Source: Escherichia phage EAWsc9 | Strand: one strand, 5' to 3' | DNA: 64,000 nucleotides | Sequence record: PQ341120.1 | Shown: positions 1 to 64,000 of the stretch, one piece after another | Numbering within the stretch: position 1 is the first letter of the stretch | Layout of the letters: each line of letters starts with the position of its first letter | Made by a program: the position numbers and the translations under genes | The notes under the pieces: generated by a model | Databases searched by the model: none | Seen by the model: the letters and a program-made list of their open reading frames with translations, nothing else | What the model was told of the DNA's origin: nothing

Positions 1-158
1 CTGATAATATCCACATCAGCCCAATGACCATAACCAGGTAGACGGTCTTTAATAGATAATCCGCCATCAGATTTCAGCATTTTAATTGTTTTAGTATATG
101 GTTCAATATTTCGGGCCCATGGACTTACATCAGTCACGCGATAAGTAACTTCGACCAT
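1..158 (-). CDS. hypothetical protein, 5' part only (gene runs off the window start); ATG at 156-158, alternative GTG at 195-197
   Basis: open minus-strand frame from 158 to position 1 with no stop. Confidence 0.4.
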   Translation of the reverse strand, partial: MVEVTYRVTDVSPWARNIEPYTKTIKMLKSDGGLSIKDRLPGYGHWADVDII

Positions 159-198
159 TTCTGTTCCCAAAATTTTCTGAATCAGTTTCTTAAACACA

Positions 199-393
199 TT
201 ATCCTCGCTTTAAACATTTGATTACAGACAACTCACCACCCATGCGAACGTCTTCAGTTCCATCAACCCACAAGACTGCATATGCTTCTTTAATTTGGGT
301 ATTGCCTAATTTAAACGCAGGCAGGACCTTTGAAATCATTCCAGGAATACCTACGCCTTTTAACTGAACGGTTTGTGATAAGAATAGTTGCAT
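199..393 (-). CDS. hypothetical protein, 64 aa
   Basis: track ORF; its ATG overlaps the upstream stop (TAATG), suggesting translational coupling. Confidence 0.5.
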   Translation of the reverse strand: MQLFLSQTVQLKGVGIPGMISKVLPAFKLGNTQIKEAYAVLWVDGTEDVRMGGELSVIKCLKRG

Positions 394-680
394 TAGAACC
401 TCGTTTGGAATCCATGTGATTTAACATTACCGCCATTAATATCAGATGAATTAATTTCACGTGCTGCAATTGGGGCAATATCAATGTCGCGTCTAAGCTT
501 GGTGATTGCCAGAGTATCGCGTCCATTAACAGTCCGGAATTCTAGTGGGCAAACTACATCAACATAGTTCTTAATGGAATCACGTGTTGGTTCACACCCA
601 GCAGGAACATTAGGACCTTTTTTAGAGAAAACAACTTCACAGAAATTTTTACGTGTATCAAAGTAAGTAGTCATAAACAT
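393..680 (-). CDS. hypothetical protein, 95 aa
   Basis: track ORF; preceded by GC hairpin plus CTTGAGGAAAAT Shine-Dalgarno. Confidence 0.55.
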   Translation of the reverse strand: MFMTTYFDTRKNFCEVVFSKKGPNVPAGCEPTRDSIKNYVDVVCPLEFRTVNGRDTLAITKLRRDIDIAPIAAREINSSDINGGNVKSHGFQTRF

Positions 681-718
681 AGTATTTTCCTCAAGGGGGC
701 TTTCGCCCCCATTTAAGA

Positions 719-1096
719 TTAGATATCAAATTCATTAAGAACTACATCAAAGATTGCTTCCAGGTGTTCAGGTTTTGCTTTGTTGCTCAGGATGTGACGA
801 ATCCAAGTTTTAACCAGAAGCTTGCGATTAACACCATTCCAGCAAGGATGAGTCCCTAAATCACGCTCACGGAAATCATCATCTAATGCGATTTTGAATA
901 CCGAACCTTCCATCGTGATTGAAAGAGTGATACCATTTTCAAATCGCATATAAACGTAGTTAGGAGTCATATACTGTTCAATTTCACACACTGAACCGTT
1001 TTGATGTTTCCACAAGCAAATAACTTCAGAAGAACCTGGGATGCAGTTAGAAACATATTTGCGTTCAAAGTTGATGTAGTTCATTTTATTCTCCAA
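719..1096 (-). CDS. hypothetical protein, 125 aa
   Basis: track ORF; SD GGAGAATAAA before ATG. Confidence 0.55.
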   Translation of the reverse strand: MENKMNYINFERKYVSNCIPGSSEVICLWKHQNGSVCEIEQYMTPNYVYMRFENGITLSITMEGSVFKIALDDDFRERDLGTHPCWNGVNRKLLVKTWIRHILSNKAKPEHLEAIFDVVLNEFDI

Positions 1097-1155
1097 TTGT
1101 TTTCATTTGTTGGTACAGGTTTATAATATCATAACCTGTACCAAAGTAAACTGTT

Positions 1156-1524
1156 TTATGCGACTTTAATCCAATTATCTAAATTTAATTCACCCTTAGC
1201 TTTCATTTTTTCAATCAGAAGGTCTGCAGTGGTGCGACCATTTTGATACCATGTAACATCTTCAGAATAACCAGTTTCTTCATCTTCATAGGTCTTACAA
1301 CGAATCTTACCCAAAATCAAAGTTTTCAGTTCGTATGTATCACCAGTAAAAAAGTTTGTTACCATAATTTTCCAGGAGAAGTCATCAGAAGGACCTTCAG
1401 GAGTCATGCAACCAACAAATTCAAACTGTTCTTTATACAAGTGCCATTGCATCTCTTTAGTTTCAATGGCTTTGTAACCGTCGTGGTCTTTACCTTTGAT
1501 GTATGAGTTAAGATTGATTTTCAT
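1156..1524 (-). CDS. hypothetical protein, 122 aa
   Basis: track ORF; SD GGAGAATAAAATG; early promoter upstream. Confidence 0.6.
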   Translation of the reverse strand: MKINLNSYIKGKDHDGYKAIETKEMQWHLYKEQFEFVGCMTPEGPSDDFSWKIMVTNFFTGDTYELKTLILGKIRCKTYEDEETGYSEDVTWYQNGRTTADLLIEKMKAKGELNLDNWIKVA

Positions 1525-1559
1525 TTTATTCTCCAGTGTTTTATTGTGTAACTCAGTAT

Positions 1560-1600
1560 GGAATCATTATGCACTGGACCAACCCTGTTGTAAACCCCTT
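1560..1600 (-). promoter_or_regulatory. T4-type early promoter (-35 GTTTACA, -10 CATAAT)
   Basis: minus-sense GGTTTACAAC ... GCATAATGA about 50 nt before the ATG at 1524. Confidence 0.6.
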
Positions 1601-1608
1601 TATGGAAA

Positions 1609-1636
1609 ATAAAAAAGGGACTCCGAAGAGTCCCTG
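1609..1636 (-). terminator. rho-independent terminator
   Basis: hairpin GGGACTC-TTCG-GAGTCCC followed by T-run in minus sense. Confidence 0.7.
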
Positions 1637-1639
1637 AAC

Positions 1640-1801
1640 TTATGCTTTCGGCTTACCAAAGCAAGCTGCATCGGCACGCAATACCGCACGAGCACGAGCC
1701 TGAAGTTTATCAGTCACCTGATTGATTCGCTTGTTGGACGCACGCTTGTAACCAGCGCGTTTGGAGGAGCCATCAACAACTTTAACTTCTTTCTTAGCCA
1801 T
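1640..1801 (-). CDS. small highly basic protein, 53 aa (MAKKEVKVVDGSSKRAGYKRASNKRINQ...)
   Basis: ATG-to-TAA ORF below the 60-aa track cutoff; terminator directly downstream. Confidence 0.5.
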   Translation of the reverse strand: MAKKEVKVVDGSSKRAGYKRASNKRINQVTDKLQARARAVLRADAACFGKPKA

Positions 1802-2199
1802 ATTAAATTCTCTTTAAAATAGAATGCAGGACTTATTGGCATTGCCTGCGCAAGCCCTCGAAGGGAACATTAGGTTTCGGATATTTAACGACAGGATAAC
1901 CATAAACCTCGTCATCATACCTTATAGCTCTTATCTGTTGCACACCGTTAGCTTAAAGGTTCCGGGTTCGATTTCTCGAGGATAAGATATATACTGATGG
2001 ATATATAGGCCTTGAGGCGTACTCCCGATTGGCCATCACCTCGGGGTAGCATGCACTTGCCGCTATAAGAATAACATTCAAGAGGTACACCGTAAAATTG
2101 CCGGGGTCTTAAAACTATAATGATTCGCAAATCATTAATCAGACGGTTCGACGGCTCCTCGATTTTCTAGCCGCACTAAGGTAGCGAATCACCTACAGC
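1802..2199. other. ORF-free, comparatively GC-rich intergenic region with several short hairpins; candidate structured RNA or regulatory region
   Basis: no credible ORF across about 395 bp in an otherwise gene-dense genome. Confidence 0.35.
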
Positions 2200-2454
2200 T
2201 TACTTCAGGGTTACGACAAAATGGCGAACAGCTTTACGGGCAGCAGATGCCAGCGGCTTAGCAAATTTCAGTTCATCTTTTGCTTCGAGCACTGCGCGAA
2301 GGTCGGTTTGAACCGGGTTAAGATGTTTGAAATACTGCAGAATTTCCAGTGCTTCGGCTTCAACATCAATAGATGCGCCGTAGTTTTCGTGACCGTTATT
2401 CCATGCAGTGCGTTGCAGTTCGAGAGCGTGTTGTAATTGTTTGTTTAAAGACAT
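2200..2454 (-). CDS. rIII: rIII lysis-inhibition accessory protein, 84 aa from the SD-preceded ATG (track ORF 2200..2523 is over-extended)
   Basis: size and position next to gene 31 as in T4; GAGG SD 9 nt before ATG. Confidence 0.6.
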   Translation of the reverse strand: MSLNKQLQHALELQRTAWNNGHENYGASIDVEAEALEILQYFKHLNPVQTDLRAVLEAKDELKFAKPLASAARKAVRHFVVTLK

Positions 2455-2625
2455 TTTAGAAGCCTCAATATGAGGTGAATATTTGGTGGACACGTTCTTC
2501 TGAATTTCACTTCCTTTCGGCAAGTCTCTCAGTTGTAGTCCACCGTTTAGGATTAGCTAACCCCATACACCAGCAAAGCTCTGTATGACATCAACCAATC
2601 CATATTATTATTTATAACGCTAATT

Positions 2626-2973
2626 TTACTTATAAAGACAAGGAACGGCTTTATAATGACAGGTCACAAATTTTTGCTTAACTTCTTTAGCCTGCTTAAG
2701 CCCCAGAGCAACCAGAGGATGTGGAACGTTTGCAATCTTGCCAACCGGAAGAGGAGTCAAATCACCTACTTCGCAGAATCCTTCAGGAACATCCGGACCA
2801 ACCGAAAATACTTCACACATCTCCGGGATTTCACCCTGATGGAGTTTTCCGATAACGATGCCTGATGCCGTAGTTTCTTCATCACCAGCTTGCTTTGGCT
2901 CAGAAACCAAAATAATATATTCACCTACTGCTTTAATTGGTAATTCCATATTTAATCCATGTTGTTTGGTCAT
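2626..2973 (-). CDS. 31: gp31 co-chaperonin (GroES-like) for capsid folding
   Basis: near-identical to remembered T4 gp31 ([16 protein letters not shown]...[16 protein letters not shown]); start uncertain (M1 or M9). Confidence 0.9.
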
Positions 2974-3004
2974 GTATTAATAATAACACGCGTTGTTTGA
3001 AGCA

Positions 3005-3304
3005 TTAAAGGACGAGCAGAGTCTCGGTCTGCAGTCCATTCACGGAAATCAATTTATTGAAACAGAATGAACGCCATTCATTAAGCTTGGTATCAAATAC
3101 CCGGATATAGCTAACTGGTTCTTTATTGACTTCTGGGCCAGGGGCCTGGATTTCTTTATATGGAAGCAGGTCCAGGTCGCGAGTACAAGTCATACGACGA
3201 ACACTGCCATCTGCTTTTTCAAACAGAACTTCGTGAAAGCCAACAGACAAAATAGTCTTGACTTTTTCGCGAAGGCGAATTGTTTCTTGTTCAGTTAAAA
3301 TCAT
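3005..3304 (-). CDS. hypothetical protein, 99 aa
   Basis: track ORF. Confidence 0.55.
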   Translation of the reverse strand: MILTEQETIRLREKVKTILSVGFHEVLFEKADGSVRRMTCTRDLDLLPYKEIQAPGPEVNKEPVSYIRVFDTKLNEWRSFCFNKLISVNGLQTETLLVL

Positions 3305-3306
3305 AA

Positions 3307-3540
3307 TTATTCCAAAACAGTTTTAATAGTGGTTGCATTACGCTCTTTTAAAGCGCTCAGCAGGGATTTGCATTTTTCAAAAACCGGGTCCGTTTTATAC
3401 CGGATGCTTTCGTCAATCCATTCAGATTTATAGTAAGACTTCCAGCGAGAGAAGAAATACTTTTTGTATTCCACCGAAAAAGCGATTATACCCGTCCCCC
3501 GAGGACTAAGACTGGTTATTTTAACCATACGAAATTTCAT
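3307..3540 (-). CDS. hypothetical protein, 77 aa
   Basis: track ORF. Confidence 0.5.
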   Translation of the reverse strand: MKFRMVKITSLSPRGTGIIAFSVEYKKYFFSRWKSYYKSEWIDESIRYKTDPVFEKCKSLLSALKERNATTIKTVLE

Positions 3541-4121
3541 TATTCACCACAAAATTCGTTAATGTTTTCCCAGTTCAATTTGTCTAAACTACGCTTAGGC
3601 ACATTGAACACCTCAATTCCTGCATTCTTCAGGATATCATCCCAACCAGGAATATTCTTATCATACGTTTCACAGTAAACCAATTTCTTGATTCCTGATT
3701 GAGAAATTGCCTTTGCACAGTCAGGGCAAGGGGAAAGCGTCACATACATAGTAGCGCCTTCAATTGACGAACCCATTCTTGCTGCAAACAGAATTGCATT
3801 AAGCTCAGCATGGATTTCGTTGTTCTTTGACCATGCAGAATGGGCTTCGCGATGGGCTTTCGCCAATACAAAACGGTCAACCTTACTGAATCTCACACAT
3901 TCTGGCTTGTGACCGGGGACGAGAACAGGTTTAGGTTTATTCAGTAACCAACCTTGCTCTTCCGCATGCTCGCAACAGTTGACCCCACCTGCAGGGGAAC
4001 CATTATACCCTGTAGAAATAATGCGTCCATTCTTTTCAATAACAGCTCCCACTTTCCAGGAGCAACATTTGGATTCTTGAGATACAAGGTATGCGATTTG
4101 CAGAACAGTAGTTGGTTTCAT
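3540..4121 (-). CDS. cd: dCMP deaminase
   Basis: 193 aa; zinc-binding cytidine/dCMP deaminase motifs (CAE...PCxxC); same length as T4 Cd. Confidence 0.9.
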   Translation of the reverse strand: MKPTTVLQIAYLVSQESKCCSWKVGAVIEKNGRIISTGYNGSPAGGVNCCEHAEEQGWLLNKPKPVLVPGHKPECVRFSKVDRFVLAKAHREAHSAWSKNNEIHAELNAILFAARMGSSIEGATMYVTLSPCPDCAKAISQSGIKKLVYCETYDKNIPGWDDILKNAGIEVFNVPKRSLDKLNWENINEFCGE

Positions 4122-4457
4122 TTACATCACCACGAGATAATTGGTTTTAATAGTTTCAACACGATATAATTCATGTCGCAATTTAGTAATGCTCTTAACA
4201 TGTGTTGTAATTATACTATCACCGTCGCTGAAGCGTTTTTTCTTATCGTCAAAAATCACCCCAAACATTCGCTCACCAATTTCTACAGGAGCTTCTGTGA
4301 TAACAATCGCATCATAATTACTTGGGTGAATACTTTTAAACAGAGCATCATTCGCAAGCGTTACTTTGATAAATGCAGTTGTTTCTGGGTCCAACTTACG
4401 ATGGTCACCTAAATCATTTTTAAGTGATTCTTTGAAAATATCCATTAAATTCATCAT
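4122..4457 (-). CDS. hypothetical protein, 111 aa
   Basis: track ORF. Confidence 0.55.
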   Translation of the reverse strand: MMNLMDIFKESLKNDLGDHRKLDPETTAFIKVTLANDALFKSIHPSNYDAIVITEAPVEIGERMFGVIFDDKKKRFSDGDSIITTHVKSITKLRHELYRVETIKTNYLVVM

Positions 4458-4699
4458 TGAATATACACTCGCTGCGCTTCAACCAGACCATCAGAACCCA
4501 ATTTCAGTTGGGTAAACTGGTCACCACCTTTTAGAGTAATTTTCGGATTAATGACAATCATAAAACTGCGTGCAGATTCCTGAATAACTTGCAAAGTCGC
4601 AGCAGGGAATCGCTGTGATACGCGGTTAATCATCTCTTGAGCAAATGCCTTCACTTTTTCGTGAAACTCTTCAACAGTAATTGGGGTTTCGCTAAGCAT
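4454..4699 (-). CDS. hypothetical protein, 81 aa
   Basis: track ORF, 4-nt overlap with neighbours. Confidence 0.55.
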   Translation of the reverse strand: MLSETPITVEEFHEKVKAFAQEMINRVSQRFPAATLQVIQESARSFMIVINPKITLKGGDQFTQLKLGSDGLVEAQRVYIQ

Positions 4700-5241
4700 C
4701 AGATTGTCTCCTGTTTAACTTGTTTAACGATAGAAGCTTTTGTGATATCGCCTTTGATAATATAACAATCTTCTGCAGTACCGCGGTTTAACAGGCGCTC
4801 TGCTTCGTCTTCCGCATATTCTTTTGACGTATGACGAGAGTTAATCTCAATCTTGCCATTTTTAACCACGAGCAATTTCCAAACTGATGCAAGTTTTACT
4901 GGCGCAGGTTCAACTTCTGGCTTAACGCCAACTTCTGCCTGAATAAAATATTCGAATTCATCTGACAATGGACCAGCGGAAACAAACATTGCTCCACGAT
5001 GTCTGTTTCCTTCGTCAGATATTTTTGCCAAATCCACAAAATCATTTTCATCAATCAAACGAATCTCACAAACTTTTTTACCGCCGCTAACATTATCAGG
5101 TAAAATCTTAACTTCAAATGGAGTCATACCGATGTATCCGGCAATTTGGTAATTAGCTGCCCAGCCTCCGGCAATAAATTGTTTTTTGGCATTTTCAGAT
5201 ACAAATTTGTAAAACTTACCTTCTTCAAAGAAATCGCTCAT
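4699..5241 (-). CDS. hypothetical protein, 180 aa
   Basis: track ORF. Confidence 0.6.
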   Translation of the reverse strand: MSDFFEEGKFYKFVSENAKKQFIAGGWAANYQIAGYIGMTPFEVKILPDNVSGGKKVCEIRLIDENDFVDLAKISDEGNRHRGAMFVSAGPLSDEFEYFIQAEVGVKPEVEPAPVKLASVWKLLVVKNGKIEINSRHTSKEYAEDEAERLLNRGTAEDCYIIKGDITKASIVKQVKQETI

Positions 5242-5301
5242 TTTGTTTTCCTCATGTGTTGATGAAATTCATTATACACCATCCATGGTGAAAGTAAACA
5301 C

Positions 5302-5580
5302 TTAAATTGCTTCTGCAATTGCAGTTTGATTCTGGAAGTCAACCTTGCACGAAACGGTCAAAGTGGCTCCATCAATTTTAAACGGAACAATTGCGAATGC
5401 TGCACCAGGCGTGAGTTGAACAGTGATTGCATCAACTGCATCCGGGAACATGATTTCCAGAATAGCAGACAAACGACCGTGCACTTTTAGTTCAGTCGAC
5501 ACGTCGACGCTTTCGTATAGATAATCAGATACAATCTGACTAAAAAGTACTTTAACAATTTCAGAATATGTAGGAAACAT
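5302..5580 (-). CDS. hypothetical protein, 92 aa
   Basis: track ORF. Confidence 0.55.
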   Translation of the reverse strand: MFPTYSEIVKVLFSQIVSDYLYESVDVSTELKVHGRLSAILEIMFPDAVDAITVQLTPGAAFAIVPFKIDGATLTVSCKVDFQNQTAIAEAI

Positions 5581-5651
5581 TTCTTTTCTCGCTTAGTTAT
5601 CGGGGTATCCAAAGGACCTAGACCCCATTATACCATAAAATTTTTAAAGCG

Positions 5652-5867
5652 TTAATGGACGGTATGCACCTTGACATTAACGATAAATCGGTCAATGACT
5701 TCAGTCAGCGGAACGAATTCAACATAATATTCGCCCTTGTACCGTTCGTTGATGTCATTACGCAGTGCAGCCAGGTTATTGATAAGAGCAGGAGACATAT
5801 TCTGACCTACCAGTTTCTGAAGCTCTTTATAAGCTTCTTCTTCAACTTCATGGTGTTTGTTATACAT
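5652..5867 (-). CDS. hypothetical protein, about 71 aa (track ORF 5652..5936 trimmed to internal ATG)
   Basis: trimmed start gives a short overlap with the upstream gene. Confidence 0.45.
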   Translation of the reverse strand: MYNKHHEVEEEAYKELQKLVGQNMSPALINNLAALRNDINERYKGEYYVEFVPLTEVIDRFIVNVKVHTVH

Positions 5868-6056
5868 AATGTTCTTCCAAGAAGGCCAAGAGTTCTGGAG
5901 CGGATTTAAAAATACCACCATCGACCTTGTCTTCATCTTTATAGTCCATTACATCCAGGCCAATACGTCCATCAGTTAAAGGCCATACGCTGAAAAAGTA
6001 TTCGTAACGTTTTTCAATTTCTTCGATTGTACGAAAAATCTTTTCGATATTATTCA

Positions 6057-6057
<1 letters not shown>
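5860..6057 (-). CDS. hypothetical protein, 65 aa
   Basis: ATG overlaps the pseT stop (TAATG). Confidence 0.55.
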
Positions 6058-7275
<1,218 letters not shown>

Positions 7276-7279
<4 letters not shown>

Positions 7280-7758
7280 ACACCAAGCTCCTTATAAAGT
7301 TCTTCGCGACAAGTTTTAAGGATTTTACCAGTTTCATAAGCTGCGCTTTCAGAAACATCACCAAGCGTAGCGGCAGCTTGCATTTGACCATGGCGTTTAG
7401 CCGCATATTCAAAACTTTTTACCAGTTCACGAATACGTTCTTTTTCATTGTATTCTTCAATAAATTCTGGGTATTCCCAAACAGGTCGCATCATACGATA
7501 CCACTGTTGGATAGTAATATAATTACTTCCATCCAGGTTAATAATTTGGGAAGGCTCAATAGCACCAGGAGCATAAAAAGTTACCTGTCTTACTACATCA
7601 ATACCGTCCACAATAGCCCAAGCAAAATCGAAAGTTGCCTTCTTTTCAATTGGTGTACTTGCACAGGACCCTAATTTTAAGAGCTTTTGTAATACAGGAG
7701 ATTTAATACTTGAAATGTATTCAGGCTTAGCCACAAAACTGTTATCACGTAAAGTCAT
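7276..7758 (-). CDS. hypothetical protein, about 160 aa (start trimmed to SD-preceded ATG)
   Basis: track ORF 7276..7794; GAGGAAA SD. Confidence 0.55.
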
Positions 7759-7789
7759 AGTCATTTCCTCAAATTTTATAATCCGTAGG

Positions 7790-7825
7790 AGCATTATACT
7801 CTGCTCCCATGAGTTTGTACACTAC
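7790..7825 (-). promoter_or_regulatory. T4-type early promoter with -10 inside an inverted repeat (GGGAGC...GCTCCC)
   Basis: minus-sense GTGTACAAAC ... GAGTATAATG. Confidence 0.55.
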
Positions 7826-7925
7826 TTTCCAAAAAGACCTTGAACACATAAAGTGGCCGCAATTCCAAAACAAAAACAGAATGCACCAAATCTAACAATA
7901 TCCCAACCAAGGCTACAGTTCTCTA

Positions 7926-8216
7926 TCATTTGCAACGTTCCTCTTTTAGTTCAGAACGATAATAACATAACATACCTTTTTGGTCATGTACATATCTTTT
8001 TACATCATTCATCCAAATCCGGAATTCTTGCGATGCTTCAAAAGGCATACCAACCCAGGCTTGACCCTCAATTACCTTAACTTCCCATTGCTGTTTGTAA
8101 TCAGCCAATGCAACAGGCCAATTGGGATGAACTTGGATTGTGGGCTCCACAACGGGCTTCTGGGCGCATGAAACGAGTCCAATAGCCAAACATACTGCCA
8201 TGATAGATTTCATCAT
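7926..8216 (-). CDS. lipoprotein, probable outer-membrane spanin subunit
   Basis: signal peptide with lipobox LVSC; immediately follows the i-spanin-like gene with 4-nt overlap. Confidence 0.6.
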   Translation of the reverse strand: MMKSIMAVCLAIGLVSCAQKPVVEPTIQVHPNWPVALADYKQQWEVKVIEGQAWVGMPFEASQEFRIWMNDVKRYVHDQKGMLCYYRSELKEERCK

Positions 8217-8566
8217 TTGGTGAGCTCCTGGAAGTCCTGGACAAACTTATCAAAAGACTGATTAATCTGTTTTTCAACTAATTTAGGCTTCGCTGCCACA
8301 ACCTTAGTACGTTTTGCATCTGCGCGGAGTTTATCATTTTCCTTCTGCAGAAGTTCAACATATTCCTGGCGCTCCTGGTCAAGGAGATTAATTTGATTAA
8401 TCTGGTCTTTTACTGATTGCAGATTTTTCGCGTTATCTTCTGCAACTTTGGTGACCGCAGCCACCTCTGTCTTGAGATTATCTACTTTTGCTTTTAGATA
8501 GAAACCACTACCAGCAGTTACTACCAGGGCGAGCATAAGCCCTGCAGTGAGATTACTTATTTGCAT
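8213..8566 (-). CDS. probable inner-membrane spanin subunit (Rz-like)
   Basis: N-terminal TM helix followed by long charged coiled-coil; paired with downstream lipoprotein. Confidence 0.6.
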   Translation of the reverse strand: MQISNLTAGLMLALVVTAGSGFYLKAKVDNLKTEVAAVTKVAEDNAKNLQSVKDQINQINLLDQERQEYVELLQKENDKLRADAKRTKVVAAKPKLVEKQINQSFDKFVQDFQELTK

Positions 8567-9060
8567 AACTTGATGATTACCTCAACAATATCATCCTGGG
8601 ATAAACCATTCAGGAGGATGTGATTTGTACTGTCAGATGCTGAAATGCGGAACTGATTACCAACTTCATCCGCCATATCATCCTGGGTTAACACTGGATG
8701 TTTAATTCCCAGGCGGTGTTGAAGTGTCAGGGGTTCAACCACAACATAACAAACACATCCATTGATATGTACATTAGGTTGGGTCTGGTTAATGAACACT
8801 TCTGCATCATATTTAACCAAATGGTTCTTTAAGAATTCAACCATTTCAGGAACAGATTCATGCAGTGCTTCTTTCCGCTCTTCTGATTTTTTATCGCGAT
8901 ATTCTTTTTGTTTCGCCTTCAACTTTTTGTTAGAGGCGAGTTTTTTCCGCAGGTCAGTCATAAGACCAATTTTCTTGGTCCCTTTATAGACATAAATTCC
9001 GTCATGACGGTCACCATATTCATTGACAATCATTTCATTTGAAATCAGTTGCATATCCAT
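8557..9060 (-). CDS. alc: Alc-like protein (host transcription shutoff); 167 aa from SD-preceded ATG (track ORF 8557..9162 over-extended)
   Basis: length equals T4 Alc and position next to rnlA; assignment by size and synteny only. Confidence 0.5.
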   Translation of the reverse strand: MDMQLISNEMIVNEYGDRHDGIYVYKGTKKIGLMTDLRKKLASNKKLKAKQKEYRDKKSEERKEALHESVPEMVEFLKNHLVKYDAEVFINQTQPNVHINGCVCYVVVEPLTLQHRLGIKHPVLTQDDMADEVGNQFRISASDSTNHILLNGLSQDDIVEVIIKLCK

Positions 9061-9073
9061 AATATTTTCCTCA

Positions 9074-9307
9074 TTAGTAGCGGTTATAACCCCGGGGACC
9101 AAAAGAGTTGGCACCCAGGCGCTCATCTTTCTTTTTGGCTCTTGCTCTAAACCCAGAATCACCTGTTTGAGCTTTCAGTTCTTTTAACAATTTGGCCTTT
9201 AGGTCAGTAATGAAACCAATCCGGCGGTCTCCCTTATAGACATAGATTCCATCATTTCTGTCACCATATGCCTGTGTAACTCTGTCATTTGTAATTAAGT
9301 TTAACAT
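9074..9307 (-). CDS. 77-aa paralogue of the N-terminal 45 residues of the adjacent Alc-like protein
   Basis: shared YGDR(N/H)DGIYVYKG..IG..TDL.(A/K)KL block in protein and DNA. Confidence 0.45.
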   Translation of the reverse strand: MLNLITNDRVTQAYGDRNDGIYVYKGDRRIGFITDLKAKLLKELKAQTGDSGFRARAKKKDERLGANSFGPRGYNRY

Positions 9308-9334
9308 GTTTTGGTCCGCATCAGTAGTTGATGG

Positions 9335-9370
9335 AACCATTATGTATAGAAAGAAGGGGCTTGTACACCC
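9335..9370 (-). promoter_or_regulatory. T4-type early promoter
   Basis: minus-sense GTGTACAAG ... CATAATGG. Confidence 0.5.
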
Positions 9371-9378
9371 CTTTTTTA

Positions 9379-10515
9379 TTATTCAGGAAGGATTACTTCC
9401 GCTTGGTAGTCCGACGGAATGTAAAGTTTATGATTTTTAAGGAAAACCTTATTGATTTGAGCAATCGTTTGTTCAGTTTCCTGTGGGCGTTGATAGGTGT
9501 TCATTAATACGGAGAACAATCCCGGGTATGGTTTACACAACTCTTGGCCTTTAATCGCAAACTCACGACGGTCTTTTCCTGCTAACTGTTTTTGTGCATC
9601 AAGCAACAATCCCAGTGTATTGGACAGATAATCCAGATGCGTTGCAGTAAAGGCAGTAACTTTTTCACGAGCATAAGTATCGCCAGTAAACATGGCAATA
9701 ACATCATCTGCACCGCCAGCAACAACAACTTCAAACAGTCGCTCATTATTATTAATGGAGTCTTTAGTATGATGCAGAGCACAATACCATTCTGTTTTCA
9801 TCTTGAACTTCTGACCGTTAGCCATCTCATAGACGAAGCCTTCAATCTCTTTCATACCACGAACATTCTCAATGGTTGCCGGGTCATATGCTTCAACCAG
9901 GAAAGGACGGAGTGCAGCATCTTTGAACAGTTCCTGATAAGGAACATATTCACCAGTTTCATTATGGCGAACGTTCAGCAAAATCAGGTCACGTTCCTGG
10001 TAAGGCAAAACAATGCGGTTGGTCGGCGCAACATATTCCATGTTGCATGTATAACCAGCTTCAGTGATTTCAGTCACACGAGCCCTGAATGCACTGCGAT
10101 GTTCTTGTTTAAACACCTGCAAGGATTCAGCTGCTTGGGAGCTTTTGATTGACCCCTTTGATTTAAAGGCGATATTAGTCTGGTCCATATAAGTAGAAAC
10201 CAAGCTACCATCAGCTTTTGCAGTAACCAGGACAACCTCATCAAGGTTAAGGTCCATGGTCATTGGATTCTCACCCAGATTAAAGAATTTTTCCATAGGG
10301 CGAGCAGCAATGCGAACTGGACCATTGTCATCCATTTCAAACATAATGCCACGGCACTCCAGCGCATCATCAAGGAGCCAATCACTATAGGAAGCATAGT
10401 TATAGCTAAAGATGCGGAACTTAGTTTCAAATGGAGAAACAAAATCCGTATAGAAAAACTTACCTTTATCAGATTCGGCGCAAAGCTTCATTAAGTTATC
10501 ATATAATTCAATCAT
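9379..10515 (-). CDS. rnlA: RNA ligase 1 (gene 63)
   Basis: 378 aa; strong identity to remembered T4 Rnl1 (FRIFSYNYASYSDWLL, ECRGIMFEMD, adenylylation lysine in TAKADGSLVSTY, corresponding to T4 TKEDGSLVSTY). Confidence 0.95.
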   Translation of the reverse strand: MIELYDNLMKLCAESDKGKFFYTDFVSPFETKFRIFSYNYASYSDWLLDDALECRGIMFEMDDNGPVRIAARPMEKFFNLGENPMTMDLNLDEVVLVTAKADGSLVSTYMDQTNIAFKSKGSIKSSQAAESLQVFKQEHRSAFRARVTEITEAGYTCNMEYVAPTNRIVLPYQERDLILLNVRHNETGEYVPYQELFKDAALRPFLVEAYDPATIENVRGMKEIEGFVYEMANGQKFKMKTEWYCALHHTKDSINNNERLFEVVVAGGADDVIAMFTGDTYAREKVTAFTATHLDYLSNTLGLLLDAQKQLAGKDRREFAIKGQELCKPYPGLFSVLMNTYQRPQETEQTIAQINKVFLKNHKLYIPSDYQAEVILPE

Positions 10516-10928
10516 TTCTTCACCTTATGTTGGTAATTCCACGGGGGATTAAAAAGCTTGATGAACATCGGCTCTTCCAGAGACATCGTTTCGACTGACA
10601 TCGTACCAAGTTCATTGGTCATTGACAGATTGAAACATTGTCGTGCATAGAATACCACCTTTTTGCCTTCTTGTAAAGCTTCATGTATCATCCGGGATTT
10701 GTTTGAATCACTCGTCTGTTCGATTCGGTTAATTGCAGTCCGGTAATAGTTGATACGCTTCTTAAGGTTGTTCGTCTTACCAATATACACTAGTTCATCA
10801 TCAACTGAAATAGCATAGATAACATTTTTCTTGTTTGCGAGAGTAAGGATAGGGATTTTACCATCGACTAACTCTAACTCCGCGTATTTTATAAAACTGT
10901 ATTCGTCAGCGATTTGTTTCATAGACAA
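10512..10928 (-). CDS. denA: endonuclease II (GIY-YIG-like)
   Basis: 138 aa; ELVYIGKT...LKKRINYY motif; position between rnlA and nrdB. Confidence 0.8.
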   Translation of the reverse strand: MSMKQIADEYSFIKYAELELVDGKIPILTLANKKNVIYAISVDDELVYIGKTNNLKKRINYYRTAINRIEQTSDSNKSRMIHEALQEGKKVVFYARQCFNLSMTNELGTMSVETMSLEEPMFIKLFNPPWNYQHKVKK

Positions 10929-10948
10929 AAAGGGCCGAAGCCCTTTCC
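10926..10948 (-). terminator. rho-independent terminator after nrdB
   Basis: hairpin GGGC-TTCG-GCCC plus T-run in minus sense. Confidence 0.6.
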
Positions 10949-12127
10949 TTATAGATATTTACGGAAACCAGCAAGAACGTTCTCATCGACGTCATTGTCA
11001 ATCTGGGCTACCAGGTAAGCAGACAACTCAACTTCTTGTGGTGCTGATTGCACATTATCAGAGTTAAGATATTCGCGAATCCATGGAATCGGGTGCTTAG
11101 TAGATTCTAACACGATTTCACACGGGAGGCCGCATTGCTTCATACGAGAAACCGTCAGGTAATCGATGAACCGGTTAAGAATCTCGACGCTCAACCCAGG
11201 AAGTCCACCATCTTTAAACAGATGCACGGCCCATTCTTTTTCCTGGCGATTAACTTCCATGAAAATGGCTGCGGCTTCTGCTTCGCATTCGTGTGCGATT
11301 TTAACCCATTCGTCACCGTCAACACCAGTCTGCAGCTGACGAAGAATATATTGGGTTCCCTTAAGGTGGAGCTGTTCATCACGGGCGATGAACTTCATTA
11401 TCTTCGCATTACCTTCCATGATTTCCATGTTCTTATGGAAGTTGAAAGTACAGGCAAAAGATACATAAAAACGAATGGCTTCCAGGGCATTAATGACATG
11501 CAGGCAGAGATAAAGAGACTTCATCAATGCTCGTTTGGCGATAGATTCTTGTTTGACAGCTCGTTCCAAACGTTCGTCCGCTTCGGGAGTTTCTTTAGCC
11601 AGTTCAACAAAAGCAATCTGGTTTTGCCATTGACGAGTTTTATTCAGAACATCATCATAGTAATGACCGATGGATTCTGCGCGCTTCATGATTGCATCAT
11701 CTAACAGGATTTCGTCGAATACCTTCGCCGGGTCCGTATAGAGATTTCGCATTATGTGTGTATAAGAACGAGAGTGAATTGTCTCGCTGAATGTCCAAGT
11801 CTGAATCCAGGTATCAAGACTCGGGTCAGAAACTAATGCGGCTAATGCTGCTGCAGGAGCACGACCCTGGATACTATCCAGAAGCGACTGGTATTTCAGG
11901 TTGTTGGTAAAAATATTTTGTTGATGTTCAGGAAGCTTATTAAATTGGGCTCCGTCCATCATCAGGTTTACTTCCTCTGGACGCCAGAAGAATGATAATT
12001 GCTTTTCTGTTAATTCTTCGAAAACTTTATGACGCTGGATATCATAACGGGCAATCCCCAATCCTGAACCGAAGAACATTGGCTCGGCTAAAACATCCAC
12101 CGGAGTGGTATTAAAAACTGTACTCAT
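10949..12127 (-). CDS. nrdB: ribonucleotide reductase small subunit, uninterrupted
   Basis: 392 aa; N-terminus MSTVFNTTPVDVLAEPMFFG matches T4 NrdB; single continuous ORF. Confidence 0.95.
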   Translation of the reverse strand: MSTVFNTTPVDVLAEPMFFGSGLGIARYDIQRHKVFEELTEKQLSFFWRPEEVNLMMDGAQFNKLPEHQQNIFTNNLKYQSLLDSIQGRAPAAALAALVSDPSLDTWIQTWTFSETIHSRSYTHIMRNLYTDPAKVFDEILLDDAIMKRAESIGHYYDDVLNKTRQWQNQIAFVELAKETPEADERLERAVKQESIAKRALMKSLYLCLHVINALEAIRFYVSFACTFNFHKNMEIMEGNAKIMKFIARDEQLHLKGTQYILRQLQTGVDGDEWVKIAHECEAEAAAIFMEVNRQEKEWAVHLFKDGGLPGLSVEILNRFIDYLTVSRMKQCGLPCEIVLESTKHPIPWIREYLNSDNVQSAPQEVELSAYLVAQIDNDVDENVLAGFRKYL

Positions 12128-12165
12128 TTTATTTCCTCAATAGCTCATCCATGAGCATAATTATA

Positions 12166-14421
12166 TCAAAGTTTACAGGCAGAGCAGTCTTCTGCTTTAG
12201 GAGCTTCGATTTCGTAATCGTCTGTACCAGAACCATCTCTAGTGTTATGATAATAAAGGTTTTTACCACCAAAATACCAGAAGTACATCAAGTCGTCAAG
12301 CATAACTGACATCGGAACTTTTCCTTTCGGATAATTCTGCGGGTCGTAATAGGTATTGGCTGATGCTGACTGGCAAATCCATTTCAACATAATCGCGACT
12401 TGGGTCAGATAAGGTTTGTTACCTTGCTTAGCTAATACCCATGCGTAATCGTACAATCCTTTATTGTGCTCGATATTTGGAACAACCTGGTTAAAAGAAC
12501 CTTCTTTACTTTCCTTGATACTTACTGGACCGCGCGGAGGTTCGATACCGTTTGTAGAGTTGGAAACTTGACTGCTCGACTCGCAAGGCATGAGCGCAGA
12601 TAAGGTGCTATTACGGATGCCGTGTGCAACCAGGTCTTCCCGCAGCTGCGCCCAGTCACAAACGTAGTTTGGAGCTGCGATTTGGTCAATCTTTTTATTG
12701 TACCAGTCGATAGGTAATTCGCCTCGAGCCCAACGAGTGTCTGAATAATATTCGCAAGGTCCTTTTTCTTTGGCGAGCTTAATTGATGCACGGATAAGGC
12801 CATATTGCAATCTCTCAAATAGTTCATGCGTTAAATCGTTTGCATCGGCATAGGAAGCGAAATTGCTTGCCAACCATGCAGCATAGTTAGTAACCCCGAC
12901 ACCCAAGTTGCGGCGTTTTTTGGCTTTCAGAGCTTCTTTAACCGGATAACCCTGGTAGTCCAACAGATTATCAAGAGCACGAACTTGTACTTCGGCCAGC
13001 TCGTTAATTTTATCTTGGTCTTGCCAGTCAAAACTATCCAGAACAAATGCAGACAATGTACACAATCCAATTTCAGCATCTTCGCTGTTCACATCAGCGG
13101 TCGGGATTGCAATTTCGCAGCAAAGGTTTGATTGACGAATTGGAGCCTTATCGCGGATGAACGGAGTGTAGTCATTCACGTTATCAACGAACTGTGGATA
13201 AACGCGGGCTGTACCGGAACGTTCGGTCATGAATAATTCAAATAAATCTTTTGCTTTGATGCGCTTCTTACGAACCGTCGGGTCTTTTTCCAAGGCTTCA
13301 TATAACTCGCGGAATTTATCCGGGTTATCAAAATATGAATAATACAATTCACCGCCAGCTTCGTGCGGACTAAACAGAGTGATGTAATCATTCTTAGCCA
13401 GTCGTTCCATCATCAGGTTATTCAGCTGGACACCATAGTCCATATGTCTGATGCGGTTTTCTTCAACGCCCTTGTTGTTCTTCAGAACGAGTAAATTTTC
13501 AACTTCCAAATGCCAAATAGGATAATAAGCAGTAGCAGCGCCGCCACGGATTCCACCTTGTGAACATGATTTAACAGCCGTTTGGAAATGTTTCCAGAAC
13601 GGAATAACACCAGTATGCTTGACTTCACCCATGCCAATCTTAGAACCTTCGGCACGAATCATGCCAACGTTGATGCCGATACCTGCACGCTTACTGATAT
13701 ATTCGATGATTGAGTTAGCAGTCTTATTGATTGACTTCAGGGAGTCCGCAGCTTCGATAACCACACACGAACTGAACTGTCTTGTAGGTGTTCTGGCGCC
13801 CGCCATGATAGGTGTGGGCAACGAAATCTGCTGCGTAGATACTGCATCATAAAAACGGCAAATGTGCTTCAGACGGTCCGTTGGTTCATCCTGGTGCAGT
13901 GCCATGCCGATGGCCATGATAGCGAACTGTGGAGTCTCATAGATTTTCCCAGTGGTTTTATCTTTAACCAGGTATTTCTCTTTAAGCTGCATCGCGCCTG
14001 CATAAGTCAGGTCAAAATCGCGTTCGTGCTTAATACGAGATTCCAGGTAAGTAATCTCTTCAGCTGAGTAGCTTGACAACAGCTCTGGGTCATATTTACC
14101 TTCATTAACACAATAAGAAATCTGGTCAATAAAAGAACGTGGCTCAAACTGGCCATAAACATCTTTACGCAGAGCAAACATCGTAGCTTTGGCTGCAACA
14201 TATTGGTAATCTGGTTCTTCAACCGAAATAAGCCCAGCGGATACTTTGATGATAACCGTCTGAATATCGCGAGTAGTCATGCCATCGCGCAGATGTGGTT
14301 TGATTGTTTCGTATAATTCATACGGGTCGATATTAGTTCCTTCACATGACCAGGAAAGAACTTTAATAATTTTCTGGCCATCAAAATCTTGAGATACACC
14401 ACTACTTTTTTGTACTTGCAT
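12166..14421 (-). CDS. nrdA: ribonucleotide reductase large subunit
   Basis: 751 aa; class Ia RNR catalytic motifs; matches T4 NrdA. Confidence 0.95.
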   Translation of the reverse strand: MQVQKSSGVSQDFDGQKIIKVLSWSCEGTNIDPYELYETIKPHLRDGMTTRDIQTVIIKVSAGLISVEEPDYQYVAAKATMFALRKDVYGQFEPRSFIDQISYCVNEGKYDPELLSSYSAEEITYLESRIKHERDFDLTYAGAMQLKEKYLVKDKTTGKIYETPQFAIMAIGMALHQDEPTDRLKHICRFYDAVSTQQISLPTPIMAGARTPTRQFSSCVVIEAADSLKSINKTANSIIEYISKRAGIGINVGMIRAEGSKIGMGEVKHTGVIPFWKHFQTAVKSCSQGGIRGGAATAYYPIWHLEVENLLVLKNNKGVEENRIRHMDYGVQLNNLMMERLAKNDYITLFSPHEAGGELYYSYFDNPDKFRELYEALEKDPTVRKKRIKAKDLFELFMTERSGTARVYPQFVDNVNDYTPFIRDKAPIRQSNLCCEIAIPTADVNSEDAEIGLCTLSAFVLDSFDWQDQDKINELAEVQVRALDNLLDYQGYPVKEALKAKKRRNLGVGVTNYAAWLASNFASYADANDLTHELFERLQYGLIRASIKLAKEKGPCEYYSDTRWARGELPIDWYNKKIDQIAAPNYVCDWAQLREDLVAHGIRNSTLSALMPCESSSQVSNSTNGIEPPRGPVSIKESKEGSFNQVVPNIEHNKGLYDYAWVLAKQGNKPYLTQVAIMLKWICQSASANTYYDPQNYPKGKVPMSVMLDDLMYFWYFGGKNLYYHNTRDGSGTDDYEIEAPKAEDCSACKL

Positions 14422-14454
14422 GTTTTCCTCTATAGTTCAAAAGGGTTGGGAACC

Positions 14455-14700
14455 TTAAATTGTCTCTGGTAGTTCCGAAGTCATTTCATCATTATATTCT
14501 TCTTCTGACTGGACAGTGATGTCAAAATATGACTGGACGTCACCGGCTGAATCATGACAGTAGACACGTTCATGTCGTTTGGCCAGAAATTTGATTCCGT
14601 CAATAGTGATATAAGAATTTGGCGCAGGTAAATCTTGTTCGGTAAATTGTGGCATTTCAAAAATGACTTCGCCTGACTGGCGTTTAAATCGTAAATTCAT
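14455..14700 (-). CDS. hypothetical protein, 81 aa
   Basis: track ORF. Confidence 0.55.
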   Translation of the reverse strand: MNLRFKRQSGEVIFEMPQFTEQDLPAPNSYITIDGIKFLAKRHERVYCHDSAGDVQSYFDITVQSEEEYNDEMTSELPETI

Positions 14701-14759
14701 AATTTCCTCTCATTAAATTTTAAATAATTATATCACAGTGCCCTGAAGCGGAATCGTAT

Positions 14760-15059
14760 TTATGCGCCCAAATCCTCGAGCGAAAAGGTGTCTTTGAAAA
14801 GTTTGTTAACGACCAGAGCGATAACATCGCCATGACATGCTTTCGGTTTGCATGTACACGCTAATCGCATTCCGCGAAGGGTTTCAAGGTGTTCTCTTTT
14901 GATTTCACCCGATTTAATCTTTGCTATGAAATATTCTTTAAAGTTCTTTATGTTTTCTTCTCGGGTACCATCTTTGTATGGATTTCCCCACATGGTACCC
15001 CGTTGAATATTCACATCAAAGTCGGATTGATATTTGTTAACAACCCGACAGGCTTTCAT
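14760..15059 (-). CDS. DUF4326-like protein, 99 aa
   Basis: WGNPY...CxC.P..CHGDV pattern. Confidence 0.55.
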   Translation of the reverse strand: MKACRVVNKYQSDFDVNIQRGTMWGNPYKDGTREENIKNFKEYFIAKIKSGEIKREHLETLRGMRLACTCKPKACHGDVIALVVNKLFKDTFSLEDLGA

Positions 15060-15120
15060 AGTAGGAAGTTAAGCCCAACCATTACGACCAAAAACAAAAT
15101 ACCGGCAATTTGAATTTTCA

Positions 15121-15317
15121 TTAGACCTCGACAATAAACCAGATAGTCCGATTGAAATCATCATATTCATATGATTTAATCACGCGCATAACATAAAGTT
15201 CTTTACCCTGAACAAAAATAGTTGTTTTCTCTTTAGGCAGTTCATCGAGACTTATATTCATTTTTTCAAACAGCACCTCATTGGTGCTGTATCTATTGTT
15301 TACTATACGAATATTCA

Positions 15318-15318
<1 letters not shown>
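15121..15318 (-). CDS. hypothetical protein, 65 aa
   Basis: track ORF. Confidence 0.45.
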
Positions 15319-17094
<1,776 letters not shown>

Positions 17095-17104
17095 TATATT
17101 TTCC

Positions 17105-17344
17105 TCACGCTTTCTTGGCAACTTTCCAGTCAGCTTTAAATTGGTCAACGTCAGAGTGATGAATCCAGAAACCAGATGAGCTACCATCTTCATAAAGAGG
17201 ACAACCATCGCACTCATCTTTCCAACCCATCGCGCATAAAGTTTCTTCAGCTTTTTCCAGAGCTTCTGGATTGTTACCCTGGATTGTAAAGTACCATTTG
17301 CCTTTAACTTCTGAATCTTTGATGCTTTCACGTTGTAATTTCAT
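17105..17344 (-). CDS. hypothetical protein, 79 aa
   Basis: track ORF; early promoter upstream. Confidence 0.55.
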   Translation of the reverse strand: MKLQRESIKDSEVKGKWYFTIQGNNPEALEKAEETLCAMGWKDECDGCPLYEDGSSSGFWIHHSDVDQFKADWKVAKKA

Positions 17345-17379
17345 TTTATTCTCCAGTTTTATTTGGTAGCTCAGTATGG

Positions 17380-17415
17380 GACCATTATGTCATAGCCCCA
17401 TTTGGTTGTACACTA
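17380..17415 (-). promoter_or_regulatory. T4-type early promoter
   Basis: minus-sense GTGTACAACC ... ACATAATGG. Confidence 0.5.
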
Positions 17416-17419
17416 CTTT

Positions 17420-17686
17420 TTAAATTTTATCAAGCCATTTGCCAAGTTTAATCATTTCCTTAGTGGCTTTTTCCATACTTCTGAACTTAACTAATAAAGG
17501 ATATGTATCTACACCCATAACAAGATTGGTTGCAAGGCTGTGCTCACCCACAAGCCATAATGAGTAGGTTTGAACATCCAGACCATAATTTCTGTCTTTA
17601 TGCAAACGCACACCCATCACTTCAAATTGTTCACTGGCTTTTTCCACTGCATCCAGGAAATCATCTTTAGTCATATTAGACCCCAA
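17420..17686 (-). CDS. hypothetical protein, 88 aa
   Basis: track ORF. Confidence 0.5.
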   Translation of the reverse strand: MGSNMTKDDFLDAVEKASEQFEVMGVRLHKDRNYGLDVQTYSLWLVGEHSLATNLVMGVDTYPLLVKFRSMEKATKEMIKLGKWLDKI

Positions 17687-18107
17687 AAGTTGCTTTAATC
17701 AGTGCAATGACTTCTGCCGCATTTTTATGATTTACCTGCACATGAATGGTTTGGGTATCAACAGGTGCATCGCCATCAACTTCTGCCGCATTTTTATGAT
17801 TTACCTGCACATGAATGGTTTGGGTATCAACAGGTGCATCGCCATCAACTTCCAGGAAGTGACAGAATTCCCATCCAGCGAGTTCAAAGTACTCATCAGC
17901 ACCACCCATACTATTCAGGATGGTGCCATCTTTCATTTCAACTTTTTCAACAAAATAATCACCTTCAATATAACACATATCCAGGACTTTGAAGGAATTG
18001 CCATGTTGTTCCATCAACCTGACCATGCACGAATTGTCATCAGGACTATCAGCGATGAATTGTTTTTTGGCAGCGGGGTCTAATACGTAAAATTTACCAG
18101 TTTCCAT
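17676..18107 (-). CDS. hypothetical protein, 143 aa, carrying a perfect 23-codon tandem duplication
   Basis: track ORF; paralogous to 18457..18819 (shared D(D/E)YFEL and C-terminal motif). Confidence 0.6.
   Translation of the reverse strand: METGKFYVLDPAAKKQFIADSPDDNSCMVRLMEQHGNSFKVLDMCYIEGDYFVEKVEMKDGTILNSMGGADEYFELAGWEFCHFLEVDGDAPVDTQTIHVQVNHKNAAEVDGDAPVDTQTIHVQVNHKNAAEVIALIKATFGV
17712..17849. repeat. perfect 69-bp direct tandem duplication (2 copies), in frame
   Basis: 17712-17780 is identical to 17781-17849. Confidence 0.9.
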
Positions 18108-18166
18108 TTTAATTTCCTCATATTCAATTGAGGGAACATATTATCATGTCCCCGTTTGTTTGTATA

Positions 18167-18394
18167 CTAAGCTTCAATCAAATTCATATAAAATTTAGTG
18201 TCTTCAGGGTACATACCATCACAATATTCATTTTGCATAAAGCGGGTAATGTCTTCAAGAGGACCTTGGACTTCAATTTGAATACCAAAGACTTCAGTAT
18301 CTTTAATGTAAGTCATACACAAAGAAGGATAACGATTGCGGATAACTTCGTAAGTGTATTCAAAATCAACGATATCAATATTAACCTTAGCCAT
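18167..18394 (-). CDS. hypothetical protein, 75 aa
   Basis: track ORF. Confidence 0.5.
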
Positions 18395-18456
18395 TTTATT
18401 TTCCTCATGTAGTTGATAGGTCTATAATATCTCAGCCATAGACCTGTTGTAAACTG

Positions 18457-18819
18457 CTATTTGAAAGCTTTTTGTAGAAGTTCAATGATTTGGTCGACGT
18501 TATTAGCATCCACAACACAATTAATAGAAACCGCTCCTGAAGGTGTTTTTGCATAACTAGAGTATTCACGGAAGCAATAAAACTCTTCTTCACTAAGTTC
18601 AAAATAATCATCACCCATGCCATCATCATTATAGATTGCACCATTAGCACAAATGATTTCGGTTACATAATCATAGCCATCTGCGCTTGATATTGATTTA
18701 ACTTCAAACCAACCACCATTTTCTTGGATGATGTCGACCATATTAGCATTTGATGAACTAATATCAATGAAAGATTTAATACGATGCGGGTTGAACTCAT
18801 ATTTTTTGCCGATTTCCAT
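18457..18819 (-). CDS. hypothetical protein, 120 aa, paralogue of 17676..18107
   Basis: track ORF; early promoter upstream. Confidence 0.55.
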   Translation of the reverse strand: MEIGKKYEFNPHRIKSFIDISSSNANMVDIIQENGGWFEVKSISSADGYDYVTEIICANGAIYNDDGMGDDYFELSEEEFYCFREYSSYAKTPSGAVSINCVVDANNVDQIIELLQKAFK

Positions 18820-18854
18820 TTTTATTTCCTCAGTTGTTATCAGTAGTTGATGGA

Positions 18855-18890
18855 ATCATTATGCCTTAGCTCAAAGGGCTTGTACACTAC
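18855..18890 (-). promoter_or_regulatory. T4-type early promoter
   Basis: minus-sense GTGTACAAG ... GCATAATGA. Confidence 0.5.
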
Positions 18891-18904
18891 TTTTTGAAAA
18901 TAAA

Positions 18905-18930
18905 AAAAGGGACCCGAAGGTCCCTTTATA
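18905..18930 (-). terminator. rho-independent terminator after gene 32
   Basis: hairpin GGGACC-TTCG-GGTCCC plus T-run in minus sense. Confidence 0.7.
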
Positions 18931-19842
18931 TTAAAGGCCAGCCAGGAGGTCGTCAAGACCATCATCGGAAGGCTCTGGAGTGCTTGGAGCAGTCGCAGTG
19001 CGTTCAGACTTAGCAGGTTTGCTGGAAGTGAAGTCTTCCATATCTTTATCGAAATCGTCCAGGTCAGCGCCCAGTTTATCGGCTTGTGCAGCAGCTTTAG
19101 AAGCAGCGCCGCCGAGAGCGGCCGTACCCATTACTTTAGAGAATTTCTTCTGATTCTCTTCAAGGGATTTAAACACCAGCAATTCATTCAGGTCAGACAT
19201 TTCGTCCCAAAGTTTTTTCTGGAATGCTTCATCATTGATACCAGCGATTTCGGACTGGTTCATGAATTTGGAATCATCGTAGTTTTTATAACCGGAAACC
19301 AGTTTAGATTTCAGTACAAAGTTTGCACCTTCAAAAGGACAAGTTACATCAATAGCTGTTTCGCCCATGTCAACATCGACTTCAACCATCTGGTTAATTT
19401 TGTCCATGATTTTCTTGCCGAAGCGATATTTGAATACTTGACCTTCGTTAGACGGAACAGCAGGGTCTTTAATGACCAGGATGTTAGCCCAGTAAGAAGT
19501 ATTACGCTTCAGTTTACGATATTCGGATTCGTTTGTATTGTACAGGTCATTCTTATTCATGTACGCACACACAGGACAGTTTTCATAGTCGCCGTGAGTA
19601 GAAGTACAGTTTTCAATATACCATTGACCGCCATTTTTAAAGCCGTGGTTAACGAGCTTGATGAACGGAGATGGATTTTCTTCATTTTTGGAAGGCAGGA
19701 AACGAATAACCGCAGAGCCGACGCCATCAGTATCTTTCAGTTTCCATTCTTTTTTATCGTCAGAAGAGAAACCGGAACCACCTTTCAGGGCGTTAAGGGA
19801 AGCAGCCAGGTCAGCAGGGTTTTTACGTTTAAACATAGACAT
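18931..19842 (-). CDS. 32: single-stranded DNA-binding protein gp32
   Basis: 303 aa; FKRK...[34 protein letters not shown] match T4 gp32. Confidence 0.95.
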
Positions 19843-19902
19843 ATGATTTTCCTTAGATTATTTGATTTTTAGCAGTTGTTTTGATTACGTATTAATTATA
19901 CT

Positions 19903-20571
19903 TCAAAGTGCTTGAAGCGTTATTTGACAGTTTTTAACGGTCTCGATGAACAATTTACGAGCTTCAAGAGAATCTATATTTAAGATTTTCTTATAGGCAT
20001 TTAGTTTGGTTGAATACTTTTCCCAAACCAAGTCGTTAGTCTGCTCATCATGTTTATTTATAATATCTAAAAATGAATCAAGCAAACAAAACGTTTCAAA
20101 TGAGATAACATTCGATTGGAGAAGTTTGAAAATATAACTTGTGTTTACTTTAGTATTATACTCGAAAATCTCTTGAAGCGATTTGACTTCGACTTTCTTA
20201 CTGAAGTAATAGATATTCTTTATATCATCTTCGTATACTTGTTTAATTCTTTTAAGTCTGCCAATGTATTCTCGATAAAATATCAGAGCATCGGCATCGC
20301 TTATATCACCTATCCATGCATCCTGGTTCGCGACCAGGTTTGACATGAATATTAACGTTAATTCTTTGAGAGTGTACTTATCACTAAGCTTTTCGAAAAA
20401 ATACTTATCGCGACGTTTTTGATAAGCACTGTCGGAGATTCGCATGGTCCAGTTATATTTGATAATATCATAACGACCCGAAAAATGCTGTTTGATGGAT
20501 AAGTATAGTTGATATACTGATTTACCATTTATATATCGGTTGTTATTTGGAGGCATGCGAATCGTAATCAT
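19903..20571 (-). CDS. 59: gp59 helicase loader
   Basis: 222 aa; RYI.GKSVY.LYL.IKQH, ANQDAWIGDISDADAL.FYREYIGRLK match T4 gp59. Confidence 0.93.
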   Translation of the reverse strand: MITIRMPPNNNRYINGKSVYQLYLSIKQHFSGRYDIIKYNWTMRISDSAYQKRRDKYFFEKLSDKYTLKELTLIFMSNLVANQDAWIGDISDADALIFYREYIGRLKRIKQVYEDDIKNIYYFSKKVEVKSLQEIFEYNTKVNTSYIFKLLQSNVISFETFCLLDSFLDIINKHDEQTNDLVWEKYSTKLNAYKKILNIDSLEARKLFIETVKNCQITLQAL

Positions 20572-20861
20572 AACAAAAAGTCCAGCGTATTAGTTTTCTG
20601 TGTACGAGACATACTCGGACGAAGCAGGTTATCATCATAGGCTTCGTTCATAATCTTATCAATGATTCCCGCAGGAATGTATCGCGCAAAATTACCTTCA
20701 GGAATTCCACGTTCTTCCAACCAGGCAGTCGCAGCTTCCAGATAAGACATTTCAGTTGACTCAACCATGGCTTCAATATCAAGCCCGTTTTGCTGCTTAC
20801 TAATCGCCCCGGAAGGCGATTCAGTTTTCTGTGTATCGAAATTAACTAAAGAGGACATCAT
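20568..20861 (-). CDS. 33: gp33 late-transcription co-activator (track ORF 20568..20954 trimmed; true start uncertain)
   Basis: C-terminus MSYLEA.TA.LEE..IPE..FA..IP.GII.KI....D.NLLRPS....KTNTLDFLL matches T4 gp33. Confidence 0.85.
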   Translation of the reverse strand: MMSSLVNFDTQKTESPSGAISKQQNGLDIEAMVESTEMSYLEAATAWLEERGIPEGNFARYIPAGIIDKIMNEAYDDNLLRPSMSRTQKTNTLDFLL

Positions 20862-21111
20862 AGAGCTCCACAGCTTCGGTTTTTTCATCTTCAAAACGTT
20901 CACGAGTGCCTTTATGATACAGGCCGAGCTGTGTATTGAACATCTTACCGTCAACGCCTAATTCAGTTTTTGCCTTATCTTTAAGGTCTTTAATTTCGTC
21001 TGCATATGCTTCCATTTTTAATTTGGTATCGGAAGCAGCTTTAATCAGCTTGGCTAGCTCAGCACCATGAGTATCAGGACAAAATTCAACTTTCACTTTT
21101 TTCTCTTTCAT
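20842..21111 (-). CDS. dsbA: DsbA, dsDNA-binding late transcription enhancer
   Basis: 89 aa; position between rnh and 33 as in T4. Confidence 0.75.
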   Translation of the reverse strand: MKEKKVKVEFCPDTHGAELAKLIKAASDTKLKMEAYADEIKDLKDKAKTELGVDGKMFNTQLGLYHKGTRERFEDEKTEAVELYDVLFS

Positions 21112-21119
21112 AATATACC

Positions 21120-22064
21120 TTAATAAAATTCAGCAATATTTGCAGTTAGTTTAGACAGACCAGACTTAACAAAGTAAGGATAAACTTTACTTTTGGCTGG
21201 GATAACGTAGTTATTATATCGTTCTAAGATTGAAGCGGATATTTCCGTTGGGATAAAGTCCATATCAATCAACAATTGGTTTTCACAGAATCTATTATAT
21301 TGCTCTTCTGTTAAAAGCGTTTTCAAAACGTCATGGTCGTAATAGTTGAGTGCAATTTGTTCAAGCTCAGCAGCGCGGGTCGGTGGAGTGCGTTCACCTT
21401 CTTCACGAGTGTAATAAAAATCACCGCGAACCTTGATGCTTGACACGTTATCTTTTTTGTCGCCTTTAACAACCTTTGTCACGCAATCCATAAGAGCATC
21501 GCCTGATTTAGTTTTGACATATTTTTTCTGCATCGGTGACCATTGTTTCACCCCAGGGAATTTATGTAACTGGGTAAAGTCGCCATCTGAAGAAACAATC
21601 ATAACCGGATGCCCGAGACCAGTGAGCAACTTCGTTAATACTGCAATATGGTCGTCAGCCTCAATTTTATCCATATTCATCACGATGTAAGGCATATGTT
21701 TTTCCATTTCATCAATGATGATATGCATGGCAGCGTGTAGACCTTCCCAATCAAATTGTGACTCTTCACGAGCTTTTGCACGGTTTTTCTTATAATAATA
21801 AGATTTCGTGCGTCGCCAATAACCATTCTTCGAATTATCAACACAAATAATTGGGACTGTATAACCGAGCTTTTTAAACTGTACAATGTTTTTTCTGATA
21901 GAGTTCAGAACCAGATGTCTGGTCATTGCAGTTGTTACTTTCGGAAAGCCTGCGTCTTTGCCGAATTCCTGGAAGGCTGCTGCCATGATAAGCTGGCTAA
22001 AATCGAGTAACAGAAAACCATCTTTTTGACGGTCTTCTTCAGGGAGTAAAAAATCTAAATTCAT
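21120..22064 (-). CDS. rnh: RNase H (5'-3' flap exonuclease)
   Basis: 314 aa; SGYWRR..YYYKKNR.KAREES.WDWEG, YMPYIVM, EADDHIAVL, SSDGDFTQLHK match T4 RNase H. Confidence 0.93.
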   Translation of the reverse strand: MNLDFLLPEEDRQKDGFLLLDFSQLIMAAAFQEFGKDAGFPKVTTAMTRHLVLNSIRKNIVQFKKLGYTVPIICVDNSKNGYWRRTKSYYYKKNRAKAREESQFDWEGLHAAMHIIIDEMEKHMPYIVMNMDKIEADDHIAVLTKLLTGLGHPVMIVSSDGDFTQLHKFPGVKQWSPMQKKYVKTKSGDALMDCVTKVVKGDKKDNVSSIKVRGDFYYTREEGERTPPTRAAELEQIALNYYDHDVLKTLLTEEQYNRFCENQLLIDMDFIPTEISASILERYNNYVIPAKSKVYPYFVKSGLSKLTANIAEFY

Positions 22065-22121
22065 ATGAACCTCTGTTCAATTAGTTGACTCGATTATATT
22101 AGCATAAAAATTTTAAAGCAA

Positions 22122-22129
22122 TATAAATA
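22122..22129 (+). promoter_or_regulatory. late promoter TATAAATA for gene 34
   Basis: exact TATAAATA about 30 nt upstream of the gene 34 ATG. Confidence 0.7.
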
Positions 22130-22160
22130 CACATATACCAAATCAATAAGGATAAAGCAC

Positions 22161-25100
22161 ATGGCCGATATTTTAAAACCAGCATTCAGAGCAACATCCG
22201 GTCTCGATGCTGCTGGTGAGAAAGTCATTAATGTCGCAAAAGCTGATTACTCAGTTTTATCAGACGGCGTTAACGTAGGTTTCTTTATAGAAGAAAACAC
22301 AGTTCAACAATATGATGCAACACGCGGATACAAAAAGAACTTTGCAGTTATTAATGATAACCGTATTTGGGTTGCTCAACGTGATATTCCGGCACCAGCT
22401 GGAGCATTTACCCCTCAGTATTGGTTAGCAACTCGTACTGACCCGAAATGGGAAACTGTTGCATCTCCAACTCGTCAGCTTAGCTCCGGTGAATTTATCG
22501 CAGTCGACTCAGCTGCAAGCTTTACCACATTTACATTGCCTCCGAACCCGACTGATGGTGATACCATCGTTATTAAAGATATCGGCGGTAATACCGGTTA
22601 TAATGAAATTAAAATCCAGTCAAGCAACGTGCCTGGCCAAGGTAACCAAAAGATTGTTCGCTTTGGTAATCAGTATTCAGAAGTTTTAATTACCAAACCA
22701 TTCTCTTATAACATGCTTATCTTTTCAAACCGCTTATGGCAATTTTGGGAAGCAGGTAACGAAGAACGTGGTATCAGAGTAGAACCGTCGACCGGACGTT
22801 TCCATGCACAAGCTGGCGACTTTATTATGCGTCGTTATACAACTGGTGCACCGATTACTTTCATTCTTCCTAAGTATGCAAACCAGGGTGATATTGTCAA
22901 ATCTGTTGATATCGATGGCATGGGGCCAACGTTCCACCTGATGGTTGAAACCTTTGACACCAGTTCCAGTCTTGGGAAAGCTGGCCAGCATCAAATGGAA
23001 TTCCGTACCACAGGTGATGGTTTCTTCGTTTATAATGCTGCCGAAAAACTCTGGTATGTTTGGGACGGTGATTTTAAAACTCGTCTTCGCGTTATTCGCG
23101 ACAGCGTTAAACTTTTACCAAACGAAAGTGTCATTGTATTTGGCGAAGATAACTCAACTCCGGCAACGATTAATATCGATTTGCCAACTAATGTTTTGCA
23201 AGGCGATATTGTTAAGATTGCGCTGAACTATCTCCGTAAATCGCAGACTGTTAATATAAGAGCTGCTGTTGGCGATAAGATTGCAACTGACATTAAATTG
23301 CTGCAATTCCCTAAACGTTCCGAGTATCCACCAGATACAACTTGGGTGATGGTTGATTCATTGACCTTTAATGGCAACATCAGTTATACTCCGGTTATTG
23401 AATTATCATATGCAGAAGATGCAGTGTCTGGAACAAGTTATTGGGTTGTCGCTCAGAACGTCCCGACTGTCGAACGAGTTGACTCATTAAATGATTCCAC
23501 GCGTACACGTCTTGGTGTTATTGCTCTGGCAAACCAGACTCAGGCAAACGTTGACCATGAAAATAACCCAGAAAAAGAACTCGCAATTACCCCTCAGACT
23601 TTAGCCAACCGTGTTGCTAAAGAGAACCAACGAGGCATTGCCAGAATCGCAACGACTGCCCAAGTAAATCAGAACAGTGATTTTGCATTTGTTGATGATG
23701 TAATTATTTCTCCGAAAAAACTCAATGAACGTACGGCAACAGAAACGAGACGTGGGCTCGCAGAACTCGCCACACAGCAAGAAACCAATGCGGGTGTAGA
23801 TGATACCACAATTATAACTCCAAAGAAACTGCAAGCTCGCCAGGGCTCAGAATCGCTATCTGGTATTGTAACTTACGTTTCAACGACTGGTGCAACTCCT
23901 GCCGCTTCGCGTGAATTAAATGGTACAAACGTTTATAATAAAAATACGGTTAATCTGGTTGTTTCTCCGAAAGCTCTTGACCAGTACAAAGCTACTTACA
24001 CTCAGCAAGGCGCGGTTATTCTTGCGGTTGAAAGTGAAGTAATCGCTGGTACTTCTCAATCTGGCTGGGCAAACGCAGTCGTTACTCCAGAAATGTTGCA
24101 TCGCAAAACTGCTCTTGATTCCCGTATCGGTTTAATCGAGATTGCTACTCAGGTTGAAACAGATGCAGGAACCGATTATACCAGAGCTGTGACTCCTAAA
24201 ACGTTAAATGACCGTAAAGCATCAGAAACGTTAACCGGCATAGCCGAGATTGCTACGCAATCAGAATTTGATACTGGAACTGATGATACTCGTATCTCAA
24301 CTCCATTAAAAATTAAAAATAGATTTAATAATACTGCTCGTACTTCTGTTAATGCATTAAGTGGTTTAGTAGAAACAGGGACGCTCTGGGACCATTATAG
24401 CCTGAATATTCTTGAAGCAAATGAGACTCAGCGTGGCACAGCAAGATTAGCAACTCAGGGTGAAGTCAATACTGGCACTGACGATAAAACAATCGTTACT
24501 CCGCTTAAATTGATGTCGAAAAAAGCCACTGAAAACGCCGAAGGTATTGTTCGCATCGCGACAAACGCAGAAGCAACAGCAGGCACATCAAAAGTCTTGG
24601 CCATTAGTCCGTCTGCGCTGAAATATATTGCCCAAACGGAAACAACTTGGGAAGCATCTGAAACACTGCGTGGATTTGTTCGTTTATCTTCCGGTGCAGC
24701 TACTTCGGCCGCAACTACAACGACGGGCGCGGGATTTACATATGAAAATGGTGTGTATACCCCGGACCCAAGTAAACTGGTTAGCTATGCGAAATCTGGA
24801 TATGCAGTTTCGCCTTACGAATTAAACCGCGTATTGCAAAACTTCTTACCGATAAATGCGATGGCTGTTAATGCTGAAAAACTGGATAACCTCGATTCGA
24901 CCCAGTTTATTCGTCGTGATATTGCTCAGACTGTTGAAGGTGTATTAACCCTTACTAAGCAGACAAATATATCTGCTCCGGTTGTATCGACGAGCACTGC
25001 GGTGTTTACTGATGTAACGGCTGGTACTTCGACGTTCGGAACTGTGAATGTTGTTAATGGAACTAACAAGTGGAAAATCACTGCTCCTTCCACCGGAACG

Positions 25101-26117
25101 ACAATGACTATTGGTGATACGACTAACGTATTGACATTAAACACCGCCTCGGGTAATGCTGCAGTATTGAACAACCTTAGCGCCGGAAATGATGTTCAAG
25201 CCAAAAATAATTACGTTCTAAATGGTCGTACTATCGCAACCACGACGGGTGAAGTTTCTGGTGCAACTTTGTCTCTGGGTGATAACTCACAGAATTTAGT
25301 GCTCAAAACTCTTGATGCTGGTAATATCATAGCAAATGGTGGCGGTGCATTTAAAGTTCTGACCGAGAAAAACGCAGTAGAAATTGTTGATAGAAACTTT
25401 GTTAACCAGGCTGGTGATACAATGTCTGGTGTACTCCGTGTGAATGCTCCAGTCCGTGTATTCGGTACGAAACCAAGTCTTATCGCACAAGCTCCGACTG
25501 CGGATACTGTTGGTTTCTGGTCTGTCGATATCAATGATGAACCGACTTATAGCCAGTTCCCTGGTTATTGGACAATGAAGTTAAAACGTCAAGTAAACAT
25601 TGATACGGTTCAAACTAAACCTGCTGGGGTAACTGATGAAGTTTGGAATGCTTCTGGTTGGTTAACTGAAAACGGAACTTTTGCCTCGCCCGCTATTCGT
25701 TATCGTACTGATGATGGTACACTCGGTGATGAAGTATTAGGTAGCTCCGGACAGAAACTGCGCGGAACCTGGTTTGACTATTCAGTTCGTGATAAACAAA
25801 TTAAATATCCTGGTACATTGACTCAGTTTGGTAATACGCTAGATTCGTGCTATCAAGATTGGGTTTGTTATCCAACTGGATTGAACGGTGGTACTATTCG
25901 TTATACTCGTACATGGCAGAAAAATAAATCAGCATGGACGACTTTCGCAATGGTTTACACCGCGGATAACCCTCCGTCTGCAGAGGATGTTGGTGCATTA
26001 CCGGCTGACAACACAACGATGGGGAACTTAACCATTCTTGATTGGTTACGTATCGGTAACGTGCGTATCATCCCAGACCCGACCACTAAATCCGTTAAGT
26101 TTGAATGGATTGAATAA
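22161..26117 (+). CDS. 34: long tail fibre proximal subunit gp34
   Basis: 1318 aa; long identical blocks to remembered T4 gp34 (PTVERVDSLNDSTR.RLGVIALA, TAIITPKKLQARQGSESLSGIV, GNLTI.D.LRIGNVRI.PDP). Confidence 0.95.
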   Translation: MADILKPAFRATSGLDAAGEKVINVAKADYSVLSDGVNVGFFIEENTVQQYDATRGYKKNFAVINDNRIWVAQRDIPAPAGAFTPQYWLATRTDPKWETVASPTRQLSSGEFIAVDSAASFTTFTLPPNPTDGDTIVIKDIGGNTGYNEIKIQSSNVPGQGNQKIVRFGNQYSEVLITKPFSYNMLIFSNRLWQFWEAGNEERGIRVEPSTGRFHAQAGDFIMRRYTTGAPITFILPKYANQGDIVKSVDIDGMGPTFHLMVETFDTSSSLGKAGQHQMEFRTTGDGFFVYNAAEKLWYVWDGDFKTRLRVIRDSVKLLPNESVIVFGEDNSTPATINIDLPTNVLQGDIVKIALNYLRKSQTVNIRAAVGDKIATDIKLLQFPKRSEYPPDTTWVMVDSLTFNGNISYTPVIELSYAEDAVSGTSYWVVAQNVPTVERVDSLNDSTRTRLGVIALANQTQANVDHENNPEKELAITPQTLANRVAKENQRGIARIATTAQVNQNSDFAFVDDVIISPKKLNERTATETRRGLAELATQQETNAGVDDTTIITPKKLQARQGSESLSGIVTYVSTTGATPAASRELNGTNVYNKNTVNLVVSPKALDQYKATYTQQGAVILAVESEVIAGTSQSGWANAVVTPEMLHRKTALDSRIGLIEIATQVETDAGTDYTRAVTPKTLNDRKASETLTGIAEIATQSEFDTGTDDTRISTPLKIKNRFNNTARTSVNALSGLVETGTLWDHYSLNILEANETQRGTARLATQGEVNTGTDDKTIVTPLKLMSKKATENAEGIVRIATNAEATAGTSKVLAISPSALKYIAQTETTWEASETLRGFVRLSSGAATSAATTTTGAGFTYENGVYTPDPSKLVSYAKSGYAVSPYELNRVLQNFLPINAMAVNAEKLDNLDSTQFIRRDIAQTVEGVLTLTKQTNISAPVVSTSTAVFTDVTAGTSTFGTVNVVNGTNKWKITAPSTGTTMTIGDTTNVLTLNTASGNAAVLNNLSAGNDVQAKNNYVLNGRTIATTTGEVSGATLSLGDNSQNLVLKTLDAGNIIANGGGAFKVLTEKNAVEIVDRNFVNQAGDTMSGVLRVNAPVRVFGTKPSLIAQAPTADTVGFWSVDINDEPTYSQFPGYWTMKLKRQVNIDTVQTKPAGVTDEVWNASGWLTENGTFASPAIRYRTDDGTLGDEVLGSSGQKLRGTWFDYSVRDKQIKYPGTLTQFGNTLDSCYQDWVCYPTGLNGGTIRYTRTWQKNKSAWTTFAMVYTADNPPSAEDVGALPADNTTMGNLTILDWLRIGNVRIIPDPTTKSVKFEWIE

Positions 26118-26125
26118 GAGGTAAT

Positions 26126-27256
26126 ATGGAAAAATTTATGGCAGAGTTTGGACAAGGATACGTCCAAACGCCAGTTATATCAGAAAATAATGCCGTTAAA
26201 TTTAAAATGAGTATAGCAGGGAGCTGTACTCTTTCCACGGTGAAATCGTATATCAAATTTCAGGATGAACGAATTGGACCAACTACTTTTGGTAATGGTC
26301 TGACTCTATTGGAAATTGATACAACTACGAATAAAATTGTTAACACGAAAAACTATTCATTAACTAGCACACACGATGCAATCAGTCAGGCATTAATCAC
26401 CTTTGTGGAATCTGTTCCAGCCGGAAGATTGATTGCTTTTATTTCTTCAGGGAAACTAAATGCATCACAGACATTAATTGATTGGTTCCGTAAATGTGGT
26501 TCAAGAGCATTCCCGGAGAAATGGCTGATTGATAAAGTTGATACATCGTACTCGGCCTTTTATATAACCGGCCGGAATGTAATTGTTTCGGAGCATGTTA
26601 AGTATAATGACGGGAAGTTAGTTGAGGATGTTTCGACTCCGCTTGAAGTCATTTATGATACCTTTAGTGATATAGGAGCAACAGGCTATCCTGTACGCAT
26701 AACGGAAGACGAGAGCACGTATTCATCAACAGGTGATGGAACATCAACCACAATTAAAAGGTTCCCCACAGAGGACCTGGTGACTCCTATGGACACCTAT
26801 AACCTTTTACCTTTGGATGTGCTTTACTTGAAGTTTCAGATGTCATTTGACGCTGCACTGAAAGCTGCGGGGACCGTAAGGACTTCGATTCGATTCTTTA
26901 AAAGCCCCAGCACTTCTCCGATATCAAATACGAACATCGATATTGCAGCAAACGTTCCTGCCGGGGCTTGGGCGAGTTTCGAAAGATATGTCGAGATTCC
27001 GCCAGGAGCTGATGGCTTTACAGTAGTAACATCAAGAACTGTAGCTACCGGAACTGGGTCAATACGCAATATTGTTATTGGTGAGATAACCAGAGGTGAC
27101 TCGGCATTCAAACCAGCTGAATTTGGTGTCAACGGCATAAGGATGTCATATGCAAACGATACAACAAATACAGGCAATACAATTGTAACATTCCCGGATG
27201 CACAAGCTCCGAGAGCCGGCAAGATATACGCAGCCGAACTACGAGAAAAACAATAG
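26126..27256 (+). CDS. 35: tail fibre hinge protein gp35
   Basis: 376 aa; N-terminus MEKFMAEFGQGYVQTP and C-terminus KPAEFGVNGIR match T4 gp35. Confidence 0.93.
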   Translation: MEKFMAEFGQGYVQTPVISENNAVKFKMSIAGSCTLSTVKSYIKFQDERIGPTTFGNGLTLLEIDTTTNKIVNTKNYSLTSTHDAISQALITFVESVPAGRLIAFISSGKLNASQTLIDWFRKCGSRAFPEKWLIDKVDTSYSAFYITGRNVIVSEHVKYNDGKLVEDVSTPLEVIYDTFSDIGATGYPVRITEDESTYSSTGDGTSTTIKRFPTEDLVTPMDTYNLLPLDVLYLKFQMSFDAALKAAGTVRTSIRFFKSPSTSPISNTNIDIAANVPAGAWASFERYVEIPPGADGFTVVTSRTVATGTGSIRNIVIGEITRGDSAFKPAEFGVNGIRMSYANDTTNTGNTIVTFPDAQAPRAGKIYAAELREKQ

Positions 27257-27278
27257 GACTCTTCGGAGTCCTTTTTTC
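27256..27278 (+). terminator. rho-independent terminator after gene 35
   Basis: hairpin GGACTC-TTCG-GAGTCC followed by TTTTTT. Confidence 0.7.
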
Positions 27279-27280
27279 GT

Positions 27281-27288
27281 TATAAATA
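27281..27288 (+). promoter_or_regulatory. late promoter TATAAATA for gene 36
   Basis: exact TATAAATA about 35 nt upstream of the gene 36 ATG. Confidence 0.7.
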
Positions 27289-27323
27289 CAAAATATCATA
27301 TGCCGGTTGAAGAGGACTTATAA

Positions 27324-27971
27324 ATGGCAGATTTAAAACTAGGCTCAACAGCCGGAGGTTCGGTCCTCTGGCACCAGGGTAATTTCCCATTAACACCAGT
27401 CAGTAATGACTTATATTTCAAAACTTATAAAATTTATTCAGAATATAACAAGCCACAAGCAGTCGATAACGATTTTGTTTCTAAAGCTCTGGGTGGTAAT
27501 TATAAAGCAAACGTATATTTTGAACAAGGTCTAACATTTAACGATTCAAATGGTTACGGGATTAAGTTAGGAGCGAGAACAGGTGGTGCACCATTTACCG
27601 CATCTTTCCGTATTAAAGGACCATTCGGATTTGAGACTGAAACAGGAACACCATTCGTTATTTTTGACCCTGACACTACGACGGGAGCAAAACGTCTTAC
27701 TGTTATGGGTGATACGTTAGCTCGACAAATTTATGATGAAACAGGTCGTGTATTTTCTCCAGGGAATACTCCGTCAAAAGCTCAAGTTGGTCTTGGTAAT
27801 GTAACTAACCAGCAACAGGTAGAACTAAATAATAGTACATTGCAAACAATGACAGGTAACTTGTCAGCACCTAATTTCTTCTCTAGGAACCCAGCATCAG
27901 ACCCGGCCCATGTGCCTCGTTTTGACCAAATCGTTCTTAAAGACTCCGTACAAGATTTTGGATATTATTAA
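27324..27971 (+). CDS. 36: tail fibre protein gp36
   Basis: 215 aa; MADLK.GST.GGSV.WHQGNFPL and C-terminus PRFDQIV.KDSVQDFGYY match T4 gp36. Confidence 0.93.
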   Translation: MADLKLGSTAGGSVLWHQGNFPLTPVSNDLYFKTYKIYSEYNKPQAVDNDFVSKALGGNYKANVYFEQGLTFNDSNGYGIKLGARTGGAPFTASFRIKGPFGFETETGTPFVIFDPDTTTGAKRLTVMGDTLARQIYDETGRVFSPGNTPSKAQVGLGNVTNQQQVELNNSTLQTMTGNLSAPNFFSRNPASDPAHVPRFDQIVLKDSVQDFGYY

Positions 27972-27979
27972 GAGGCATT

Positions 27980-30900
27980 ATGGCTACTTTAAAACAAATA
28001 CAATTTAAAAGAAGTAAGGTTGCCGGCGTTCGTCCGGCGCCAACAGTTCTTGCTGAAGGTGAACTGGCTATCAACCTGAAAGACCGCTTACTTTTTACTA
28101 AAGATGACACCGGCGCCATTATCGACCTTGGTTTTGCCAAAGGCGGTAATATTGATGGTAATGTTATTCATAACGGTAATTACAATCAAACTGGTGATTA
28201 TACTCTGAATGGTACTTTTACTCAAACTGGTGATTTTAATTTAACCGGCATTGCTCGTGTAACTCGCGATATTATTGCCGCGGGTCAGATAATGACTGAA
28301 GGTGGTGAACTTATTTCTAAGAGTGCATCGACTTCGCATCTTCGTTTTTTTGATGGTGCATCACGCGAACGCGGTATTATCTTTTCTCCTAACAATGCGG
28401 GTTTGACAACTCAGGTAGTTAATATACGAGTGCAAGATTATGCCGCTGGTAGCGAAAGCACTTACGCGTTTTCGGGCAATGGTCAATTTACTTCACCTGA
28501 AGTATCAGCATGGAAATCTATTTCATCCCCACAAATTCTGACTGATAAAGTTATTACAAATGGTAAGAAAGCTGGTGATTACGATATCTATTCATTAGCA
28601 AATAATAATTCTAACACAGATAAAAATAATTTACGTGTTGTACGTACCGACGCAGCCGCCGCAATGCTCCATGAAATTTGTGAAAATAACGGTATCAGTT
28701 GGTATTCCGGTTCAACCCCTACTGATTATATGTTATCTTTTGCTTATTCAGGTGGTTTTCAAGCTGGACATTCGATTGCAGTGGGTATGGAATCAGGGCC
28801 TATGACATATTCAGCCTTAGGTAAAGGTTCTATTGCTCTTGGTGATAATGACACCGGGTTAAAATGGTACCAAGATGGTTATTTCTATGCAGTAAACAAT
28901 GGTACGAGAACTTTCCTTTACAGCCCTGAATCAACTGTAAGCCTTAGAAAAATGGTCATGGGTTATTCTGTAAACGGTAACGATTTAACTACGCCGCCGA
29001 CAGAAAACTATGCGCTTGGTACCGTTGTTACTTATCATGATAATAATGCCTTCGGTGATGGGCAAACTCTTTTAGGATATTATCAAGGTGGAGCATATCA
29101 CCACTATTTTCGTGGTAAAGGCACTACAAACATTAACACCACGGGTGGTTTGTTGGTGACTCCGGGTAATATCGATGTGATTGGCGGTTTAATTAATATC
29201 GACGGCCGCAGTAATGCTTCAACCTTACTGTTTAGTAGCTATACGTCTGGTCAAAGCTCTGTCGATAATATGAATATACGCGTTTGGGGCGATACTTTTA
29301 CCACTGTAGACGGTACTCGCAAAAACGTAATGGAAATATCTGATGCTACTAGCTGGATGCAATATATTCAACGAACAACTGCTGGTAAAGTCGAATCGGT
29401 TCTAAATGGCTCCCAGATTGTTAATGAAAACCTGACCGTAGTAAAAAATGCCACATTTGATGGTACAATCAGCGCACATGGTGAAATTGCAGGTAATGCT
29501 GTTAATGCCCTTAGAATTTGGAACGACGATTACGGTGCTATTTTCCGTCGCTCAGAAAACAGCCTTCATATTATTCCAACTGCCTATGGTGAAGGCAAAA
29601 ATGGCGATATCGGTCTACTTCGTCCGTTTAGTTTGTCTTTAGACACAGGTAAGGTTGTTATTCCTGACCTAGATTTGAGCTATGCTGGATTCCCTGCAAA
29701 CGGGTATATCAGATTTGGCGGTCATGGCGCTGGTGCCGGTGGATACGATATACAGTATTCACAAGCAGCCCCTGTTTTCCAAGAAATTGATGATGACGAG
29801 GTAAGTAAATATTATCCTATTGTTAAGCAGAAATTCTTACAAGGGGAAGCTGTTTGGTCTTTAGGTACTGAAATTAATTCCGGTACTTTTGTTTTACATC
29901 ATTTAAAAGAAGATGGAACACAAAATCATACCTCAAGATTTAATGCTGATGGTACAGTTAATTTCCCGGATAACGTTCAAGTCGGTGGTGGTGAAGCTAC
30001 TATTGCTAAAAATGGTAACATTTTCTCTGATATCTGGAAAACATTTACTTCAGCAGGCGATGTAACTAATATTCGCGATGCCATTGCTACTCGTGTTGCC
30101 AAAGAAGGCGATACAATGACTGGTAAATTGGTCATTGAGGCTCCTGGTGATGCTTTAGTATTAAGAACTAGCGCAGGTAATAGTTCACATATCCGTTCTG
30201 ATGTAAATGGTACCGGCAACTGGTATGTTGGTAAAGGTGGCAGCGATAATGGAATAGGCCTTTACAGCTATGCTACTAACTGTGGCCTGTATATCACCAA
30301 TAACGGTGAATTCAACGTAGACCTTTCTGGTGCTGGTCTGGCAATGCAGATGAATTATTATCGCATGTATGTTAACGGTCGAGCATGGGTTAATACTCAA
30401 GGTCATGGTTACGGAAACCAATGGCAAACAGAAGCTCCTTATTTCGTTGACTTTGGTGAATCCGTTCCTAAAGATAGTTATATGCCAATTATCAAAGGAA
30501 AAAGCACTCTAGCTACTGAAGGATATTCTACTAAAGCAGACTTCGGTATTATTAGATTGGGTGGAGCTGGTACTTGGGGTTCTGCTGTTATTCGTGTGGG
30601 TTCTGCTGAAAGCGGCGATGCAAGCCATCCTAATGCAATATTTGTATTTCAGGCTAATGGTGATTTTGTTGCACCTGCCGGTTTACGAGCCAGCGTTAAC
30701 CTAGGTGTGGGTACAATCCCGGTATGGGGTGGTGCGTCCATTGCTATTGGTGATAATGATACCGGTTTAGTTCATGGCGGCAACAGTCGAATTAATATGT
30801 ATGCTAACGCGCAGCATATTGCGTCATGGGGTACGATGTATCAATCTCATCCCGGCCTTTGGGACTCAAATGGAGCTTTTTGGACAGAAGTCGGCAAAGC

Positions 30901-31309
30901 AATTATTTCTCATGGCCATTTAGTTCAGGCGAATGACAGTTATTCCACATATGTCCGTGATGTTTATGTCCGTTCTGATATTCGCGTTAAAAAAGACCTC
31001 GTTAAATTTGAAAATGCTTCTCAGAAGCTTTCTAAAATTAACGGTTACACTTATATGCAGAAGCGTGGAACGGATGAAGAAGGTAATCAGAAATGGGAAC
31101 CTAACGCTGGTTTAATTGCTCAAGAAGTTCAAGCTATTTTACCTGAATTGGTTGAAGGTGACCCTAATGGTGAAGCTTTACTTCGTTTAAACTATAACGG
31201 TGTAATTGGTTTAAATACAGCTGCAATCAATGAGCACACTGCAGAAATAGCAGAATTGAAATCAGAGATTGAAGAACTTAAAGCATTAATTAAATCATTG
31301 TTAAAATAA
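27980..31309 (+). CDS. 37: long tail fibre distal subunit gp37 with C-terminal intramolecular-chaperone-like domain
   Basis: 1109 aa; N-terminus [32 protein letters not shown] matches T4 gp37; C-terminal ~120 aa ([14 protein letters not shown]...[16 protein letters not shown]...NYNGVIGL...coiled coil) resembles the self-cleaving chaperone domain of other phage fibres. Confidence 0.9.
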
Positions 31310-31312
31310 TAA

Positions 31313-31328
31313 GAGGGGCTTCGGCCCC
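31313..31328 (+). other. GC hairpin between genes 37 and 38, directly before the gene 38 SD
   Basis: AGGGGC-TTCG-GCCCCT with no T-run; GGAGG SD follows. Confidence 0.5.
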
Positions 31329-31340
31329 TTGGAGGTTTAT

Positions 31341-32123
31341 ATGGCAGTAGCAGGACCGTGGATAGGAACTTCTGCATTAGCTAATACAGGACAAAATTGG
31401 ATGGGCGGCGCTGCCCAACGATTGAGAATGGGTGCTCCGTTTTGGATGAGTAATATGGTAGGTCGGTCTGTTGAAGTAATTCACACACTTGGGGCCGACC
31501 ATAACTTTAATGGGCAATGGTTTAGAGACCGTTGTTTTGAAGCCGGTGCTGCACCTATTGTGTTTAACATCACCGGTGATTTAGTATCTTATACCAAAGA
31601 TGTTCCGTTGTTCTTTATGTACGGCGATACCCCTAATGAATACGTTACTTTGAATATTCACGGCGGGGTCCATATGTGGGGCCGTGGTGGTAACGGTGGG
31701 ACCCGTGTTTGGGTAGCGGGTACAAATGGTGGTGATGTAATTCAAAACGACATTGGGGGCAGACTCCGTATTTGGAACTATGGTGTTATAGCTTCAGGTG
31801 GCGGTGGTGGTGCCGGGTGTGCTTCAAATAACTCTTGGCTTGAGGCGGGTACAGCCGGTGGCGGCGGTGGTAGACCATATGGATTAGGTGGTACTAATGG
31901 TGCCGTAAACCCAGGTGGCAACGCTAGTTATACCGGGCCAGGTGGCGGTGGCAGCTTTGGTGGACAGTGGGGCGGTGGTAATGGCGGCGACGCGGGCGGT
32001 GCTGGTGGCGGTGCTTACGGACGAAGCGTTACATACGGCTCACAAGGCGGAGCCGGGCGCGCGGTATTCGGAAGTTCTCCTTCATGGGGTGCGACAGGCA
32101 CTATCTACGGCTCATGGTTATAG
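31341..32123 (+). CDS. 38: gp38 tail-fibre tip adhesin with glycine-rich motifs (T2/T6-type)
   Basis: conserved N-terminal attachment domain ([53 protein letters not shown]) then poly-Gly motifs; ATG at 31341 with GGAGG SD (track starts at a TTG). Confidence 0.88.
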
Positions 32124-32135
32124 TACATAAGCGCT

Positions 32136-32143
32136 ATAAATAT
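32136..32143 (+). promoter_or_regulatory. late promoter TATAAATA for gene t
   Basis: exact match about 18 nt upstream of the t ATG. Confidence 0.65.
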
Positions 32144-32160
32144 CTTTAAAGGAGAAAAGT

Positions 32161-32814
32161 ATGGAACCAAAAGTAGGAATATCAATACCCGACCTACTTT
32201 TTGGACTTCTTGATAGAATTTTTAAAGATAATGCGACCGGGAAAGTTGTTTTTTCCCGGGTACTAGTTATTGTTCTATTATTTTTAATGGCGGTAATCTG
32301 GTATAAAGGTGATGCACTTTTAGATGCGTACAGGGATGCTTCATATGCCTCATACACTGAAATGATAAGGCAAGACCAGGATAACAGATTTAAAATTGCA
32401 GCTATCGAGCAAATCCAGATAGTCCACTCGTCAAGTGGGGCAGACTTTACAGCAATATATTCTTTTAGACCAACTAACCTTAACTACTTTGTGGATATGG
32501 TGGGTTACGAGGGGATATTGCCTGATACAGTCGACGAAAAAAATTTAGGTGGGTTTCCAATAGATAAGACTTCAGCGGAATATTTGGCGGGGGTTAATGG
32601 TAATTATTTTGAATCCAGTGTGGAATCTGTATTCTTACCAACAAAGAAAAAAAGCAGCTTCACATATATGTTCAGCTGCCCATTCTTTAATTTGGAAAAC
32701 GTTTATGCAGGCACAGTCTCACTGTACTGGTATAAGCAAAAACCCGACCTTGGTTTTGATAGGCTTTCTTCTATGTGTGGACAAGCAGGTCGTACGCTCG
32801 GGCGTACACGTTAG
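32161..32814 (+). CDS. t: holin T
   Basis: 217 aa; LLFG.LDR.FKDNATGKV, one N-terminal TM segment, C-terminus C.QA.R.LGR match T4 T. Confidence 0.93.
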   Translation: MEPKVGISIPDLLFGLLDRIFKDNATGKVVFSRVLVIVLLFLMAVIWYKGDALLDAYRDASYASYTEMIRQDQDNRFKIAAIEQIQIVHSSSGADFTAIYSFRPTNLNYFVDMVGYEGILPDTVDEKNLGGFPIDKTSAEYLAGVNGNYFESSVESVFLPTKKKSSFTYMFSCPFFNLENVYAGTVSLYWYKQKPDLGFDRLSSMCGQAGRTLGRTR

Positions 32815-33086
32815 AATCCGGAGGTATACATCATAAGATAACGGTGTATATCTTCGAATCCTTCGTTAAATTGTTCAATGATTTGTTCAATTTCATCTTC
32901 AGATAAACTTTTAAACAATTTGTTAAACGATACATTGTTTAACTCATTCCCATTCTCATTTCTCAATCCCAACTCATTCAAAAACGCGATAAACACATCG
33001 CGCTTCATCGTAATATCTTCCCGGTCGGTTTTAATCAAAATTGAAGTTATAGTAACAATTTCAGAAACGATTTCAAATTTAGTCAT
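32811..33086 (-). CDS. asiA: AsiA anti-sigma-70 factor
   Basis: 91 aa; EI.T..SILIK..REDI...R..FIAFLNE.G and FNEGFE...RYL.MYT match T4 AsiA. Confidence 0.9.
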   Translation of the reverse strand: MTKFEIVSEIVTITSILIKTDREDITMKRDVFIAFLNELGLRNENGNELNNVSFNKLFKSLSEDEIEQIIEQFNEGFEDIHRYLMMYTSGF

Positions 33087-33136
33087 TTTAATTTACTCAA
33101 GTATTCAATAAGACATTCAATTATTCAGTAAGGGTA

Positions 33137-33166
33137 TTATACTATTATTCCTCTGGGTTGTACACA
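33137..33166 (-). promoter_or_regulatory. T4-type early promoter upstream of asiA
   Basis: minus-sense GTGTACAACC ... TAGTATAAT. Confidence 0.55.
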
Positions 33167-33310
33167 TGATTTTCCATCTGTACAACATATTCCTGATACA
33201 TCTGTTCAACTGGTTCCTGGAACTTAAAATCAGCTCCAAGGAATTCCTCAAAGCAAGCCTGCTCGTGCGTACGTTGACCGGTGATGGTGTTCTCTAAGTT
33301 ATGACTCATA
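33146..33310 (-). CDS. small acidic protein, 54 aa
   Basis: ATG with AAGGGA SD; below track cutoff; its 3' end overlaps the asiA promoter. Confidence 0.45.
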
Positions 33311-33398
33311 ATGATTCCCTTTGTGCTTCTGCTTACGTTTGGACTGCATTTTGGTTTTCTTCTTGTCCTTATGGACAGACGCCTTATTGAAATCGTGC

Positions 33399-33677
33399 TT
33401 AGCTACCAGATTGTTCATGCAATTTCCTTAATTGATATTCAAGAGAACTGATAATTTCTTTATTAGTTGCAATATACATATCACGTAGGAAGGGTTTCAG
33501 ACCTTCTCTAACTCTATACGTGTTATCACTAATATCCTTTATATATTCATGGTCTAAAGCATCCCAAGCCGGCTGGTTAACATAAGTTCCCCAGTTGTCT
33601 TCCATCATAGTGTTCAGACGTTTGATATGATTGATATGGGTTTCGATTGCATCAATCTGGAGTTGTTTAAGGTTCAT
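33399..33677 (-). CDS. hypothetical protein, 92 aa (possibly Arn-like by position and size; not verified)
   Basis: track ORF between asiA and motA. Confidence 0.5.
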   Translation of the reverse strand: MNLKQLQIDAIETHINHIKRLNTMMEDNWGTYVNQPAWDALDHEYIKDISDNTYRVREGLKPFLRDMYIATNKEIISSLEYQLRKLHEQSGS

Positions 33678-34288
33678 TAATAAAGGTCCTCTGAATAAAG
33701 TTCTTTTTCACTACCGCCACGTTCAATACGCACTTGATTTGCATAAGTCGCAATAATCATTGCTTCTTCGCGGGTCCAGTAATTGCTGTACTGGTCAATG
33801 AATCCTTGATTATCACCACAAACATGGTCTGACACAAGTTTATCACTTACTTGGTCAAGCACTTCTGCCATATCCTTGGAATAATGTCTGGCACCAGGAA
33901 TAACCAGAGTCCCACCATCTTTTAACTTAAATCGGTTGGCGGCACATACAATCCGTCGCTGATATTTTTCATTGTTATTCCAATGCGCAATCTGCCAACA
34001 GATTTCCGGGACTTCTTCCAGAATATCTTTTTCATCGCATGTGTATCCATGTGCTTTAAATTTTTCAGCGAGGCTTTTGGGGGTTTCACGCGATTCTGGT
34101 GCTGGTAACATTTCTAAACGAGTGATAAACGGATTCATTTCACAATTACCTTCTTCATTATATTCGGTGTAATCACCGTATGCATGTAATTTAGCAGCGA
34201 GACTTTCAGGAGTCTCCCGAGAAAGAGCTTTATCTAACAAGGCCATACGGTCTTTAAAGGATAATGCTTTACCTTTTAATGGATTCAT
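33677..34288 (-). CDS. hypothetical protein, 203 aa, with an internal N-terminal repeat
   Basis: repeats [18 protein letters not shown] / [17 protein letters not shown]. Confidence 0.6.
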
Positions 34289-34632
34289 TTGAAAATCACC
34301 TTATAACCGTTATCTTTAGCGAATTCTTGAATTTTAGCGGCGGTTTCAATTAAATCACCTTTATAATAGGATGATAATTTAATATCAACTGTTTTGCCTT
34401 CGCCATACGAAGTTATATTCACTTTTTCCGTAAAAATAAGCTCAAGAAATCGCAATAGCTGCATACCAAATTCAAGAGTAACATTATCAATCTGGAGGTT
34501 AAGTTGATAAGTTTTCTTAATACCATTCACCAGGGCACAGCGCTCATCCCAAGCGTTACGTTGTTCTTCAATCAATTTAAGGGAATGACCTTCGCCATCC
34601 CAATTTAGTTCCATAGGAATCATTTGAACCAA
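34285..34632 (-). CDS. hypothetical protein, 115 aa
   Basis: track ORF. Confidence 0.55.
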
Positions 34633-34952
34633 CCTTTAACACGTTGCCACAGACTTTTCTGTTGAGCTTTATTAACACCAATTGAGCGAATAACTGGTTG
34701 TGATTCCAGGTATTCTTTATAGTCAGCTTTATAGACTTCATATGCTGCTGGAACAAAGGCACCAATCGCCGCCATGAAGTTCTTGCGAGCACCAAATGGA
34801 GCTACTGCATCATCCTGGCGATGGATAAGATACTGACCAGCTTTGACCTTGACAATAGTCCCAAGGTAAGCGCCATGATACCAAACATCCCAACCCTCTT
34901 GAGTAGGTTCTGCACAAGCACGCAGTTCATTAACAATATTCAGCTTATTCAT
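34620..34952 (-). CDS. hypothetical protein, 110 aa
   Basis: track ORF. Confidence 0.55.
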   Translation of the reverse strand: MNKLNIVNELRACAEPTQEGWDVWYHGAYLGTIVKVKAGQYLIHRQDDAVAPFGARKNFMAAIGAFVPAAYEVYKADYKEYLESQPVIRSIGVNKAQQKSLWQRVKGWFK

Positions 34953-34959
34953 AATTTCC

Positions 34960-35568
34960 TCACTTTAAGATGTTAATAACATGTTGAATGTTTTCAGTTG
35001 ACATATGATTGTCAATGTAGGTATTCAATCCACCTACTTTAACGCTAAATCCCACGTCTGTAAACTGTTTTACTATCTTTTGTTCAGTATTATACGCATG
35101 CACACGAATCTGACCATCACGACGGACATCAATCTGTTTTAATGTCTTGACTCGCTTGAACTTCACAATCAGATTACTGCGGTCTTCTGAAATGCTCTTA
35201 AAGTCAATACCAATAGACAACAATTGCTCTTTGATATATTCTGCAGTCGCTTCCATTTCATCAGTCACACCGCGTTTTGTTCTTGTCTTCTTCACTTCCA
35301 GAAGGTCAGGATTATTTTCATTCGCCCACAGTTCAGCTGCATCCAGAATAAGGTCAACACCTTTTTCTGTAACCATCAAACCATCACCAGAAGCTTCAAC
35401 ATAGTTGTTATTCAACAATGTCTGCACGCTATCAATTGACGTGTTCTGCTGGCCTAAAACAACCTCAGGACGCACGAAGTTGTTTTTGTATACAAACACC
35501 AGAGCATTAACATCAGTCTCATGTAGAGCGTTCTGGGAGCATTTAACGATATAATTTAGCTTGTTCAT
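34960..35568 (-). CDS. motA: MotA middle-transcription activator
   Basis: 202 aa; SGDGL.VTE.G.D and QKFTD.G.S match T4 MotA. Confidence 0.85.
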   Translation of the reverse strand: MNKLNYIVKCSQNALHETDVNALVFVYKNNFVRPEVVLGQQNTSIDSVQTLLNNNYVEASGDGLMVTEKGVDLILDAAELWANENNPDLLEVKKTRTKRGVTDEMEATAEYIKEQLLSIGIDFKSISEDRSNLIVKFKRVKTLKQIDVRRDGQIRVHAYNTEQKIVKQFTDVGFSVKVGGLNTYIDNHMSTENIQHVINILK

Positions 35569-35570
35569 AA

Positions 35571-35798
35571 TTATCCCTTAATAGATTTCATGTAATTTGA
35601 TGCATATGATTGTACCACAGTACGTTTCATATGGGAAGTAGAAACAATAACATCAATCGCTTGTTTACGTTCTTCTTTAGAATTCGCCAGTTTGAACATA
35701 TCAAAGTAGTAATAGCAAGCTTCTTTGTTAGATTTGAATTTAGCGTTAATGTATTCTTGACCTTCATTCTGTTGTGCAGTAAACATTTTATTCTCCAA
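35571..35798 (-). CDS. hypothetical protein, 75 aa
   Basis: track ORF; early promoter upstream. Confidence 0.55.
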   Translation of the reverse strand: MENKMFTAQQNEGQEYINAKFKSNKEACYYYFDMFKLANSKEERKQAIDVIVSTSHMKRTVVQSYASNYMKSIKG

Positions 35799-35832
35799 AG
35801 TTTTTGTGATTCATTGTGTAACTCAGTATGGA

Positions 35833-35868
35833 ATCATTATGCATCAGGTCAAGGGTCATGTACACTAC
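35833..35868 (-). promoter_or_regulatory. T4-type early promoter
   Basis: minus-sense GTGTACATGACC ... GCATAATGA. Confidence 0.5.
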
Positions 35869-35892
35869 TTTTTTAAATATTTTAAAATAAAA

Positions 35893-35912
35893 AAGGACCC
35901 CGACGGGGTCCT
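35893..35912 (-). terminator. rho-independent terminator (hairpin flanked by A/T runs on both sides)
   Basis: GGACCCC-GAC-GGGGTCC. Confidence 0.65.
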
Positions 35913-36009
35913 AGTTTTTATCTATCTTATTACCAATAAACATACCAACAATCACACCTGCGATTGCCGCGAAAATACAAAGCAATGCAAACTCAACTCC
36001 AAAACTCAT
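35911..36009 (-). CDS. 32-aa hydrophobic peptide, translationally coupled to gene 52 (ATGA overlap)
   Basis: MSFGVEFALLCIFAAIAGVIVGMFIGNKIDKN; GGAGG SD inside the gene 52 3' end. Confidence 0.45.
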   Translation of the reverse strand: MSFGVEFALLCIFAAIAGVIVGMFIGNKIDKN

Positions 36010-37385
36010 AGAGCCTCCAAATCATTAAGGTATTCAGTTTTAACGTCAGTTGTCTTCCAGTACTCATGCTCAGCTTTCTTAGCCTTAGCTTCGTCCGCAA
36101 GCTTCTTAGCTTCATCAGAGGTCATATGGTAGATGTTCATTGCCACTAACTTCTCTGCATAATCGCCATATATTTCACTTGCCTGGAGCTCCTCAATCAA
36201 CTTCTTACGAGGTTTCCCCTGGATAACAACCTTACCATCAATCACTTCTTTAATAAAGAAGACTTTCGCGCGGGCCAGTTTAAATGCCGCTTCAGTTTCT
36301 TTAATCTTACTGTCAATTCGCACTTGGACATAAGTCTTACGAACATCAACGAAATCGCGAATCAGGTCAAGCGTGTTGGTGTATTCAGCCAGTTTACCTT
36401 TGTGATTAAGCACAGTTAAGTTCTGGGAGAGCTTCTCAATCAGACCAAAGTCTTTCATGATTTTCTCATGATTCTCTTCTTCAGTGCCATCCAACTTGTA
36501 TTCTTTGCGGAATTTAATCTTAAACCCAAAACCATGCTCGCCACAGTTATCTTTCCAGGTGATAAAACCTTTCTCTTCCAGTGGGTCCAGGATTTTACTT
36601 GTATATTTTTCCAGGTTCCATTGGACCGGGATTTCAGTAATTTCCATTTGAGTCCGGGAAGTCATTTTGTACGTGCCATGAAGTTCATACTTACCAGGCT
36701 CTTCCAGCTCAACAACTTTACCACGGAATTCTGGATATTTTACTTTCGGAGCAACCGGCTCACGACCTTCCACGATAGCTTTAACAGCTTCCTTGACGTC
36801 CTGGAACGAATGAGGAAGGATATCAGTAGCAAAGCCAACAGCAATCCCAGAAGTGGCGTTAAGTAATACAGTAGGAATAACAGGAAGATAAAAAGCAGGA
36901 GGCTTATGTTCTTCATCAGGATGGACCGGAGCATATTCTGTATCCTTAAACAAGTTGTAAAAGTTCTTTGAAACCCTTGCGAATACATAACGAGCTGATG
37001 ATGCTTCTGGCACCATTCTGGAACCAAAGTTGCCTTGCCCATCAAACATGGGGTATTCATTTTTATATGTTGCGACCAAACCAGAAGTTGCTTCTTCCGC
37101 TGATGCTTCGCCATGGTGATAACCATAATCAGCTACACCCCCTGCGATGGATGCAACCTTATGGAATTTATTTTTATCACCACGTGCCAGGTCTAATGCT
37201 CTCGCCATAACAAATCTGTGAACTGGTTTAAAACCATCAATCATGTTTGGGATGGCACGACCTTCCACAGTGTAGATAGCGTATGACAATGCTTCCACAT
37301 CAATAATGTCTTTTAGACTGCGTGGGTTAAGGGTCCCCATGGAATCACTGAACTGTTTGGACATCATACTTAAAACGTCAGACAT
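36006..37385 (-). CDS. 52: DNA topoisomerase II medium subunit gp52
   Basis: 459 aa; RAIPNMIDGFKPV.RFV.ARALDLARG, catalytic-Tyr region and toprim-like blocks match T4 gp52. Confidence 0.95.
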   Translation of the reverse strand: MSDVLSMMSKQFSDSMGTLNPRSLKDIIDVEALSYAIYTVEGRAIPNMIDGFKPVHRFVMARALDLARGDKNKFHKVASIAGGVADYGYHHGEASAEEATSGLVATYKNEYPMFDGQGNFGSRMVPEASSARYVFARVSKNFYNLFKDTEYAPVHPDEEHKPPAFYLPVIPTVLLNATSGIAVGFATDILPHSFQDVKEAVKAIVEGREPVAPKVKYPEFRGKVVELEEPGKYELHGTYKMTSRTQMEITEIPVQWNLEKYTSKILDPLEEKGFITWKDNCGEHGFGFKIKFRKEYKLDGTEEENHEKIMKDFGLIEKLSQNLTVLNHKGKLAEYTNTLDLIRDFVDVRKTYVQVRIDSKIKETEAAFKLARAKVFFIKEVIDGKVVIQGKPRKKLIEELQASEIYGDYAEKLVAMNIYHMTSDEAKKLADEAKAKKAEHEYWKTTDVKTEYLNDLEAL

Positions 37386-37393
37386 ATATCACC

Positions 37394-37534
37394 TTACCAA
37401 ATTAACGAATGTACTGCCATTATAACATCAGAAATAAAAAGCACAACCTGCACTAATGCAAATACAACTCCATAATACAGCGCTACCAATAAGGCAGCAA
37501 GGGCTAACGAGTAGCCCAAGATTTTCTTAATCAT
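37394..37534 (-). CDS. small membrane protein A, 46 aa (MIKKILGYSLALAALLVALYYG...)
   Basis: overlaps upstream ORF B (ATGATTAA); hydrophobic. Confidence 0.45.
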   Translation of the reverse strand: MIKKILGYSLALAALLVALYYGVVFALVQVVLFISDVIMAVHSLIW

Positions 37535-37679
37535 TTTTATCCAATAATTTAAATAGTGTTAAAGTCGCTAATACACCTTGAGCTGTTGACTGCAGAAATA
37601 CTGAAGTTTCTCCAGTTATTAATGTTCCAACAAATAAAAATGACCAACAGAAAAAAGCTACGCCATGAACAAATTTCAT
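37527..37679 (-). CDS. small membrane protein B, 50 aa
   Basis: hairpin plus GAGGAAAAT SD upstream; hydrophobic. Confidence 0.45.
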   Translation of the reverse strand: MKFVHGVAFFCWSFLFVGTLITGETSVFLQSTAQGVLATLTLFKLLDKND

Positions 37680-37680
37680 A

Positions 37681-37735
37681 TTTTCCTCAAGGGCGTCCAA
37701 AGACGCCAGTTAATTTCAGATTATGACGATACCAT
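37681..37735. repeat. copy 1 of about 55-bp repeat R1 (GC hairpin + CTTGAGGAAAAT); copy 2 at 37945..38005
   Basis: near-identical sequence at the two positions. Confidence 0.85.
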
Positions 37736-37789
37736 TACAGCGCTACAGGCAGCAAGGGCTAACGAGTAGCCCAAGATTTTCTTAATCAT
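37721..37789 (-). CDS. 22-aa peptide A' (MIKKILGYSLALAACSAVMVSS), truncated duplicate of A
   Basis: first 13 codons identical to ORF A; looks like a signal peptide with lipobox-like LAAC. Confidence 0.4.
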   Translation of the reverse strand: MIKKILGYSLALAACSAVMVSS

Positions 37790-37944
37790 TTTTTCACGTA
37801 CCGTGCCAGACTTACAATTCCAGAAATAACCCATGCAATAAACATCGCGCCCATGAAAAATGTGCTTGGAGTCCAGACTCCCAAAAAGAAGCAGACTGAA
37901 CAAACCACGGCAATAATAAGTTCAATAAAAGCCAGAATAATCAT
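37786..37944 (-). CDS. small membrane protein B', 52 aa
   Basis: same upstream hairpin/SD module as ORF B; hydrophobic. Confidence 0.45.
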   Translation of the reverse strand: MIILAFIELIIAVVCSVCFFLGVWTPSTFFMGAMFIAWVISGIVSLARYVKK

Positions 37945-38005
37945 ATTTTCCTCAAGGGCGTCCAAAGACGCCAGTTAATTTCAGATTATGACGATGCCAT
38001 TGCAT
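37945..38005. repeat. copy 2 of repeat R1
   Basis: TTTTCCTCAAGGGCGTCCAAAGACGCCAGTTAATTTCAGATTATGACGAT(A/G)CCATT. Confidence 0.85.
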
Positions 38006-38033
38006 CACGTGTTCATTATGGAAATTACTCATA

Positions 38034-38480
38034 TTAATAGCTCTGCAGAATGAATTTAAAGTTATCAGCAAGCATGCGATTCATTTCTGAAAGGGTCTGG
38101 CAATCAGAACTATGCGAGCGAGTGAACGCCATTGCAATTTGACCTTTACCATAACCAGTTGTCAGAGGTTTCATTTTAGAAACTGGGACAAACAGGACTT
38201 CATAGATAACCCCATTGTTCGCCATTGTGCGAGACAGTTGAGAACGTTGTTTGCGGATGTGACTTAATACAGTGTCAAACCCTTGTTGTGAACGTTGGTT
38301 ACCAACATAAAAACGTGCAGCAACAATACGTGATTCGCCTTCACCTTTAACCACGAAATAAAAACCTGGTTGAGTGATAGCTTCTTTAGTCGGACGCCCG
38401 AGATAATTACCATTATGGATGTAAGCAACAGTGGTAGCGCCAGCATTCAGTACGTCACGACGGGTCATGTAAGTAGACAT
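38034..38480 (-). CDS. ndd: Ndd nucleoid disruption protein
   Basis: 148 aa; [70 protein letters not shown] match T4 Ndd. Confidence 0.93.
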
Positions 38481-38511
38481 ATTAATTTCCTCAGTAAGTT
38501 AAAGTTTTGTG

Positions 38512-38556
38512 CTCCAGTGGGGTCATTATACTCTGACCCCAAGAGTTTGTACACTA
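38512..38556 (-). promoter_or_regulatory. T4-type early promoter, -10 in the loop of inverted repeat GGGGTCA...TGACCCC; identical copy at 49725..49767
   Basis: minus-sense GTGTACAAAC ... GAGTATAATG. Confidence 0.6.
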
Positions 38557-38901
38557 TTTTTGAAGTTGTTCTAAAATAAATCCGCTCGTATAAAAGGAAG
38601 CATTATACACCTTATTCAGCGGGGTCAAAGCGCGCTTATAGGTATTACGCAATTCTTTGATAACATTTTCATAACTCACGTAGTAAGCACTATGGTAGTA
38701 ACCTGGCTCCATACTCATACGAAATTTAATGAACCGATAAAAGCCTGTTTCCGGGTCTTGGACGAAAACGAAATCAGCACTCGTCATAACTTTTGGATGT
38801 ACGTCAGGAATCATACTTTGATTGAATGCCTCCGACGCCTCCTGAAGGCTAATCTGTTTAAAGAACATAACTTTAGCATTACCAAAAAATACTTTAGACA
38901 T
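38554..38901 (-). CDS. hypothetical protein, 115 aa
   Basis: track ORF. Confidence 0.55.
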   Translation of the reverse strand: MSKVFFGNAKVMFFKQISLQEASEAFNQSMIPDVHPKVMTSADFVFVQDPETGFYRFIKFRMSMEPGYYHSAYYVSYENVIKELRNTYKRALTPLNKVYNASFYTSGFILEQLQK

Positions 38902-38928
38902 AATATTTTCCCCAGTAAGTAAACCTTT

Positions 38929-39075
38929 TTAAAGAACTTCTTCAATCTGAATGTACTTGCTGTAACCTTCCTCAATGAGGATATCCCGCGCACAATTTGC
39001 GCTAATATACGCATTAAAACTAAGAGTTTTAATCACTTTACCATGAAGCTTTACTTTATAAATTCTATTGTCCAT
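38929..39075 (-). CDS. hypothetical protein, 48 aa
   Basis: ATG with GAGGAAAAT SD; below track cutoff. Confidence 0.4.
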   Translation of the reverse strand: MDNRIYKVKLHGKVIKTLSFNAYISANCARDILIEEGYSKYIQIEEVL

Positions 39076-39090
39076 AATATTTTCCTCAGT

Positions 39091-39336
39091 TTATTCAGGG
39101 TCTACCGCGCCATCCCACAAGTCAACTTCTTCTGATGATTCCATCAGTTCATCAACCGTGAAGCACTCAGTATTATTTTCAATTGCAAAACGCTTCTGAT
39201 AAAAAGGATAATCCAAACAGTTTTCAGTGCGCACAGGGCGCTCGCTGTTATCCATTAAAGGCGAAATGCGAATCAGTTGTTGACCATTACCCAGGACAAA
39301 TTTTTCACCAACTGCAATGTCTTTAAAAAGTTTCAT
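39091..39336 (-). CDS. hypothetical protein, 81 aa
   Basis: track ORF. Confidence 0.55.
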   Translation of the reverse strand: MKLFKDIAVGEKFVLGNGQQLIRISPLMDNSERPVRTENCLDYPFYQKRFAIENNTECFTVDELMESSEEVDLWDGAVDPE

Positions 39337-39539
39337 TGCTTAGCTCCATTCCAAATTACATCAACAACAGACTTCAAACCATTATCCTGGATTTGTGTGA
39401 ACACTTCAGCAGCAATCCAGAGCTGGAAACCAATCATTGCAATGGCACCAATGAAAATCAGGATAATCATCGCCACAATAAACTTGAACATAAAGTCAAA
39501 GCGACGATTGGATTTCTGAAATTGTGAATTGTAATTCAT
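39333..39539 (-). CDS. small membrane protein, about 68 aa (track ORF 39333..39587 trimmed)
   Basis: GAGGATAAT SD; one TM helix. Confidence 0.5.
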   Translation of the reverse strand: MNYNSQFQKSNRRFDFMFKFIVAMIILIFIGAIAMIGFQLWIAAEVFTQIQDNGLKSVVDVIWNGAKQ

Positions 39540-39549
39540 AATATTATCC

Positions 39550-39666
39550 TCAAAAGAAATAGTTAAAGTAAACACGTACATGGTCAATCATAAAAACAAT
39601 TGGGAAAATGCTCAGGACAACAAACAGTACAAACATGTTCCAAATGGCTTTAAGTAACTTTTTCAT
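39550..39666 (-). CDS. 38-aa hydrophobic peptide
   Basis: ATG to TGA ending just before the downstream SD. Confidence 0.35.
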   Translation of the reverse strand: MKKLLKAIWNMFVLFVVLSIFPIVFMIDHVRVYFNYFF

Positions 39667-39689
39667 AATCATCTCCAGTAGTTGATAGG

Positions 39690-39722
39690 TTCATTATACT
39701 ACAACCACTGGAGATGTACACT
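39690..39722 (-). promoter_or_regulatory. T4-type early promoter
   Basis: minus-sense GTGTACATC ... AGTATAATGA. Confidence 0.5.
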
Positions 39723-39811
39723 CTTTTACGCAAGTTTCATTAATAATAAACTAAAACAAACGCAAATTACTGGGATACACAACATCCAGATAAGACACCA
39801 GGTTTTGCTGC

Positions 39812-40078
39812 TCAAAATATCACCTCTTTGATTTCAATCAGACCCCTGTGCAATGCGGTGCGAAGGTCATAAAGAATATCTATGCCATCAACATTATCCA
39901 GTTTTCCATCAATAAGCTTTTTTAAATCTTCCTTTGATGCAACCAGCGGGCGAAGAAATTTACATTCAGAAAGAGACAATTCTGTAGTAACATCATCGCC
40001 ATCGCCTGACGCATCATACATAGCGGCAACAACCATACCTGTAACTTTGTGCTTGGCGTAATATAATTTGATATCCAT
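39812..40078 (-). CDS. hypothetical protein, about 88 aa (track ORF 39812..40150 trimmed)
   Basis: GAGGAAAAC SD before internal ATG. Confidence 0.5.
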   Translation of the reverse strand: MDIKLYYAKHKVTGMVVAAMYDASGDGDDVTTELSLSECKFLRPLVASKEDLKKLIDGKLDNVDGIDILYDLRTALHRGLIEIKEVIF

Positions 40079-40088
40079 TCTGTTTTCC

Positions 40089-40244
40089 TCACGCATAACG
40101 ATTGTATGTATTTTTACGACAAGCGTAAAATTGACGCTCAGTAACTGCAAAACTTTTTCCGCGCTGTTGCATTAATTTAAAAAATTCAGTGATATCGCCA
40201 TTAACTTCAAGATATAAAGTCATTGCATATTGAGCAGGTTTCAT
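40089..40244 (-). CDS. hypothetical protein, 51 aa (track ORF 40089..40313 trimmed)
   Basis: GGAGAATAAAATG; the track extension runs through a promoter. Confidence 0.45.
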   Translation of the reverse strand: MKPAQYAMTLYLEVNGDITEFFKLMQQRGKSFAVTERQFYACRKNTYNRYA

Positions 40245-40279
40245 TTTATTCTCCAGGTTTGTTTGGTAACTCAGTATGG

Positions 40280-40315
40280 AATCATTATACATAGACTCCA
40301 TACTGATGTACACTA
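40280..40315 (-). promoter_or_regulatory. T4-type early promoter
   Basis: minus-sense GTGTACATC ... GTATAATGA. Confidence 0.5.
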
Positions 40316-40323
40316 CTTTTTAA

Positions 40324-40599
40324 TTAATTGTGCATTTGTTCTTTAACTTCTTTATATGCGCCAACTGCATTCACGACCCCAGTAAAATCTGCAGTCCCAC
40401 GATAGAGATAGAAAGCGATTTCAGTCAGGTGGTAGACTTCAAATTCTGAAAGATAAATGATAACGTCATAATAGGCAACTTGCCCCTGGACTTCGTTGAA
40501 TACTACATCAAAAATTTCATGGGTTGGAAAATTGATGTTGTTGTTTTTGAGTGCTTGAATAAGAATTTGTTTGATGTTATTAGTAGTAACGTGTTCCAT
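40324..40599 (-). CDS. hypothetical protein, about 91 aa (track ORF 40324..40689 trimmed); SD lies in a hairpin
   Basis: GAGGA SD inside the 3' arm of a 10-bp inverted repeat at 40603..40632. Confidence 0.5.
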   Translation of the reverse strand: MEHVTTNNIKQILIQALKNNNINFPTHEIFDVVFNEVQGQVAYYDVIIYLSEFEVYHLTEIAFYLYRGTADFTGVVNAVGAYKEVKEQMHN

Positions 40600-40646
40600 G
40601 ATAATGTCCTCATTTGTTGGTGTGAGGACATTATTACATGGTTGGT

Positions 40647-41240
40647 TCAGCTTGTAAACCGGTGATAGGGAAATTTTTCTTCTGAACAAGAACGGAGGTA
40701 CCAGCCATCCCCTTGTGACTTCTGCACAAGACCAGACTCAGGAACGAAAGCGCCAGGTCCAGCAAGGAATTTTGGTTTAAATCTATAACCTTTGATAGTC
40801 TCTTTTACATTAAACATAATCATAAGGTCAGCAAGCTTGTGCTGCATAAAAGGACCAAGATTGACCCCGTAACCATGCGGATAATCACCATGGCTGCCAG
40901 TGTGCACGGATATCCATTTGGAGTCAGACTGATGAGTTTTGACTTCGATTCTTACCCCTTCTTTCGAAACTACATCAAATGCAAAGGAATAAGGATTATC
41001 GTAATCTTCATCGCCACCACATAAAAAACCGGAGGTCCATTTAGCAATAGCTTGTTCAGCCATTGTAGCCACCATACATCTTTGCATGACTTGCTCACGG
41101 TCCTGGCCAGGGTCTTTACGCAATGAATACCTGGCAGTGTCTACAATCTTTTGCAGGGATTCGGGGGTTAAGTCTTCTTTTGTATAAAGAAAGGAGGGCA
41201 TCTTTTTCAGATGCTCCCATGTTTTACTCTTCTGAATCAT
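40647..41240 (-). CDS. denB: probable endonuclease IV (DenB-like), 197 aa
   Basis: size and position between ndd and rIIB; sequence identity not verified. Confidence 0.5.
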   Translation of the reverse strand: MIQKSKTWEHLKKMPSFLYTKEDLTPESLQKIVDTARYSLRKDPGQDREQVMQRCMVATMAEQAIAKWTSGFLCGGDEDYDNPYSFAFDVVSKEGVRIEVKTHQSDSKWISVHTGSHGDYPHGYGVNLGPFMQHKLADLMIMFNVKETIKGYRFKPKFLAGPGAFVPESGLVQKSQGDGWYLRSCSEEKFPYHRFTS

Positions 41241-41244
41241 AATG

Positions 41245-41565
41245 TCATCCTTTAAAATACATATCGGATTTTTCGATAATATCTAAAGAATTTTGCTCAG
41301 CTTGCTCTTGATAATCGCTGCCAATATAAACTTTGTCCACATGAACGACGCCATAATAAATTCTGGCACTTTCGGCTAGTGTAGAATGGTCCAGACTACG
41401 AAGTTCTTCTTTCGTTGCAAGAATGATGTCCCTCGCATATAACCGCCCAGTTGACTTTGTAGAAGCATAATGACAATCCACACAATAAACAATATCCGCA
41501 ACATGATTACCATGCAACCGGATTTCGTTAATAGATTCATCGCCAACGTTCATATAGTTAATCAT
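41245..41565 (-). CDS. hypothetical protein, 106 aa
   Basis: track ORF. Confidence 0.55.
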   Translation of the reverse strand: MINYMNVGDESINEIRLHGNHVADIVYCVDCHYASTKSTGRLYARDIILATKEELRSLDHSTLAESARIYYGVVHVDKVYIGSDYQEQAEQNSLDIIEKSDMYFKG

Positions 41566-41568
41566 AAT

Positions 41569-41766
41569 TTATTCACCAAAATAAGAGATACGGATTGCCA
41601 GTACATGAGCATATGCGCCCATCGCATCCAGTTGGGCAATCAAAAGACCTTGTTGACGGATATCAAGAGTTTCAAAAACTCCACCCTTAATAAACTCTTC
41701 AAGAGCATTAATTTTCAAAACCAGCTGGTCATATTCTTCAACTACACGTGCTTGGAAACCTAACAT
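41569..41766 (-). CDS. hypothetical protein, 65 aa
   Basis: track ORF. Confidence 0.5.
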   Translation of the reverse strand: MLGFQARVVEEYDQLVLKINALEEFIKGGVFETLDIRQQGLLIAQLDAMGAYAHVLAIRISYFGE

Positions 41767-41799
41767 AAAGCCTCATTAGGGGCCGAAGCCCCGATTAAT

Positions 41800-42771
41800 T
41801 TAGAATTGTTCAGTTACATCATCAAGAACCAGGTAACCACAAACCCTCATCTTACTATCCCCATAATCCACCGGGATACTTACAACATCGCGCGGGTGAA
41901 CTTTACAGGATACGATGCGCCCATCACCATGACCAAAACCACTTCCGATATAACCTTTAGAGCAAACGTGCAACCCAGTTGAACAGGTTTGTTCGTCATT
42001 GTCATTCACACGAGAGCGCGGCATTTTAACATATTGGCCAGGGCTGTTGTCGAATGTATTTGAGTGACAATCTTTGTATGTTGCACGAACCATTTTCCAT
42101 GCGATGAAATGACCGTCTTCGGTGATTTCGATATCGTTAGCAACCAGGAAGTCAAACAAACGCTGTACTGCTTTTTCACTCGGGTTCTCAAGGAGATTCT
42201 CAAGGAATGGCAGATAGAATTCAAAGTCTTCACCATTTTGCATTGAATCAATGATACGAGTAACCAGGCCGGAGCGCAGTTCAATTCCCTGATAGAACAG
42301 ACTACCACCTTCAATACGCACATCACCTTTCACATATTTTTGCACCGCAGCTTTGATTGAGATAAACTCGATAGCATCGTCAAAACGAGATTCTTTGAGT
42401 GCCTGAATAATATCATTAAAGTGTTTATGGTCTTTTGTTGCGTTCCAGACTGTACGGCCTTCAGTGATGGAAACGAATTTGCTTGATGCGTTCCATACGA
42501 TTTCTGGGCGGCTTCCGCCGATTGTATCAGTAACCGGGACTTCAACCGTTACTGTCACCGGAGCATTAATCGCCACACCAACGGCTGCTTTCAGTGATGC
42601 AGAAATGGTTTTAGCTAATTTTGATTCTTTATCATTTTTCAAAACGCGGCGAATGGTGTCAACGGACACAGCAAAATATTCTGCCAATTCAGGCTGGGTA
42701 TAATTGCCCGTTGAATACATCTGGACCACATCAGCTTGTTCGGCTTTAGACATACATTTGATATTAAACAT
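41800..42771 (-). CDS. rIIB: rIIB membrane-associated protein
   Basis: 323 aa; long identical blocks to T4 rIIB (SVDTIRRVLKN, DVRIEGGSLFYQ.IELRSGLV, FLVANDIEITEDG, HVCSK.YI). Confidence 0.95.
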   Translation of the reverse strand: MFNIKCMSKAEQADVVQMYSTGNYTQPELAEYFAVSVDTIRRVLKNDKESKLAKTISASLKAAVGVAINAPVTVTVEVPVTDTIGGSRPEIVWNASSKFVSITEGRTVWNATKDHKHFNDIIQALKESRFDDAIEFISIKAAVQKYVKGDVRIEGGSLFYQGIELRSGLVTRIIDSMQNGEDFEFYLPFLENLLENPSEKAVQRLFDFLVANDIEITEDGHFIAWKMVRATYKDCHSNTFDNSPGQYVKMPRSRVNDNDEQTCSTGLHVCSKGYIGSGFGHGDGRIVSCKVHPRDVVSIPVDYGDSKMRVCGYLVLDDVTEQF

Positions 42772-42772
42772 A

Positions 42773-45007
42773 TTATTCCTTATTGGCCGCTTCCACGGCC
42801 TTCATGATTTGAGCAACGTTCTGTACTTGTTCAGTTGACATGGCGTTACGGTTATATAAAAAGTGTGAAACAATCGGGTGATTCTTTTCAAATTCAAAAA
42901 CCATTTTATCGCTTGTTACCGAAGCGTTTTTGGTCAGGTCGTCATAAATCTTATTACAAAGGACCAGAGTTTCCTGCATGGTCTTATCAACTGTTCCACT
43001 GTTATATGCGTTATAAGCAAAGAACTTATTGAACTGCATTAATTCGGCATAGTCAGTATTCACATCTTTCTGAACATCTTTTGCATAAAAATACTTGAAC
43101 ATAAAATTCAGTTCTGCATATTCAGACAGGATAGGAATATAATAACGCGAACGGCTTGAAGCGGCAATGTACTGGTCCGCATCAACCGCATCAATCAATT
43201 CCACATAACGATTGACTGCAGCTTCAATCAGACAATCACACTGCGCCAGCTTGGTAATCTTTTTCTGAAGCTGTGGACGAATAACACAGAATTCATTGAT
43301 TTCCAACAGGTTTGCCAGTTTACACAATGTCTGGGTCCCGAAGGTCGTGGTGCCATATTCTTGATTCAACGGGGAAATGCTACTGCGGTTAATGAATACA
43401 GCATAACCATCGATTTCCTCTGCATCAGCTGCACATGTAAATTCTTCAACAGACTGCCATTTGCCATTAGTTTTAGTCCAACGAATCAATGATGGAGTCT
43501 TTGACTTAACGCGCGCTTTCGGGTCAGCAACCGGAATCCAGTCTTTTACAAGGGCGGTCAGTTCAGACGTACGATAGATATTAACTGTATCGCCTTTAAA
43601 TCGTTCTTGAAGTTGAACCATCAGACGTGTTTGAATTTCGCTGGTTGGGTCAACGAACAATAGACTACTACCTTGTACAGTCGGGACTTTACCAGATGCT
43701 TTGAGCTTTTTGGCTTTCGCGCTGGTGTCATACAGCATTGAACTGATGCCCCGAATCATCGCAATTCGCCCTTTAGCATCGTCAATAACAATGTTCAAGG
43801 TATTATTCTGAATACCAAACATGCTCGTCAGGCTTGCAGTATTCGTGTTCGAGCTTGAGTTACGCAGACGTTTCAGACGGGTAGTGCTATAGATATCATA
43901 GACAACCCCGGCATTAATAAGGTCTTTGTCCAGCTCGAACATTTCATACATCTGGTTAAAGGTCAATTGCGATTTCGTAAATTTCGTTTCAGCATTACGA
44001 GCTTTCAGAAAATTACGAGCTTCATAACTCAGACTCTGTAATTCGCGATACGTGTGGCGGATACATTCTGATTCCTGCCATTTCTTACAATCATCTTCCA
44101 TGACTTTCTTATCAAGGGATTCAATACGTTCAACGATATTTGCGACCGTACGTTTATCCAGTGATAATGCTTCGCGAGAAGGTGCAATATCCAACGAACC
44201 CATCGGGAACTTAATAAAGACAACATCATTTTTGGCAGTCATCCAGGTTTTCTTTGTATAACCGTCAGCAATTGGATAAACAATTCCACCGTAAATTGCA
44301 TAAAGACCATAACGTTCTGGGCTGCTATAATCAATACGCTCTGGAGCATAATAATCATCAAATTCCGGGAAATAATTAATTTCGCCTACGCCTTGTACTT
44401 CAGCCAGTCCAGCAAATGGACGCATGATATATGCAATCTCGTGGCGGAACTTACCAAAATCATTACTATCAACCGGGACAACAACTTCAATCCCTGTGCG
44501 GTCGCCAGGTTTCATTGGTTCGCTAAAGGTTGGCTTAATCTGTGGACCATCACCATCCATATAAGCGACATAACCATTAACTTGACCATCATGATACGAA
44601 ATCAGGCTAAACGTCTCTGTATAACTGAACGGAGATTTAGAGCCCAAACCAAAGCCGCCAATAAAATCATTAGATTCAGCCTTGGATGATGCAAAGAAAC
44701 TGTTATACAGACCTGGAGTGTTTTCATCACCACGAATCTGGAAATCACTCATACCTGGACCAAAGTCACGACACACAAAACGTGGGTCCAGTTCACCAGG
44801 AGCCTGAACAATGAATTTATCCTGACAGCCATTGAGCATATGAGCATCAATCATATTGGTAATCAGCTCACGAACAACCGCGCGCACCTTATTTGTATAA
44901 AGGTCACTGGTCAGAATCTTAAACACCTTTGGAGATGCCTGGATTGTGAATGCTGATGCCTTGGCACCATTACCAAGGATTGTTTCCTTTTCAGTTTCTA
45001 AAATCAT
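42773..45007 (-). CDS. rIIA: rIIA protein
   Basis: 744 aa; position next to rIIB; N-terminal ATPase-like region. Confidence 0.88.
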   Translation of the reverse strand: MILETEKETILGNGAKASAFTIQASPKVFKILTSDLYTNKVRAVVRELITNMIDAHMLNGCQDKFIVQAPGELDPRFVCRDFGPGMSDFQIRGDENTPGLYNSFFASSKAESNDFIGGFGLGSKSPFSYTETFSLISYHDGQVNGYVAYMDGDGPQIKPTFSEPMKPGDRTGIEVVVPVDSNDFGKFRHEIAYIMRPFAGLAEVQGVGEINYFPEFDDYYAPERIDYSSPERYGLYAIYGGIVYPIADGYTKKTWMTAKNDVVFIKFPMGSLDIAPSREALSLDKRTVANIVERIESLDKKVMEDDCKKWQESECIRHTYRELQSLSYEARNFLKARNAETKFTKSQLTFNQMYEMFELDKDLINAGVVYDIYSTTRLKRLRNSSSNTNTASLTSMFGIQNNTLNIVIDDAKGRIAMIRGISSMLYDTSAKAKKLKASGKVPTVQGSSLLFVDPTSEIQTRLMVQLQERFKGDTVNIYRTSELTALVKDWIPVADPKARVKSKTPSLIRWTKTNGKWQSVEEFTCAADAEEIDGYAVFINRSSISPLNQEYGTTTFGTQTLCKLANLLEINEFCVIRPQLQKKITKLAQCDCLIEAAVNRYVELIDAVDADQYIAASSRSRYYIPILSEYAELNFMFKYFYAKDVQKDVNTDYAELMQFNKFFAYNAYNSGTVDKTMQETLVLCNKIYDDLTKNASVTSDKMVFEFEKNHPIVSHFLYNRNAMSTEQVQNVAQIMKAVEAANKE

Positions 45008-45014
45008 GTTTTTC

Positions 45015-45224
45015 TCACTTTATGTTACGTTTGATTAATTCTGCAACTTCAAGAAGTTCATCCTTTGTTGCGGTGTCTGAAGCTATTTTAATACGGATTT
45101 CTTTGAAGCGTTCTTTAAACTCTTCAGCTTCTCTTATATCAAAAAATCGTTGGATAACACGGTATTCTTTATGGACAGCTTTATCAAACAGTTCCATATT
45201 AACTTTGAAGTTTGTCATTTCCAA
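45015..45224 (-). CDS. hypothetical protein, 69 aa
   Basis: track ORF. Confidence 0.5.
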   Translation of the reverse strand: MEMTNFKVNMELFDKAVHKEYRVIQRFFDIREAEEFKERFKEIRIKIASDTATKDELLEVAELIKRNIK

Positions 45225-45483
45225 TCTCCTGCAATATTTTTCTCATACTACGCATGGTAGCTTTATGTTCTTGGCCATGGTATATCAATGCAAGGAGTGC
45301 TTCAATTCGCTCCTCAGGGACCTTCTGGCCAGCCTTAATGCTCATGGCTGCTGTTCTTACAGCCAACAAGTAACTTCGCTTCCTGTCGCTATCTGGGAGC
45401 TCCTGTACCTTCCTCAGGCCTGCTTCCATAATACACCGGGCGACATTTTGCAGATTAACTAAACTTCCGTCAGACATAATCAT
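45199..45483 (-). CDS. hypothetical protein, 94 aa
   Basis: track ORF. Confidence 0.5.
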   Translation of the reverse strand: MIMSDGSLVNLQNVARCIMEAGLRKVQELPDSDRKRSYLLAVRTAAMSIKAGQKVPEERIEALLALIYHGQEHKATMRSMRKILQEIGNDKLQS

Positions 45484-45539
45484 ATTTTCACCTCAAGGAT
45501 ATCCTAACGCACTTTTTACAGCTTGTACATAATAAAAAA

Positions 45540-45560
45540 AAAGGACCCGAAGGTCCTTTT
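45540..45560 (-). terminator. rho-independent terminator
   Basis: AGGACC-CGAA-GGTCCT plus T-run in minus sense. Confidence 0.65.
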
Positions 45561-45562
45561 GG

Positions 45563-45715
45563 CTACTCAACTTTATAGACTTGCCCATATGCGGTATAGT
45601 ATTCGCCATCCCAAGTCTCGCACATAATGGTGACAAAGGATGCAAACAGAGGTTTAGTATCGGCCCACAGATAACCGTATTCGCCATTTGACAACGTAAC
45701 CCACCACTTTTTCAT
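45563..45715 (-). CDS. hypothetical protein, 50 aa (preferred over track ORF 45493..45687, which reads through the terminator hairpin)
   Basis: GGAG SD 8 nt before ATG; ends just before the terminator. Confidence 0.4.
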   Translation of the reverse strand: MKKWWVTLSNGEYGYLWADTKPLFASFVTIMCETWDGEYYTAYGQVYKVE

Positions 45716-45757
45716 GGACTTCTCCTATAAGACGGGAGAATATTCTCCCACATCTAT

Positions 45758-47590
45758 TTATAGTGTCGCATTCATCCAATCTTTACGCTGCTGGGAATCT
45801 TTACCGAAGAGCATTTCGAACAGTTCTTTCCAGTTGTCGGGCAATTGAACAACTTCGAATACTGGTTCGAGCAATACGCGTTTGTACTCAGCATCTTCCA
45901 GAGAACCAAGTCCCTTTATATATCTGATAGTATGCTTCGGAAGTTTATCCTTAGCTTCTTCATAATCAGGAAGAGAATAAAACCATTCTTGTTTATCTTT
46001 GAGCTGCGCAATAATAACAGGAGTTTTCACAAAGCGAATTCGTCCTTCATGGAACAGCTCTGGCCAGTTACTGAAAAACGCCAATAACGATGGATAGATA
46101 CTACCGACGCCATCCACATCCGCATCTGTCATGATAGCAATGTTTCGGTAATTCATATTCTCGGCCGGTTGTCCAATCGTTAACCCAGTAATTGCACACA
46201 CATCAAAGGCTTCGGCGTTCTTCATAACATCAACAGCTTTCAGGCCCCATGTGTTTTTAAACTTACCACGTAACGGATAAGCACCTTGCAATTCACGGTC
46301 GCGAACCTTGATAAATGGCCCGGTTGCAGAATCACCTTCGGTCAGGAATAGAGTCGTTTCCAGCTTATCATTGCCCCATTCGTTGGCCTTGATATGCTTT
46401 TGCACCTTGGCCTTTGAAGCTTTCTTATTCGCCTTGGTCTCTGCTGCTTTCTCTGCAGCCAATTTACGGGCTAATGCAGCTTCAACAATCGGCATAATCA
46501 GCGGTTCATTTTTCAGAATAGCTTGCGCGATTTTCTTGGCATCAATCTTAATGTGATTTCGAATTTCACCAGCCGGAGAAGTCAATCGCTCCTTAGTCTG
46601 GGAATCAAATCGCATGTTGCTCATATCGCGAATGAACATAAGCATGGTGAGGCATTCCTTAACTCGTGCCTTTGTCACCTCAATGCCTTTATATTTGCGT
46701 TTAATGGCTGGCTGAAGATGTTCACAGATATCATCCATAACACATTCAACGTGGTGTCCACCATTCTTTGTATGAATGTTGTTGACATAAGTCAACTGGC
46801 GGAAACCATCCGGGCTAGTCGTAAAGGCCATCGATACTGTATCAGTTTCCTGGATAACAACTTCGGTTCCGAATTGCTTGGCGAACTTCTTGAAATTGCC
46901 ATCAACCTTTTTACCATTAAAGGTAAACTGAATATCTGGATAAACAACCGCAAGAGTCTGCAGACGGTCCAATGTAATATCCAGATAAATCTGGGACAGG
47001 CTATTTTCTTCAAAGTGACTGAAGTCCGGAACAAAAATAACAGTTGTACCTTTACCCTTAGATTTCTTGGTAGACCAACCTTTGTTTTCCATACCATTGG
47101 AGCAGTTAACGGTGATTTCATTTGCGCCGTCGGCGGTAATCCCGGTGAACAATACAGAGAAAATATTGGTCAGAGAAGACCCGACGCCATTCATCCCACC
47201 AGTTTTACGTTCAGCATCATCACCGAAGTTACCACCTGCTTTTGGAATAGTCCATGCTGCAACCGGGCCAGGGATTTGTTCACCGTTTTGGTCTGTAACC
47301 ATTGCTTGTGGAATACCACGGCCATTATCGGAAACCGAAATCTGATTATCTTTAATTTGGACATCAATTTTATTGGCAAATTTAAAACTGGTGCGAATTG
47401 CTTCATCAACAGAGTTATCGATAATTTCATCAATCAGTTTTACAATACCAGGAACATAGCTTACGGACTTATATTCACCAAACAAGAATCGCTCATGCGC
47501 TTCATTTGAACTGGAACCAATATACATCCCGGAACGTTTTTTGATATGCTCGACGTCCGAGAGTACTTTAATTTCATTATTAATCATCAT
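45758..47590 (-). CDS. 39: DNA topoisomerase II large (ATPase) subunit, single fused ORF covering T4 gp39 plus gp60
   Basis: 610-aa continuous ORF; GHKL ATPase N-terminus and toprim C-terminus; no frameshift or gap. Confidence 0.93.
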   Translation of the reverse strand: MMINNEIKVLSDVEHIKKRSGMYIGSSSNEAHERFLFGEYKSVSYVPGIVKLIDEIIDNSVDEAIRTSFKFANKIDVQIKDNQISVSDNGRGIPQAMVTDQNGEQIPGPVAAWTIPKAGGNFGDDAERKTGGMNGVGSSLTNIFSVLFTGITADGANEITVNCSNGMENKGWSTKKSKGKGTTVIFVPDFSHFEENSLSQIYLDITLDRLQTLAVVYPDIQFTFNGKKVDGNFKKFAKQFGTEVVIQETDTVSMAFTTSPDGFRQLTYVNNIHTKNGGHHVECVMDDICEHLQPAIKRKYKGIEVTKARVKECLTMLMFIRDMSNMRFDSQTKERLTSPAGEIRNHIKIDAKKIAQAILKNEPLIMPIVEAALARKLAAEKAAETKANKKASKAKVQKHIKANEWGNDKLETTLFLTEGDSATGPFIKVRDRELQGAYPLRGKFKNTWGLKAVDVMKNAEAFDVCAITGLTIGQPAENMNYRNIAIMTDADVDGVGSIYPSLLAFFSNWPELFHEGRIRFVKTPVIIAQLKDKQEWFYSLPDYEEAKDKLPKHTIRYIKGLGSLEDAEYKRVLLEPVFEVVQLPDNWKELFEMLFGKDSQQRKDWMNATL

Positions 47591-47607
47591 CTTTCCTCTT
47601 GTGTATG

Positions 47608-47642
47608 GAGGTATTATAAGTCACATATTTTAAAGCAAAAAG
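47608..47642 (-). promoter_or_regulatory. MotA-dependent middle promoter for gene 39
   Basis: minus-sense TTTGCTTTA (MotA box) about 12 bp before TTATAATAC. Confidence 0.55.
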
Positions 47643-47660
47643 GCCCGAAGGCCTTTTATT
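47636..47660 (-). terminator. rho-independent terminator
   Basis: GGCC-CGAA-GGCC with T-runs on both strands. Confidence 0.6.
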
Positions 47661-48057
47661 TGAATCGAAGCTGCTCTAACATTTTAATAGCTTGTAGGCG
47701 CCCGGCTTCAGTTTTAACCGTAATAATAACATCGCCACCGGTAACAACGATATCCTCTTTTGATTCCTGTTCGGTTATTTCAGAATCACATTCCTTTGGG
47801 GTTTCTTCAAAATATTTAAATTCATCACCAAAAATAAGACCGGTTCCATTACGACTATGGAAAGAAAATCCAGTTCCATCGATAGTACTAAATTCCGTCA
47901 CAACATTTGCTTCCATCTTGGTGACTGAAAACTCTTTGGTAGTAATCAAATCAATGATAGAGGTTCCTTGCTGGTTCAAAATGCAACCGGGCATACCGAC
48001 ATGTTTAAGGAAGCCATCTAAATCTTTAATGCAATAACTCTTTCCAATTTTAAACAT
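47656..48057 (-). CDS. hypothetical protein, about 133 aa (track ORF 47656..48234 trimmed)
   Basis: GAGGATATT SD before internal ATG. Confidence 0.5.
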   Translation of the reverse strand: MFKIGKSYCIKDLDGFLKHVGMPGCILNQQGTSIIDLITTKEFSVTKMEANVVTEFSTIDGTGFSFHSRNGTGLIFGDEFKYFEETPKECDSEITEQESKEDIVVTGGDVIITVKTEAGRLQAIKMLEQLRFK

Positions 48058-48064
48058 AATATCC

Positions 48065-48325
48065 TCATTCAAATCGGATGGTTGAATTCTTGAACAACAA
48101 ACCAGAACAAACAGTTCCTTCAACTTTCTTACCAGTTGGACCCACGGCCGTAAAGCCTGTGTGTTGGAAATCATCTTTACCACAAGAGAACCAATTATAT
48201 CCGGTGATTTGGATTTGCTCATAGCCGTTTGCATCTAATACACGAATGGCGTTATCTGCATCAGTACAACCAGCTAATGAAACCGCCAGCACCAGCGCTG
48301 CAATAGAACGATTAATGTATTTCAT
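48065..48325 (-). CDS. small lipoprotein, 86 aa
   Basis: signal peptide with lipobox LAGC. Confidence 0.6.
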   Translation of the reverse strand: MKYINRSIAALVLAVSLAGCTDADNAIRVLDANGYEQIQITGYNWFSCGKDDFQHTGFTAVGPTGKKVEGTVCSGLLFKNSTIRFE

Positions 48326-48331
48326 AATTTC

Positions 48332-48508
48332 TCACTTAGTCAGCAGGTCGTAAAAACCGCCATTAACATGTTTAGGGGCCGAGACTAACCGAACAGCCAG
48401 CCGATGGCAATCAGGACAAACATCATTATCTCTTTCAGAGATTTTCTTGATTTTTTCGTATTCTTTCGCGCAGTCATTGGATTGACATTTGTAATCATAA
48501 AGTGGCAT
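48332..48508 (-). CDS. zinc-ribbon protein, 58 aa
   Basis: MPLYDYKCQSNDC ... CPDC two-CxxC arrangement. Confidence 0.5.
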   Translation of the reverse strand: MPLYDYKCQSNDCAKEYEKIKKISERDNDVCPDCHRLAVRLVSAPKHVNGGFYDLLTK

Positions 48509-48509
48509 G

Positions 48510-48881
48510 TTATTCCTTAAAGTGTGCTTTCAACATCTGGTAAACGGTCCAGGCTTCGGAGTTATTAGTGATGGTGATTTTAGTCAAAGGGAATTCGCTT
48601 GGCTCAGATGGAGCTGCGTCTTCGCATTCATCTTCAGTATCGTCATCTTTTTCTTCTTCAAAGAAACGGAATTCGTCTTCCTTTATGAATAGGCTCACAA
48701 ATTCACCAGTTGATAATTCCATTTTATACACATCACCATCTTCAATTCTGACTGGTCTAAATCCCTCGCCATTGATTATAGCATTGGCTATATTATCATT
48801 ATCTGTGCATAACAAACGGAATCTGCTTTCAGCAACATTATCTTTAAAATAATACCACTTATCAGTTTCAAATTTAGACAT
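48510..48881 (-). CDS. acidic hypothetical protein, 123 aa (track ORF 48510..49004 trimmed)
   Basis: GGAGATTTATAATG. Confidence 0.5.
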   Translation of the reverse strand: MSKFETDKWYYFKDNVAESRFRLLCTDNDNIANAIINGEGFRPVRIEDGDVYKMELSTGEFVSLFIKEDEFRFFEEEKDDDTEDECEDAAPSEPSEFPLTKITITNNSEAWTVYQMLKAHFKE

Positions 48882-49098
48882 TATAAATCTCCTTCCAAAA
48901 ATCTGTACCATCTTCTGATTCTTCGCGGAACAGCGCATAGCTAGGAAGTTCTGCGTCTTTGTCTGTATACACATAAATGATATCAGTGGTGCAAAGAAAT
49001 TCATTGATGTTTTTCTTCACAATCACTTTATCACTTTCGGCAGTGTCCCAAAACTCTTCAGCGGTCAGGGAAGTGGTCACACAATCTTCATTAAACAT
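48874..49098 (-). CDS. hypothetical protein, 74 aa
   Basis: track ORF. Confidence 0.5.
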   Translation of the reverse strand: MFNEDCVTTSLTAEEFWDTAESDKVIVKKNINEFLCTTDIIYVYTDKDAELPSYALFREESEDGTDFWKEIYNV

Positions 49099-49144
49099 AA
49101 TATTCTCCTCATTGATAGGGCAAAAACCCTATCATTTTTATAAT

Positions 49145-49699
49145 TTAGGCAAAATGAATATCAGCATACTCAACGATAAAGCTCTCAGGAACAACCTTAA
49201 AGGTTCCAAGGAACACGATATTATACAGTTTGACCCCTTCTTCAACCCACTGGTCTGTGATGTAACCAGACATGCTAGTGGTTTCATAAGTCGGACCATA
49301 CATGCAATTGTATTCAAACGGTTTAGGTGAAACAAAAAAGACACCTTTGCCCAATTTCCATTTAAAATCAACCCCAACATGAGACTGGTCAATGGTTTCA
49401 ACGTCTTGAGCAATTACGCCACGAATATCATTACTTTCGCACACATATCCATCATGGGATTCAACTTCTTCAGACACAGGAGCGATATATCCAGTAAATT
49501 CGGTTGATTCTAGGAATTTAGGATGCACATAAGCCAATTGAGTTTCAGTCTGACCATTTTTAGGAATGATACGCACTTTAACTTCTTTAATTCCACCTAC
49601 TAAATTAGTGCGAAGACCCACAACCTCAACAAAACGACCAGCAGCTTTAGAACGAGATTCTTTAGAAACACGTACAATATCACCAGCTTCAACTTTCAT
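49145..49699 (-). CDS. hypothetical protein, 184 aa; shares its C-terminal domain with the next gene
   Basis: C-terminal YITDQWVEEGVKLYNIVF.GTFKVVP vs WVTDQWIEDGVELLNVVHAGEFTVVP. Confidence 0.6.
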   Translation of the reverse strand: MKVEAGDIVRVSKESRSKAAGRFVEVVGLRTNLVGGIKEVKVRIIPKNGQTETQLAYVHPKFLESTEFTGYIAPVSEEVESHDGYVCESNDIRGVIAQDVETIDQSHVGVDFKWKLGKGVFFVSPKPFEYNCMYGPTYETTSMSGYITDQWVEEGVKLYNIVFLGTFKVVPESFIVEYADIHFA

Positions 49700-49724
49700 A
49701 ATTTTCTCTCTTGGTTAATAAGTT

Positions 49725-49767
49725 TATTCTCCAGTGGGGTCATTATACTCTGACCCCAAGAGTTTGT
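49725..49767 (-). promoter_or_regulatory. T4-type early promoter, 41-bp identical copy of the one at 38512..38556
   Basis: CCAGTGGGGTCATTATACTCTGACCCCAAGAGTTTGTACAC at both sites. Confidence 0.6.
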
Positions 49768-49778
49768 ACACTTTAAAT

Positions 49779-50534
49779 TTAATTAAAAATTTCAACAACC
49801 ATGGAACGTGGTACAACAGTAAATTCACCAGCGTGGACAACGTTCAGGAGTTCAACACCATCTTCAATCCACTGGTCTGTTACCCAACCACAAATGGAAC
49901 TGTTAAATGGGCGTTTGATTTGAACTGGTTTGCATAACAAGTCAATAGGGTCACCCAGTTCGCTAACTTCTTCCAGAAGTACAGATTCACGCGGATAAAG
50001 GATAGCTTCAAGATTGTCACCTGATTCATTGACTGCAGTAAATTCAAAGATGCTTTGGTGATTGTGGTACTTAACTGTTTTAACGGTAAATGGAGCAAAT
50101 CCAAAAATACCTTTCAGTACCCGCCAACCAGCATGCATTGCGACAGTCTTTCCAAACTGACTGGCATCTTCAATAAGCTGATAGGTTTTACCAACTTTGA
50201 TAGGAATTTCTTCAACTTCTTTGAAGAGTACAATCTCAGCTTCATAAATCATAATTTTTTCTACTTCATTAGTATCAAGGCGACGTGCATGCAGAATATA
50301 TGCGTTATCAAACCAGTTACTTTTTACAAAAGTTTCAACAATAAATTCGCCTTTACCCAAAGCATCAACCAGAGTATTATACCCTAAAACCATAGCTGCG
50401 TTTTGAACAATAGGTTCAATCAGTTGATAAGTTTTGTTAATTTCAATAGTCATATTTTGTTTCTCAAGTTTTAATGGTTTAATTGGACACACGTAAGTGC
50501 TTACAACATCAAAGTCAATAAATTCTGGTTTCAT
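49779..50534 (-). CDS. hypothetical protein, 251 aa, with internal repeats and paralogous C-terminal domain
   Basis: two K(T/V)GKTYQLIE repeats; C-terminal similarity to 49145..49699. Confidence 0.6.
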   Translation of the reverse strand: MKPEFIDFDVVSTYVCPIKPLKLEKQNMTIEINKTYQLIEPIVQNAAMVLGYNTLVDALGKGEFIVETFVKSNWFDNAYILHARRLDTNEVEKIMIYEAEIVLFKEVEEIPIKVGKTYQLIEDASQFGKTVAMHAGWRVLKGIFGFAPFTVKTVKYHNHQSIFEFTAVNESGDNLEAILYPRESVLLEEVSELGDPIDLLCKPVQIKRPFNSSICGWVTDQWIEDGVELLNVVHAGEFTVVPRSMVVEIFN

Positions 50535-50791
50535 TATGCAACCTTATTGAACATCGCCAGTTGATTAGGTTGTACAACCATAATTTCACGACGGCCTTTT
50601 GCGTTTGACACGTTCAAGTAGATGCCTTTGTTCATGTCTGTTTCTTTATCATATACCGCAATTTTATTGACAGTAAAGATTTTACCACGAATATTTGTAA
50701 ATGCACATTCAAACGCTTCAGTCAGACCTGCTTCAGCAGCTTGAAGAGCAGACATTTCATATTGTTGGCCAATTTCAAAAGAAGTAATCAT
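50534..50791 (-). CDS. hypothetical protein, about 85 aa (track ORF 50534..50839 trimmed)
   Basis: GAGGATAAC SD. Confidence 0.5.
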   Translation of the reverse strand: MITSFEIGQQYEMSALQAAEAGLTEAFECAFTNIRGKIFTVNKIAVYDKETDMNKGIYLNVSNAKGRREIMVVQPNQLAMFNKVA

Positions 50792-50819
50792 TTTGTTATC
50801 CTCATCAGTAGTTGATGAG

Positions 50820-50855
50820 ATGATTATGTCTCTTTCCATTGGCCTTGTACACTAC
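50820..50855 (-). promoter_or_regulatory. T4-type early promoter
   Basis: minus-sense GTGTACAAGG ... GACATAATCA. Confidence 0.45.
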
Positions 50856-50858
50856 TTT

Positions 50859-51542
50859 TTATCGTTTTTTCGGTAAAGATAACGGGTCTGCATCTTCTTC
50901 GGAAGGAACTTCATCCAAACCAAGAGCATAGCGCTGGGCATACTTAAGCATCAAAATATCTTTCGCGCAGTCATGCACCGAATCATGCGCCACAAATCCA
51001 TCTAAAGTCCCCTTTGGTAATGGAGTTTCACACATCTTACGGACGAGTGATAGGGCTTCGATTGCTGTCCTGATATCTCGCTGGTTCCAGAATACAACCG
51101 GCTCCAGGCCATAGGTATTCAATTCACGCTCGGGAATACCCTCATTGCGCTGTAGGTCACGGATAAGGTCAACAAACAACGGGAAGTCAAAAGACATTCC
51201 ACGACACCACATAAGGCTTTCGTATTTGTTAATTCCATTACCATTCAGATAATCAATTGCCTGTTGGATACCGGTCAGAGTATCAACATCTTGCGCAGAA
51301 GGAGCCAAGTTAACACGGGCTTCTGCTGATTGCTTTTTCCACCAACCCATGGTTGTTGTATCGAACAGACGCTTACCTTTTTGGTATTCAAGGCTAAACT
51401 TGATACGTTTGCCGCGATTAACCAGGGTTTCGAATGATTCCACAATAGCAGGGTCAGATTCGAATGTAATCAGAGCCAGGTCAATAACGGCTCCCTTCGA
51501 GCCGTTTCCCAGAGTTTCAAAGTCAATAATAGCATCAATCAT
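50859..51542 (-). CDS. dexA: exonuclease A (DnaQ-like 3'-5' exonuclease)
   Basis: 227 aa; DEDD motif I IIDFETLG; same length as T4 DexA. Confidence 0.85.
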   Translation of the reverse strand: MIDAIIDFETLGNGSKGAVIDLALITFESDPAIVESFETLVNRGKRIKFSLEYQKGKRLFDTTTMGWWKKQSAEARVNLAPSAQDVDTLTGIQQAIDYLNGNGINKYESLMWCRGMSFDFPLFVDLIRDLQRNEGIPERELNTYGLEPVVFWNQRDIRTAIEALSLVRKMCETPLPKGTLDGFVAHDSVHDCAKDILMLKYAQRYALGLDEVPSEEDADPLSLPKKR

Positions 51543-51774
51543 CGCACATCTCTTTTAATTTCTGAATTTCACCAGCAACATAGTCGGAGATAAAAATCCC
51601 TGGCTCTTCATTGTTAAAATATTCAATCGCGGCCATACGTTTCCGAATAAGATTCAGTTCCAGCAAAACGTAATTACCCTGCACGACGATAGTCGGATTA
51701 TCTTCGAAAAATTCAACCGCGTCCTGAATACCATAGATAAGATTATCTAAATCTTCTTTATGTACTTTATACAT
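51535..51774 (-). CDS. hypothetical protein, about 79 aa (track ORF 51535..51810 trimmed)
   Basis: track ORF; trimmed start reduces overlap with dda. Confidence 0.5.
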   Translation of the reverse strand: MYKVHKEDLDNLIYGIQDAVEFFEDNPTIVVQGNYVLLELNLIRKRMAAIEYFNNEEPGIFISDYVAGEIQKLKEMCDD

Positions 51775-53095
51775 AATATGCGTCGTACCTCGCTCGTGTG
51801 ATTCCAACATAAGCCAACTGGCTCGCTAATGAAGCTTCGGCCATATGGATGCATGGAGTATAGATGAATGCTTTGTCCACTGAAACGCCTTGGGCCTTGT
51901 GGATTGTACTGACCGGAAGAGCACGGACTTTCAAGAAGGTCCTGCGCGCTTTCCAGAAGTCTTTCCACTCTGGACGTTTACCAGCGGCTTTCATCTGTTT
52001 GTATGTGTCAGCAACTTTCGCCAGATATGCCTGGAATTTTGGTTGCTGGTCTTCTGGTAAAACTTTGATGCGGTCAACCTGATATTCTTCATCTTCATCA
52101 ATTGACTCAACTTCCAGGTCCCAGTAATTAATCACTAACTGGTGCGATTCGCCTTTACAACGGAGAATGGTGGAAGTGTATTTGCAATCCTTGATGCGAA
52201 CCAACTGACCATTATTAAAAATGGTTTCGCTGAATTTCTTACCTTCAAATTCCAGCTCTTTCATGTGCGGCTCTTGCATAACCAGGACTTCATACGGTAA
52301 AAATGCTTTATCCGTTTCATAGAGCTTGCGACGAATAATATTGTTCAGTTTTTCAACTGATTTATTCGTGTATGCATACATCCTGTTTTCCATCAACATA
52401 TCAGCATCTTTTACAATACTGAAATAGTTTACCATGAAATCCTTTAAAGCGGTTTGTGAGGTGAAACCTTGCACGCCATGGCCTTCATACATACAGTCGC
52501 GAAACCAACCCCCATTACGAATTTCTGTCGCCACTTCAATGATAGGAGCATTACTTCGCATGACCTCAGTCAGATGAATCTGTTTGAACTTAGGATGCGT
52601 AAAGAATGGGCTTATCTTTTGCTGTGTGCTTCCCGGGTCAACTGGCTGCAGCTGGTGCATATCACCAATTCCAAGAATAGTGCACCATTCAGGAACAGAG
52701 TTAAGAATAATCTTAAACAGAGACCCGTCATACATACTTGCTTCATCACAAACCAGAACATTGCATTTTGACATGTCAGGCATTTCGCGCTGTTCAAAAA
52801 CGTTTTGGTCTTCATATGTCGTTGGGTTAATCTTCAAGATACTATGGATTGTATTCGCTGTTTGACCAGACAATTTAGATAAAACTTTTTTCGCCTGGTG
52901 AGTTGGTGCAGCAAGCACAATTCCCATAACTCCATTACGCACTAAGTGGTCAATGACAAATTTTGTCAGAGTGGTCTTACCTGTGCCAGCTGGACCATTC
53001 AGAGTGATACATTCCCCTGAACGTCGCTGAATAGCTTCAGTAATATAATCAAAAGCTTCTTTTTGTCCTGTGTTCAAGTCTTCAAATTTAATCAT
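51767..53095 (-). CDS. dda: Dda DNA helicase (SF1B)
   Basis: 442 aa; Walker A NGPAGTGKTTLTKF, LAAPTH.AKK.LSKLSG, C-terminus FIYTPCIH match T4 Dda. Confidence 0.95.
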   Translation of the reverse strand: MIKFEDLNTGQKEAFDYITEAIQRRSGECITLNGPAGTGKTTLTKFVIDHLVRNGVMGIVLAAPTHQAKKVLSKLSGQTANTIHSILKINPTTYEDQNVFEQREMPDMSKCNVLVCDEASMYDGSLFKIILNSVPEWCTILGIGDMHQLQPVDPGSTQQKISPFFTHPKFKQIHLTEVMRSNAPIIEVATEIRNGGWFRDCMYEGHGVQGFTSQTALKDFMVNYFSIVKDADMLMENRMYAYTNKSVEKLNNIIRRKLYETDKAFLPYEVLVMQEPHMKELEFEGKKFSETIFNNGQLVRIKDCKYTSTILRCKGESHQLVINYWDLEVESIDEDEEYQVDRIKVLPEDQQPKFQAYLAKVADTYKQMKAAGKRPEWKDFWKARRTFLKVRALPVSTIHKAQGVSVDKAFIYTPCIHMAEASLASQLAYVGITRARYDAYYV

Positions 53096-53391
53096 GCCAA
53101 TTTTACTCGCTTAACATATAAAGTATCTAAAATTAATTTCAATTCTCGTGCGTGTTCTTCAGTAGGAAAAACAGTTTTTGTTTCCCACTTATCAAACCAC
53201 CATTTTCTAGGTGTGCATACTGTTTCAATACGTCCCATGCGTAAATAGCGGCTTGTAGTATATGAATAGTTGGCAAGTTCATATTCTGCGCCCACTTTTG
53301 TGGTGTATAAGGTAACCTTTCCATCATACTCCAATGGGTGTTCAAAACCATCTTTATCTTTGTGGACCAGCACATATGCGTAGTACATCAC
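53092..53391 (-). CDS. hypothetical protein, 99 aa
   Basis: track ORF. Confidence 0.55.
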   Translation of the reverse strand: MMYYAYVLVHKDKDGFEHPLEYDGKVTLYTTKVGAEYELANYSYTTSRYLRMGRIETVCTPRKWWFDKWETKTVFPTEEHARELKLILDTLYVKRVKLA

Positions 53392-53392
53392 A

Positions 53393-54136
53393 TTAACCTC
53401 TAATCAGTTTAAAAATTGACGCGTTCAAAGGCAGACCACGTTTCAGTTTAAGGCGGTCAATGAATGACAACTTATCTAAACGCTCCAGACCTTGAATAAT
53501 TTTATCATACATATCGTAACGCGTTTCAGCGTCAGATGATTTCATTTTCAGACGCCAGTCAGGACCACCCATAACCATTTTCAACCCACGTTGACTAGTT
53601 CCGATGGAAGCCATTTGTCCATGGATACGAGCCTTGACTGCAATCACAGAAGGGGTGGTATCTTTAGCGCCACTTTTATAAAGCTCTTTTAAATGTTTTT
53701 GACGCTTCTTGATTCCACGTTCGGTATCTTTAATATTTTTAACAATTTTGCGAATTTTATAATAGTCAGCGGGAGTTACTTTAAAACTATTGGGCATCTT
53801 AGAACCGCCATTAATACGCACCGCCAAACGAGTCTGTGCACGTTTAAGTTCATCAAGAGATAAATCAGCACGTAAACCGTTGTACTTAGTTTTGACAGGG
53901 ATAACATTGCCTTCAATATAACCTATATCATTGTTAAAGCGTTCAAAGGAAACTTTATCTTGAGTTGAATTTTCATCAAAACGTTCACCAGAATACGCAC
54001 AGAATTCTTGTTTCAAAAGATTGGCGATATACTTACTGGACAGATTGAAATCCTTGTTACGACGTTTTGCAGACGTTTTGGTATGCTCGCGACGTTTGTA
54101 AACTTTTAATTCAAACTCTTCTTTTGACATATTCAT
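53393..54136 (-). CDS. hypothetical basic protein, 247 aa (possibly Srd-like by position)
   Basis: track ORF; position after dda. Confidence 0.5.
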   Translation of the reverse strand: MNMSKEEFELKVYKRREHTKTSAKRRNKDFNLSSKYIANLLKQEFCAYSGERFDENSTQDKVSFERFNNDIGYIEGNVIPVKTKYNGLRADLSLDELKRAQTRLAVRINGGSKMPNSFKVTPADYYKIRKIVKNIKDTERGIKKRQKHLKELYKSGAKDTTPSVIAVKARIHGQMASIGTSQRGLKMVMGGPDWRLKMKSSDAETRYDMYDKIIQGLERLDKLSFIDRLKLKRGLPLNASIFKLIRG

Positions 54137-54179
54137 GATATTTTTCTCATCTTACGGACGATTTGGTAACTCAGTATGA

Positions 54180-54215
54180 AATTATTATACACTGTTCATC
54201 TTTCATGTACACTAC
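54180..54215 (-). promoter_or_regulatory. T4-type early promoter
   Basis: minus-sense GTGTACATG ... GTATAATAAT. Confidence 0.5.
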
Positions 54216-54271
54216 TTTTTCACCTTTAACGCTTTTATTTTTATTGTGTATAATGGTTCTAAGGTCTTTGG

Positions 54272-54886
54272 TTAGTTCAAAACAGTTAAATGCCAAACAG
54301 TATACAGGTTATTCAATGGGTGTGTTTCAATTAAGTCTACGCGAAGCGTAGTCCCAGCGGGAAACATAAACTCATCCTCATCATTAACCAGGTGTAAGTT
54401 TGACTTCCTGGTTGCTTCTGGATATGCACCATTGAACTCTTCAGGAGGAGCACCACAAATCATTTTGAAGATTGCTTCCTGATAGTTATACGCATATGGT
54501 GCATTGTTTATACAGAAAATGTTCCTTGTGCCATAGAAACTGTATGATGCGAAATTTCTTGCAACTTGCCAGTCCCTGGAAAAACTCATTACACGATTGA
54601 ATTCAATTGTTGCACCAACATATCTTAAATCTTCCAGGTATTCCATGGTTTTCTTTGATATACCACGGAACAATGCTGCCGGCGGTGCAGTATTCAGATT
54701 GTTGCGGATAATCCTGGACAAGTCTTCTTGAATCAGGTCAGGTTTATTTTCCATACACTGCCAGAGTACTGATTGCTCATTATCTGTGTAAAGAGCATCA
54801 ATCTCCGCTTGACATTGGTTACGAAAAGACTCACTAGAAGCGGCAGTGTCAATAATTCCATTCAAAACGTCATCAGTGTACAGCAT
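54272..54886 (-). CDS. modA: ADP-ribosyltransferase of the ModA/ModB family (R-S-E type)
   Basis: LFRG...MSFS...EDEFMFP motifs; modA vs modB assignment is by position only. Confidence 0.7.
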   Translation of the reverse strand: MLYTDDVLNGIIDTAASSESFRNQCQAEIDALYTDNEQSVLWQCMENKPDLIQEDLSRIIRNNLNTAPPAALFRGISKKTMEYLEDLRYVGATIEFNRVMSFSRDWQVARNFASYSFYGTRNIFCINNAPYAYNYQEAIFKMICGAPPEEFNGAYPEATRKSNLHLVNDEDEFMFPAGTTLRVDLIETHPLNNLYTVWHLTVLN

Positions 54887-54930
54887 TTTATTATCCTCAT
54901 CAGTAGTTGATAGGAACATCTTAACGTGTC

Positions 54931-55491
54931 TTATTGCTCTTGTACACAGTCAAGAACATAATAATCATCAATAAATCCAGCATCAACTACCACGAATTTC
55001 TGGTCAACTGGAACAAACCATTCAAGCTCAGAATCAATCATGTCCATGTATTCTTCGCGCCTTAATGTAGCTGCCCGGGCGGAACCAGAAGCTGTATTGA
55101 AGAATTCCAGTGGAACGTCAAGCGCAATTTTGCGCATCGCATCATGGTAGCAAAAAGCTTTGGTCTGATTCAATCTGACGATAGTCCTAGTCACATATTC
55201 CATTGCAGCAAAATCCCTGGCAATACCATAGTCTTCTGTAAAGGAGGTTACCCGTCCAAATTCAAAAGGTTGCATTGATTCTTTTGCTTCATCTAATAAA
55301 TCAATCTCTTGCTGGGTTACTCCGCGCCACAAGACTGTATCGGGTATAGACAACCTTGACTTGATGATTGAGTTGACATTTGAATGCAAGGTCTTATCAA
55401 CCTTTGATGTACGGCATTCAAATAATGAAGCTATCTCCATTTCACTAAATTTTAACTGGTTGGGTTCGGTATCAGATTTGATGATGTTCAT
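54931..55491 (-). CDS. modB: second ADP-ribosyltransferase of the ModA/ModB family
   Basis: LWRG...VTSFT...ELEWFVP motifs; tandem paralogue of the previous gene. Confidence 0.7.
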   Translation of the reverse strand: MNIIKSDTEPNQLKFSEMEIASLFECRTSKVDKTLHSNVNSIIKSRLSIPDTVLWRGVTQQEIDLLDEAKESMQPFEFGRVTSFTEDYGIARDFAAMEYVTRTIVRLNQTKAFCYHDAMRKIALDVPLEFFNTASGSARAATLRREEYMDMIDSELEWFVPVDQKFVVVDAGFIDDYYVLDCVQEQ

Positions 55492-55547
55492 AATGGCCTC
55501 TCTGTTGTAAGAAAGGTCATTATGTCATTAGGAGGGGAGTAAGTAAA

Positions 55548-55796
55548 CTACTTAAATACTCCAAGTGGGACGCCAAAGACTGCAATGTCTACGGCCATGC
55601 CAATCGGAGATTGATATGATGGGGATTGATATGATGAGTAAGAACTTTTCGATTCTGTTGGGCGTTCGACTTTAATTGTCTCGGATTTAGTCTTAAGCCT
55701 TTGTAAACGATTATTTTTTTGTTGCTCGATTTCCTTATGAGCATGTTTACGGTCGATATCCAGCGCCGATGTGGGAATATTTGTTAACCAGTTCAT
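55548..55796 (-). CDS. hypothetical protein with Ser/Tyr-rich segment, about 82 aa (track ORF 55548..55817 trimmed)
   Basis: ATGA overlap with the upstream small ORF. Confidence 0.45.
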   Translation of the reverse strand: MNWLTNIPTSALDIDRKHAHKEIEQQKNNRLQRLKTKSETIKVERPTESKSSYSSYQSPSYQSPIGMAVDIAVFGVPLGVFK

Positions 55797-55972
55797 TGTT
55801 TCACCCATGGTGCCCATGGAGGTGGGTCGTCGTAATATGAGGCCAGGTCGCGTAGAACTTCCAAGGGGAGGCTAAAACCGTGCTTCTGTATAATCGCATC
55901 AAGTTCGTCAACTAGGTCCACACGGGCTTCCGTAGGAGCTTTAGGCTCTTCAAAAAGTTCAAATAAATCCAT
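55793..55972 (-). CDS. acidic protein, 59 aa
   Basis: TAATG and ATGA coupling to both neighbours; below track cutoff. Confidence 0.45.
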   Translation of the reverse strand: MDLFELFEEPKAPTEARVDLVDELDAIIQKHGFSLPLEVLRDLASYYDDPPPWAPWVKQ

Positions 55973-56454
55973 TAGTATCCACCGATAGGGCCGTAACCAT
56001 ACATACGAGCGCGCATCTTAGTATCGTGCAGAGCTTCTTCTGTTAAAGTAAAGCGCAGACCAATATCAAAGTGTTTCCAAATCTGACGTTCGACTTCAGC
56101 AAGGTCGTCGGTGGTGGAAATCAGATATGTGCGACCTTGAAGACGTTCAGTGGCCATTTTATCTCTATCTTTATAGAAAATGGTATCTTCGCCATAAAGG
56201 TCTGGGTGACGATAGCCTTTGATGTGCAGAGCTTCGGAAACAGTAAACGGGCACCCTTCGGCAACATTAACGTTTTTTCTATGAAATACCTTCAGCATAA
56301 CGTTTTCTGGCATCGTCAGGTTCATTAATTTTGTTTCCAATGCAGTGACCGAATCCATGCCATTGTAAACCATGATAAGGCATGCGGTAGCATCGTAAGG
56401 TCGTGTTTGACCTGCCGAATCACGGACATAGAATTCTAATTCATATACTTTCAT
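55972..56454 (-). CDS. hypothetical protein, 160 aa (possibly Mrh-like by position)
   Basis: track ORF. Confidence 0.55.
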
Positions 56455-56600
56455 AATGTTTTCCTCTTACCAACTAATGGACCATCAGGAACTTTATTTT
56501 CCTTGATGTACTTTTCGTTTTCTTCCATCATTTTACTGCCAATTTTCAAAAGCAAATCCAGTGCTTCTTTTGCTCGGCGTTCAGCATCTTCTTGTGTCAT
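56451..56600 (-). CDS. hypothetical protein, 49 aa
   Basis: ATGA overlaps at both ends. Confidence 0.4.
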
Positions 56601-56791
56601 GATTTATCTCCGTAGATATCACGCATCAGTTTAAGCGCTGCTCGTTCGGTCTTCTTTTCCTGCATGGCTTTAAGCCCGTTAACGGCCCATTCTTCAGCTT
56701 CACGTTGCATTTCTTCCTCGGCTTTGGCCACCCAGGAATCATCAATCCCTGGAGTAACCAACCAATCTTTAAGCCAACTTGTAATTCTCAT
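56597..56791 (-). CDS. hypothetical protein, 64 aa
   Basis: track ORF. Confidence 0.5.
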
Positions 56792-57133
56792 TTAATCACA
56801 CGAGCTGGAAGACGAATCACAGCTTCCCGAATCATAGGAGGAATAAGACGAATCACCGGTCCACGAACTAACTGCGGCAGCGGTGACCACAATCGAAGTA
56901 GTATCGATACTACTTTGCGCTTGGACTCTTTGTTCTTGCAGTCGAGTTAAACGTTTTTGTAAGTCTTCTTCTGACATTGTAGAATATAGGTCTTTTGATT
57001 TCGATTTGACCACTTCTTCCATCATGCCGTCACCCATGTAAGTATATTCTCTTAGCTTAACATCCGGCAGGCTAACTGGAACCACGCCCTCGTTTGGTTT
57101 AGTCTTGAATAAATTCTTGAGCCAACTAATCAT
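56792..57133 (-). CDS. hypothetical protein, 113 aa, with Ser/Cys-rich low-complexity C-terminus
   Basis: track ORF; tail SSYSSYDSGSCDSSSSSCD. Confidence 0.5.
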   Translation of the reverse strand: MISWLKNLFKTKPNEGVVPVSLPDVKLREYTYMGDGMMEEVVKSKSKDLYSTMSEEDLQKRLTRLQEQRVQAQSSIDTTSIVVTAAAVSSWTGDSSYSSYDSGSCDSSSSSCD

Positions 57134-57327
57134 AGGAAACCTCGTTTAAATTCAACTTGACCATCATCATAACGGATTTCAATATTGAATTCTAAAGAGT
57201 CATCGTCATGCATCATGAATGAATGTACGATAACTTCATCAAACACACCCAGACCATACTTAAAATGGACATCATGCGCAATAATTTCATCTAAAGCTTT
57301 GTTTGGTTTAATCCAACGGTTTAACAT
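57130..57327 (-). CDS. hypothetical protein, 65 aa
   Basis: track ORF. Confidence 0.5.
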   Translation of the reverse strand: MLNRWIKPNKALDEIIAHDVHFKYGLGVFDEVIVHSFMMHDDDSLEFNIEIRYDDGQVEFKRGFL

Positions 57328-57344
57328 AGTATTCTCCTCTGTAA

Positions 57345-57380
57345 TTGAAATAATTATACCGCTTCTATTAAAAGCAAAAA
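57345..57380 (-). promoter_or_regulatory. candidate MotA-dependent middle promoter
   Basis: minus-sense TTTGCTTTTA then GGTATAAT about 12 bp downstream. Confidence 0.4.
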
Positions 57381-57400
57381 GGGACTCCGAAGAGTCCCTA
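57378..57400 (-). terminator. rho-independent terminator after soc; hairpin 18-mer identical to the one at 1617..1634
   Basis: GGGACTC-CGAA-GAGTCCC plus T-run in minus sense. Confidence 0.7.
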
Positions 57401-57403
57401 TAA

Positions 57404-57637
57404 TTAAACTACTGGGGTAGGCGTAAACATCGCCGCGTTCTTAGTTCGCCAATCAGCTGCACTAGACGCTACGGTGACATAAGCGGCCTTTTCGGAAGGA
57501 AAAGTCTGATAGTGTGCATTCGCAATACGATGCTCATTTGAATAGATTTCAAACGGAACAGATACTTCAACACCTTTAACTTCTTTACCTTCACCAGCTG
57601 GATGCGTAAAGGTTTTGATATTAACGAAACCACCCAT
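57404..57637 (-). CDS. soc: small outer capsid protein Soc
   Basis: 77 aa; GYVNIKTF and AHYQTFPSEKAAY match T4 Soc; late promoter upstream. Confidence 0.9.
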   Translation of the reverse strand: MGGFVNIKTFTHPAGEGKEVKGVEVSVPFEIYSNEHRIANAHYQTFPSEKAAYVTVASSAADWRTKNAAMFTPTPVV

Positions 57638-57668
57638 AATTAACTCCTTTGTTGTTTAATTACGGGTG

Positions 57669-57676
57669 TATTTATA
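57669..57676 (-). promoter_or_regulatory. late promoter TATAAATA for soc
   Basis: minus-sense GTTATAAATACA about 30 nt upstream of the soc ATG. Confidence 0.6.
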
Positions 57677-57678
57677 AC

Positions 57679-58197
57679 TTAATAACCCCGGTCCTGACGA
57701 GCGAAGTTTTCAGCATTTTTCAGGTAATACAGTTTAAAGATTTCTTCTGCTGACAGACCAAGACCATGGAACATGTTCAGAACAAAGTGCAGGATGTCAA
57801 TCATCTCAAATTTAATTTCGAGCTGGTCTTCAGGAGACAACTCATCAATACGACGATTACGGAATTCAGCATGTTGGGCTTTCCACGGTTTCCAACAACT
57901 TGAGGCTGCTTTCTCGCCATTAGACATACCCCCGAGAGAAGTCAGAAGTTCACGGAATTCATCATCGACATAATCTTTCTGGTTGCGAAGCCATGCAACA
58001 ACATCACCTGCAGTAGCCAATTCATCTGGATGTGAGTTATATTCAGGTTTTTCGGTAGCCAGACGAACTTGCAATGATTTCTGCATATCAAGCATAATCT
58101 GCAGCGGGTCAATACCTTTTGTAATTGCATTGTCATAAGCCAGAGCAGCTTTATCAACGCCAGCAATCAGTTGTGAACATTCATTAAAATGAGCCAT
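57679..58197 (-). CDS. 56: dCTPase/dUTPase gp56 (MazG-like)
   Basis: MAHFNEC..LI.GVDKA, ETAGDVV.W.R.QKD..DDEFRELLTSLG, EDQLEIKFE..DI.HFVLNMF.GLG..AEEIFKLYYLKN.ENFARQDRGY match T4 gp56; ATG with AAGGAAA SD (track starts at a TTG). Confidence 0.93.
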   Translation of the reverse strand: MAHFNECSQLIAGVDKAALAYDNAITKGIDPLQIMLDMQKSLQVRLATEKPEYNSHPDELATAGDVVAWLRNQKDYVDDEFRELLTSLGGMSNGEKAASSCWKPWKAQHAEFRNRRIDELSPEDQLEIKFEMIDILHFVLNMFHGLGLSAEEIFKLYYLKNAENFARQDRGY

Positions 58198-58282
58198 TAT
58201 ATTTTTCCTTATCAATTCATGTTATTTTGTATGTTAATTATATCATATTGGTTTGAAGCATAAATACACGGAAGGAGGATAT

Positions 58283-58480
58283 ATGCTCAAACTATCTAGT
58301 CTAATTCAAGCCATCAAAGGCAGTCGTAAGCGAACGATTCTGGTCCTTTCGATACTCTGTTTAGTTCTACTCTGGAACTTCGTTGTTGCCCCTGTTGCAT
58401 TGACACATGGTGTTATATTACCAGTCATTGCACTCGAATCAGTTGTAGATATTTTACTGGCATTAATCGGCCTTATATAG
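58283..58480 (+). CDS. plus-strand small membrane protein, 65 aa, 2 predicted TM helices
   Basis: AGGAGG SD 6 nt before ATG; CATAAATA late-promoter-like element about 17 nt upstream. Confidence 0.5.
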   Translation: MLKLSSLIQAIKGSRKRTILVLSILCLVLLWNFVVAPVALTHGVILPVIALESVVDILLALIGLI

Positions 58481-58598
58481 ATGGAATAATATTCACATTA
58501 TTCCATCGGATTTGGAAATTAACCAGTAAAAAAGACAAGAAACATCATGGGCTTTTTAGCTCTTGATGTTTTTCTGCGGAACTTACCGGAATTCCTTC

Positions 58599-59627
58599 CT
58601 AAACTTTTGCGTACTTCGAAAGTCGCATTCTCGCCATCAACCCTTGAGCAACGTTATCGGCCATATATGATTCGATTTGTTCAGGGGTTGCGCCCTCCGA
58701 TTTAACCATCTCATTTATGTCTTTCGTATGCCATGGTGCATTGTCCCAGAACATAACGGCTTCACCCGCTTCAACGAGCTTCTTCATACGTTTAATCGTA
58801 TCCGGATGTCTTGGCTCGTTGTCCATTACCCATACTCGGGTTTCAGCATAAGGAACGGCTTCCAATGCTAATGTTCCACCGGTTATCGCAATGCTGTTAG
58901 GGATAAACAAACTATCAATCGGACCTTCCATTACCCACACGCGCTTGCGCTCATCAATCTTGTCTACGCCATAGACTTTGGAAGCTTCTGGGTGAGCTTT
59001 GATTGTGATATATTTTTGTGGTGCATCTTTGCGAAGAGCTCGTCCTTGGAAAGATTCGATTTCTTTTTTGCCGTTGAAGATAGGAATAACCAAGCGTGGT
59101 TCATTCGTTTCATTCTTATACGTCCCAGGATTAACGGAGTTAACTAATGCAGGCCATTTGTTTGTAAACCATAACCGGTTCCAAACATTGCTCGGAATAC
59201 ACCGACTTTTTACATACTTAACTATCGGATGCTCTTCTGGTAAAGTATCGATTCTTTCGCAAAAAGCAAGCTCTTCAATAACCGGAGTTTTTTCTGGTTC
59301 TTTCGGAGCTTCTGCAACTTCATTACGTTGTCGACCGAAAGCATTCTCCTTATACTTCTCAACCATATATTCCCGGTGCAAATCCGGCTCAAACTCTTTT
59401 ATGTATTTGCTTATATGCGTGGAGTAGTCACAGTTAAAACATTTCACGTAAACCGCACCATCAGACGGATTGGTATACGCCCAGAATCGGGCCTTGTGTG
59501 AATCTTTCTGGGAGTCACCACAAACCTTGCAACGACAGTTTGCCTTAAATGTGCTCCCGGTGACTTCTCTATAACGTGGTTGATACGATAAAGCTCTAAC
59601 TGCAAATTCTCTATCAATATATGACAT
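58599..59627 (-). CDS. 61: DNA primase gp61
   Basis: 342 aa; N-terminal zinc ribbon (CRCKVCGDS...CFNCDYS) plus toprim core; same length as T4 gp61. Confidence 0.9.
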   Translation of the reverse strand: MSYIDREFAVRALSYQPRYREVTGSTFKANCRCKVCGDSQKDSHKARFWAYTNPSDGAVYVKCFNCDYSTHISKYIKEFEPDLHREYMVEKYKENAFGRQRNEVAEAPKEPEKTPVIEELAFCERIDTLPEEHPIVKYVKSRCIPSNVWNRLWFTNKWPALVNSVNPGTYKNETNEPRLVIPIFNGKKEIESFQGRALRKDAPQKYITIKAHPEASKVYGVDKIDERKRVWVMEGPIDSLFIPNSIAITGGTLALEAVPYAETRVWVMDNEPRHPDTIKRMKKLVEAGEAVMFWDNAPWHTKDINEMVKSEGATPEQIESYMADNVAQGLMARMRLSKYAKV

Positions 59628-59659
59628 AGTTTCCTCATTTCAATGGCCCCGAAGGACCA

Positions 59660-59827
59660 TTATACTGTAGGTTTATCGTCTTTATTCTTACGCTTTTTTG
59701 ATGGGATTTGTTCAGGGCCTTTATTGACAACTGCCCCGGAAGTGGTACCTGTTGCGATATTAGTTGGGTTTCCACCTGCATCACCGGCAACCATATCTTC
59801 ATTGATAAAATCTTTGAATGTTTTCAT
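59660..59827 (-). CDS. hypothetical protein, 55 aa
   Basis: ATG to TAA; below track cutoff. Confidence 0.4.
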   Translation of the reverse strand: MKTFKDFINEDMVAGDAGGNPTNIATGTTSGAVVNKGPEQIPSKKRKNKDDKPTV

Positions 59828-59846
59828 AACACCCCCTTTCCGCTAT

Positions 59847-60038
59847 TTATACAACGAAGATAGCTTTATCGCCATTTGCATCAGTCACTTCATAGGTGTC
59901 TTCATGATACAACGGAATAATCCAGGTAACACCATCATCAGCGATAACATGGATTGCTTCTTGGTCTTGCGACACGATTTCATATTCTTCAAAAATCTGG
60001 AAGACCGAAATCTTAGAGCCCGTACACATTGCAGTCAT
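59847..60038 (-). CDS. hypothetical acidic protein, 63 aa
   Basis: track ORF. Confidence 0.5.
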   Translation of the reverse strand: MTAMCTGSKISVFQIFEEYEIVSQDQEAIHVIADDGVTWIIPLYHEDTYEVTDANGDKAIFVV

Positions 60039-60039
60039 A

Positions 60040-60408
60040 TTAACCTCGCTTCATGAAAGCATTAAAAATCTGGTCATCAATATCAGTAGGCGGTTCTTGA
60101 GATTTAACCCAGCCAGCATCCAGAATGTCATTTGCTTCAGTAGATAGCATGACCCCAATTTCAGGATTTCCGGTTATCCACGCTGCACAATCGCGTACAT
60201 TCTTTTTATCAAATGGATAGCCACGAGTATCTTCATAAGGCCCATTCATTACCATAAATGAGCGAGCCTTTATGATAACGCCATCTTTAACAATAATATA
60301 ACCAATCGCCTGATTATAACGAGGCTCGCGGAATTCATAATGAGCATTACCATCATTATTTTTAACTAATTCAAAATTCAGATAAGACAAATCGCTTTGA
60401 ATATACAT
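60040..60408 (-). CDS. hypothetical protein, 122 aa; C-terminus paralogous to the next gene
   Basis: shared C-terminal DDQIFNAFMKR and about 45 bp of near-identical 3' DNA. Confidence 0.55.
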   Translation of the reverse strand: MYIQSDLSYLNFELVKNNDGNAHYEFREPRYNQAIGYIIVKDGVIIKARSFMVMNGPYEDTRGYPFDKKNVRDCAAWITGNPEIGVMLSTEANDILDAGWVKSQEPPTDIDDQIFNAFMKRG

Positions 60409-60409
60409 A

Positions 60410-60847
60410 TTAATCTCGCTTCATAAAGGCATTAAAAATTTGGTCGTCAACTGAATATACAGGGGTTTCTAGAAGTTTCAAAAGACTGTTTTTAATGTAC
60501 TTACCCGGGATACCCATATTAACAATACTGTCATTCAATTCATTGTTAGGATTGATGTCTTTAAATTCAAACCCATCAAACTCAACCTTGTCAGGAATAC
60601 CATCAGCGAAAAAATAAACCAATTGGTGCATTGTATTGCGCGAAAATAATTTAGACTTGACTGCAATAAGTTCTTGCCAATGGTTTAATTCTTTGTTAAT
60701 AAGCTTATGAGCAAACGTAATTCTATCATCACTATCAACAAGAAAATAACCCAGGTATTGAATTTCGTCGCTCCAAAACACCCGGTATGCCTGTGCATTT
60801 GGATTTTTACAGCGAAGTTTTTTGATAACTAAATTTCTGTTAATCAT
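60410..60847 (-). CDS. hypothetical protein, about 146 aa (track ORF 60410..60934 trimmed)
   Basis: GGTGA SD; same C-terminal motif as the previous ORF. Confidence 0.55.
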   Translation of the reverse strand: MINRNLVIKKLRCKNPNAQAYRVFWSDEIQYLGYFLVDSDDRITFAHKLINKELNHWQELIAVKSKLFSRNTMHQLVYFFADGIPDKVEFDGFEFKDINPNNELNDSIVNMGIPGKYIKNSLLKLLETPVYSVDDQIFNAFMKRD

Positions 60848-60848
60848 T

Positions 60849-61142
60849 TTATTCACCTGTAACCCATTGAACAATTTTGCTATTGTCAAATGAAGCATCG
60901 CAATACAGAACATAGTTATACTGCATAACGTCACCAGAAGTCAATTTGTCAGATACTTCTTTAACCATATCAGGGCGGTCACGTTTAGTTATGTTCATAA
61001 TATCAGCATAAATCTGATGTTCAACATCAGTCTGGTCAGCAGTCATAGACCACTCACAAAGGTCTTTATCAAGTCCAGCAGTAACTGGAGCTGTACCACA
61101 TGATGCTACGGTAAGAATTGCTGCAATTAATAACTTTTTCAT
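60849..61142 (-). CDS. sp: Spackle-like periplasmic protein (superinfection exclusion / lysozyme inhibitor)
   Basis: 97 aa with signal peptide; DKDLCEWSMTADQT motif as remembered for T4 Sp; same length. Confidence 0.7.
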   Translation of the reverse strand: MKKLLIAAILTVASCGTAPVTAGLDKDLCEWSMTADQTDVEHQIYADIMNITKRDRPDMVKEVSDKLTSGDVMQYNYVLYCDASFDNSKIVQWVTGE

Positions 61143-61164
61143 TTCAATCTCCTCAGTAGTTGAT

Positions 61165-61200
61165 AGGGATAATATACTGCATTATCCCTTTGATGTACAC
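61165..61200 (-). promoter_or_regulatory. T4-type early promoter with -10 inside inverted repeat GGGATAAT...ATTATCCC
   Basis: minus-sense GTGTACATC ... GCAGTATATTAT. Confidence 0.5.
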
Positions 61201-61542
61201 TTATTTTTCACCTTCAACTGAAAAACCGGTCAAGTTGTAATATTCAGCACGTGCAATATGAAGAGCTGCTTCAATATCAGTAAGGCAGATTTCTTCATTT
61301 AACAGTTGCGCTTCAACGGTCAAAATCAGATTACGCAATGCGGTACCCTTACGCATGTCTACTTTATGAATTAGCTTGTCATCAACAAAAGCTTCAACCA
61401 GCGCATTATAGTTATCAGCAGTCTTCTGGACATACCAGTGAATACCTGCGGGGTGGAACATGCTAGAACGTTCAAAAGATGGTACACCAACAGCACTCAC
61501 TTTGATTGTTACTTTTACGCGGTCTTCTGGATTAAAAGCCAT
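61201..61542 (-). CDS. 113-aa protein containing a Dmd-like segment (dmd paralogue)
   Basis: YNALVEAFVDDKLIHKVDMR vs Dmd NNALVKAFVNDNKVFEYDYR. Confidence 0.6.
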   Translation of the reverse strand: MAFNPEDRVKVTIKVSAVGVPSFERSSMFHPAGIHWYVQKTADNYNALVEAFVDDKLIHKVDMRKGTALRNLILTVEAQLLNEEICLTDIEAALHIARAEYYNLTGFSVEGEK

Positions 61543-61755
61543 TTAGATTTCCTCAGATAAGTGGATACGATAATCATATTCAAAAACTTTATTGTCATTA
61601 ACAAAGGCTTTCACCAGCGCATTATTCACTTCTGCATACTGCACTGTAACCCATTCAATCATATTTTGGTCACTAACATCTAGTGCAGTTTCTTTGGTAA
61701 ACATATTACCATTTTCAAACCAACCAATAAACACTACTTTCTCTAATTTATGCAT
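61543..61755 (-). CDS. dmd: Dmd antitoxin-like protein (inhibitor of host RnlA/LsoA-type RNase toxins)
   Basis: 70 aa; KVVFIGWFENGNMFTKE and YAEVNNALVKAFVND resemble remembered T4 Dmd; adjacent to gene 41. Confidence 0.7.
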   Translation of the reverse strand: MHKLEKVVFIGWFENGNMFTKETALDVSDQNMIEWVTVQYAEVNNALVKAFVNDNKVFEYDYRIHLSEEI

Positions 61756-62073
61756 TTAGATTTCCTCACAGAAGGCCCATTCGGCGTGATAAACTGTTGC
61801 GCCTTTAGTATCATTTAAACAAACCACGTCAACAGGTGCAATCACACGATAAAGACGGGGTTCTCCTCCATATGAGCGAGCTGCTCTTCCTGCATAGATA
61901 CGGGCCAAACCAATATCTTCAGTAAAAAACACACGCCCTAAATTTTTCTTGCGCCCAACTTCTGACAGAACACCAGTTGCATCAGGAGGGCAAAGCATAT
62001 TTTGGATTCCAGCATTAGAGCTTGAGCCATGATAATAAACTTTGTATTCCGCCTTGCAATCAATAGTTTTCAT
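61756..62073 (-). CDS. 105-aa protein with ADP-ribosyltransferase-fold-like motifs (YHGS ... aromatic-x10-Tyr)
   Basis: KVYYHGSS and VFFTEDIGLARIYAGRA resemble the H-G-S/T and Y-x10-Y elements of PARP/Tpt1/DUF952-type proteins. Confidence 0.55.
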   Translation of the reverse strand: MKTIDCKAEYKVYYHGSSSNAGIQNMLCPPDATGVLSEVGRKKNLGRVFFTEDIGLARIYAGRAARSYGGEPRLYRVIAPVDVVCLNDTKGATVYHAEWAFCEEI

Positions 62074-62114
62074 TTTATTCTCCAGTAGTTGATAGGGTCA
62101 TTATAACATAAGAA

Positions 62115-62135
62115 AAAGGGGCTGTAAGCCCCTTT
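62115..62135 (-). terminator. rho-independent terminator after gene 41, overlapping the next promoter
   Basis: GGGGC-TTACA-GCCCC plus T-run in minus sense. Confidence 0.65.
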
Positions 62136-62144
62136 TAAAATATT

Positions 62145-63584
62145 TTAAAATTTCATTTGAGCAGCAAGGTCGTCCAGGTCGCTCCTGTTGACCCTGGTTT
62201 GTCGATTCATTTCAGCCTGGCGATTCATCTCACCGGTGGCTTCTTTAACCGTAGGGCCTTGTTTAGGAGCCGAATCATCATCAACCTCATACCAGCGCTG
62301 ATTACCTTTCTTAACACCCATCTTGAATTTATTATAGTAGTTTTTATCGCCGTAACGAGACTTAAGCTGTTTGATTAACTGCAGTCCCATTTGAGCGAAT
62401 TCTTCGGTCTCAACAACACCTAACATAAAGTCAGCTGTGTGAGCAATACCAAAGGATTCTGCAATGTCAGCCATATCAATCTCAGCTGCAACGTTCGCGC
62501 CTCTGGTCGTCTGTGCTGCAGTCCACAGGACCACATTTTTCTCGACTGCCAGCCCACGAAGTTCTTCTGCAACCATCTTAATCAGACCGTAACTGTTTTC
62601 GGTAAACGTTTTCAGTCTTGAGCTTGCACAGATTGCCAGGTAGTCAACAATAATCACATCCGGTACAAACCCTTGCTTCAGTTTGTATTCGTTCAGTAAT
62701 GCACGGAAAGTATCCGCATGAGCACCACCAGTTGGATATTGTTTTATCTTCAGAGTCCCAAGAGTCCCAGAAGCACGCCATTTTTCCATCTTAGCTTTAT
62801 ATTCTGCCCATGATATATGACCTTCATCAATATCATCCAGAGACACATCCAGCAAGTTGGCATCAATACGTTTGGCACATACTTCTTCGGCCATTTCCAT
62901 GCTTATATAAAGAACGTTATGACCAGTCTGAAGATAGTCAGCCGCTAACGAACAAAGTCCAAGGGATTTCCCGACGTTGGTCCCGGCCAGTAAAACGTTC
63001 TCTGTGCCGTACTCAACTCCACCTTTCGTAATTTTATTCAGGATGTTAATGCGGAACGGAACTTTCTTCGATTTGTTCAGATAAGTCTGGAATCGAGCCT
63101 CGTAATCGTTTAACCAGTCATGGCCAAGGGCAGAATCAAAACAGATGGACAATGCATCACGCATAATGTCAGGGATAGCACCGATATCCGGGATTCGTTT
63201 ATCACGCTTATCTTTCGGAAGTTCAGCATTACTCTGGATTTCGATAATCCTGGATGTGGCATTGAACATCGCAGACTTCTGTACATACTTCTCGGTTTCT
63301 CTGACCAACCATTCCTGGTCTTCTGGAGTATCGGCCAGGACTCCTAAGAGTTTCTTTGTGCCTTCATATTCGACCTCAGAAAGGTCAGAACTGTCGAGCG
63401 CAATATCAAGTGCAGTTTTAGTTGGTACCGCTTGATATTCTTTTACATGTTCGTTAATCGTATTAAAAAGGGTCTTCGCTGGACCCTTTTCAAAATATGT
63501 GCTATTCAGATATGGCCAGACTTTAACAAAATATTCCTTGTTAAAGAGTAGCTGGGATAAAATAGTTTCTACCACTTCCACCAC
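62145..63584 (-). CDS. 41: replicative DNA helicase gp41 (DnaB-like)
   Basis: 479 aa; Walker A GTNVGKS and DnaB-family blocks; same size and position as T4 gp41. Confidence 0.93.
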   Translation of the reverse strand: MVEVVETILSQLLFNKEYFVKVWPYLNSTYFEKGPAKTLFNTINEHVKEYQAVPTKTALDIALDSSDLSEVEYEGTKKLLGVLADTPEDQEWLVRETEKYVQKSAMFNATSRIIEIQSNAELPKDKRDKRIPDIGAIPDIMRDALSICFDSALGHDWLNDYEARFQTYLNKSKKVPFRINILNKITKGGVEYGTENVLLAGTNVGKSLGLCSLAADYLQTGHNVLYISMEMAEEVCAKRIDANLLDVSLDDIDEGHISWAEYKAKMEKWRASGTLGTLKIKQYPTGGAHADTFRALLNEYKLKQGFVPDVIIVDYLAICASSRLKTFTENSYGLIKMVAEELRGLAVEKNVVLWTAAQTTRGANVAAEIDMADIAESFGIAHTADFMLGVVETEEFAQMGLQLIKQLKSRYGDKNYYNKFKMGVKKGNQRWYEVDDDSAPKQGPTVKEATGEMNRQAEMNRQTRVNRSDLDDLAAQMKF

Positions 63585-63910
63585 CTCTTTTTCATTTTAA
63601 TCTTATCAATTTCATCTTGTATTTGCATTGTAACACACTTTTCTACATGCACTGCAAGCTCCGCTTTGCGGTCTTCAGAAGGGGTGCCGAAATCAACTGA
63701 AACTTTTCCAGATGGTTCAATTTTAATTCCGGTTACGTACACGATGTGATTGGACCCATCGGGGAGTGATAACAGAATTTCCTGCCGTACAGTTCCCATG
63801 GATTGCCGGATAATCTCCAAACTTTTTTCGTAGTAAGGCACAGAAGGAGCCTTAGCTCCCTCCGCATCTTTCTCGAAATTATCTAAATCAGATAAATCGA
63901 TATCATTCAT
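63569..63910 (-). CDS. 40: gp40 head vertex assembly protein (by position and size)
   Basis: 113 aa from ATG (track begins at a TTG); between 41 and uvsX. Confidence 0.6.
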   Translation of the reverse strand: MNDIDLSDLDNFEKDAEGAKAPSVPYYEKSLEIIRQSMGTVRQEILLSLPDGSNHIVYVTGIKIEPSGKVSVDFGTPSEDRKAELAVHVEKCVTMQIQDEIDKIKMKKRWWKW

Positions 63911-64000
63911 CAAGGTCTTCCATCATATCTAAATCGTTTTCGATATCTGCTGCAGATGGTTTTGCCTTACCTTCAGGAGCAGAGTATTTTTCAACCTTGG
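63903..64000 (-). CDS. uvsX: 3' end of an upstream gene, probably uvsX (acidic C-terminal tail); gene starts beyond the window end
   Basis: open frame ending ...DIENDLDMMEDLDE, stop overlapping the gene 40 ATG; assignment by synteny. Confidence 0.4.
   Translation of the reverse strand, partial: KVEKYSAPEGKAKPSAADIENDLDMMEDLDE

Follow-up and report, generated by a model that had tools for sequence, protein, structure and literature searches.

Intercistronic hairpins that stabilise mRNA are reportedly exemplified by the REP elements of Escherichia coli, in work of 1987 ascribed to Newbury and colleagues. In phage T4, extra-stable hairpins of the C(UUCG)G or CUUCGG type are abundant and mostly intergenic (according to the accounts of Tuerk 1988 given in PMC8948821 and PMC7165471), and a 5' CUUCGG hairpin stabilises the mRNA of gene 32 (Tuerk 1988 and Gorski 1985, as related in PMC8948821). 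Two further kinds of structure lie close to the initiation regions of T4-like phages: the PeSL (promoter-early stem-loop) cassettes (PMC2839356, PMC4122927), in which the Shine-Dalgarno sequence (SD) and the start codon belonging to a small accessory gene come after a stem-loop of the GGGG...CCCC type, and the T4 structures that sequester or position the SD (e, soc, 49 and I-TevI; 25 and 38; PMC3014915). Intrinsic terminators, finally, combine a stable GC-rich hairpin with a position at or near the end of a cistron. Hairpins placed immediately 5' of an SD have, to our knowledge, not been defined as a class.

The DNA analysed here (hereafter the window) is a 64,000-nucleotide stretch of Escherichia phage EAWsc9 (PQ341120.1), which sequence matches to relatives identify as a T4-like, Gaprivervirus-like myovirus. 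Its first 3 kb are closest to Escherichia phage pEC-M719-6WT.2 (99.3% identity), and share ~93% identity with the Gaprivervirus phages SP18 and VR26; in all, roughly 970 T4-like genomes have a match there. By the annotation of SP18 and T4 the gene starting at 680 is gp30.6 and its upstream neighbour gp30.7, and annotated relatives give the gene order at 37-38 kb as ndd, stp, ac-slot, 52.1 and gene 52. Most of the window's genes are carried by the minus strand, and the site sequences are quoted as minus-strand RNA. The T4 records NC_000866 and AF158101 have no regulatory feature annotated at the 30.7/30.6 or stp sites; an Rfam scan of the whole window returned no family above threshold, and only chance-level matches around 500-900.

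A preliminary description of the window had reported three genes (starts at 680, 37679 and 37944), each preceded by a stable GC hairpin and an identical SD context. The hairpin-SD-AUG sequences are as stated there and the stems are indeed stable, but the number of independent sites is two rather than three. In isolation the 6-bp stems fold with -13.3 kcal/mol (site 1) and -10.0 kcal/mol (sites 2 and 3), and a thermodynamic model lets all three form with a probability of ~1.0 in their sequence context. The stem is followed by UUGAGGAAAAUACU and then AUG (start at 680) at site 1, and by CUUGAGGAAAAU and then AUG (starts 37679 and 37944) at sites 2 and 3. The described abutment of hairpin and upstream stop is found only at site 1, with the stop of 30.7 lying 8 nt 5' of the stem; at the other two sites the hairpin sits within stp or within a stp remnant (Table 1).

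Table 1. Features of the 30.7/30.6 and stp-52.1 loci and further members of the hairpin-SD class in the window (positions of the window; D1 and D2, direct repeats)
Feature	Coordinates	Strand	Remark
Spacer UU, SD GAGG (692-689), AAAAUACU and AUG (680-678) of gene 30.6 (393..680)	678..694	-	SP18 and T4 annotation
Hairpin 1: GGGGGC GAAA GCCCCC, 6 bp, GNRA tetraloop	695..710	-	30.7/30.6 intercistronic gap
30.7 stop UAA (721-719) and spacer UCUUAAAU (718-711)	711..721	-	UCUU predicted to pair with the SD in the window lineage
Class member GAGGGGC UUCG GCCCCUU, GGAGG directly after	31313..31330	+ (late strand)	
Intact gene 52.1 (37394..37534) and the other D2 copy (37492-37538)	37394..37538	-	
D1, 64 nt, 97% identical, spacing 265: stp 3' remnant, SD and AUG	copy 1 37676..37739, copy 2 37941-38004	-	
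CUU GAGG AAAAU AUG: SD and start of the ac-like ORF (37527..37679, 50 aa)	37677..37691	-	'acridine resistance' annotation in closest relative
Hairpin copy A: GGCGUC UUUG GACGCC, inside truncated stp remnant	37692..37707	-	
D2 copy (37747-37793) and remnant ORF MIKKILGYSLALAACSAVMVSS, then stop (37789..37721)	37721..37793	-	52.1 5' end fused to stp remnant
CUU GAGG AAAAU AUG: SD and start of the family-B small membrane-protein ORF (37786..37944, 52 aa)	37942..37956	-	
stp, 26 codons and stop; missed in the preliminary description	37952..38032	-	stop UGA (37954-37952) overlaps SD
Hairpin copy B: GGCGUC UUUG GACGCC, inside stp	37957..37972	-	relatives' stem substitutions all keep pairing
Class member GGGGC UUCG GCCCC, 4 nt 5' of denB.1-like SD	41779..41792	-	
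Class member GGCCGU GGAA GCGGCC, last rIIA codons, 3 nt 5' of rIIB SD	42785..42800	-	
Class member GUGGGAGA AUAU UCUCCCGU, 5 nt 5' of AGGAG	45732..45751	-	
Class member UGAUAGGGU UUUU GCCCUAUCA, 2 nt 5' of GAGGAG	49113..49134	-	
Class member UAAUGGUCC UUCG GGGCCAUUG, 4 nt 5' of the SD of a primase-like gene	59641..59662	-	z = -3.4

Junctions between 30.7 and 30.6 were gathered from annotated phages, from IMG/VR (pattern scan, 14 contigs) and from one metagenome scan (a further 7), and the orthologous hairpin is present in all 21 distinct junction sequences collected, including that of T4 (AGGGGC UUCA GCCCCU). The stem exists in 11 distinct versions, in which 97% of cells are paired; its variants comprise GGGGGC/GCCCCC, GGAGGC/GCCUCC, GGGAGC/GCUCCC and AGGGGC/GCCCCU, with GGGGGC/GCUCCC as a G.U intermediate, and compensatory double changes from G-C to A-U affect three of the six pairs. 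The covariation score was reached by none of 500 shuffles, and slid registers collapse. The loop is less constant (GAAA, UUCG as the commonest, UUUG, UUCA, UUAU and, once, CGAA), and this variation argues for stability and against recognition of the loop. Spacing at the junction varies by 2-6 nt among orthologues.

The second hairpin is made of coding sequence. The VR25 and T4 annotations describe stp as 'activator of host PrrC lysyl-tRNA endonuclease' (the PrrC anticodon nuclease). Its final codons GGC GUC UUU GGA CGC C(CU), encoding G-V-F-G-R-P, form hairpin copy B, and it ends with the UGA within 'CUUGAGG', so that the stop and the SD of the following gene overlap. The same arrangement is found in T4 with a textbook C(UUCG)G loop (GGCGUC UUCG GACGCC AG UGA GGAAAAUAUG). 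Across 15 distinct sequences, every substitution in the stp stem keeps pairing (C->U opposite G, A->G opposite U, C16->U opposite G), and the Phe codon of the loop alternates between UUC and UUU, so that the loop is C(UUUG)G in the window but C(UUCG)G in T4 and the majority of relatives. Ordinary synonymous variation is seen in about half of codons 1-19. Such a pattern of substitution is what one would anticipate where a coding sequence also has to form an RNA structure.

Compensatory changes at one locus and structure-preserving synonymous changes at the other thus uphold the hairpins as real RNA-level elements under selection, and this selection appears to act on thermodynamic stability, not on sequence. 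We are highly confident that the window contains two separate, anciently conserved and very stable tetraloop hairpins of T4-family early polycistronic mRNAs, the first between 30.7 and 30.6 and the second formed by the final stp codons, that both are located 2-3 nt before an ordinary consensus SD and one was copied a further time by tandem stacking, and that they were selected as RNA structures and not as a sequence motif or as protein-binding loops and are not canonical intrinsic terminators. When this identity is taken together with the decay-boundary mechanism discussed below, we still lean towards the whole account, if only slightly.

Both hairpins belong to the known class of extra-stable T4 mRNA tetraloop hairpins, which is characterised by a short GC stem with a C-G closing pair around UUCG or GAAA, by occurrence on the sense strand only, and by a mostly intercistronic position. 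At site 1 the loop is C(GAAA)G (C(UUCG)G in most orthologues) and the structure is conserved by compensatory change; the window's stp loop, UUUG, departs from the class as a synonymous Phe-codon variant that is not UNCG. The T4 orthologues of the two sites, with UUCA and UUCG loops, fall into the class as well. With respect to position, site 1 is intercistronic, and the stp and rIIA hairpins occupy the last codons of the upstream ORF.

What the sites share as sequence is far less than had been supposed. The exact 12-mer CTTGAGGAAAAT occurs three times in the window (0.02 expected); since sites 2 and 3 lie inside one direct repeat, only two of the sites are independent, and these have different stems and no more than the 10-mer TGAGGAAAAT as a meaningful common part. 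This 10-mer has seven occurrences in the window, exclusively on the minus strand, and five of them lie just 5' of a start in a crude gene map (which is unreliable at the other two, 18398 and 39079). Past the hairpins, conservation is limited to UGAGGAAAAU, the usual SD context of the T4 family (7 window sites). As the bases between stem and GAGG vary in relatives at both junctions (the 10-mer being preceded as in CC/UUGAGG, CCUUAC/UGAGG, CC/UUUGAGG, CCAG/UGAGG and GCUAA/UGAGG), the extra 'CU' of the 12-mer is a coincidence, and the identical 12-mer itself is the product of duplication plus chance.

The recurrent motif of hairpin plus CUUGAGGAAAAU put forward in the preliminary description accordingly dissolves into one local duplication and the consensus SD of the T4 family, with stems that differ between the independent sites. 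A dispersed, repeated regulatory module is not borne out: the same hairpin plus 12-mer was not encountered at independent loci in the window or in the relatives compared, two of the three copies are one duplication, and only the generic SD 10-mer is common to both independent sites.

The third copy of the site arose by recombination, which placed in tandem a segment running from the 3' end of stp through the hairpin, the SD and a small membrane-protein gene into the 5' end of 52.1. Besides D1, the locus contains the repeat D2 (47 nt, 100% identical, copies 255 nt apart). The fusion joins the first ~20 codons of 52.1 (with a few bases deleted) to the last 15 of stp at ..GCUGUA/AUGG.., a junction that is also present in phage DCP80. 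In different phages the stp-52.1 slot harbours different small membrane-protein genes, which fall into two unrelated families: family A is ac-like (T4 Ac and the window ORF 37679..37527, with 39.6% identity to T4 Ac), and family B resembles VR7 gp281 and includes the window ORF 37944..37786. The closest relative carries A only and VR25 B only, the window and DCP80 have B then A, and the JS98-like genomes have A then B with a different junction (microhomology GAGUAAU), which is contiguous in 7 database records. These JS98-like genomes also possess two stp copies of different allelic types, one represented by a stretch of 15 residues and the other by FYRNNLKTKGVFGR. The differences in junction, order and stp allele imply that alternative cassettes were stacked at least twice. 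With every stacking the hairpin-SD was regenerated before the incoming gene; the segment of stp 3' end, hairpin and SD was carried ahead of that gene each time, which explains the 'R1 copies' of the preliminary description.

One may go further and view the promoter-less hairpin-SD joints as the intra-operon counterpart of PeSLs, i.e. as short conserved expression adaptors that would allow unrelated small membrane-protein genes to replace one another or to be added in tandem at one fixed location (here stp-52.1) with their translation guaranteed. We consider this possible, but rather doubtful.

The arrangement extends beyond the three sites. A strict scan (stem of >=5 bp with >=4 G-C pairs, 0-6 nt, SD, 3-10 nt, start codon and open frame) recovered 10 hairpin-SD-AUG arrangements, 9 of them independent, versus 0 in the reversed-sequence control. 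Of the 21 sense-strand hairpins situated no more than 60 nt 5' of a start codon, 11 terminate 8-16 nt away from it, and the remainder are hairpins with a U-tract or hairpins overlapping a -10 box, i.e. terminators and PeSL-type promoters. UUCG-loop hairpins are confined to the sense strand (10/10 sense, 0 antisense); the same bias has been reported for T4 by Gold and colleagues (PMC7165471), and it argues for a function in RNA and not in DNA. When the same criteria were applied to the homologous 67 kb of T4, only three arrangements qualified: those at 30.7/30.6 and stp/ac, which are the independent sites of the preliminary description, and another ahead of dmd. At the rIIA/rIIB divide T4 has GGCC CUUGC GGCC in the same place, with a 4-bp stem that falls under the 5-bp threshold of the scan, and in the relative L067 a double synonymous change of Ala codons (GCC/GCG -> GCU/GCA) keeps the pair; this divide is a fourth conserved case. 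Seeing that 3 of the 10 window arrangements are kept in T4, many may be dispensable.

As to what the hairpins do, the likeliest mechanism is mRNA punctuation in the form of a decay boundary, which we propose tentatively and with rather less than even confidence. An endonuclease (RNase E, or RegB at GGAG-type SDs) would cut in the AU-rich, ribosome-free initiation region of the downstream cistron, and the hairpin just 5' of the cut would halt 3'-to-5' exonucleases, so that the upstream cistron would be protected and the lifetimes of the neighbouring cistrons uncoupled. A stem placed directly 5' of an AU-rich, cleavage-prone initiation region would be compatible with such a boundary. Because the hairpins are positioned relative to the downstream SD, it is plausible that they help to relate the expression of neighbouring early cistrons to one another; their tight spacing to this SD would fit a translational role too.

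The closest analogues of a decay boundary are the REP elements and the 5' stabiliser of T4 gene 32 (the latter as portrayed in the secondary accounts cited above), with which the present hairpins share that they are stable structures in polycistronic mRNA, that they may block exonucleases or protect an end, and that cistron lifetimes may differ as a result. They differ from REPs in being far shorter and in having no repeated sequence, and a stabilising role is suggested here by analogy. The fit to the decay boundary is uneven among sites. At stp and rIIA the hairpin lies within the upstream ORF and the stop codon comes 4-6 nt (stp) or 10-12 nt (rIIA, window) after the stem, so that an exonuclease stopped there would have to come to rest a few nt 3' of the stem for the protected message to be complete; td/frd, with its stop ~14-16 nt past the stem, fits the model poorly. 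Our literature search found no T4 transcript-end data set and no half-life values for these sites. Two other functions involving the same nucleases were considered and set aside: an obstacle to scanning by RNase E, as simple orthogonal stem-loops are readily bypassed by this enzyme (PMC9943677), and a target of RegB, as the SDs at these sites read GAGG in place of GGAG and RegB does not depend on upstream information (PMC1702504).

A device acting at the level of translation, with the hairpin as part of the downstream initiation region and with re-initiation or coupling as its outcome, is a less probable reading. The hairpin could dock on the 30S platform, could limit the backward movement of terminating ribosomes and so favour re-initiation at an AUG 9-14 nt away, or, at 30.7/30.6 in the window lineage, could seed a helix in which the SD stays masked for as long as no ribosome has terminated on the upstream gene. 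Several observations speak for it: hairpin placement tracks the SD (gap 0-6 nt) and not the upstream stop (from 36 nt inside the ORF to 61 nt before), the stp stop overlaps the SD at 9 nt from the AUG (a classic re-initiation geometry), and T4 offers precedents for structures in initiation regions that are inhibitory (e, soc, 49) or enhancing (25, 38; PMC3014915). The same review of T4 translational structures contains no class of this kind (PMC3014915), and the 2-6 nt variation in spacing among orthologues also weighs against the device.

The predicted accessibility of the SD bears on this reading in both directions. For the window lineage the model predicts pairing between the SD of 30.6 and the UCUU closely following the 30.7 stop; the modelled unpaired probability of this SD is 0.01-0.3 in three lineages (the window's, the JS98-like one and L033); in T4-type genomes the SD is predicted to be free. 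The lower helix that pairs the SD is thus specific to certain lineages and comes without covariation: in an RNAalifold analysis of 18 sequences, covariation backs the apical hairpin only and the remaining helices are invariant. Breaking the stems in silico (by complementing the 5' arm) had no consistent effect on SD or AUG accessibility across 10 junctions. The 'exposed SD' of the preliminary description finds no support in these results, since the predicted exposure is unremarkable (mean unpaired probability of the SD in the thermodynamic model 0.14 at site 1 and 0.28-0.42 at sites 2 and 3) and stem breaking does not alter it consistently; an 'insulator keeping the SD exposed' was rejected on the same in silico test. 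A long-range pairing of the end of 30.7 with the initiation region of 30.6 was likewise discarded, as a single-sequence prediction (z = -2.95) that RNAalifold does not back. What may exist at 30.7/30.6 is a weaker, lineage-specific layer on top of the decay boundary, in which the extended stem would pair UCUU with the 30.6 SD and couple 30.6 initiation to ribosomes terminating on 30.7. The hairpins resemble the SD-sequestering and SD-positioning structures of T4 in that RNA structure lies beside an initiation region, but they probably belong to neither group: the core stem contains neither SD nor AUG and is not situated between them, and SD pairing is a predicted, lineage-specific extension at 30.7/30.6 only.

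We judge it unlikely that the hairpins are transcriptional attenuators, weak terminators or pause hairpins that reduce read-through into the downstream early gene. A GC-rich hairpin within an operon does invite the comparison, and the PeSL stem-loop of phage phi1/RB49 cut lacZ expression about as strongly as the rrnB T1 terminator (PMC2839356). The record of phage vB_EcoM-G28 even labels the stp hairpin 'putative transcriptional terminator, -10.30', but this label is an automatic prediction in a record without stp. At each of the three sites the 8 bases past the stem include only 2 U, where an intrinsic terminator would have at least 5-6, the sequence past the SD is A-rich, and a terminator scan did not call the three hairpins on the sense strand. 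In the same genome genuine terminators are clearly recognisable (hairpins with U-tracts and UUUUUAUUUU-type tails, at unit ends, with early promoters next). Site 1 follows a stop but lies within an operon, and copies B and A are inside stp and its remnant, where termination would yield non-stop messages. Thus, in spite of their stability and their place at or near a cistron end, the three hairpins do not qualify as canonical intrinsic terminators: they have no U-tract, and an SD and the next gene of their operon come directly behind them. The terminator function suggested in the preliminary description is not supported, given the U-poor tails, the two copies in coding or remnant sequence and the different look of the window's real terminators.

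It is less likely again that the element works at the level of DNA, with the inverted repeat and SD serving mainly as a homology patch or structure for the recombination that swaps cassettes (a promoter-less relative of PeSLs). Such a role would agree with the variable slot past the stp hairpin-SD, with the at least two independent tandem stackings of differing junctions and stp alleles, and with the recombination documented at PeSLs (PMC2839356, PMC4122927). The tandem junctions, however, fall at microhomologies within 52.1 and stp (GAGUAAU; ..UGUA/AUGG..), that is in flanking coding sequence and outside the hairpin, and the 30.7/30.6 hairpin is flanked by two conserved genes with no variable slot between them, so that the association with cassette shuffling known from PeSLs extends to the stp-52.1 slot only. 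UUCG loops, moreover, occur strictly on the sense strand and substitutions tolerate G.U pairing, both of which are signatures of RNA. The sites do resemble the end of a PeSL cassette in having a stable stem-loop with SD and start codon on its 3' side. A promoter scan found no sigma-70-like promoter at or beside the three hairpins, and with no promoter these sites lie outside the definition of PeSLs. A hidden promoter, and with it PeSL membership, was dismissed for the same reason; the hairpin is 2-3 nt from the SD. True PeSL-like units, with a stem-loop overlapping the -10 box, do occur elsewhere in the window (38541-38518, 49758-49735 and 7809-7786). That the sites are meaningless GC palindromes next to SD-like strings is effectively refuted by the covariation of the stems, their conservation from the window phage to T4 and the empty reversed control, even though short two-copy matches are often due to chance, as the extra 'CU' of the 12-mer is.

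The kind of element is therefore one already known, a piece of T4-phage mRNA punctuation and not a new repeated regulatory element, with the punctuating role itself being what we infer. An apparent recurrent regulatory motif resolves to a consensus ribosome-binding site beside two old T4-family hairpins, plus a duplication, and an unannotated 26-codon stp has been recovered whose stop and last codons make up the "motif". The T4 orthologues are found at ~129,446-129,486, at ~165,498-165,530 and at the rIIA/rIIB divide, and these three cases, backed by compensatory or structure-preserving change, make the role of the long-known hairpins directly testable. The stp-52.1 slot, for its part, illustrates on a small scale the stacking of alternative small membrane-protein genes in T4-like phages.

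The canonical terminators of the window are a class apart from its hairpin-SD arrangements, in which a stable tetraloop hairpin is followed, after 0-6 nt, by a Shine-Dalgarno sequence (SD) and a start codon. Each of these terminators consists of a hairpin (the loop being mostly UUCG) with a U-tract on its 3' side, and after several of them an early promoter is found at a distance of approximately 30-50 nt or less. The early promoters resembling PeSL (the promoter-early stem-loop cassette of T4-type phages) have a TATAAT -10 box bracketed by a stem-loop (e.g., UGGGGUCA GAGUAUAA UGACCCCA), a -35 element reading GTGTACAA and an A-rich upstream region.

Features located in the window, with counterparts in relatives
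Feature	Position	Strand	Remarks
PeSL-like early promoter	7786-7809	minus	
PeSL-like early promoter	17376-17401	minus	
PeSL-like early promoter	38518-38541	minus	24-mer identical to 49735-49758
PeSL-like early promoter	49735-49758	minus	24-mer identical to 38518-38541
Canonical terminator	1616-1635	minus	
Canonical terminator	18906-18927	minus	
Canonical terminator	27255-27272	plus	
Canonical terminator	35894-35912	minus	
Canonical terminator	45539-45560	minus	
Canonical terminator	47638-47657	minus	
Canonical terminator	57380-57399	minus	
Hairpin in final rIIA codons	42785-42800	minus	also relative L067, 369-384; start of T4 record
stp-52.1 slot	37394-38036	minus	relatives L013/L014, 2117-2900; L003
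stp (26 codons)	37952-38032	minus	
610-aa ORF	45758-47590	minus	

The hairpin at the end of rIIA ends 3 nt before the classic ribosome-binding site of rIIB; it is kept from T4 to the window phage, and in one relative (L067) a base pair of its stem is preserved by a double synonymous change of Ala codons. At the 30.7/30.6 junction, JS98-like phages (L028-L030, L034, L035) carry the compensatory variant GGAGGC UUCG GCCUCC UUU. The metagenome contig OCHD01000040.1 combines the stem of the JS98-like phages, unchanged, with the loop CGAA instead of UUCG, its reverse complement, as though the centre of the palindrome were turned round. In Shigella phage SP18 the hairpin of the 30.6 initiation region is intact and the SD context is changed to UUGAGGCAAAU. 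We also observed that the 5' arm of the JS98-like variant is SD-like (GGAGG) and that its 3' arm and flank are similar to the 16S 3' end (CCUCCUUU); both likenesses are probably coincidental.

Both pEC-M719-6WT.2, the closest relative, and DCP80 contain the stp gene without annotation, and in the record of vB_EcoM-G28 its hairpin is labelled 'putative transcriptional terminator', with no gene marked. Elsewhere in the window, one 610-aa ORF occupies the position of the split T4 genes 39 and 60, which suggests a putative unsplit large topoisomerase subunit, devoid of the bypass (hop) element.

The variable slot between stp and 52.1 harbours small membrane-protein genes of two mutually unrelated families (A, ac-like; B, VR7 gp281-like), whose tandem stacking arose in at least two independent events. 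The order is B then A in the window and DCP80, joined between codon ~20 of 52.1 and codon ~11 of stp, and A then B in JS98-like phages, where the join lies at GAGUAAU and two differing stp alleles are found.

Follow-up and report, generated by a model that had tools for sequence, protein, structure and literature searches.

The spacer that separates rIII from 30.9 in Escherichia phage EAWsc9 contains an element, referred to here as module B, that is almost certainly a genuine, selected, structured RNA. On the evidence of sequence comparison, module B is a non-coding domain that is predicted to fold independently, and no matching RNA family was found for it. It is read in the sense of its flanking genes, occurs in single copy, is present in some and absent from others among close relatives, and resides at two unrelated loci. 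In the favoured model, which has about an even chance of being right, B is a self-contained RNA whose invariant core would bind a conserved partner.

The spacer between rIII and 30.9

The window, the whole 64-kb stretch of EAWsc9 DNA that was analysed, comes from a T4-like phage of the genus Gaprivervirus. Over the region of interest, its sequence shares 99.9% identity with Escherichia phage pEC-M719-6WT.2 and ~97% with Shigella phage SP18. The genes here all run on the minus strand, in the order cd, 31.2, 31.1, 31, rIII, the gap, 30.9, an intrinsic terminator, and 30.8 (Table 1). The first-pass annotation described the gap as an unusually long spacer devoid of ORFs, and this description proved accurate. 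The curated annotation of SP18 has 68 intergenic gaps in 50 kb, with a median of 14 nt; the equivalent gap, at 397 nt, exceeds all the others, of which the longest is 139 nt. The ORFs inside the gap are short (<=60 aa), and none of them is conserved between genera. Automated GenBank annotation places spurious small "hypothetical protein" ORFs over the RNA region, several records call a "1,4-alpha-glucan (glycogen) branching enzyme" there, and others leave it blank.

The features that first drew attention to the gap fared differently from one another. The reported GC enrichment is weak: the GC content is 43.5% in the gap versus 40.5% in the window, 19% of 398-nt windows equal or exceed the gap, and the flanking genes are richer in GC than the gap (48.8% for 30.9 and 45.5% for rIII). 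The "T-loop-like" string GGGTTCGATTT lies on the plus strand at 1964-1974, antisense to the 3' strand of helix Pd and the 5' strand of helix Pe. Its plus-strand flanks are unpaired, and its minus-strand counterpart forms part of Pd and Pe. The two quoted hairpins, CCCTCGAAGGG and GCAGGC...CCTGC (H1 and H2 in Table 1), are present, conserved, and covarying. In other words, the GC content and the T-loop string were uninformative as cues, and the idea of a structured RNA was right and is far better supported than the sequence alone showed. Among the proposals put forward at that stage, that of a structured RNA in place of a gene is upheld and that of an origin-like region is not; a small stable RNA and a 5' UTR regulatory structure are each possible, for different parts of the gap.

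Table 1. Positions of genes, transcription signals, and predicted RNA features in the window, and of type-2 copies of module B at the second locus
Feature	Position	Strand	Details
Gene 31	2626-2973	-	
Sigma-70-like site	2636-2607	-	overlaps late promoter motif
T4-type late promoter motif TATAAATA	2609..2616	-	upstream of rIII
rIII	2200-2454	-	stop codon 2200-2202
rIII-30.9 gap	1802-2199		398 bp, exactly from 30.9 start codon to rIII stop
R hairpin	2172..2186	-	CGCUA-CCU-UAGUGCG; just past rIII stop
C' hairpin	2119..2136	-	AAUGAUU-UGCG-AAUCAUU; perfect 7-bp stem
Module B	1921..2069	-	149 nt, P1 5' strand to P1 3' strand
P1 5' strand CUUAUAGC	2062..2069	-	pairs with GCUAUAAG, 1921-1928
P1a 5' strand GGC	2059..2061	-	pairs with GCC, 2008-2010
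Invariant internal-loop strand AAGUGCAU	2051-2058	-	directly after P1a 5' strand
Pa	2017..2050	-	long hairpin; conserved bulges C, A, AA; apical hexaloop UGAUGG, 2033-2038
Pb	1988..2007	-	7-bp hairpin; hexaloop CCAUCA, 1995-2000, 6-bp kissing with Pa hexaloop
Pc 5' strand UCUUAUC	1981..1987	-	pairs with GAUAAGA, 1929-1935; closes three-way junction with Pd and Pe
Pd	1968..1979	-	4-bp hairpin; GAAA loop (GUAA, UAAA or longer U-rich in relatives)
Pe	1936..1967	-	including loop and junction; ACCCG, 1963-1967 / CGGUGU, 1942-1947
Pe loop GAACCUUUAAGCUAA	1948-1962	-	15 nt, near-invariant
Junction strand GCAACA	1936-1941	-	with Pe and Pe loop, most conserved core
Module M	1873..1913	-	H-type pseudoknot GAC-G-AGG [UUUAUGGUUAU] CCU-GUC ... 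AACC
H1 hairpin	1855..1865	-	CCCU-UCG-AGGG; overlaps invariant GAGGGCUUGCG, 1849-1859
H2 hairpin	1826..1849	-	GCAGG...CCUGC; length variable
H3 hairpin	1807..1825	-	AUUCU[AUUUUAAAG]AGAAU; read from sequence
Gene 30.9	1640-1801	-	start codon 1799-1801
Intrinsic terminator GGGACUCUUCGGAGUCCC + U-run	1616..1635	-	after 30.9
Type-2 B, Yersinia phage JC221	L101:894-1054		
Type-2 B, Klebsiella phage Olmo	L103:1793-1951		other loci with type-2 B: L104-L107

The fold of module B

Module B is closed by P1 and opens into a four-way junction (P1, P1a-Pa, Pb, and Pc) with zero unpaired nucleotides between the arms. Pc leads into a three-way junction with Pd and Pe, and the hexaloops of Pa and Pb pair mutually over 6 bp. 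This loop contact could form within one molecule or between molecules. The sequences of the helices drift among homologues. The internal loop, the bulges, the Pe loop, and the junction strand remain nearly invariant.

Each helix shows its own pattern of substitutions. All six counted pairs of P1 are changed on both sides, giving combinations such as UAUAGC/GCUAUA, UAAAC/GUUUA, and AUUAG/CUAAU. P1a was independently predicted by RNAalifold and is 100% paired; its third pair is mostly C-G and is U-A in the divergent member L079. The lower stem of Pa has compensatory changes at 9/10 pairs, with 99.5% of alignment cells paired. The total length of Pa stays constant at 12-13 bp despite changes in the length of its sub-helices, which fits a geometric constraint on the loop-loop contact. 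Compensatory changes are found at 5/7 pairs of Pc (for example, UUCUAUC/GAUAGAA and UUCGUG/CACGAA) and at 4/4 pairs of Pd, which is 100% paired. Pe was likewise predicted by RNAalifold, and 3/5 of its pairs are compensatory after the addition of divergent members.

The kissing helix between Pa and Pb is 100% paired, and three of its six pairs covary (31 sequences). Six distinct cognate hexaloop pairs were found: UGAUGG/CCAUCA, CGAUGG/CCAUCG, CUAUGG/CCAUAG, CAAUGA/UCAUUG, UGCAUU/AAUGCA, and UGUAUU/AAUACA. Every one of them is Watson-Crick at 6/6 positions (partner permutation, 0.0002). Two further sets of contacts were considered by eye and rejected. For additional tertiary pairings between J1 or J2 and the Pe loop, the candidate pairs are lost in some lineages. 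A GNRA-receptor contact with module M conflicts with members in which the Pd loop is not a GNRA loop.

Covariation evidence

Homologues of B were gathered by exact-pattern scans of IMG/VR and metagenomes, from rIII-anchored loci, and by BLAST. When 29 distinct sequences were simply aligned with MAFFT, RNAalifold alone recovered P1, P1a, Pa, Pb, Pc, Pd, and Pe. A covariance model, R1, then added divergent members (L079, Erwinia phage Cronus, Yersinia phage JC221, and Pseudotevenvirus/Slopekvirus phages), resulting in a final set of 38 distinct homologues and 44 nested pairs. The structure read by eye from the MAFFT alignment had 97.2% of cells paired compared to 27-40% with the partners slid, and the final set had 97.3% compared to 25-43%, although such cell counts overstate the number of independent events because many of the sequences are closely related. 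A sturdier measure is the number of pairs with several pair types. Compensatory changes on both sides were present at 33 of the 44 nested pairs versus 5-9 in slid controls, and every helix of B contains compensatory pairs among the 38 homologues. The covariation score was 0.434 versus <=0.074 for slid partners, and 0/500 shuffles reached the observed values. Alignments based on a covariance model favour that model; the uncurated MAFFT alignment agrees with them.

R1 scores 187.5 bits at B and detects a single copy in the 64-kb window. Folding of the single B sequence also recovers the helices (z = -1.93). The thermodynamic z-scores of the whole gap are uninformative (-0.41 for the minus strand and +0.68 for the plus strand). 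The G-U pairs in B exist only when the minus strand is read. These strand-specific pairs indicate that the functional strand is the minus strand, which is the sense strand of the genes.

Distribution of module B

Module B is present in 403 GenBank phage records, with one copy in each, and is never annotated as an RNA. These are phages of Klebsiella (158 records), Escherichia (129), Shigella (27), Enterobacter (27), Yersinia (18), and others. In IMG/VR, 19 of 47 rIII loci contain B according to the model. B is nearly unchanged in phages of Escherichia, Shigella, Klebsiella, Enterobacter, Yersinia, Citrobacter, Serratia, Erwinia, and Edwardsiella. In Tevenvirinae, rIII and 30.9 flank B on the same strand in 40/40 loci, with the rIII stop 12-138 nt ahead of B.

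B is better conserved than the proteins encoded around it. The identity of B between EAWsc9 and Klebsiella phages is 94-95.5%, and the corresponding proteins are 67% (gp31), 76% (rIII), 72% (gp30.9), and 63% (gp30.8) identical. Likewise, B is identical at 154/154 positions among SP18, Ge15, and U115, and the gp30.9 of Ge15 and U115 is just 70% identical to that of EAWsc9. The higher identity of B points to strong constraint together with horizontal exchange. The near-identity across genera could in part reflect recent horizontal transfer and not selection alone.

The presence of B varies within single genera: Ge15 and U115 carry it and T4 does not, and SP18 carries it and VR7 does not. The T4 searches with the model covered the rIII-30.9 region and the tRNA region, and B is absent from the T4 rIII-30.9 spacer, which displays a clean empty site at the junction of TTGAATGT and GAATGATGACG. 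The T4 uvsY-uvsW spacer is 55 nt long. In VR7-type phages, the precise site at which B is inserted elsewhere is filled by an alternative cassette of ~52 nt, ATTTTGTACTATCACGCGTCAGAAAAAGGTTATCTGTCTAAGTCGTGGTTG (loci L003 (VR7), L053, L055-L058, L061, L063, and L073). The inner stem of this cassette covaries (CAGA/UCUG versus CAGC/GCUG), and a related element with the outer stem GCUCUA/UAGAGC is found in L070, L078, L095, and EcS1. In one metagenome contig (L049, QZLZ01027750.1), B is intact but H1 joins directly onto an internal part of 30.9, and the 5' part of that gene and its ribosome-binding site are missing; either a natural deletion or a fault of assembly may account for this.

A second locus downstream of uvsY

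Diverged copies of B scoring 79-92 bits are located downstream of uvsY/uvsY.-2 in Pseudotevenvirus, Slopekvirus, and Yersinia phage JC221. These type-2 copies were found in 20 GenBank records (JC221 and 19 records of Pseudotevenvirus or Slopekvirus). Their helix and loop sequences differ from those at the rIII locus, and the invariant core is the same. The shared core consists of GGCAAG-N-GCAU, CCU-NNN-GGCC, and ACC(C/U)GGA(A/C)CCUUUA-N-GCUAAC(G/A)GUGUGCAAC. The long non-coding stretch around type-2 B also contains R-like and H1-like modules. About 150 nt after type-2 B there is a bidirectional terminator, followed by the convergent uvsW.1/uvsW. Thus, no same-strand gene lies downstream of type-2 B, and this is the main argument against B being a leader or riboswitch dedicated to 30.9. 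Furthermore, the clean empty site in T4, the variable order of modules described below, and the second locus together indicate that B is an autonomous, discrete cassette.

The other RNA modules of the gap

A comparison of the gap with those of SP18, VR7, Ge15, T4, U115, Klebsiella Jiaodavirus, the Edwardsiella phage PEi20, the Enterobacter phage PG7, and EcS1 revealed a chain of modules. In EAWsc9, their order on the minus strand from 5' to 3' is R, C', B, M, H1, H2, and H3. T4 contains R, C', M, H1, H2, and H3 without B. In Klebsiella and Edwardsiella phages, M and R are both upstream of B instead of flanking it; in other words, B is found on either side of M depending on the genus. The long spacer after rIII is thus a mosaic of exchangeable RNA modules. 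Modular evolution of this kind is known in these phages for promoter cassettes, and no description of it was found for RNA domains.

Hairpin R adjoins B in Klebsiella phages and in JC221, and it shows covariation by eye (CACUG/UAGUGUG in T4). The stem of C' is conserved in Gaprivervirus, Dhakavirus, and Tequatrovirus. Module M occurs in T4, where it is unannotated, and in most T-even relatives. In a positional count, 85% of its cells are paired versus <=50% when slid, and compensatory changes occur at 3/5 pairs of stem 1 and 2/5 pairs of stem 2. Its loop and downstream partner covary as GUAGUU/AACUAC, UGUGAG/CUCACA, and AGGUU/AACCU. A crude run-length test of M in this AU-rich sequence was not significant. 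The autoregulatory leader of T4 gene 32 also forms an H-type pseudoknot, tens of nucleotides upstream of the start codon (PMC3014915). M and the gene 32 element are both H-type pseudoknots in T4-type mRNA, but they differ in sequence and in the gene concerned, and the likeness concerns M and not B.

H1 is conserved in T4 and in Klebsiella and Edwardsiella phages, and it takes the form CCUC-UUA-GAGG in locus L025. The string GAGGGCUUGCG covers the 3' half of H1 together with the H1-H2 linker; it is invariant from T4 to Klebsiella/Edwardsiella phages, and the hairpins around it drift. The base of the H2 stem covaries (GGGAG/CUCCC, GAGAG/CUCUC, and GGGAAC/GUUCC). H3 probably occludes the Shine-Dalgarno region of 30.9 just upstream of the ATG, and an H3-like pairing, UCUCC...GGAAGA, is seen in other genera. 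Modules M and H1-H3 look like a leader of 30.9. R, C', M, H1, H2, and H3 would then constitute an ordinary structured 30.9 leader that is common to T4.

B is probably transcribed within the rIII-30.9 mRNA, as suggested by the gene orientation and by the promoter and terminator motifs. Transcription would proceed from the late promoter upstream of rIII, and from promoters further upstream, to the terminator after 30.9. On the minus strand of the gap itself, there is no sigma-70-like site, no late TATAAATA motif, and no MotA box.

Searches for known families

A search of Rfam 15 yielded no match over the gap at E <= 10 (window) and none over B in five divergent relatives at E <= 5. The first-pass annotation had been unable to recognize a tRNA or a group I intron in the gap, and both rejections hold. 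ARAGORN finds no tRNA or tmRNA gene in the 64 kb, and there is no Rfam tRNA match at E <= 10. There is no Intron_gpI match either; B is intergenic and 149 nt long, and its helices are unlike a P3-P8 pseudoknot. A relationship with rnaC/rnaD of T4 was rejected, as R1 reached at best 3.6 bits in the T4 tRNA region with filters off. A PeSL promoter-terminator cassette was rejected because the gap has no promoter-like site on the minus strand and B is single-copy. A repeat element was also rejected, B being unrepeated in the window, where the repeat families are early-promoter/terminator cassettes located elsewhere.

No sign of host mimicry or antisense was found, as 5,426 E. coli genomes contain no similarity or complementarity to B. 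One invariant 20-mer of the B core has no occurrence in any of 185,579 bacterial species genomes. A literature search that included exact sequence strings found no description of B. According to a 2010 review of post-transcriptional control in T4, neither a riboswitch nor a trans-acting small RNA had been characterised in this phage group (PMC3014915).

Likeness to known RNAs

Which known RNAs does B resemble? Like the lysine and purine riboswitches, it has a P1 closing helix of free sequence, invariant junction nucleotides, and neighbouring arms joined by kissing loops (6 bp in B), and in Tevenvirinae it lies upstream of a same-strand gene. However, it has no sequence or covariance-model similarity to them, no conserved expression platform, and no metabolic gene context that hints at a ligand, and its type-2 copies have no downstream gene. 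Two ribozymes offer another comparison. In the hairpin ribozyme, a four-way junction aligns adjacent arms side by side, and the Varkud-satellite ribozyme combines a kissing loop with two junctions in about 150 nt. The resemblance of B to these ribozymes appears to be architectural only, with no homology and no identified cleavage site.

The phi29 pRNA and ROOL/GOLLD are phage-borne structured RNAs whose loops pair intermolecularly. Each hexaloop of B can pair with the other but not with a copy of itself, a geometry that would allow head-to-tail multimers. Unlike the case of phi29 pRNA, T4-type packaging requires no RNA, and unlike ROOL/GOLLD, B is much smaller and has no Rfam match. T4 species 1 and 2 (rnaC and rnaD) are, like B, small phage RNAs (about 120-140 nt) within a longer transcript, but they belong to a tRNA-cluster locus and have no similarity to the B model.

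Possible functions of module B

In the favoured model, the invariant core of B would specifically bind a partner, itself conserved among Enterobacterales or the T4-like phages that infect them. Candidate partners are a protein, another RNA, or a small molecule. B would act alone as a scaffold, decoy, or sensor and not as a leader dedicated to 30.9, and cleavage in the AU-rich sequence on either side may free it from the mRNA. A cis role upstream of 30.9 is possible, and the position of B in 40/40 Tevenvirinae loci counts against the autonomous reading. Taken further, B could be a cis-acting sensor (a riboswitch or a protein-binding operator) controlling the translation or stability of gp30.9, perhaps with gp30.9 itself as the ligand. 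Besides this constant position on the same strand, the P1-closed multi-helix junction with its invariant core is aptamer-like, the ribosome-binding site of 30.9 is within a hairpin, and gp30.9 is small and very basic (it has no Pfam family and no PDB relative and belongs to PHROG 1427, function unassigned). The type-2 copies without a downstream gene argue against such a sensor. Furthermore, both the distance from B to 30.9 and the modules that lie in between vary by genus, leaving no conserved expression platform across the genera compared; T4 retains 30.9 and its leader without B; and one metagenomic contig has B with a 5'-truncated 30.9. A cis sensor therefore seems quite unlikely. A catalytic role, in which B would cleave itself or catalyse some other reaction and so process the polycistronic transcript between the upstream gene and the rest, is also rather unlikely. 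Small ribozymes are common in phages, and variable helices around invariant unpaired junction nucleotides, with a tertiary loop-loop lock, are a pattern typical of ribozymes in general. B is moreover found in two unrelated transcripts and always within a long non-coding stretch. Against this, its 149 nt exceed most self-cleaving classes, no Rfam ribozyme family matches it, and its sequence allows no inference of a cleavage site.

B lies directly 3' of a coding region in both contexts, and its compact fold is knotted by kissing loops, as would suit a passive stabiliser that guards the rIII or uvsY.-2 mRNA against 3'-to-5' exonucleases or scanning by RNase E. However, protection does not need ~60 invariant unpaired nucleotides, terminator hairpins are already present downstream in both contexts, and T4 manages without B, so that a purely protective function is very unlikely. 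There is only a slight chance that the region holds no RNA element at all and is instead a decayed protein gene, a mobile element acting at the DNA level, or a replication origin. The presence and absence of B between close relatives, the clean empty site in T4, the short inverted ends CTTATAGC/GCTATAAG, and the small ORFs called by some annotators could be taken in that sense. The "inverted ends", however, vary by compensatory change like the other helices, and B is single-copy in the 403 records and thus unlike a spreading repeat. A coding gene in relatives with frameshifted remnants in EAWsc9, the outcome that the first-pass annotation set against its own proposal, is not what was found. 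There is no conserved ORF, six-frame ORFs differ between genera, substitutions follow the pairing, and the indels seen in EcS1 (+4, -2, and +7 nt) are not triplets, which excludes a reading frame. An origin is not supported, given the G-U wobbles confined to the minus strand, a cumulative GC skew that runs through the gap without inflection, and the second copy type at an unrelated locus.

A broader proposal, with somewhat less than an even chance, is that B may be the first of a new class of phage-borne functional RNAs. B would be either a new ribozyme or else a decoy or scaffold for some conserved factor of the host or the phage, such as a nuclease, a component of translation, or an immune sensor, and it would be exchanged horizontally as an accessory "RNA gene" by T4-like phages of Enterobacterales. 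If this is true, no trans-acting structured RNA with a defined role would have preceded B in the T4 group. Few viruses have been studied as much as T4 and its relatives, the fold of B is of ribozyme or riboswitch grade, and many of the phages that carry it were isolated for therapy. The natural presence/absence pairs within genera make the function of B directly testable.

Repeats elsewhere in the window

Several repeats were observed outside the gap. A perfect 69-bp tandem duplication with identical head-to-tail copies lies at 17710-17847 (family D10). At 37492-38004, there are near-identical segment pairs (47 nt at 100% and 64 nt at 97%) spaced 255-265 nt apart (D11 and D16), which suggests a tandemly duplicated small gene or cassette. 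Early-promoter/terminator cassettes of the form GTTTACA/TGTACA ... CATAAT, some of them within stem-loops, recur at 1536-1642, 9320, 17354, 18839, 35806, 40254, 50804, 62081, and other sites. The promoter-type repeats make up families D1-D9 (for example, 1536-1610). They resemble the PeSL elements of T4-like phages (PMC4122927). Since these cassettes repeat, GenBank matches appear at "2-4 places per record".

Follow-up and report, generated by a model that had tools for sequence, protein, structure and literature searches.

A 69-bp in-frame tandem duplication in the frd.2b gene of T4-type coliphages, most probably born of slippage in a shared ancestor

The 64,000-nucleotide stretch of Escherichia phage EAWsc9 analyzed here (sequence record PQ341120.1; hereafter the window) carries, within a small early gene, two adjacent copies of a 69-bp unit of 23 codons. 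Very probably, this structure is a genuine, inherited in-frame tandem duplication in frd.2b of a Gaprivervirus-like T4-type coliphage, which arose by slippage in an ancestor shared with a second isolate, Escherichia phage pEC-M719-6WT.2. The closest records to the window are Gaprivervirus-like coliphages such as SP18, VR20 and UPEC07.

Direct comparison within the window showed that positions 17712-17780 and 17781-17849 are identical 69-mers, and TRF reported the interval 17710-17852 with a period of 69, 2.1 copies, 100% matches, 0 indels and a score of 286. Both results bear out an earlier note on this DNA, made from the letters alone, which had described a perfect in-frame duplication in the open reading frame 17676..18107; the frame of 143 aa is open. 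The exact period-69 identity covers 143 bp (17710-17852), that is, 2 x 69 + 5 bp, and the copies are arranged head to tail without spacer or filler, 17710-17778 being followed directly by 17779-17847 with 100% identity. The shifted identity of 74 bp is the longest exact direct repeat of the 64-kb window, the runner-up measuring 55 bp, and the probability that a 69-bp tandem identity originated by chance (~64000 x 4^-69) is effectively zero. Further long exact direct repeats in the window were found at 37492/37747 (47 bp), 37676/37941 (55 bp), 38512/49729 (44 bp) and 1543/35813 (31 bp). In the 143-aa protein, the peptide DGDAPVDTQTIHVQVNHKNAAEV occurs twice, at residues 88-110 and 111-133, whereas the unit as first delimited (17712-17780) gives the codon numbering 87-109. 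The final Val of the second peptide repeat is encoded by GTC, not GTT; the DNA register is therefore ambiguous inside the 5-bp microhomology, while the peptide repeat is exact. The components of the repeat are the following:

17710..17852, no strand assigned: full perfect period-69 tandem identity (TRF and direct comparison)
17712..17780, minus strand: promoter-distal copy, second peptide repeat, about residues 110-132 (sequence)
17781..17849, minus strand: promoter-proximal copy, first peptide repeat, about residues 87-109 (sequence)
17710..17714, no strand assigned: ACTTC at the left boundary, AACTTCC in single-copy relatives (sequence and alignment)
17779..17783, no strand assigned: ACTTC at the new copy-copy junction, CCATCA-ACTTC-TGCC (sequence)
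17848..17852, no strand assigned: ACTTC at the right boundary, AACTTCC in single-copy relatives (sequence and alignment)

The repeat is embedded in a T4-type phage gene neighbourhood on the minus strand, which comprises the following features:

15318-16178, minus strand: thymidylate synthase
16175-16756, minus strand: dihydrofolate reductase
17105-17344, minus strand: DUF5417/frd.1 protein
17420..17674, minus strand: gene of 84 aa, phrog_4423, downstream of frd.2b (open reading frame and profile search)
17676..18107, minus strand: frd.2b-type gene with the duplication, 143 aa, Pfam FRD2 and phrog_622 (open reading frame and profile search)
18114..18119, minus strand: Shine-Dalgarno sequence GAGGAA, 6 nt upstream of the frd.2b ATG (sequence, conserved block)
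18130..18178, minus strand: promoter-like intergenic cassette copy upstream of frd.2b (repeat family)
18167..18394, minus strand: frd.3, Pfam Phage_FRD3, between both FRD2 paralogues (Pfam)
18457..18819, minus strand: frd.2a, FRD2 paralogue of 120 aa without duplication (Pfam and alignment)
18931-19842, minus strand: gene 32
19903-20571, minus strand: gene 59

The ATG of the phrog_4423 gene lies 1 nt past the TAA stop of frd.2b, and this tight stop/start junction is intact because the duplication is in frame. The conserved Shine-Dalgarno block CCATTTTAnTTTCCTCA was found four times, at 17091, 18104, 18391 and 18816. A plus-strand open reading frame at 17727..18083, antisense to frd.2b, was considered as an opposite-strand function and treated as mechanical.

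The 143-aa protein matches Pfam FRD2 (PF03197) with 114.6 bits against a cutoff of 29 (E = 3.5e-33), in two stretches because of the repeat, as well as phrog_622 (5.6e-33); its relatives measure 118-124 aa. Identity to T4 Frd.2 is 31% for this protein and 77% for the product of 18457..18819. Judged by these identities, the latter gene is the orthologue of T4 Frd.2 and the duplicated gene is a diverged second paralogue, the one that the SP18 record calls frd.2b. This frd.2b-type paralogue is absent from T4, where only one FRD2 gene exists. The gene order here is 32, frd.2a, frd.3, frd.2b, and in T4 (locus L008:1344-2003) it is 32, frd.3, frd.2. The position equivalent to that of T4 frd.2, downstream of frd.3, is held by 17676..18107, so that, owing to the differing gene order, T4 frd.2 has its sequence orthologue in one window gene and its positional counterpart in another. 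In the record of Yersinia phage vB_YenM_P8 (PP693301.1), the FRD2 gene (L002:1379-1741) is labelled 'endonuclease VII' and the FRD3 gene (L002:1802-2029) 'ssDNA binding protein'; these labels are likely annotation errors, the homologous window genes giving FRD2 and Phage_FRD3 in Pfam.

The gene at 18457..18819 is indeed a paralogue, as the earlier note had proposed: it too belongs to Pfam FRD2, and the two proteins are 32% identical to each other. Both paralogues are also found in relatives such as SP18 and, given this presence together with an identity of only 32%, their split is ancient. The further step from the existence of a paralogue family to a recombinationally active region does not follow. 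An intergenic cassette of ~49 nt is present in three copies in this region (17376-17424, 18130-18178 and 18850-18898, minus-strand sense; 67-78% identity), but the 69-bp duplication does not involve these repeats. The cassettes are located upstream of small early genes and contain a GTGTACA...CATAAT promoter-like pair with partial dyad symmetry. They resemble the PeSL cassettes of T4-type hyperplastic regions (PMC2839356, PMC4122927), and cassettes of the PeSL kind have been reported as mediators of gene shuffling in T4-type phages (PMC2839356). PeSL-mediated recombination was considered as the cause of the duplication and rejected, the boundaries being intragenic and away from the cassettes.

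Comparison with related phage genomes revealed the two-copy allele in one other record and a single copy in the remaining matching records. In the second carrier, pEC-M719-6WT.2 (OQ845958.1), which comes from sewage in China, the position and boundaries of the duplication agree with those in the window. The two sequences are colinear, with ~97.9% identity across the aligned 52 kb, and in the region of the repeat pEC-M719-6WT.2 provides the best local match in the phage collection (98.1%), as against 96.3% or less for any single-copy record. The copies in pEC-M719-6WT.2 differ from those of the window by one nucleotide each, with G for the window C at 17718 in the left copy and G for the window A at 17796 in the right copy; both differences are synonymous and leave the 23-aa peptide repeat unchanged. 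Elsewhere, the stretch 28800-31200 is only ~78% identical to pEC-M719-6WT.2 or unaligned, the rest being 95-98% identical and colinear; it corresponds to tail-fibre genes in the pEC-M719-6WT.2 record and probably reflects exchange of a host-range module.

Apart from these two phages, the allele was not found in the collections searched. Among the matching records listed from a collection of 50,697 phage records there was no other carrier, all others having a single copy; the region is present in ~300 related phage records and the repeat unit itself was matched in ~60. A 100-bp junction query gave a one-piece, full-length match in OQ845958.1 only, among the matches listed, and aligned to the other listed records in two overlapping pieces of 75-83 bp, as expected for one copy. 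Similarly, a 40-aa junction peptide was matched in full in OQ845958.1 only. In the 90%-identity protein cluster of 13 members, 12 have 120-121 aa and the pEC-M719-6WT.2 protein is the sole long one, and all 32 homologue clusters of the protein collection fall at 118-124 aa. The exact 143-aa sequence was not found in a collection of 15 billion proteins, and phmmer against 1.84 billion representatives found no internal duplication in another FRD2 protein. Two kinds of candidate from the latter search were rejected, namely a match of 255 aa (P0061), which is a low-complexity repetitive protein matching only through the query's own repetition, and matches of 2,000-5,400 aa, which are HCBP_related/RTX repeat proteins rather than duplicated FRD2. 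The sole IMG/VR match to the junction pattern was a chance one, to an unrelated contig that resembles neither the unit nor the window, and a longer junction pattern retrieved nothing from contigs of metagenomes or genomes. Alleles with three or more copies were not detected in phage records, proteins, IMG/VR, metagenome or genome contigs, and the only length changes in the linker among relatives are single-codon indels. Thus, the allele is rare, young and lineage-restricted, and the site is not hypervariable.

In all three single-copy relatives fetched (YenM_P8, UPEC07 and SP18), the unit is bounded on either side by AACTTCC, the two occurrences lying 69 bp from each other. Accordingly, the microhomology that the earlier note had suggested looking for at the junctions does exist, with 5 bp in the window and 7 bp in the single-copy relatives. 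Microhomology-mediated tandem duplications occur in T4. By such a route, a nascent end would mispair during replication or recombination between the short direct repeats 69 bp apart (AACTTCC in single-copy relatives, ACTTC in the carrier lineage), and the expected product would be a head-to-tail duplication with microhomology at every boundary and without filler DNA. At the junction CCATCA-ACTTC-TGCC, the upstream flank of the right-hand repeat passes through the microhomology into the downstream flank of the left-hand one, a pattern from which we infer that slipped-strand mispairing or illegitimate recombination took place between short direct repeats. The microhomology permits this route but does not prove it, as chance should provide direct repeats of 5-7 bp with comparable spacing a few times in any gene. 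Slippage driven by a hairpin or quasi-palindrome was rejected, since single-stranded DNA of the single-copy unit folds no more stably than shuffled sequences (z = 0.10 and 0.47 for either strand).

Around the gene, the nearest single-copy relatives are ~3-7% divergent, and the window is identical to pEC-M719-6WT.2 over 17031-18121 (1,091 bp) save for sites 17718 and 17796. This comparison places the event, as far as the sequences tell, in the common ancestor of the window phage and pEC-M719-6WT.2, after its split from the other sequenced relatives. The event thus need not have occurred in the window isolate, the allele being older than the separation of the two carriers. A very recent event, as suggested by the perfect copies, therefore holds in one respect only: the duplication postdates the split from the single-copy relatives but predates that between the window phage and pEC-M719-6WT.2. 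Near-identical kilobase blocks of this kind number eight between the two genomes, and 5% of 1,091-bp windows show two differences or fewer. Both differences of the block fall within the 138-bp repeat, one per copy, an arrangement with a post hoc probability of (138 x 137)/(1091 x 1090) = 0.016, which simple neutral inheritance does not predict. Possible causes of the two-site pattern are an elevated rate of change within the repeat, conversion of a short patch and consensus errors in OQ845958.1. UPEC07 and SP18, both single-copy, also have G at 17718, so that a co-infecting relative may have donated a short conversion patch at this site. Gene conversion homogenizing the window copies was considered and is not favoured: because the window unit (C, A) recombines the copy types of pEC-M719-6WT.2, (G, A) and (C, G), a conversion scenario requires the same number of steps as a pair of point mutations in pEC-M719-6WT.2.

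The duplicated unit consists of the linker DGDAPVD, the strand TQTIHVQVN and the first helix residues HKNAAEV. T4 Frd.2 has been predicted to comprise an LSm/SH3-like N-terminal barrel (residues 1-88), a flexible linker and a C-terminal domain (Kim et al., PMC12152347), and the GoF-MotB.1-Frd.2 family is characterized by a bent beta-barrel of five strands at the N terminus, with FeoA, SH3-like and LSm proteins as the closest folds of known structure (Kim et al. 2025, PMC12152347). A sequence search of solved structures with the protein yielded no meaningful match (best E = 0.11). On this architecture, the added copy would sit between the SH3/FeoA-like N-terminal barrel and the C-terminal helix. 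The duplication preserves the reading frame, the stop codon and the tight downstream junction. Linker length varies naturally in the family at the insertion position: T4 Frd.2 exceeds its window orthologue by 7 aa at the linker, and the linker is also longer in distant homologues of 131 and 138 aa. The two-copy allele is probably tolerated and the gene probably still functional. In T4, an frd.2 amber mutant plates normally (Kim et al., PMC12152347), and frd.2 was the sole 'Fit' T4 gene among those of unknown function in a CRISPRi-ART screen (PMC11879866); given the 31% identity and the single FRD2 gene of T4, these data apply to the duplicated gene by homology only. As a separate observation, residues ~22-72 matched, in the phmmer search of 1.84 billion representatives, repeated modules of RTX/HCBP_related (PF06594) adhesin-like proteins of 2,000-5,400 aa (e.g., P0045, E = 2.9e-13, in 4 stretches), and Pfam FRD2 scored 28.3 on one giant RTX/HCBP_related protein, slightly below the cutoff of 29. 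The FRD2 barrel and the HCBP_related module may be remotely related, or the similarity may stem from composition.

AlphaFold2 models of the 120-aa single-copy protein (pLDDT 90.6) and of the 143-aa protein (pLDDT 86.6) share a confident, unchanged N-terminal domain. In the single-copy model, the conserved strand is unpaired and followed by a helix (107-118), whereas in the 143-aa model the strand copies (96-105 and 116-125) form a hairpin, of moderate confidence (pLDDT 66-72), followed by a helix at 130-141. The models suggest that the conserved strand normally pairs with another chain and that the duplication would satisfy it internally. A selected gain of function could be built on this contrast, whereby intersubunit strand pairing would give way to pairing within the chain, with effects on oligomerization or on the binding of partners, and the allele would be less prone to recombinational loss once its copies had diverged synonymously. 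We regard this as unlikely. The strand and helix do constitute the most conserved stretch of the family; the strand lacks a partner in the monomer model and is paired in the longer one; GoF and MotB.1, which Kim et al. placed in the same proposed superfamily, run both as monomers and as dimers (PMC12152347); and the two differences between the carriers are both synonymous and inside the repeat. However, the hairpin reaches a pLDDT of just 66-72, two substitutions are too few for a test of selection (the chance that both are synonymous is ~0.05), differences elsewhere in the two genomes are also mostly synonymous, and the allele is rare. In its most specific form, which we consider rather improbable, the duplication would turn an intermolecular TQTIHVQVN pairing at a dimer interface into an intramolecular hairpin, creating a 'self-satisfied' FRD2 variant that is kept by selection and stabilized by synonymous copy divergence. 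If this conversion were true, oligomeric state or partner binding would be altered, the allele would be a natural, ready-made probe of the role of the FRD2 C-terminal motif, and the synonymous divergence in pEC-M719-6WT.2 would be a first step stabilizing the array against recombinational loss.

Very unlikely, in our assessment, is a recurrent hotspot, at which the microhomology would make the duplication arise and revert repeatedly, so that the two carriers would be independent and the event in the window very recent. In its favour, independent events at the same microhomology would share their boundaries, the copies have diverged in pEC-M719-6WT.2 but are perfect in the window, and relatives show single-codon indels in the same linker. 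Indeed, with only two carriers, shared descent and two independent events at the same microhomology are formally inseparable. Yet the AACTTCC direct repeats are present in all three single-copy relatives examined, and the carriers among the ~300 related records with the region (~60 matching the unit) are only the two closest relatives. Moreover, no three-copy allele and no junction match emerged from the metagenome, viral and genome collections, and the otherwise identical 1.09-kb block of the carriers fits a single event in a shared ancestor. The hypervariable site raised as a possibility in the earlier note thus found no support, there being neither a further carrier nor an allele with more than two copies in the collections searched. 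An assembly or sequencing artefact, in which an assembler expanded a single-copy genome, would account for the perfect identity of the window copies but is effectively excluded, as the duplication recurs, with unchanged boundaries and with copies differing at two sites, in a GenBank genome deposited independently for another isolate, a 138-bp array is shorter than a typical short read and would not usually be expanded by assemblers, and random error would be expected to keep the frame in only 1/3 of cases.

Inherited duplication in a shared ancestor, the reading preferred here, means that the repeat is a real allele of two phages, which annotators should not 'correct' as an error. It indicates that an FRD2 paralogue can accommodate 23 additional residues in its linker and C-terminal motif, and provides a natural variant for the study of the FRD2 family, the T4 member of which is conserved across T4-like phages. 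It is also a clean natural case of microhomology-mediated in-frame duplication as a route by which small phage proteins can lengthen. At the same time, mutations of this kind are ordinary, the gene is an accessory early one, and the practical value of the finding is small.

The nearest known counterpart of the duplicated gene is the pEC-M719-6WT.2 coding sequence WMU95648.1, the same gene with the same 69-bp tandem duplication, which differs in being called from an upstream ATG (156 aa) that the window does not have; the duplication is neither annotated nor described in OQ845958.1. The single-copy frd.2b-type genes of SP18 (ADO19592.1), UPEC07 (QUL77493.1) and MN01 (QIN95629.1) share the locus, the gene order and Pfam FRD2, and their proteins are ~83-93% identical to the window protein outside the repeat, but they measure 120-122 aa and contain the unit once. 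T4 Frd.2 (NP_049852.1) is alike in its Pfam family and in its predicted architecture of small beta-barrel N-terminal domain, linker and C-terminal strand and helix, with the difference that the duplicated gene is only 31% identical to it. As for the event itself, it resembles microhomology-mediated duplications of T4 and other phages in the head-to-tail arrangement, the lack of filler and the short direct repeat at both ends of the single-copy unit; compared with these, its only notable trait is an in-frame product that has lasted in two natural isolates.

Follow-up and report, generated by a model that had tools for sequence, protein, structure and literature searches.

T2-type tail fibre tips, which combine a self-cleaving gp37 chaperone with a polyglycine gp38, have been crystallised (S16 and PP01) and genetically dissected for decades. 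Among the phages considered here, the receptor is FadL/OmpF for T2, Tsx for T6, OmpA for LHE83, OmpC for PP01, and Salmonella OmpC for S16. In T2 and T6, gp37 is C-terminally processed and capped by gp38, an adhesin of approximately 260 aa (PMC3157838), and autoproteolytic release of the chaperone has been reported for T2/T6 (PMC3157838) and for S16 (PMC7917993). The reported cleavage site of S16 gp37 is DLNVS^SDRRIKK (^, scissile bond), and the tryptophans of S16 gp38 are the prongs that enter the gp37 pockets (PMC7917993). The variable loops of gp38 determine the choice of porin (PMC12892980, PMC12032242, bioRxiv 10.64898/2026.04.02.716166).

The window analysed here is a stretch of 64,000 nucleotides from Escherichia phage EAWsc9 (PQ341120.1). 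According to ORFs and Pfam, its long-tail-fibre operon follows the T4 order, g34-g35-g36-g37-g38-t, with holin T downstream of g38. The module listed in Table 1 very likely forms the distal tip of the long tail fibre in a JS98-like T-even coliphage and has the T2/S16 plan. The gene g38 lies directly downstream of the S74-bearing g37 and upstream of t, and this layout is common to the eight compared phages (JS98, MN01, IME281, RB69, T2, T6, S16, and LHE83). Motifs equivalent to the late-promoter motif ahead of g36 were found ahead of g34 (22122) and t (32135); judging from T4 biology, the motif TATAAATA is the probable start of a g36-g37-g38 transcript. The intergenic hairpin between g37 and g38 was present in the MFE structure (-15.1 kcal/mol), and its stem is preserved via compensatory changes in JS98, T2, T4, and S16. 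Small minus-strand ORFs (61-80 aa) within g37 and g38 were discounted as spurious, given the strong support for the plus-strand genes that contain them. Neither gp37 nor gp38 matched any NCBIfam model, and neither exact sequence was present in a collection of 15 billion proteins.

Table 1. Features of the EAWsc9 distal tail fibre module (positions in the window)
Feature	Position	Strand	Basis
T4-type late-promoter motif TATAAATA	27281..27288	+	exact motif, 36 nt before g36 ATG (27324)
g37, long tail fibre distal subunit, 1109-aa precursor	27980..31309	+	ORF, T4 homology, Pfam
gp37 aa 1-60, conserved N-terminus	27980..28159	+	nearly identical to T4 gp37 aa 1-60
gp37 aa 444-550, Gp34_trimer-like shaft domain	29309..29629	+	PF21446, E 7e-8, 33.4 bits
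Recombination junction in g37, aa ~891-913	30650..30717	+	blastn change of nearest relative
gp37 aa 916-998, distal tip, ends ...YVRDVYVR	30725..30973	+	aligns with S16 gp37 fragment 6F45_A
Predicted autocleavage site R998^S999	30971..30976	+	alignment with S16 site and GA-1 3gud_A residue 1
gp37 aa 999-1109, Peptidase S74 intramolecular chaperone, 111 aa	30974..31306	+	PF13884
Intergenic hairpin GGGGC-UUCG-GCCCC	31315..31328	+	just 5' of g38 ribosome-binding site
g38, tail-fibre tip adhesin, 260 aa	31341..32123	+	Pfam, PDB, adhesin alignment
gp38 aa 1-44, N-terminal attachment domain	31341..31472	+	Gp38_N (ORF coordinates 5-44)
gp38 aa 114-260, glycine-rich receptor-binding domain	31680..32120	+	alignment with S16/PP01 structures and eight other adhesins
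gp38 variable segment aa 121-128	31701-31724	+	
gp38 variable segment aa 158-172	31812-31856	+	
gp38 variable segment aa 180-200	31878-31940	+	
gp38 variable segment aa 205-210	31953-31970	+	
gp38 variable segment aa 225-235	32013-32045	+	

The initial annotation had described the N-terminus of gp37 as T4-like. Beyond the nearly identical first 60 residues, gp37 shared 35% identity with T4 gp37 over aa 1-641 (E 3e-98), and the T4 homology stopped at approximately aa 641. By analogy with T4, aa 1-60 would form the joint to gp36. The Pfam content of gp37 was Gp34_trimer and Peptidase_S74. The Gp34_trimer domain, which also occurs in T4 gp37 and T2 gp37, matched the gp34 structures 4uxe, 5nxf, and 5nxh at approximately 1e-14, and the phage relatives of gp37 carry the annotation 'long tail fibre distal subunit'.

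A C-terminal chaperone domain of roughly 120 aa had also been proposed; the domain was indeed present, as Peptidase_S74, but its length was 111 aa when counted from the conserved Ser. The family model scored 47.6 bits (cutoff 22; E 2.1e-12) on aa 999-1058, covering profile positions 1-57 of 58. Members of the S74 class form the very C-terminal end of trimeric fibre or spike proteins and measure approximately 100-150 aa, with a conserved G-[LIV]-[IV]-A-Q core and a helical part at the C-terminus; the gp37 C-terminus had this position, core and helical part, together with a score above the family threshold and a Ser-Lys dyad at the N-terminal boundary of the domain. The dyad, on which the proposed self-cleavage depends, consists of S999 and K1004 (30989-30991), and it is accompanied by a GLIAQEV motif and a heptad-repeat C-terminus, the last ~25 aa of which carry hydrophobic residues at a spacing of 3-4. 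S999-D-I-R-V-K1004 aligned with the S16 cleavage site, with SDERLK of the tail fibre 8jov, and with SDERHK of 3gud, the neck-appendage chaperone of GA-1, in which this motif opens the released chain (chain residue 1); the MYRF autocleavage domain 7dc3 has ADLRAK at the same position. Likewise, GLIAQEV aligned with GVIAQEV of MYRF and GVIAQQI of GA-1. A profile of T-even chaperone domains matched 6f45_A at 5e-51, 7dc3 at 1e-9, 8jov at 2e-7, and 3gud at 1e-3, and in each of the 11 T2-type gp37 proteins compared, 99-113 aa separated SDxRxK from the C-terminus. The tip that precedes the domain matched the crystallised 6F45_A from chain residue 23 onward (E 4.9e-42 for aa 916-1109), with an 11-residue insertion relative to S16. 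By analogy with S16 (PMC7917993), this tip would be the gp38 docking surface once gp37 is cleaved.

The true start of g38 is almost certainly ATG 31341, not TTG 31329 of the mechanical ORF, because a GGAGG Shine-Dalgarno sequence (31331-31335) is placed 5 nt upstream and the resulting MAV... start agrees with the annotated gp38 of JS98, MN01, IME281, RB69, T2, and S16. The 260-aa product matched GP38 (PF05268; E 7e-80, 268.3 bits) and Gp38_N (PF21721; E 4.5e-20, 71.8 bits; cutoffs 25), and, given their Pfam E-values, the S74 and GP38 features are far beyond chance. It also matched PP01 gp38 (9V85, 1.3e-74) and S16 gp38 (6F45_D, 1.2e-50) in the PDB and was 46-97% identical to gp38 of T2, T6, LHE83, RB69, and JS98. 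W7, W20, and W35 of the attachment domain were invariant in 10 adhesins, S16 included. Past ORF position 120 (~117-260 in the 260-aa numbering), the protein is 37% glycine, with GGGGG, GGGG, and GGG runs between the variable segments; the runs were invariant across the compared adhesins, while the intervening segments dropped to 0-40% identity. The binding domain aligned over its whole length with those of PP01 and S16 in the crystal structures, and at the level of alignment the 50-60% sequence identity to solved structures settles the gp38 fold. The conserved attachment domain followed by polyglycine motifs and variable segments, as seen in the initial annotation, is thus borne out by the Gp38_N and GP38 matches and the glycine content; the alignment with T2, T6, and S16 adhesins that it called for placed gp38 among the adhesins and delimited five variable segments.

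The module had been assigned to the T2/T6 type. The T2 Pfam signature, with an S74 gp37 and an adhesin gp38, agrees with this assignment, but the tip itself is more precisely of the RB69/S16 type. The EAWsc9 gp37 tip is of type A; T2 and T6 have a type B tip and a gp38 N-terminus beginning 'MAVVGVPGW', and their gp38 is 46% (T2) and 61% (T6) identical to that of EAWsc9. S16 (6F45) has the same two-gene plan, with a gp37 tip and a 111-112-aa S74 chaperone domain bearing SDxRxK, and its gp38 shares the 'MAVxGPW' attachment domain, the conserved tryptophans, the polyglycine motifs, and the variable loops. However, S16 gp37 has 749 aa compared to 1109 aa in EAWsc9, and the overall gp38 identity is 49%, with 0-33% in the loops. 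RB69 and IME281 (Mosigvirus/Dhakavirus) share YVRDVYVR^SDIRVKK exactly, and their 111-aa chaperone domain is nearly identical. Their gp38 reaches 96-99% identity in the core (aa 45-113) against only 69-72% in the receptor-binding domain and 9-68% in the loops, and the gp37 shaft shows ~68-76% DNA identity in partial stretches only. The EAWsc9 loop set is shared by JS98 (receptor-binding domain 97% identical), by TH44 and MN01 (99%), and by vB_YenM_P8. The full-length gp38 of JS98, TH44, MN01, and vB_YenM_P8 is 91-96.5% identical, and the N-terminal 44 aa of the first three are 59-84% identical. JS98 nevertheless has another gp37 tip/chaperone type (DVNDVYIR^SDIRCKS, 105 aa) and a type B gp38 N-terminus. 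Yersinia enterocolitica was the isolation host of one close relative that shares the loop set.

On nucleotide comparison, the module is a mosaic of an ECML-359-type gp37 shaft with a TH44/MN01-type tip, chaperone domain, and gp38. By blastn, 27324-30649 was 95.8% identical to ECML-359, while 30718-32814 was 91.4% identical to MN01 and 30740-32814 was 92.5% identical to TH44. In all 11 phages compared, each type of gp37 tip came with its own type of gp38 N-terminus, a co-occurrence that is confounded by shared ancestry. Given this perfect pairing and a junction placed immediately ahead of the tip, the docking partners move together as a single cassette. Between T2 and PP01, a need to exchange aa 1-44 along with the rest of gp38 has been shown (PMC12892980).

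By analogy with S16, T2, and PP01, gp37 would be made as a 1109-aa precursor, of which the C-terminal 111 residues, the chaperone, would nucleate trimerisation and help the fibre end to fold. It would then cut itself off between R998 and S999, in an autoproteolytic reaction dependent on Ser999 and Lys1004, and the cleavage would expose a flat trimeric ...DVYVR tip. A single gp38 would dock on this tip by its attachment domain through W7, W20, and W35 and display a polyglycine sandwich. The five variable loops of this sandwich would touch the bacterial receptor and set the host range. No evidence contradicting the proposed tip architecture was found.

Under a T4-type arrangement, the receptor-binding tip would lie on gp37, and gp38 would be an assembly chaperone absent from the virion. 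T4 and EAWsc9 do share the operon position of g38 and the homologous N-terminal two thirds of gp37, and 'distal long tail fiber assembly catalyst' is the name given to the homologue in many database records; this label is an annotation inherited from T4. However, the C-terminus of T4 gp37 is a Collar/needle receptor-binding domain without S74, and the Collar and Phage_fiber needle domains present in T4 were not found by Pfam in EAWsc9 gp37, where the S74 chaperone domain takes their place. In the Pfam controls, T2 gave the EAWsc9 signature; T4 gp37 matched Collar/Phage_fiber, and T4 gp38 matched no family. The unrelated T4 gp38 chaperone (183 aa) yielded zero BLASTP alignments to EAWsc9 gp38 at E <= 100, whereas the crystallised adhesins 9V85 and 6F45_D matched at 1e-50 to 1e-74. 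The T4-type arrangement is therefore extremely improbable, and the initial annotation was right to set this locus apart from T4, where gp38 is only a chaperone. Neither of the two outcomes that it had named as refuting, a missing Ser-Lys dyad in gp37 and a gp38 of the T4 chaperone type, was observed. For LHE83, an anti-gp38 serum test of adsorption blocking has been done (PMC10987938). It is also conceivable, though very unlikely, that the S74-like domain is retained at the C-terminus and that gp38 binds elsewhere or transiently. The cleavage of EAWsc9 gp37 is a prediction, and the residue preceding the scissile bond is Arg in EAWsc9 and Ser in S16. Nevertheless, gp37 retains both the Ser-Lys dyad and the GLIAQEV core, the context ..VY[VI]R^SD also occurs in RB69, IME281, MN01, T2, T6, and the fPS phages (PMC7917993), and the C-terminal processing of T2/T6 gp37 (PMC3157838) argues for a cleaved tip.

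The initial annotation had predicted an OmpA/OmpF/FadL-type receptor, and this specific prediction was unsupported. Across a panel of six characterised adhesins (IME281/RB69, T2, T6, LHE83, and S16; PP01, an OmpC phage, was compared only through PDB 9V85), the EAWsc9 loops showed 0-68% identity, mostly below 40%, and the receptor-binding domain was at most 72% identical to any compared adhesin with a known receptor. The hypervariable loop set matched JS98/TH44/MN01 only, and literature searches found no published receptor for gp38 of the JS98, TH44, MN01, vB_YenM_P8, or PhAPEC2 type. A receptor assignment via loop similarity was rejected as unsupported. Such similarity is unreliable in principle, because a single Q206L change has been reported to switch RB51-type gp38 from OmpF to OmpW (bioRxiv 10.64898/2026.04.02.716166). 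Since the loops are unlike those of the known-receptor comparators, we infer only an outer-membrane protein, which by analogy with S16, T2, and PP01 is most likely a beta-barrel protein. The same architecture could instead recognise LPS core sugars or OmpW/LamB rather than a classical porin. This is rather unlikely, since most gp38 proteins characterised in the large screens cited use Tsx, OmpA, OmpF, OmpC, or FadL, and OmpF is the receptor of RB69 and IME281, the characterised relatives closest to EAWsc9 at 69-72% in the binding domain (PMC3157838, PMC6499177). Some credit is nonetheless due to it, as the EAWsc9 loops match no adhesin of known specificity, and gp38 uses the LPS inner core in fPS-65 (PMC7917993), LamB/OmpC in Bp7 (PMC10987938), and, via a single loop change, OmpW in RB68 (bioRxiv 10.64898/2026.04.02.716166). 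There is likewise a small chance that the JS98/TH44/MN01-type loops recognise an outer-membrane receptor, or a receptor-loop variant, outside those so far assigned to gp38 adhesins; none of the five segments resembles those of the adhesins known to be specific for Tsx, OmpA, OmpF, OmpC, or FadL, and the set also occurs in the Yersinia enterocolitica relative.

What is new here is confined to the allele and to the way in which the parts are combined; the mechanism is already well studied. The practical value is modest: the g38 start is corrected, and the cleavage site, the docking tip, the glycine motifs, and the variable loops are mapped for EAWsc9. The JS98-type loop set is flagged as one whose receptor appears uncharacterised. 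The exchangeable unit in this module is the gp37 tip, the chaperone domain, and gp38 together, and in the design of host-range swaps the gp38 N-terminus has to match the gp37 tip type.

Every feature that the initial annotation had described within 27980-32123 was found in place there. The mechanically called g38 open reading frame begins at TTG 31329. From the sequence, however, translation almost certainly begins at ATG 31341, since GGAGG lies 5 nt upstream and the MAV... N-terminus matches the annotated gp38 of JS98, MN01, IME281, RB69, T2, and S16; gp38 is therefore 260 aa long. The protein had been regarded as an adhesin with an N-terminal attachment domain and poly-Gly motifs separating variable segments, and both points were borne out. 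Pfam returned the GP38 adhesin (E 7.2e-80) and Gp38_N (E 4.5e-20) domains, and an alignment of ten gp38 sequences resolved the architecture listed in the table. Moreover, gp38 matched the receptor-binding domain of PP01 gp38 (PDB 9V85, E 1.3e-74; identified as such in PMC12892980) and full-length gp38 of the Salmonella phage S16 (6F45_D, E 1.2e-50), in which the conserved tryptophans are described as prongs inserted into gp37 pockets (PMC7917993). T4 gp38 gave no BLASTP alignment with gp38 even at E <= 100 and carried no GP38 domain in the Pfam control scan. Given these results, there is next to no chance that gp38 plays the chaperone role of its T4 namesake. In many database records, T2-type gp38 is still labelled 'distal long tail fiber assembly catalyst', a name carried over from T4.

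Features of the long-tail-fibre region and domains of gp38 (aa, protein positions)
Feature	Position	Strand	Description
Late-promoter motif TATAAATA	22122-22129	+	T4-type; directly upstream of g34
g34	22161-26117	+	1318 aa
g35	26126-27256	+	376 aa
Late-promoter motif TATAAATA	27281-27288	+	T4-type; directly upstream of g36
g36	27324-27971	+	215 aa
g37	27980-31309	+	1109 aa
Hairpin GGGGC-UUCG-GCCCC	31315-31328		tetraloop; between g37 double stop and g38 Shine-Dalgarno
g38	ends 32123	+	260 aa
gp38 attachment domain	aa 1-44		N-terminal; W7, W20, W35 invariant in ten sequences
gp38 conserved core	aa 45-113		ten-sequence alignment
gp38 glycine-rich domain	aa 114-260		glycine runs invariant in ten sequences
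gp38 hypervariable segments (five)	aa 121-128, 158-172, 180-200, 205-210, 225-235		between glycine runs
Late-promoter motif TATAAATA	32135-32142	+	T4-type; directly upstream of t
Holin t	32161-32814	+	Pfam Phage_holin_T, E 1.8e-66

The N-terminus of gp37 is T4-like, as had been stated: aa 1-60 are nearly identical to T4 gp37, and homology at 35% identity can be followed as far as about aa 641 (E 3e-98), where it ends. At the C-terminus, the proposed chaperone domain is present, but it measures 111 aa from the conserved Ser rather than about 120. Pfam Peptidase_S74 ('chaperone of endosialidase') matched aa 999-1058 over positions 1-57 of its 58-position profile, scoring 47.6 bits against a cutoff of 22 (E 2.1e-12). 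In the Pfam controls, T2 gp37 also carried this domain, whereas T4 gp37 carried Collar and Phage_fiber domains instead. The crystallised S16 gp37 fragment (6F45_A) aligned with aa 916-1109 (E 4.9e-42). S16 gp37 is reported to be autocleaved at DLNVS^SDRRIKK, which releases 113 residues and exposes the gp38 docking surface (PMC7917993); the equivalent here is DVYVR^S999-D-I-R-V-K1004-K, and the Ser-Lys dyad is thus S999/K1004. A profile of six T-even chaperone domains, searched against all PDB sequences, matched S16 gp37 (6F45_A, E 5e-51), the MYRF autocleavage domain (7dc3, E 1.3e-9), a tail fibre (8jov, E 1.9e-7), and the GA-1 neck-appendage chaperone (3gud, E 1.2e-3), each hit having S-D-x-R-x-K and the core G-[LIV]-I-A-Q in register. 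Chain 3gud_A starts exactly at the aligned SDERHK, and cleavage directly before the Ser therefore fits. SDxRxK lay 99-113 residues from the C-terminus in all 11 T2-type gp37 extracted (this phage, TH44, ECML-359, MN01, JS98, IME281, RB69, T2, T6, LHE83, and S16). We infer from these alignments that gp37 is autocleaved at R998-S999; with the dyad aligned to the S16 site, an S74-like domain that is retained and non-cleaving is very improbable.

In gp37, GDNDTGL occurs twice, at aa ~287-293 (proximal shaft) and ~922-928 (distal tip aligning with S16), and aa 596-641 and 813-905 form an apparent internal repeat weakly related to T4 gp37 aa 690-777 (E about 0.1).

The genome is that of a JS98-like (Dhakavirus/Gaprivervirus-labelled) T-even coliphage. 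The upstream 22 kb shares 95-98% identity with the Escherichia phages pEC-M719-6WT.2, TH22, UPEC07, and MN01, and the downstream 24 kb shares 94-98% with MN01, DK-13, and others. The classical long-tail-fibre block occupies 22161-32814 on the + strand. TATAAATA occurs 8 times in the window against 4.8 expected, a count not significant alone, and late-promoter function is suggested by its positions rather than its number; from these positions, g36-g37-g38 may be transcribed together as one late unit, like their T4 counterparts. After the g37 double stop TAATAA (31307-31312) comes a hairpin whose stem is kept via compensatory changes in JS98, ECML-359, T2, T4, and S16 (GAGCC-TACG-GGCTC in S16), with a fold z-score of only -1.6. 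In form it is like the C(UUCG)G hairpins long known in T4 intergenic regions. The hinge protein gp35 has a Pfam ILEI (interleukin-like EMT inducer/PANDER-like fold) match at aa 57-128, marginally over threshold (30.2 bits, cutoff 27; E 6.6e-7). Downstream of t, ~32800-37940 holds - strand genes, comprising asiA (32811-33086) and a number of small ORFs, including 33677-34288 (203 aa) and 34960-35568 (202 aa). Alignment to several of the closest genomes begins only at ~37,940, so close relatives differ in this asiA-to-motA ('arn') block.

The whole module had no match above about 90% identity in any phage of a 50,697-record collection, and a look-up in about 15 billion proteins found neither protein as an exact sequence. 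In blastn comparisons, g36 and the first ~890 residues of gp37 (27324-30649) share 95.8% identity with ECML-359, and the gp37 tip, chaperone domain, g38, and t (30718-32814) share 91-92.5% with MN01 and TH44. This places a recombination junction at gp37 aa ~891-913, shortly before the part with homology to the S16 crystal fragment. In the ECML-359 record (OL631482.1), g37 and g38 are unannotated despite intact ORFs (1501-4767 and 4797-5576). Tip type and gp38 N-terminus type co-occurred in 11/11 phages: tips ...Y[VC]RD[VL]xV[RS]^SD pair with 'MAVxGPW' (this phage, TH44, MN01, IME281, RB69, and S16), and tips ...[DN]VYIR^SD with 'MA[VI]VG[IV]PGW' (ECML-359, JS98, LHE83, T2, and T6). Although confounded by common descent, this co-occurrence is supporting evidence, not proof, for N-terminal docking of gp38 onto the cleaved gp37 tip; it likewise fits the report that PP01 gp38 is incompatible with T2 gp37 unless its N-terminal 113 aa are swapped (PMC12892980). 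In JS98, a receptor-binding domain shared with this phage (97%) is combined with the alternative N-terminus and tip type, which indicates a second breakpoint class between the gp38 attachment and binding domains.

In its binding domain, gp38 shares 99% identity with TH44 and MN01, only 69-72% with RB69 and IME281, which use OmpF (PMC3157838, PMC6499177), and 46-54% with T2, T6, S16, and the OmpA-using LHE83 (PMC10987938). The variable loops are 0-68% identical, mostly below 40%, to any characterised adhesin compared, and a literature search turned up no receptor assigned to the loop set of JS98, TH44, MN01, and P8. One loop substitution is reported to switch RB51-type gp38 from OmpF to OmpW (bioRxiv 10.64898/2026.04.02.716166), so prediction from distant similarity is unsafe. 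Of the suggested OmpA/OmpF/FadL-type receptor, an outer-membrane beta-barrel protein stands as a reasonable prior, and the loops do not narrow it further. The same architecture serving a non-classical receptor is unlikely, but clearly less so than either a chaperone-type gp38 or an uncleaved gp37.

Gene order, domain membership, the dyad, the glycine-motif/variable-loop architecture, and the absence of T4-type features were established here. Reading across from S16, T2, and PP01, the chaperone domain would nucleate folding of the gp37 trimer end, S999/K1004 would cut between R998 and S999, releasing the 111-aa domain; the tryptophan-bearing gp38 N-terminus would then dock on the exposed tip, and the distal loops of the gp38 polyglycine sandwich would bind the receptor. 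We consider it highly probable that gp37 removes its own chaperone domain and that gp38 is the receptor-binding tip adhesin. What is new is the allele and its mosaic combination, which is unsurprising to a specialist; this kind of tip is already fully known from crystal structures, genetics, and large receptor screens.
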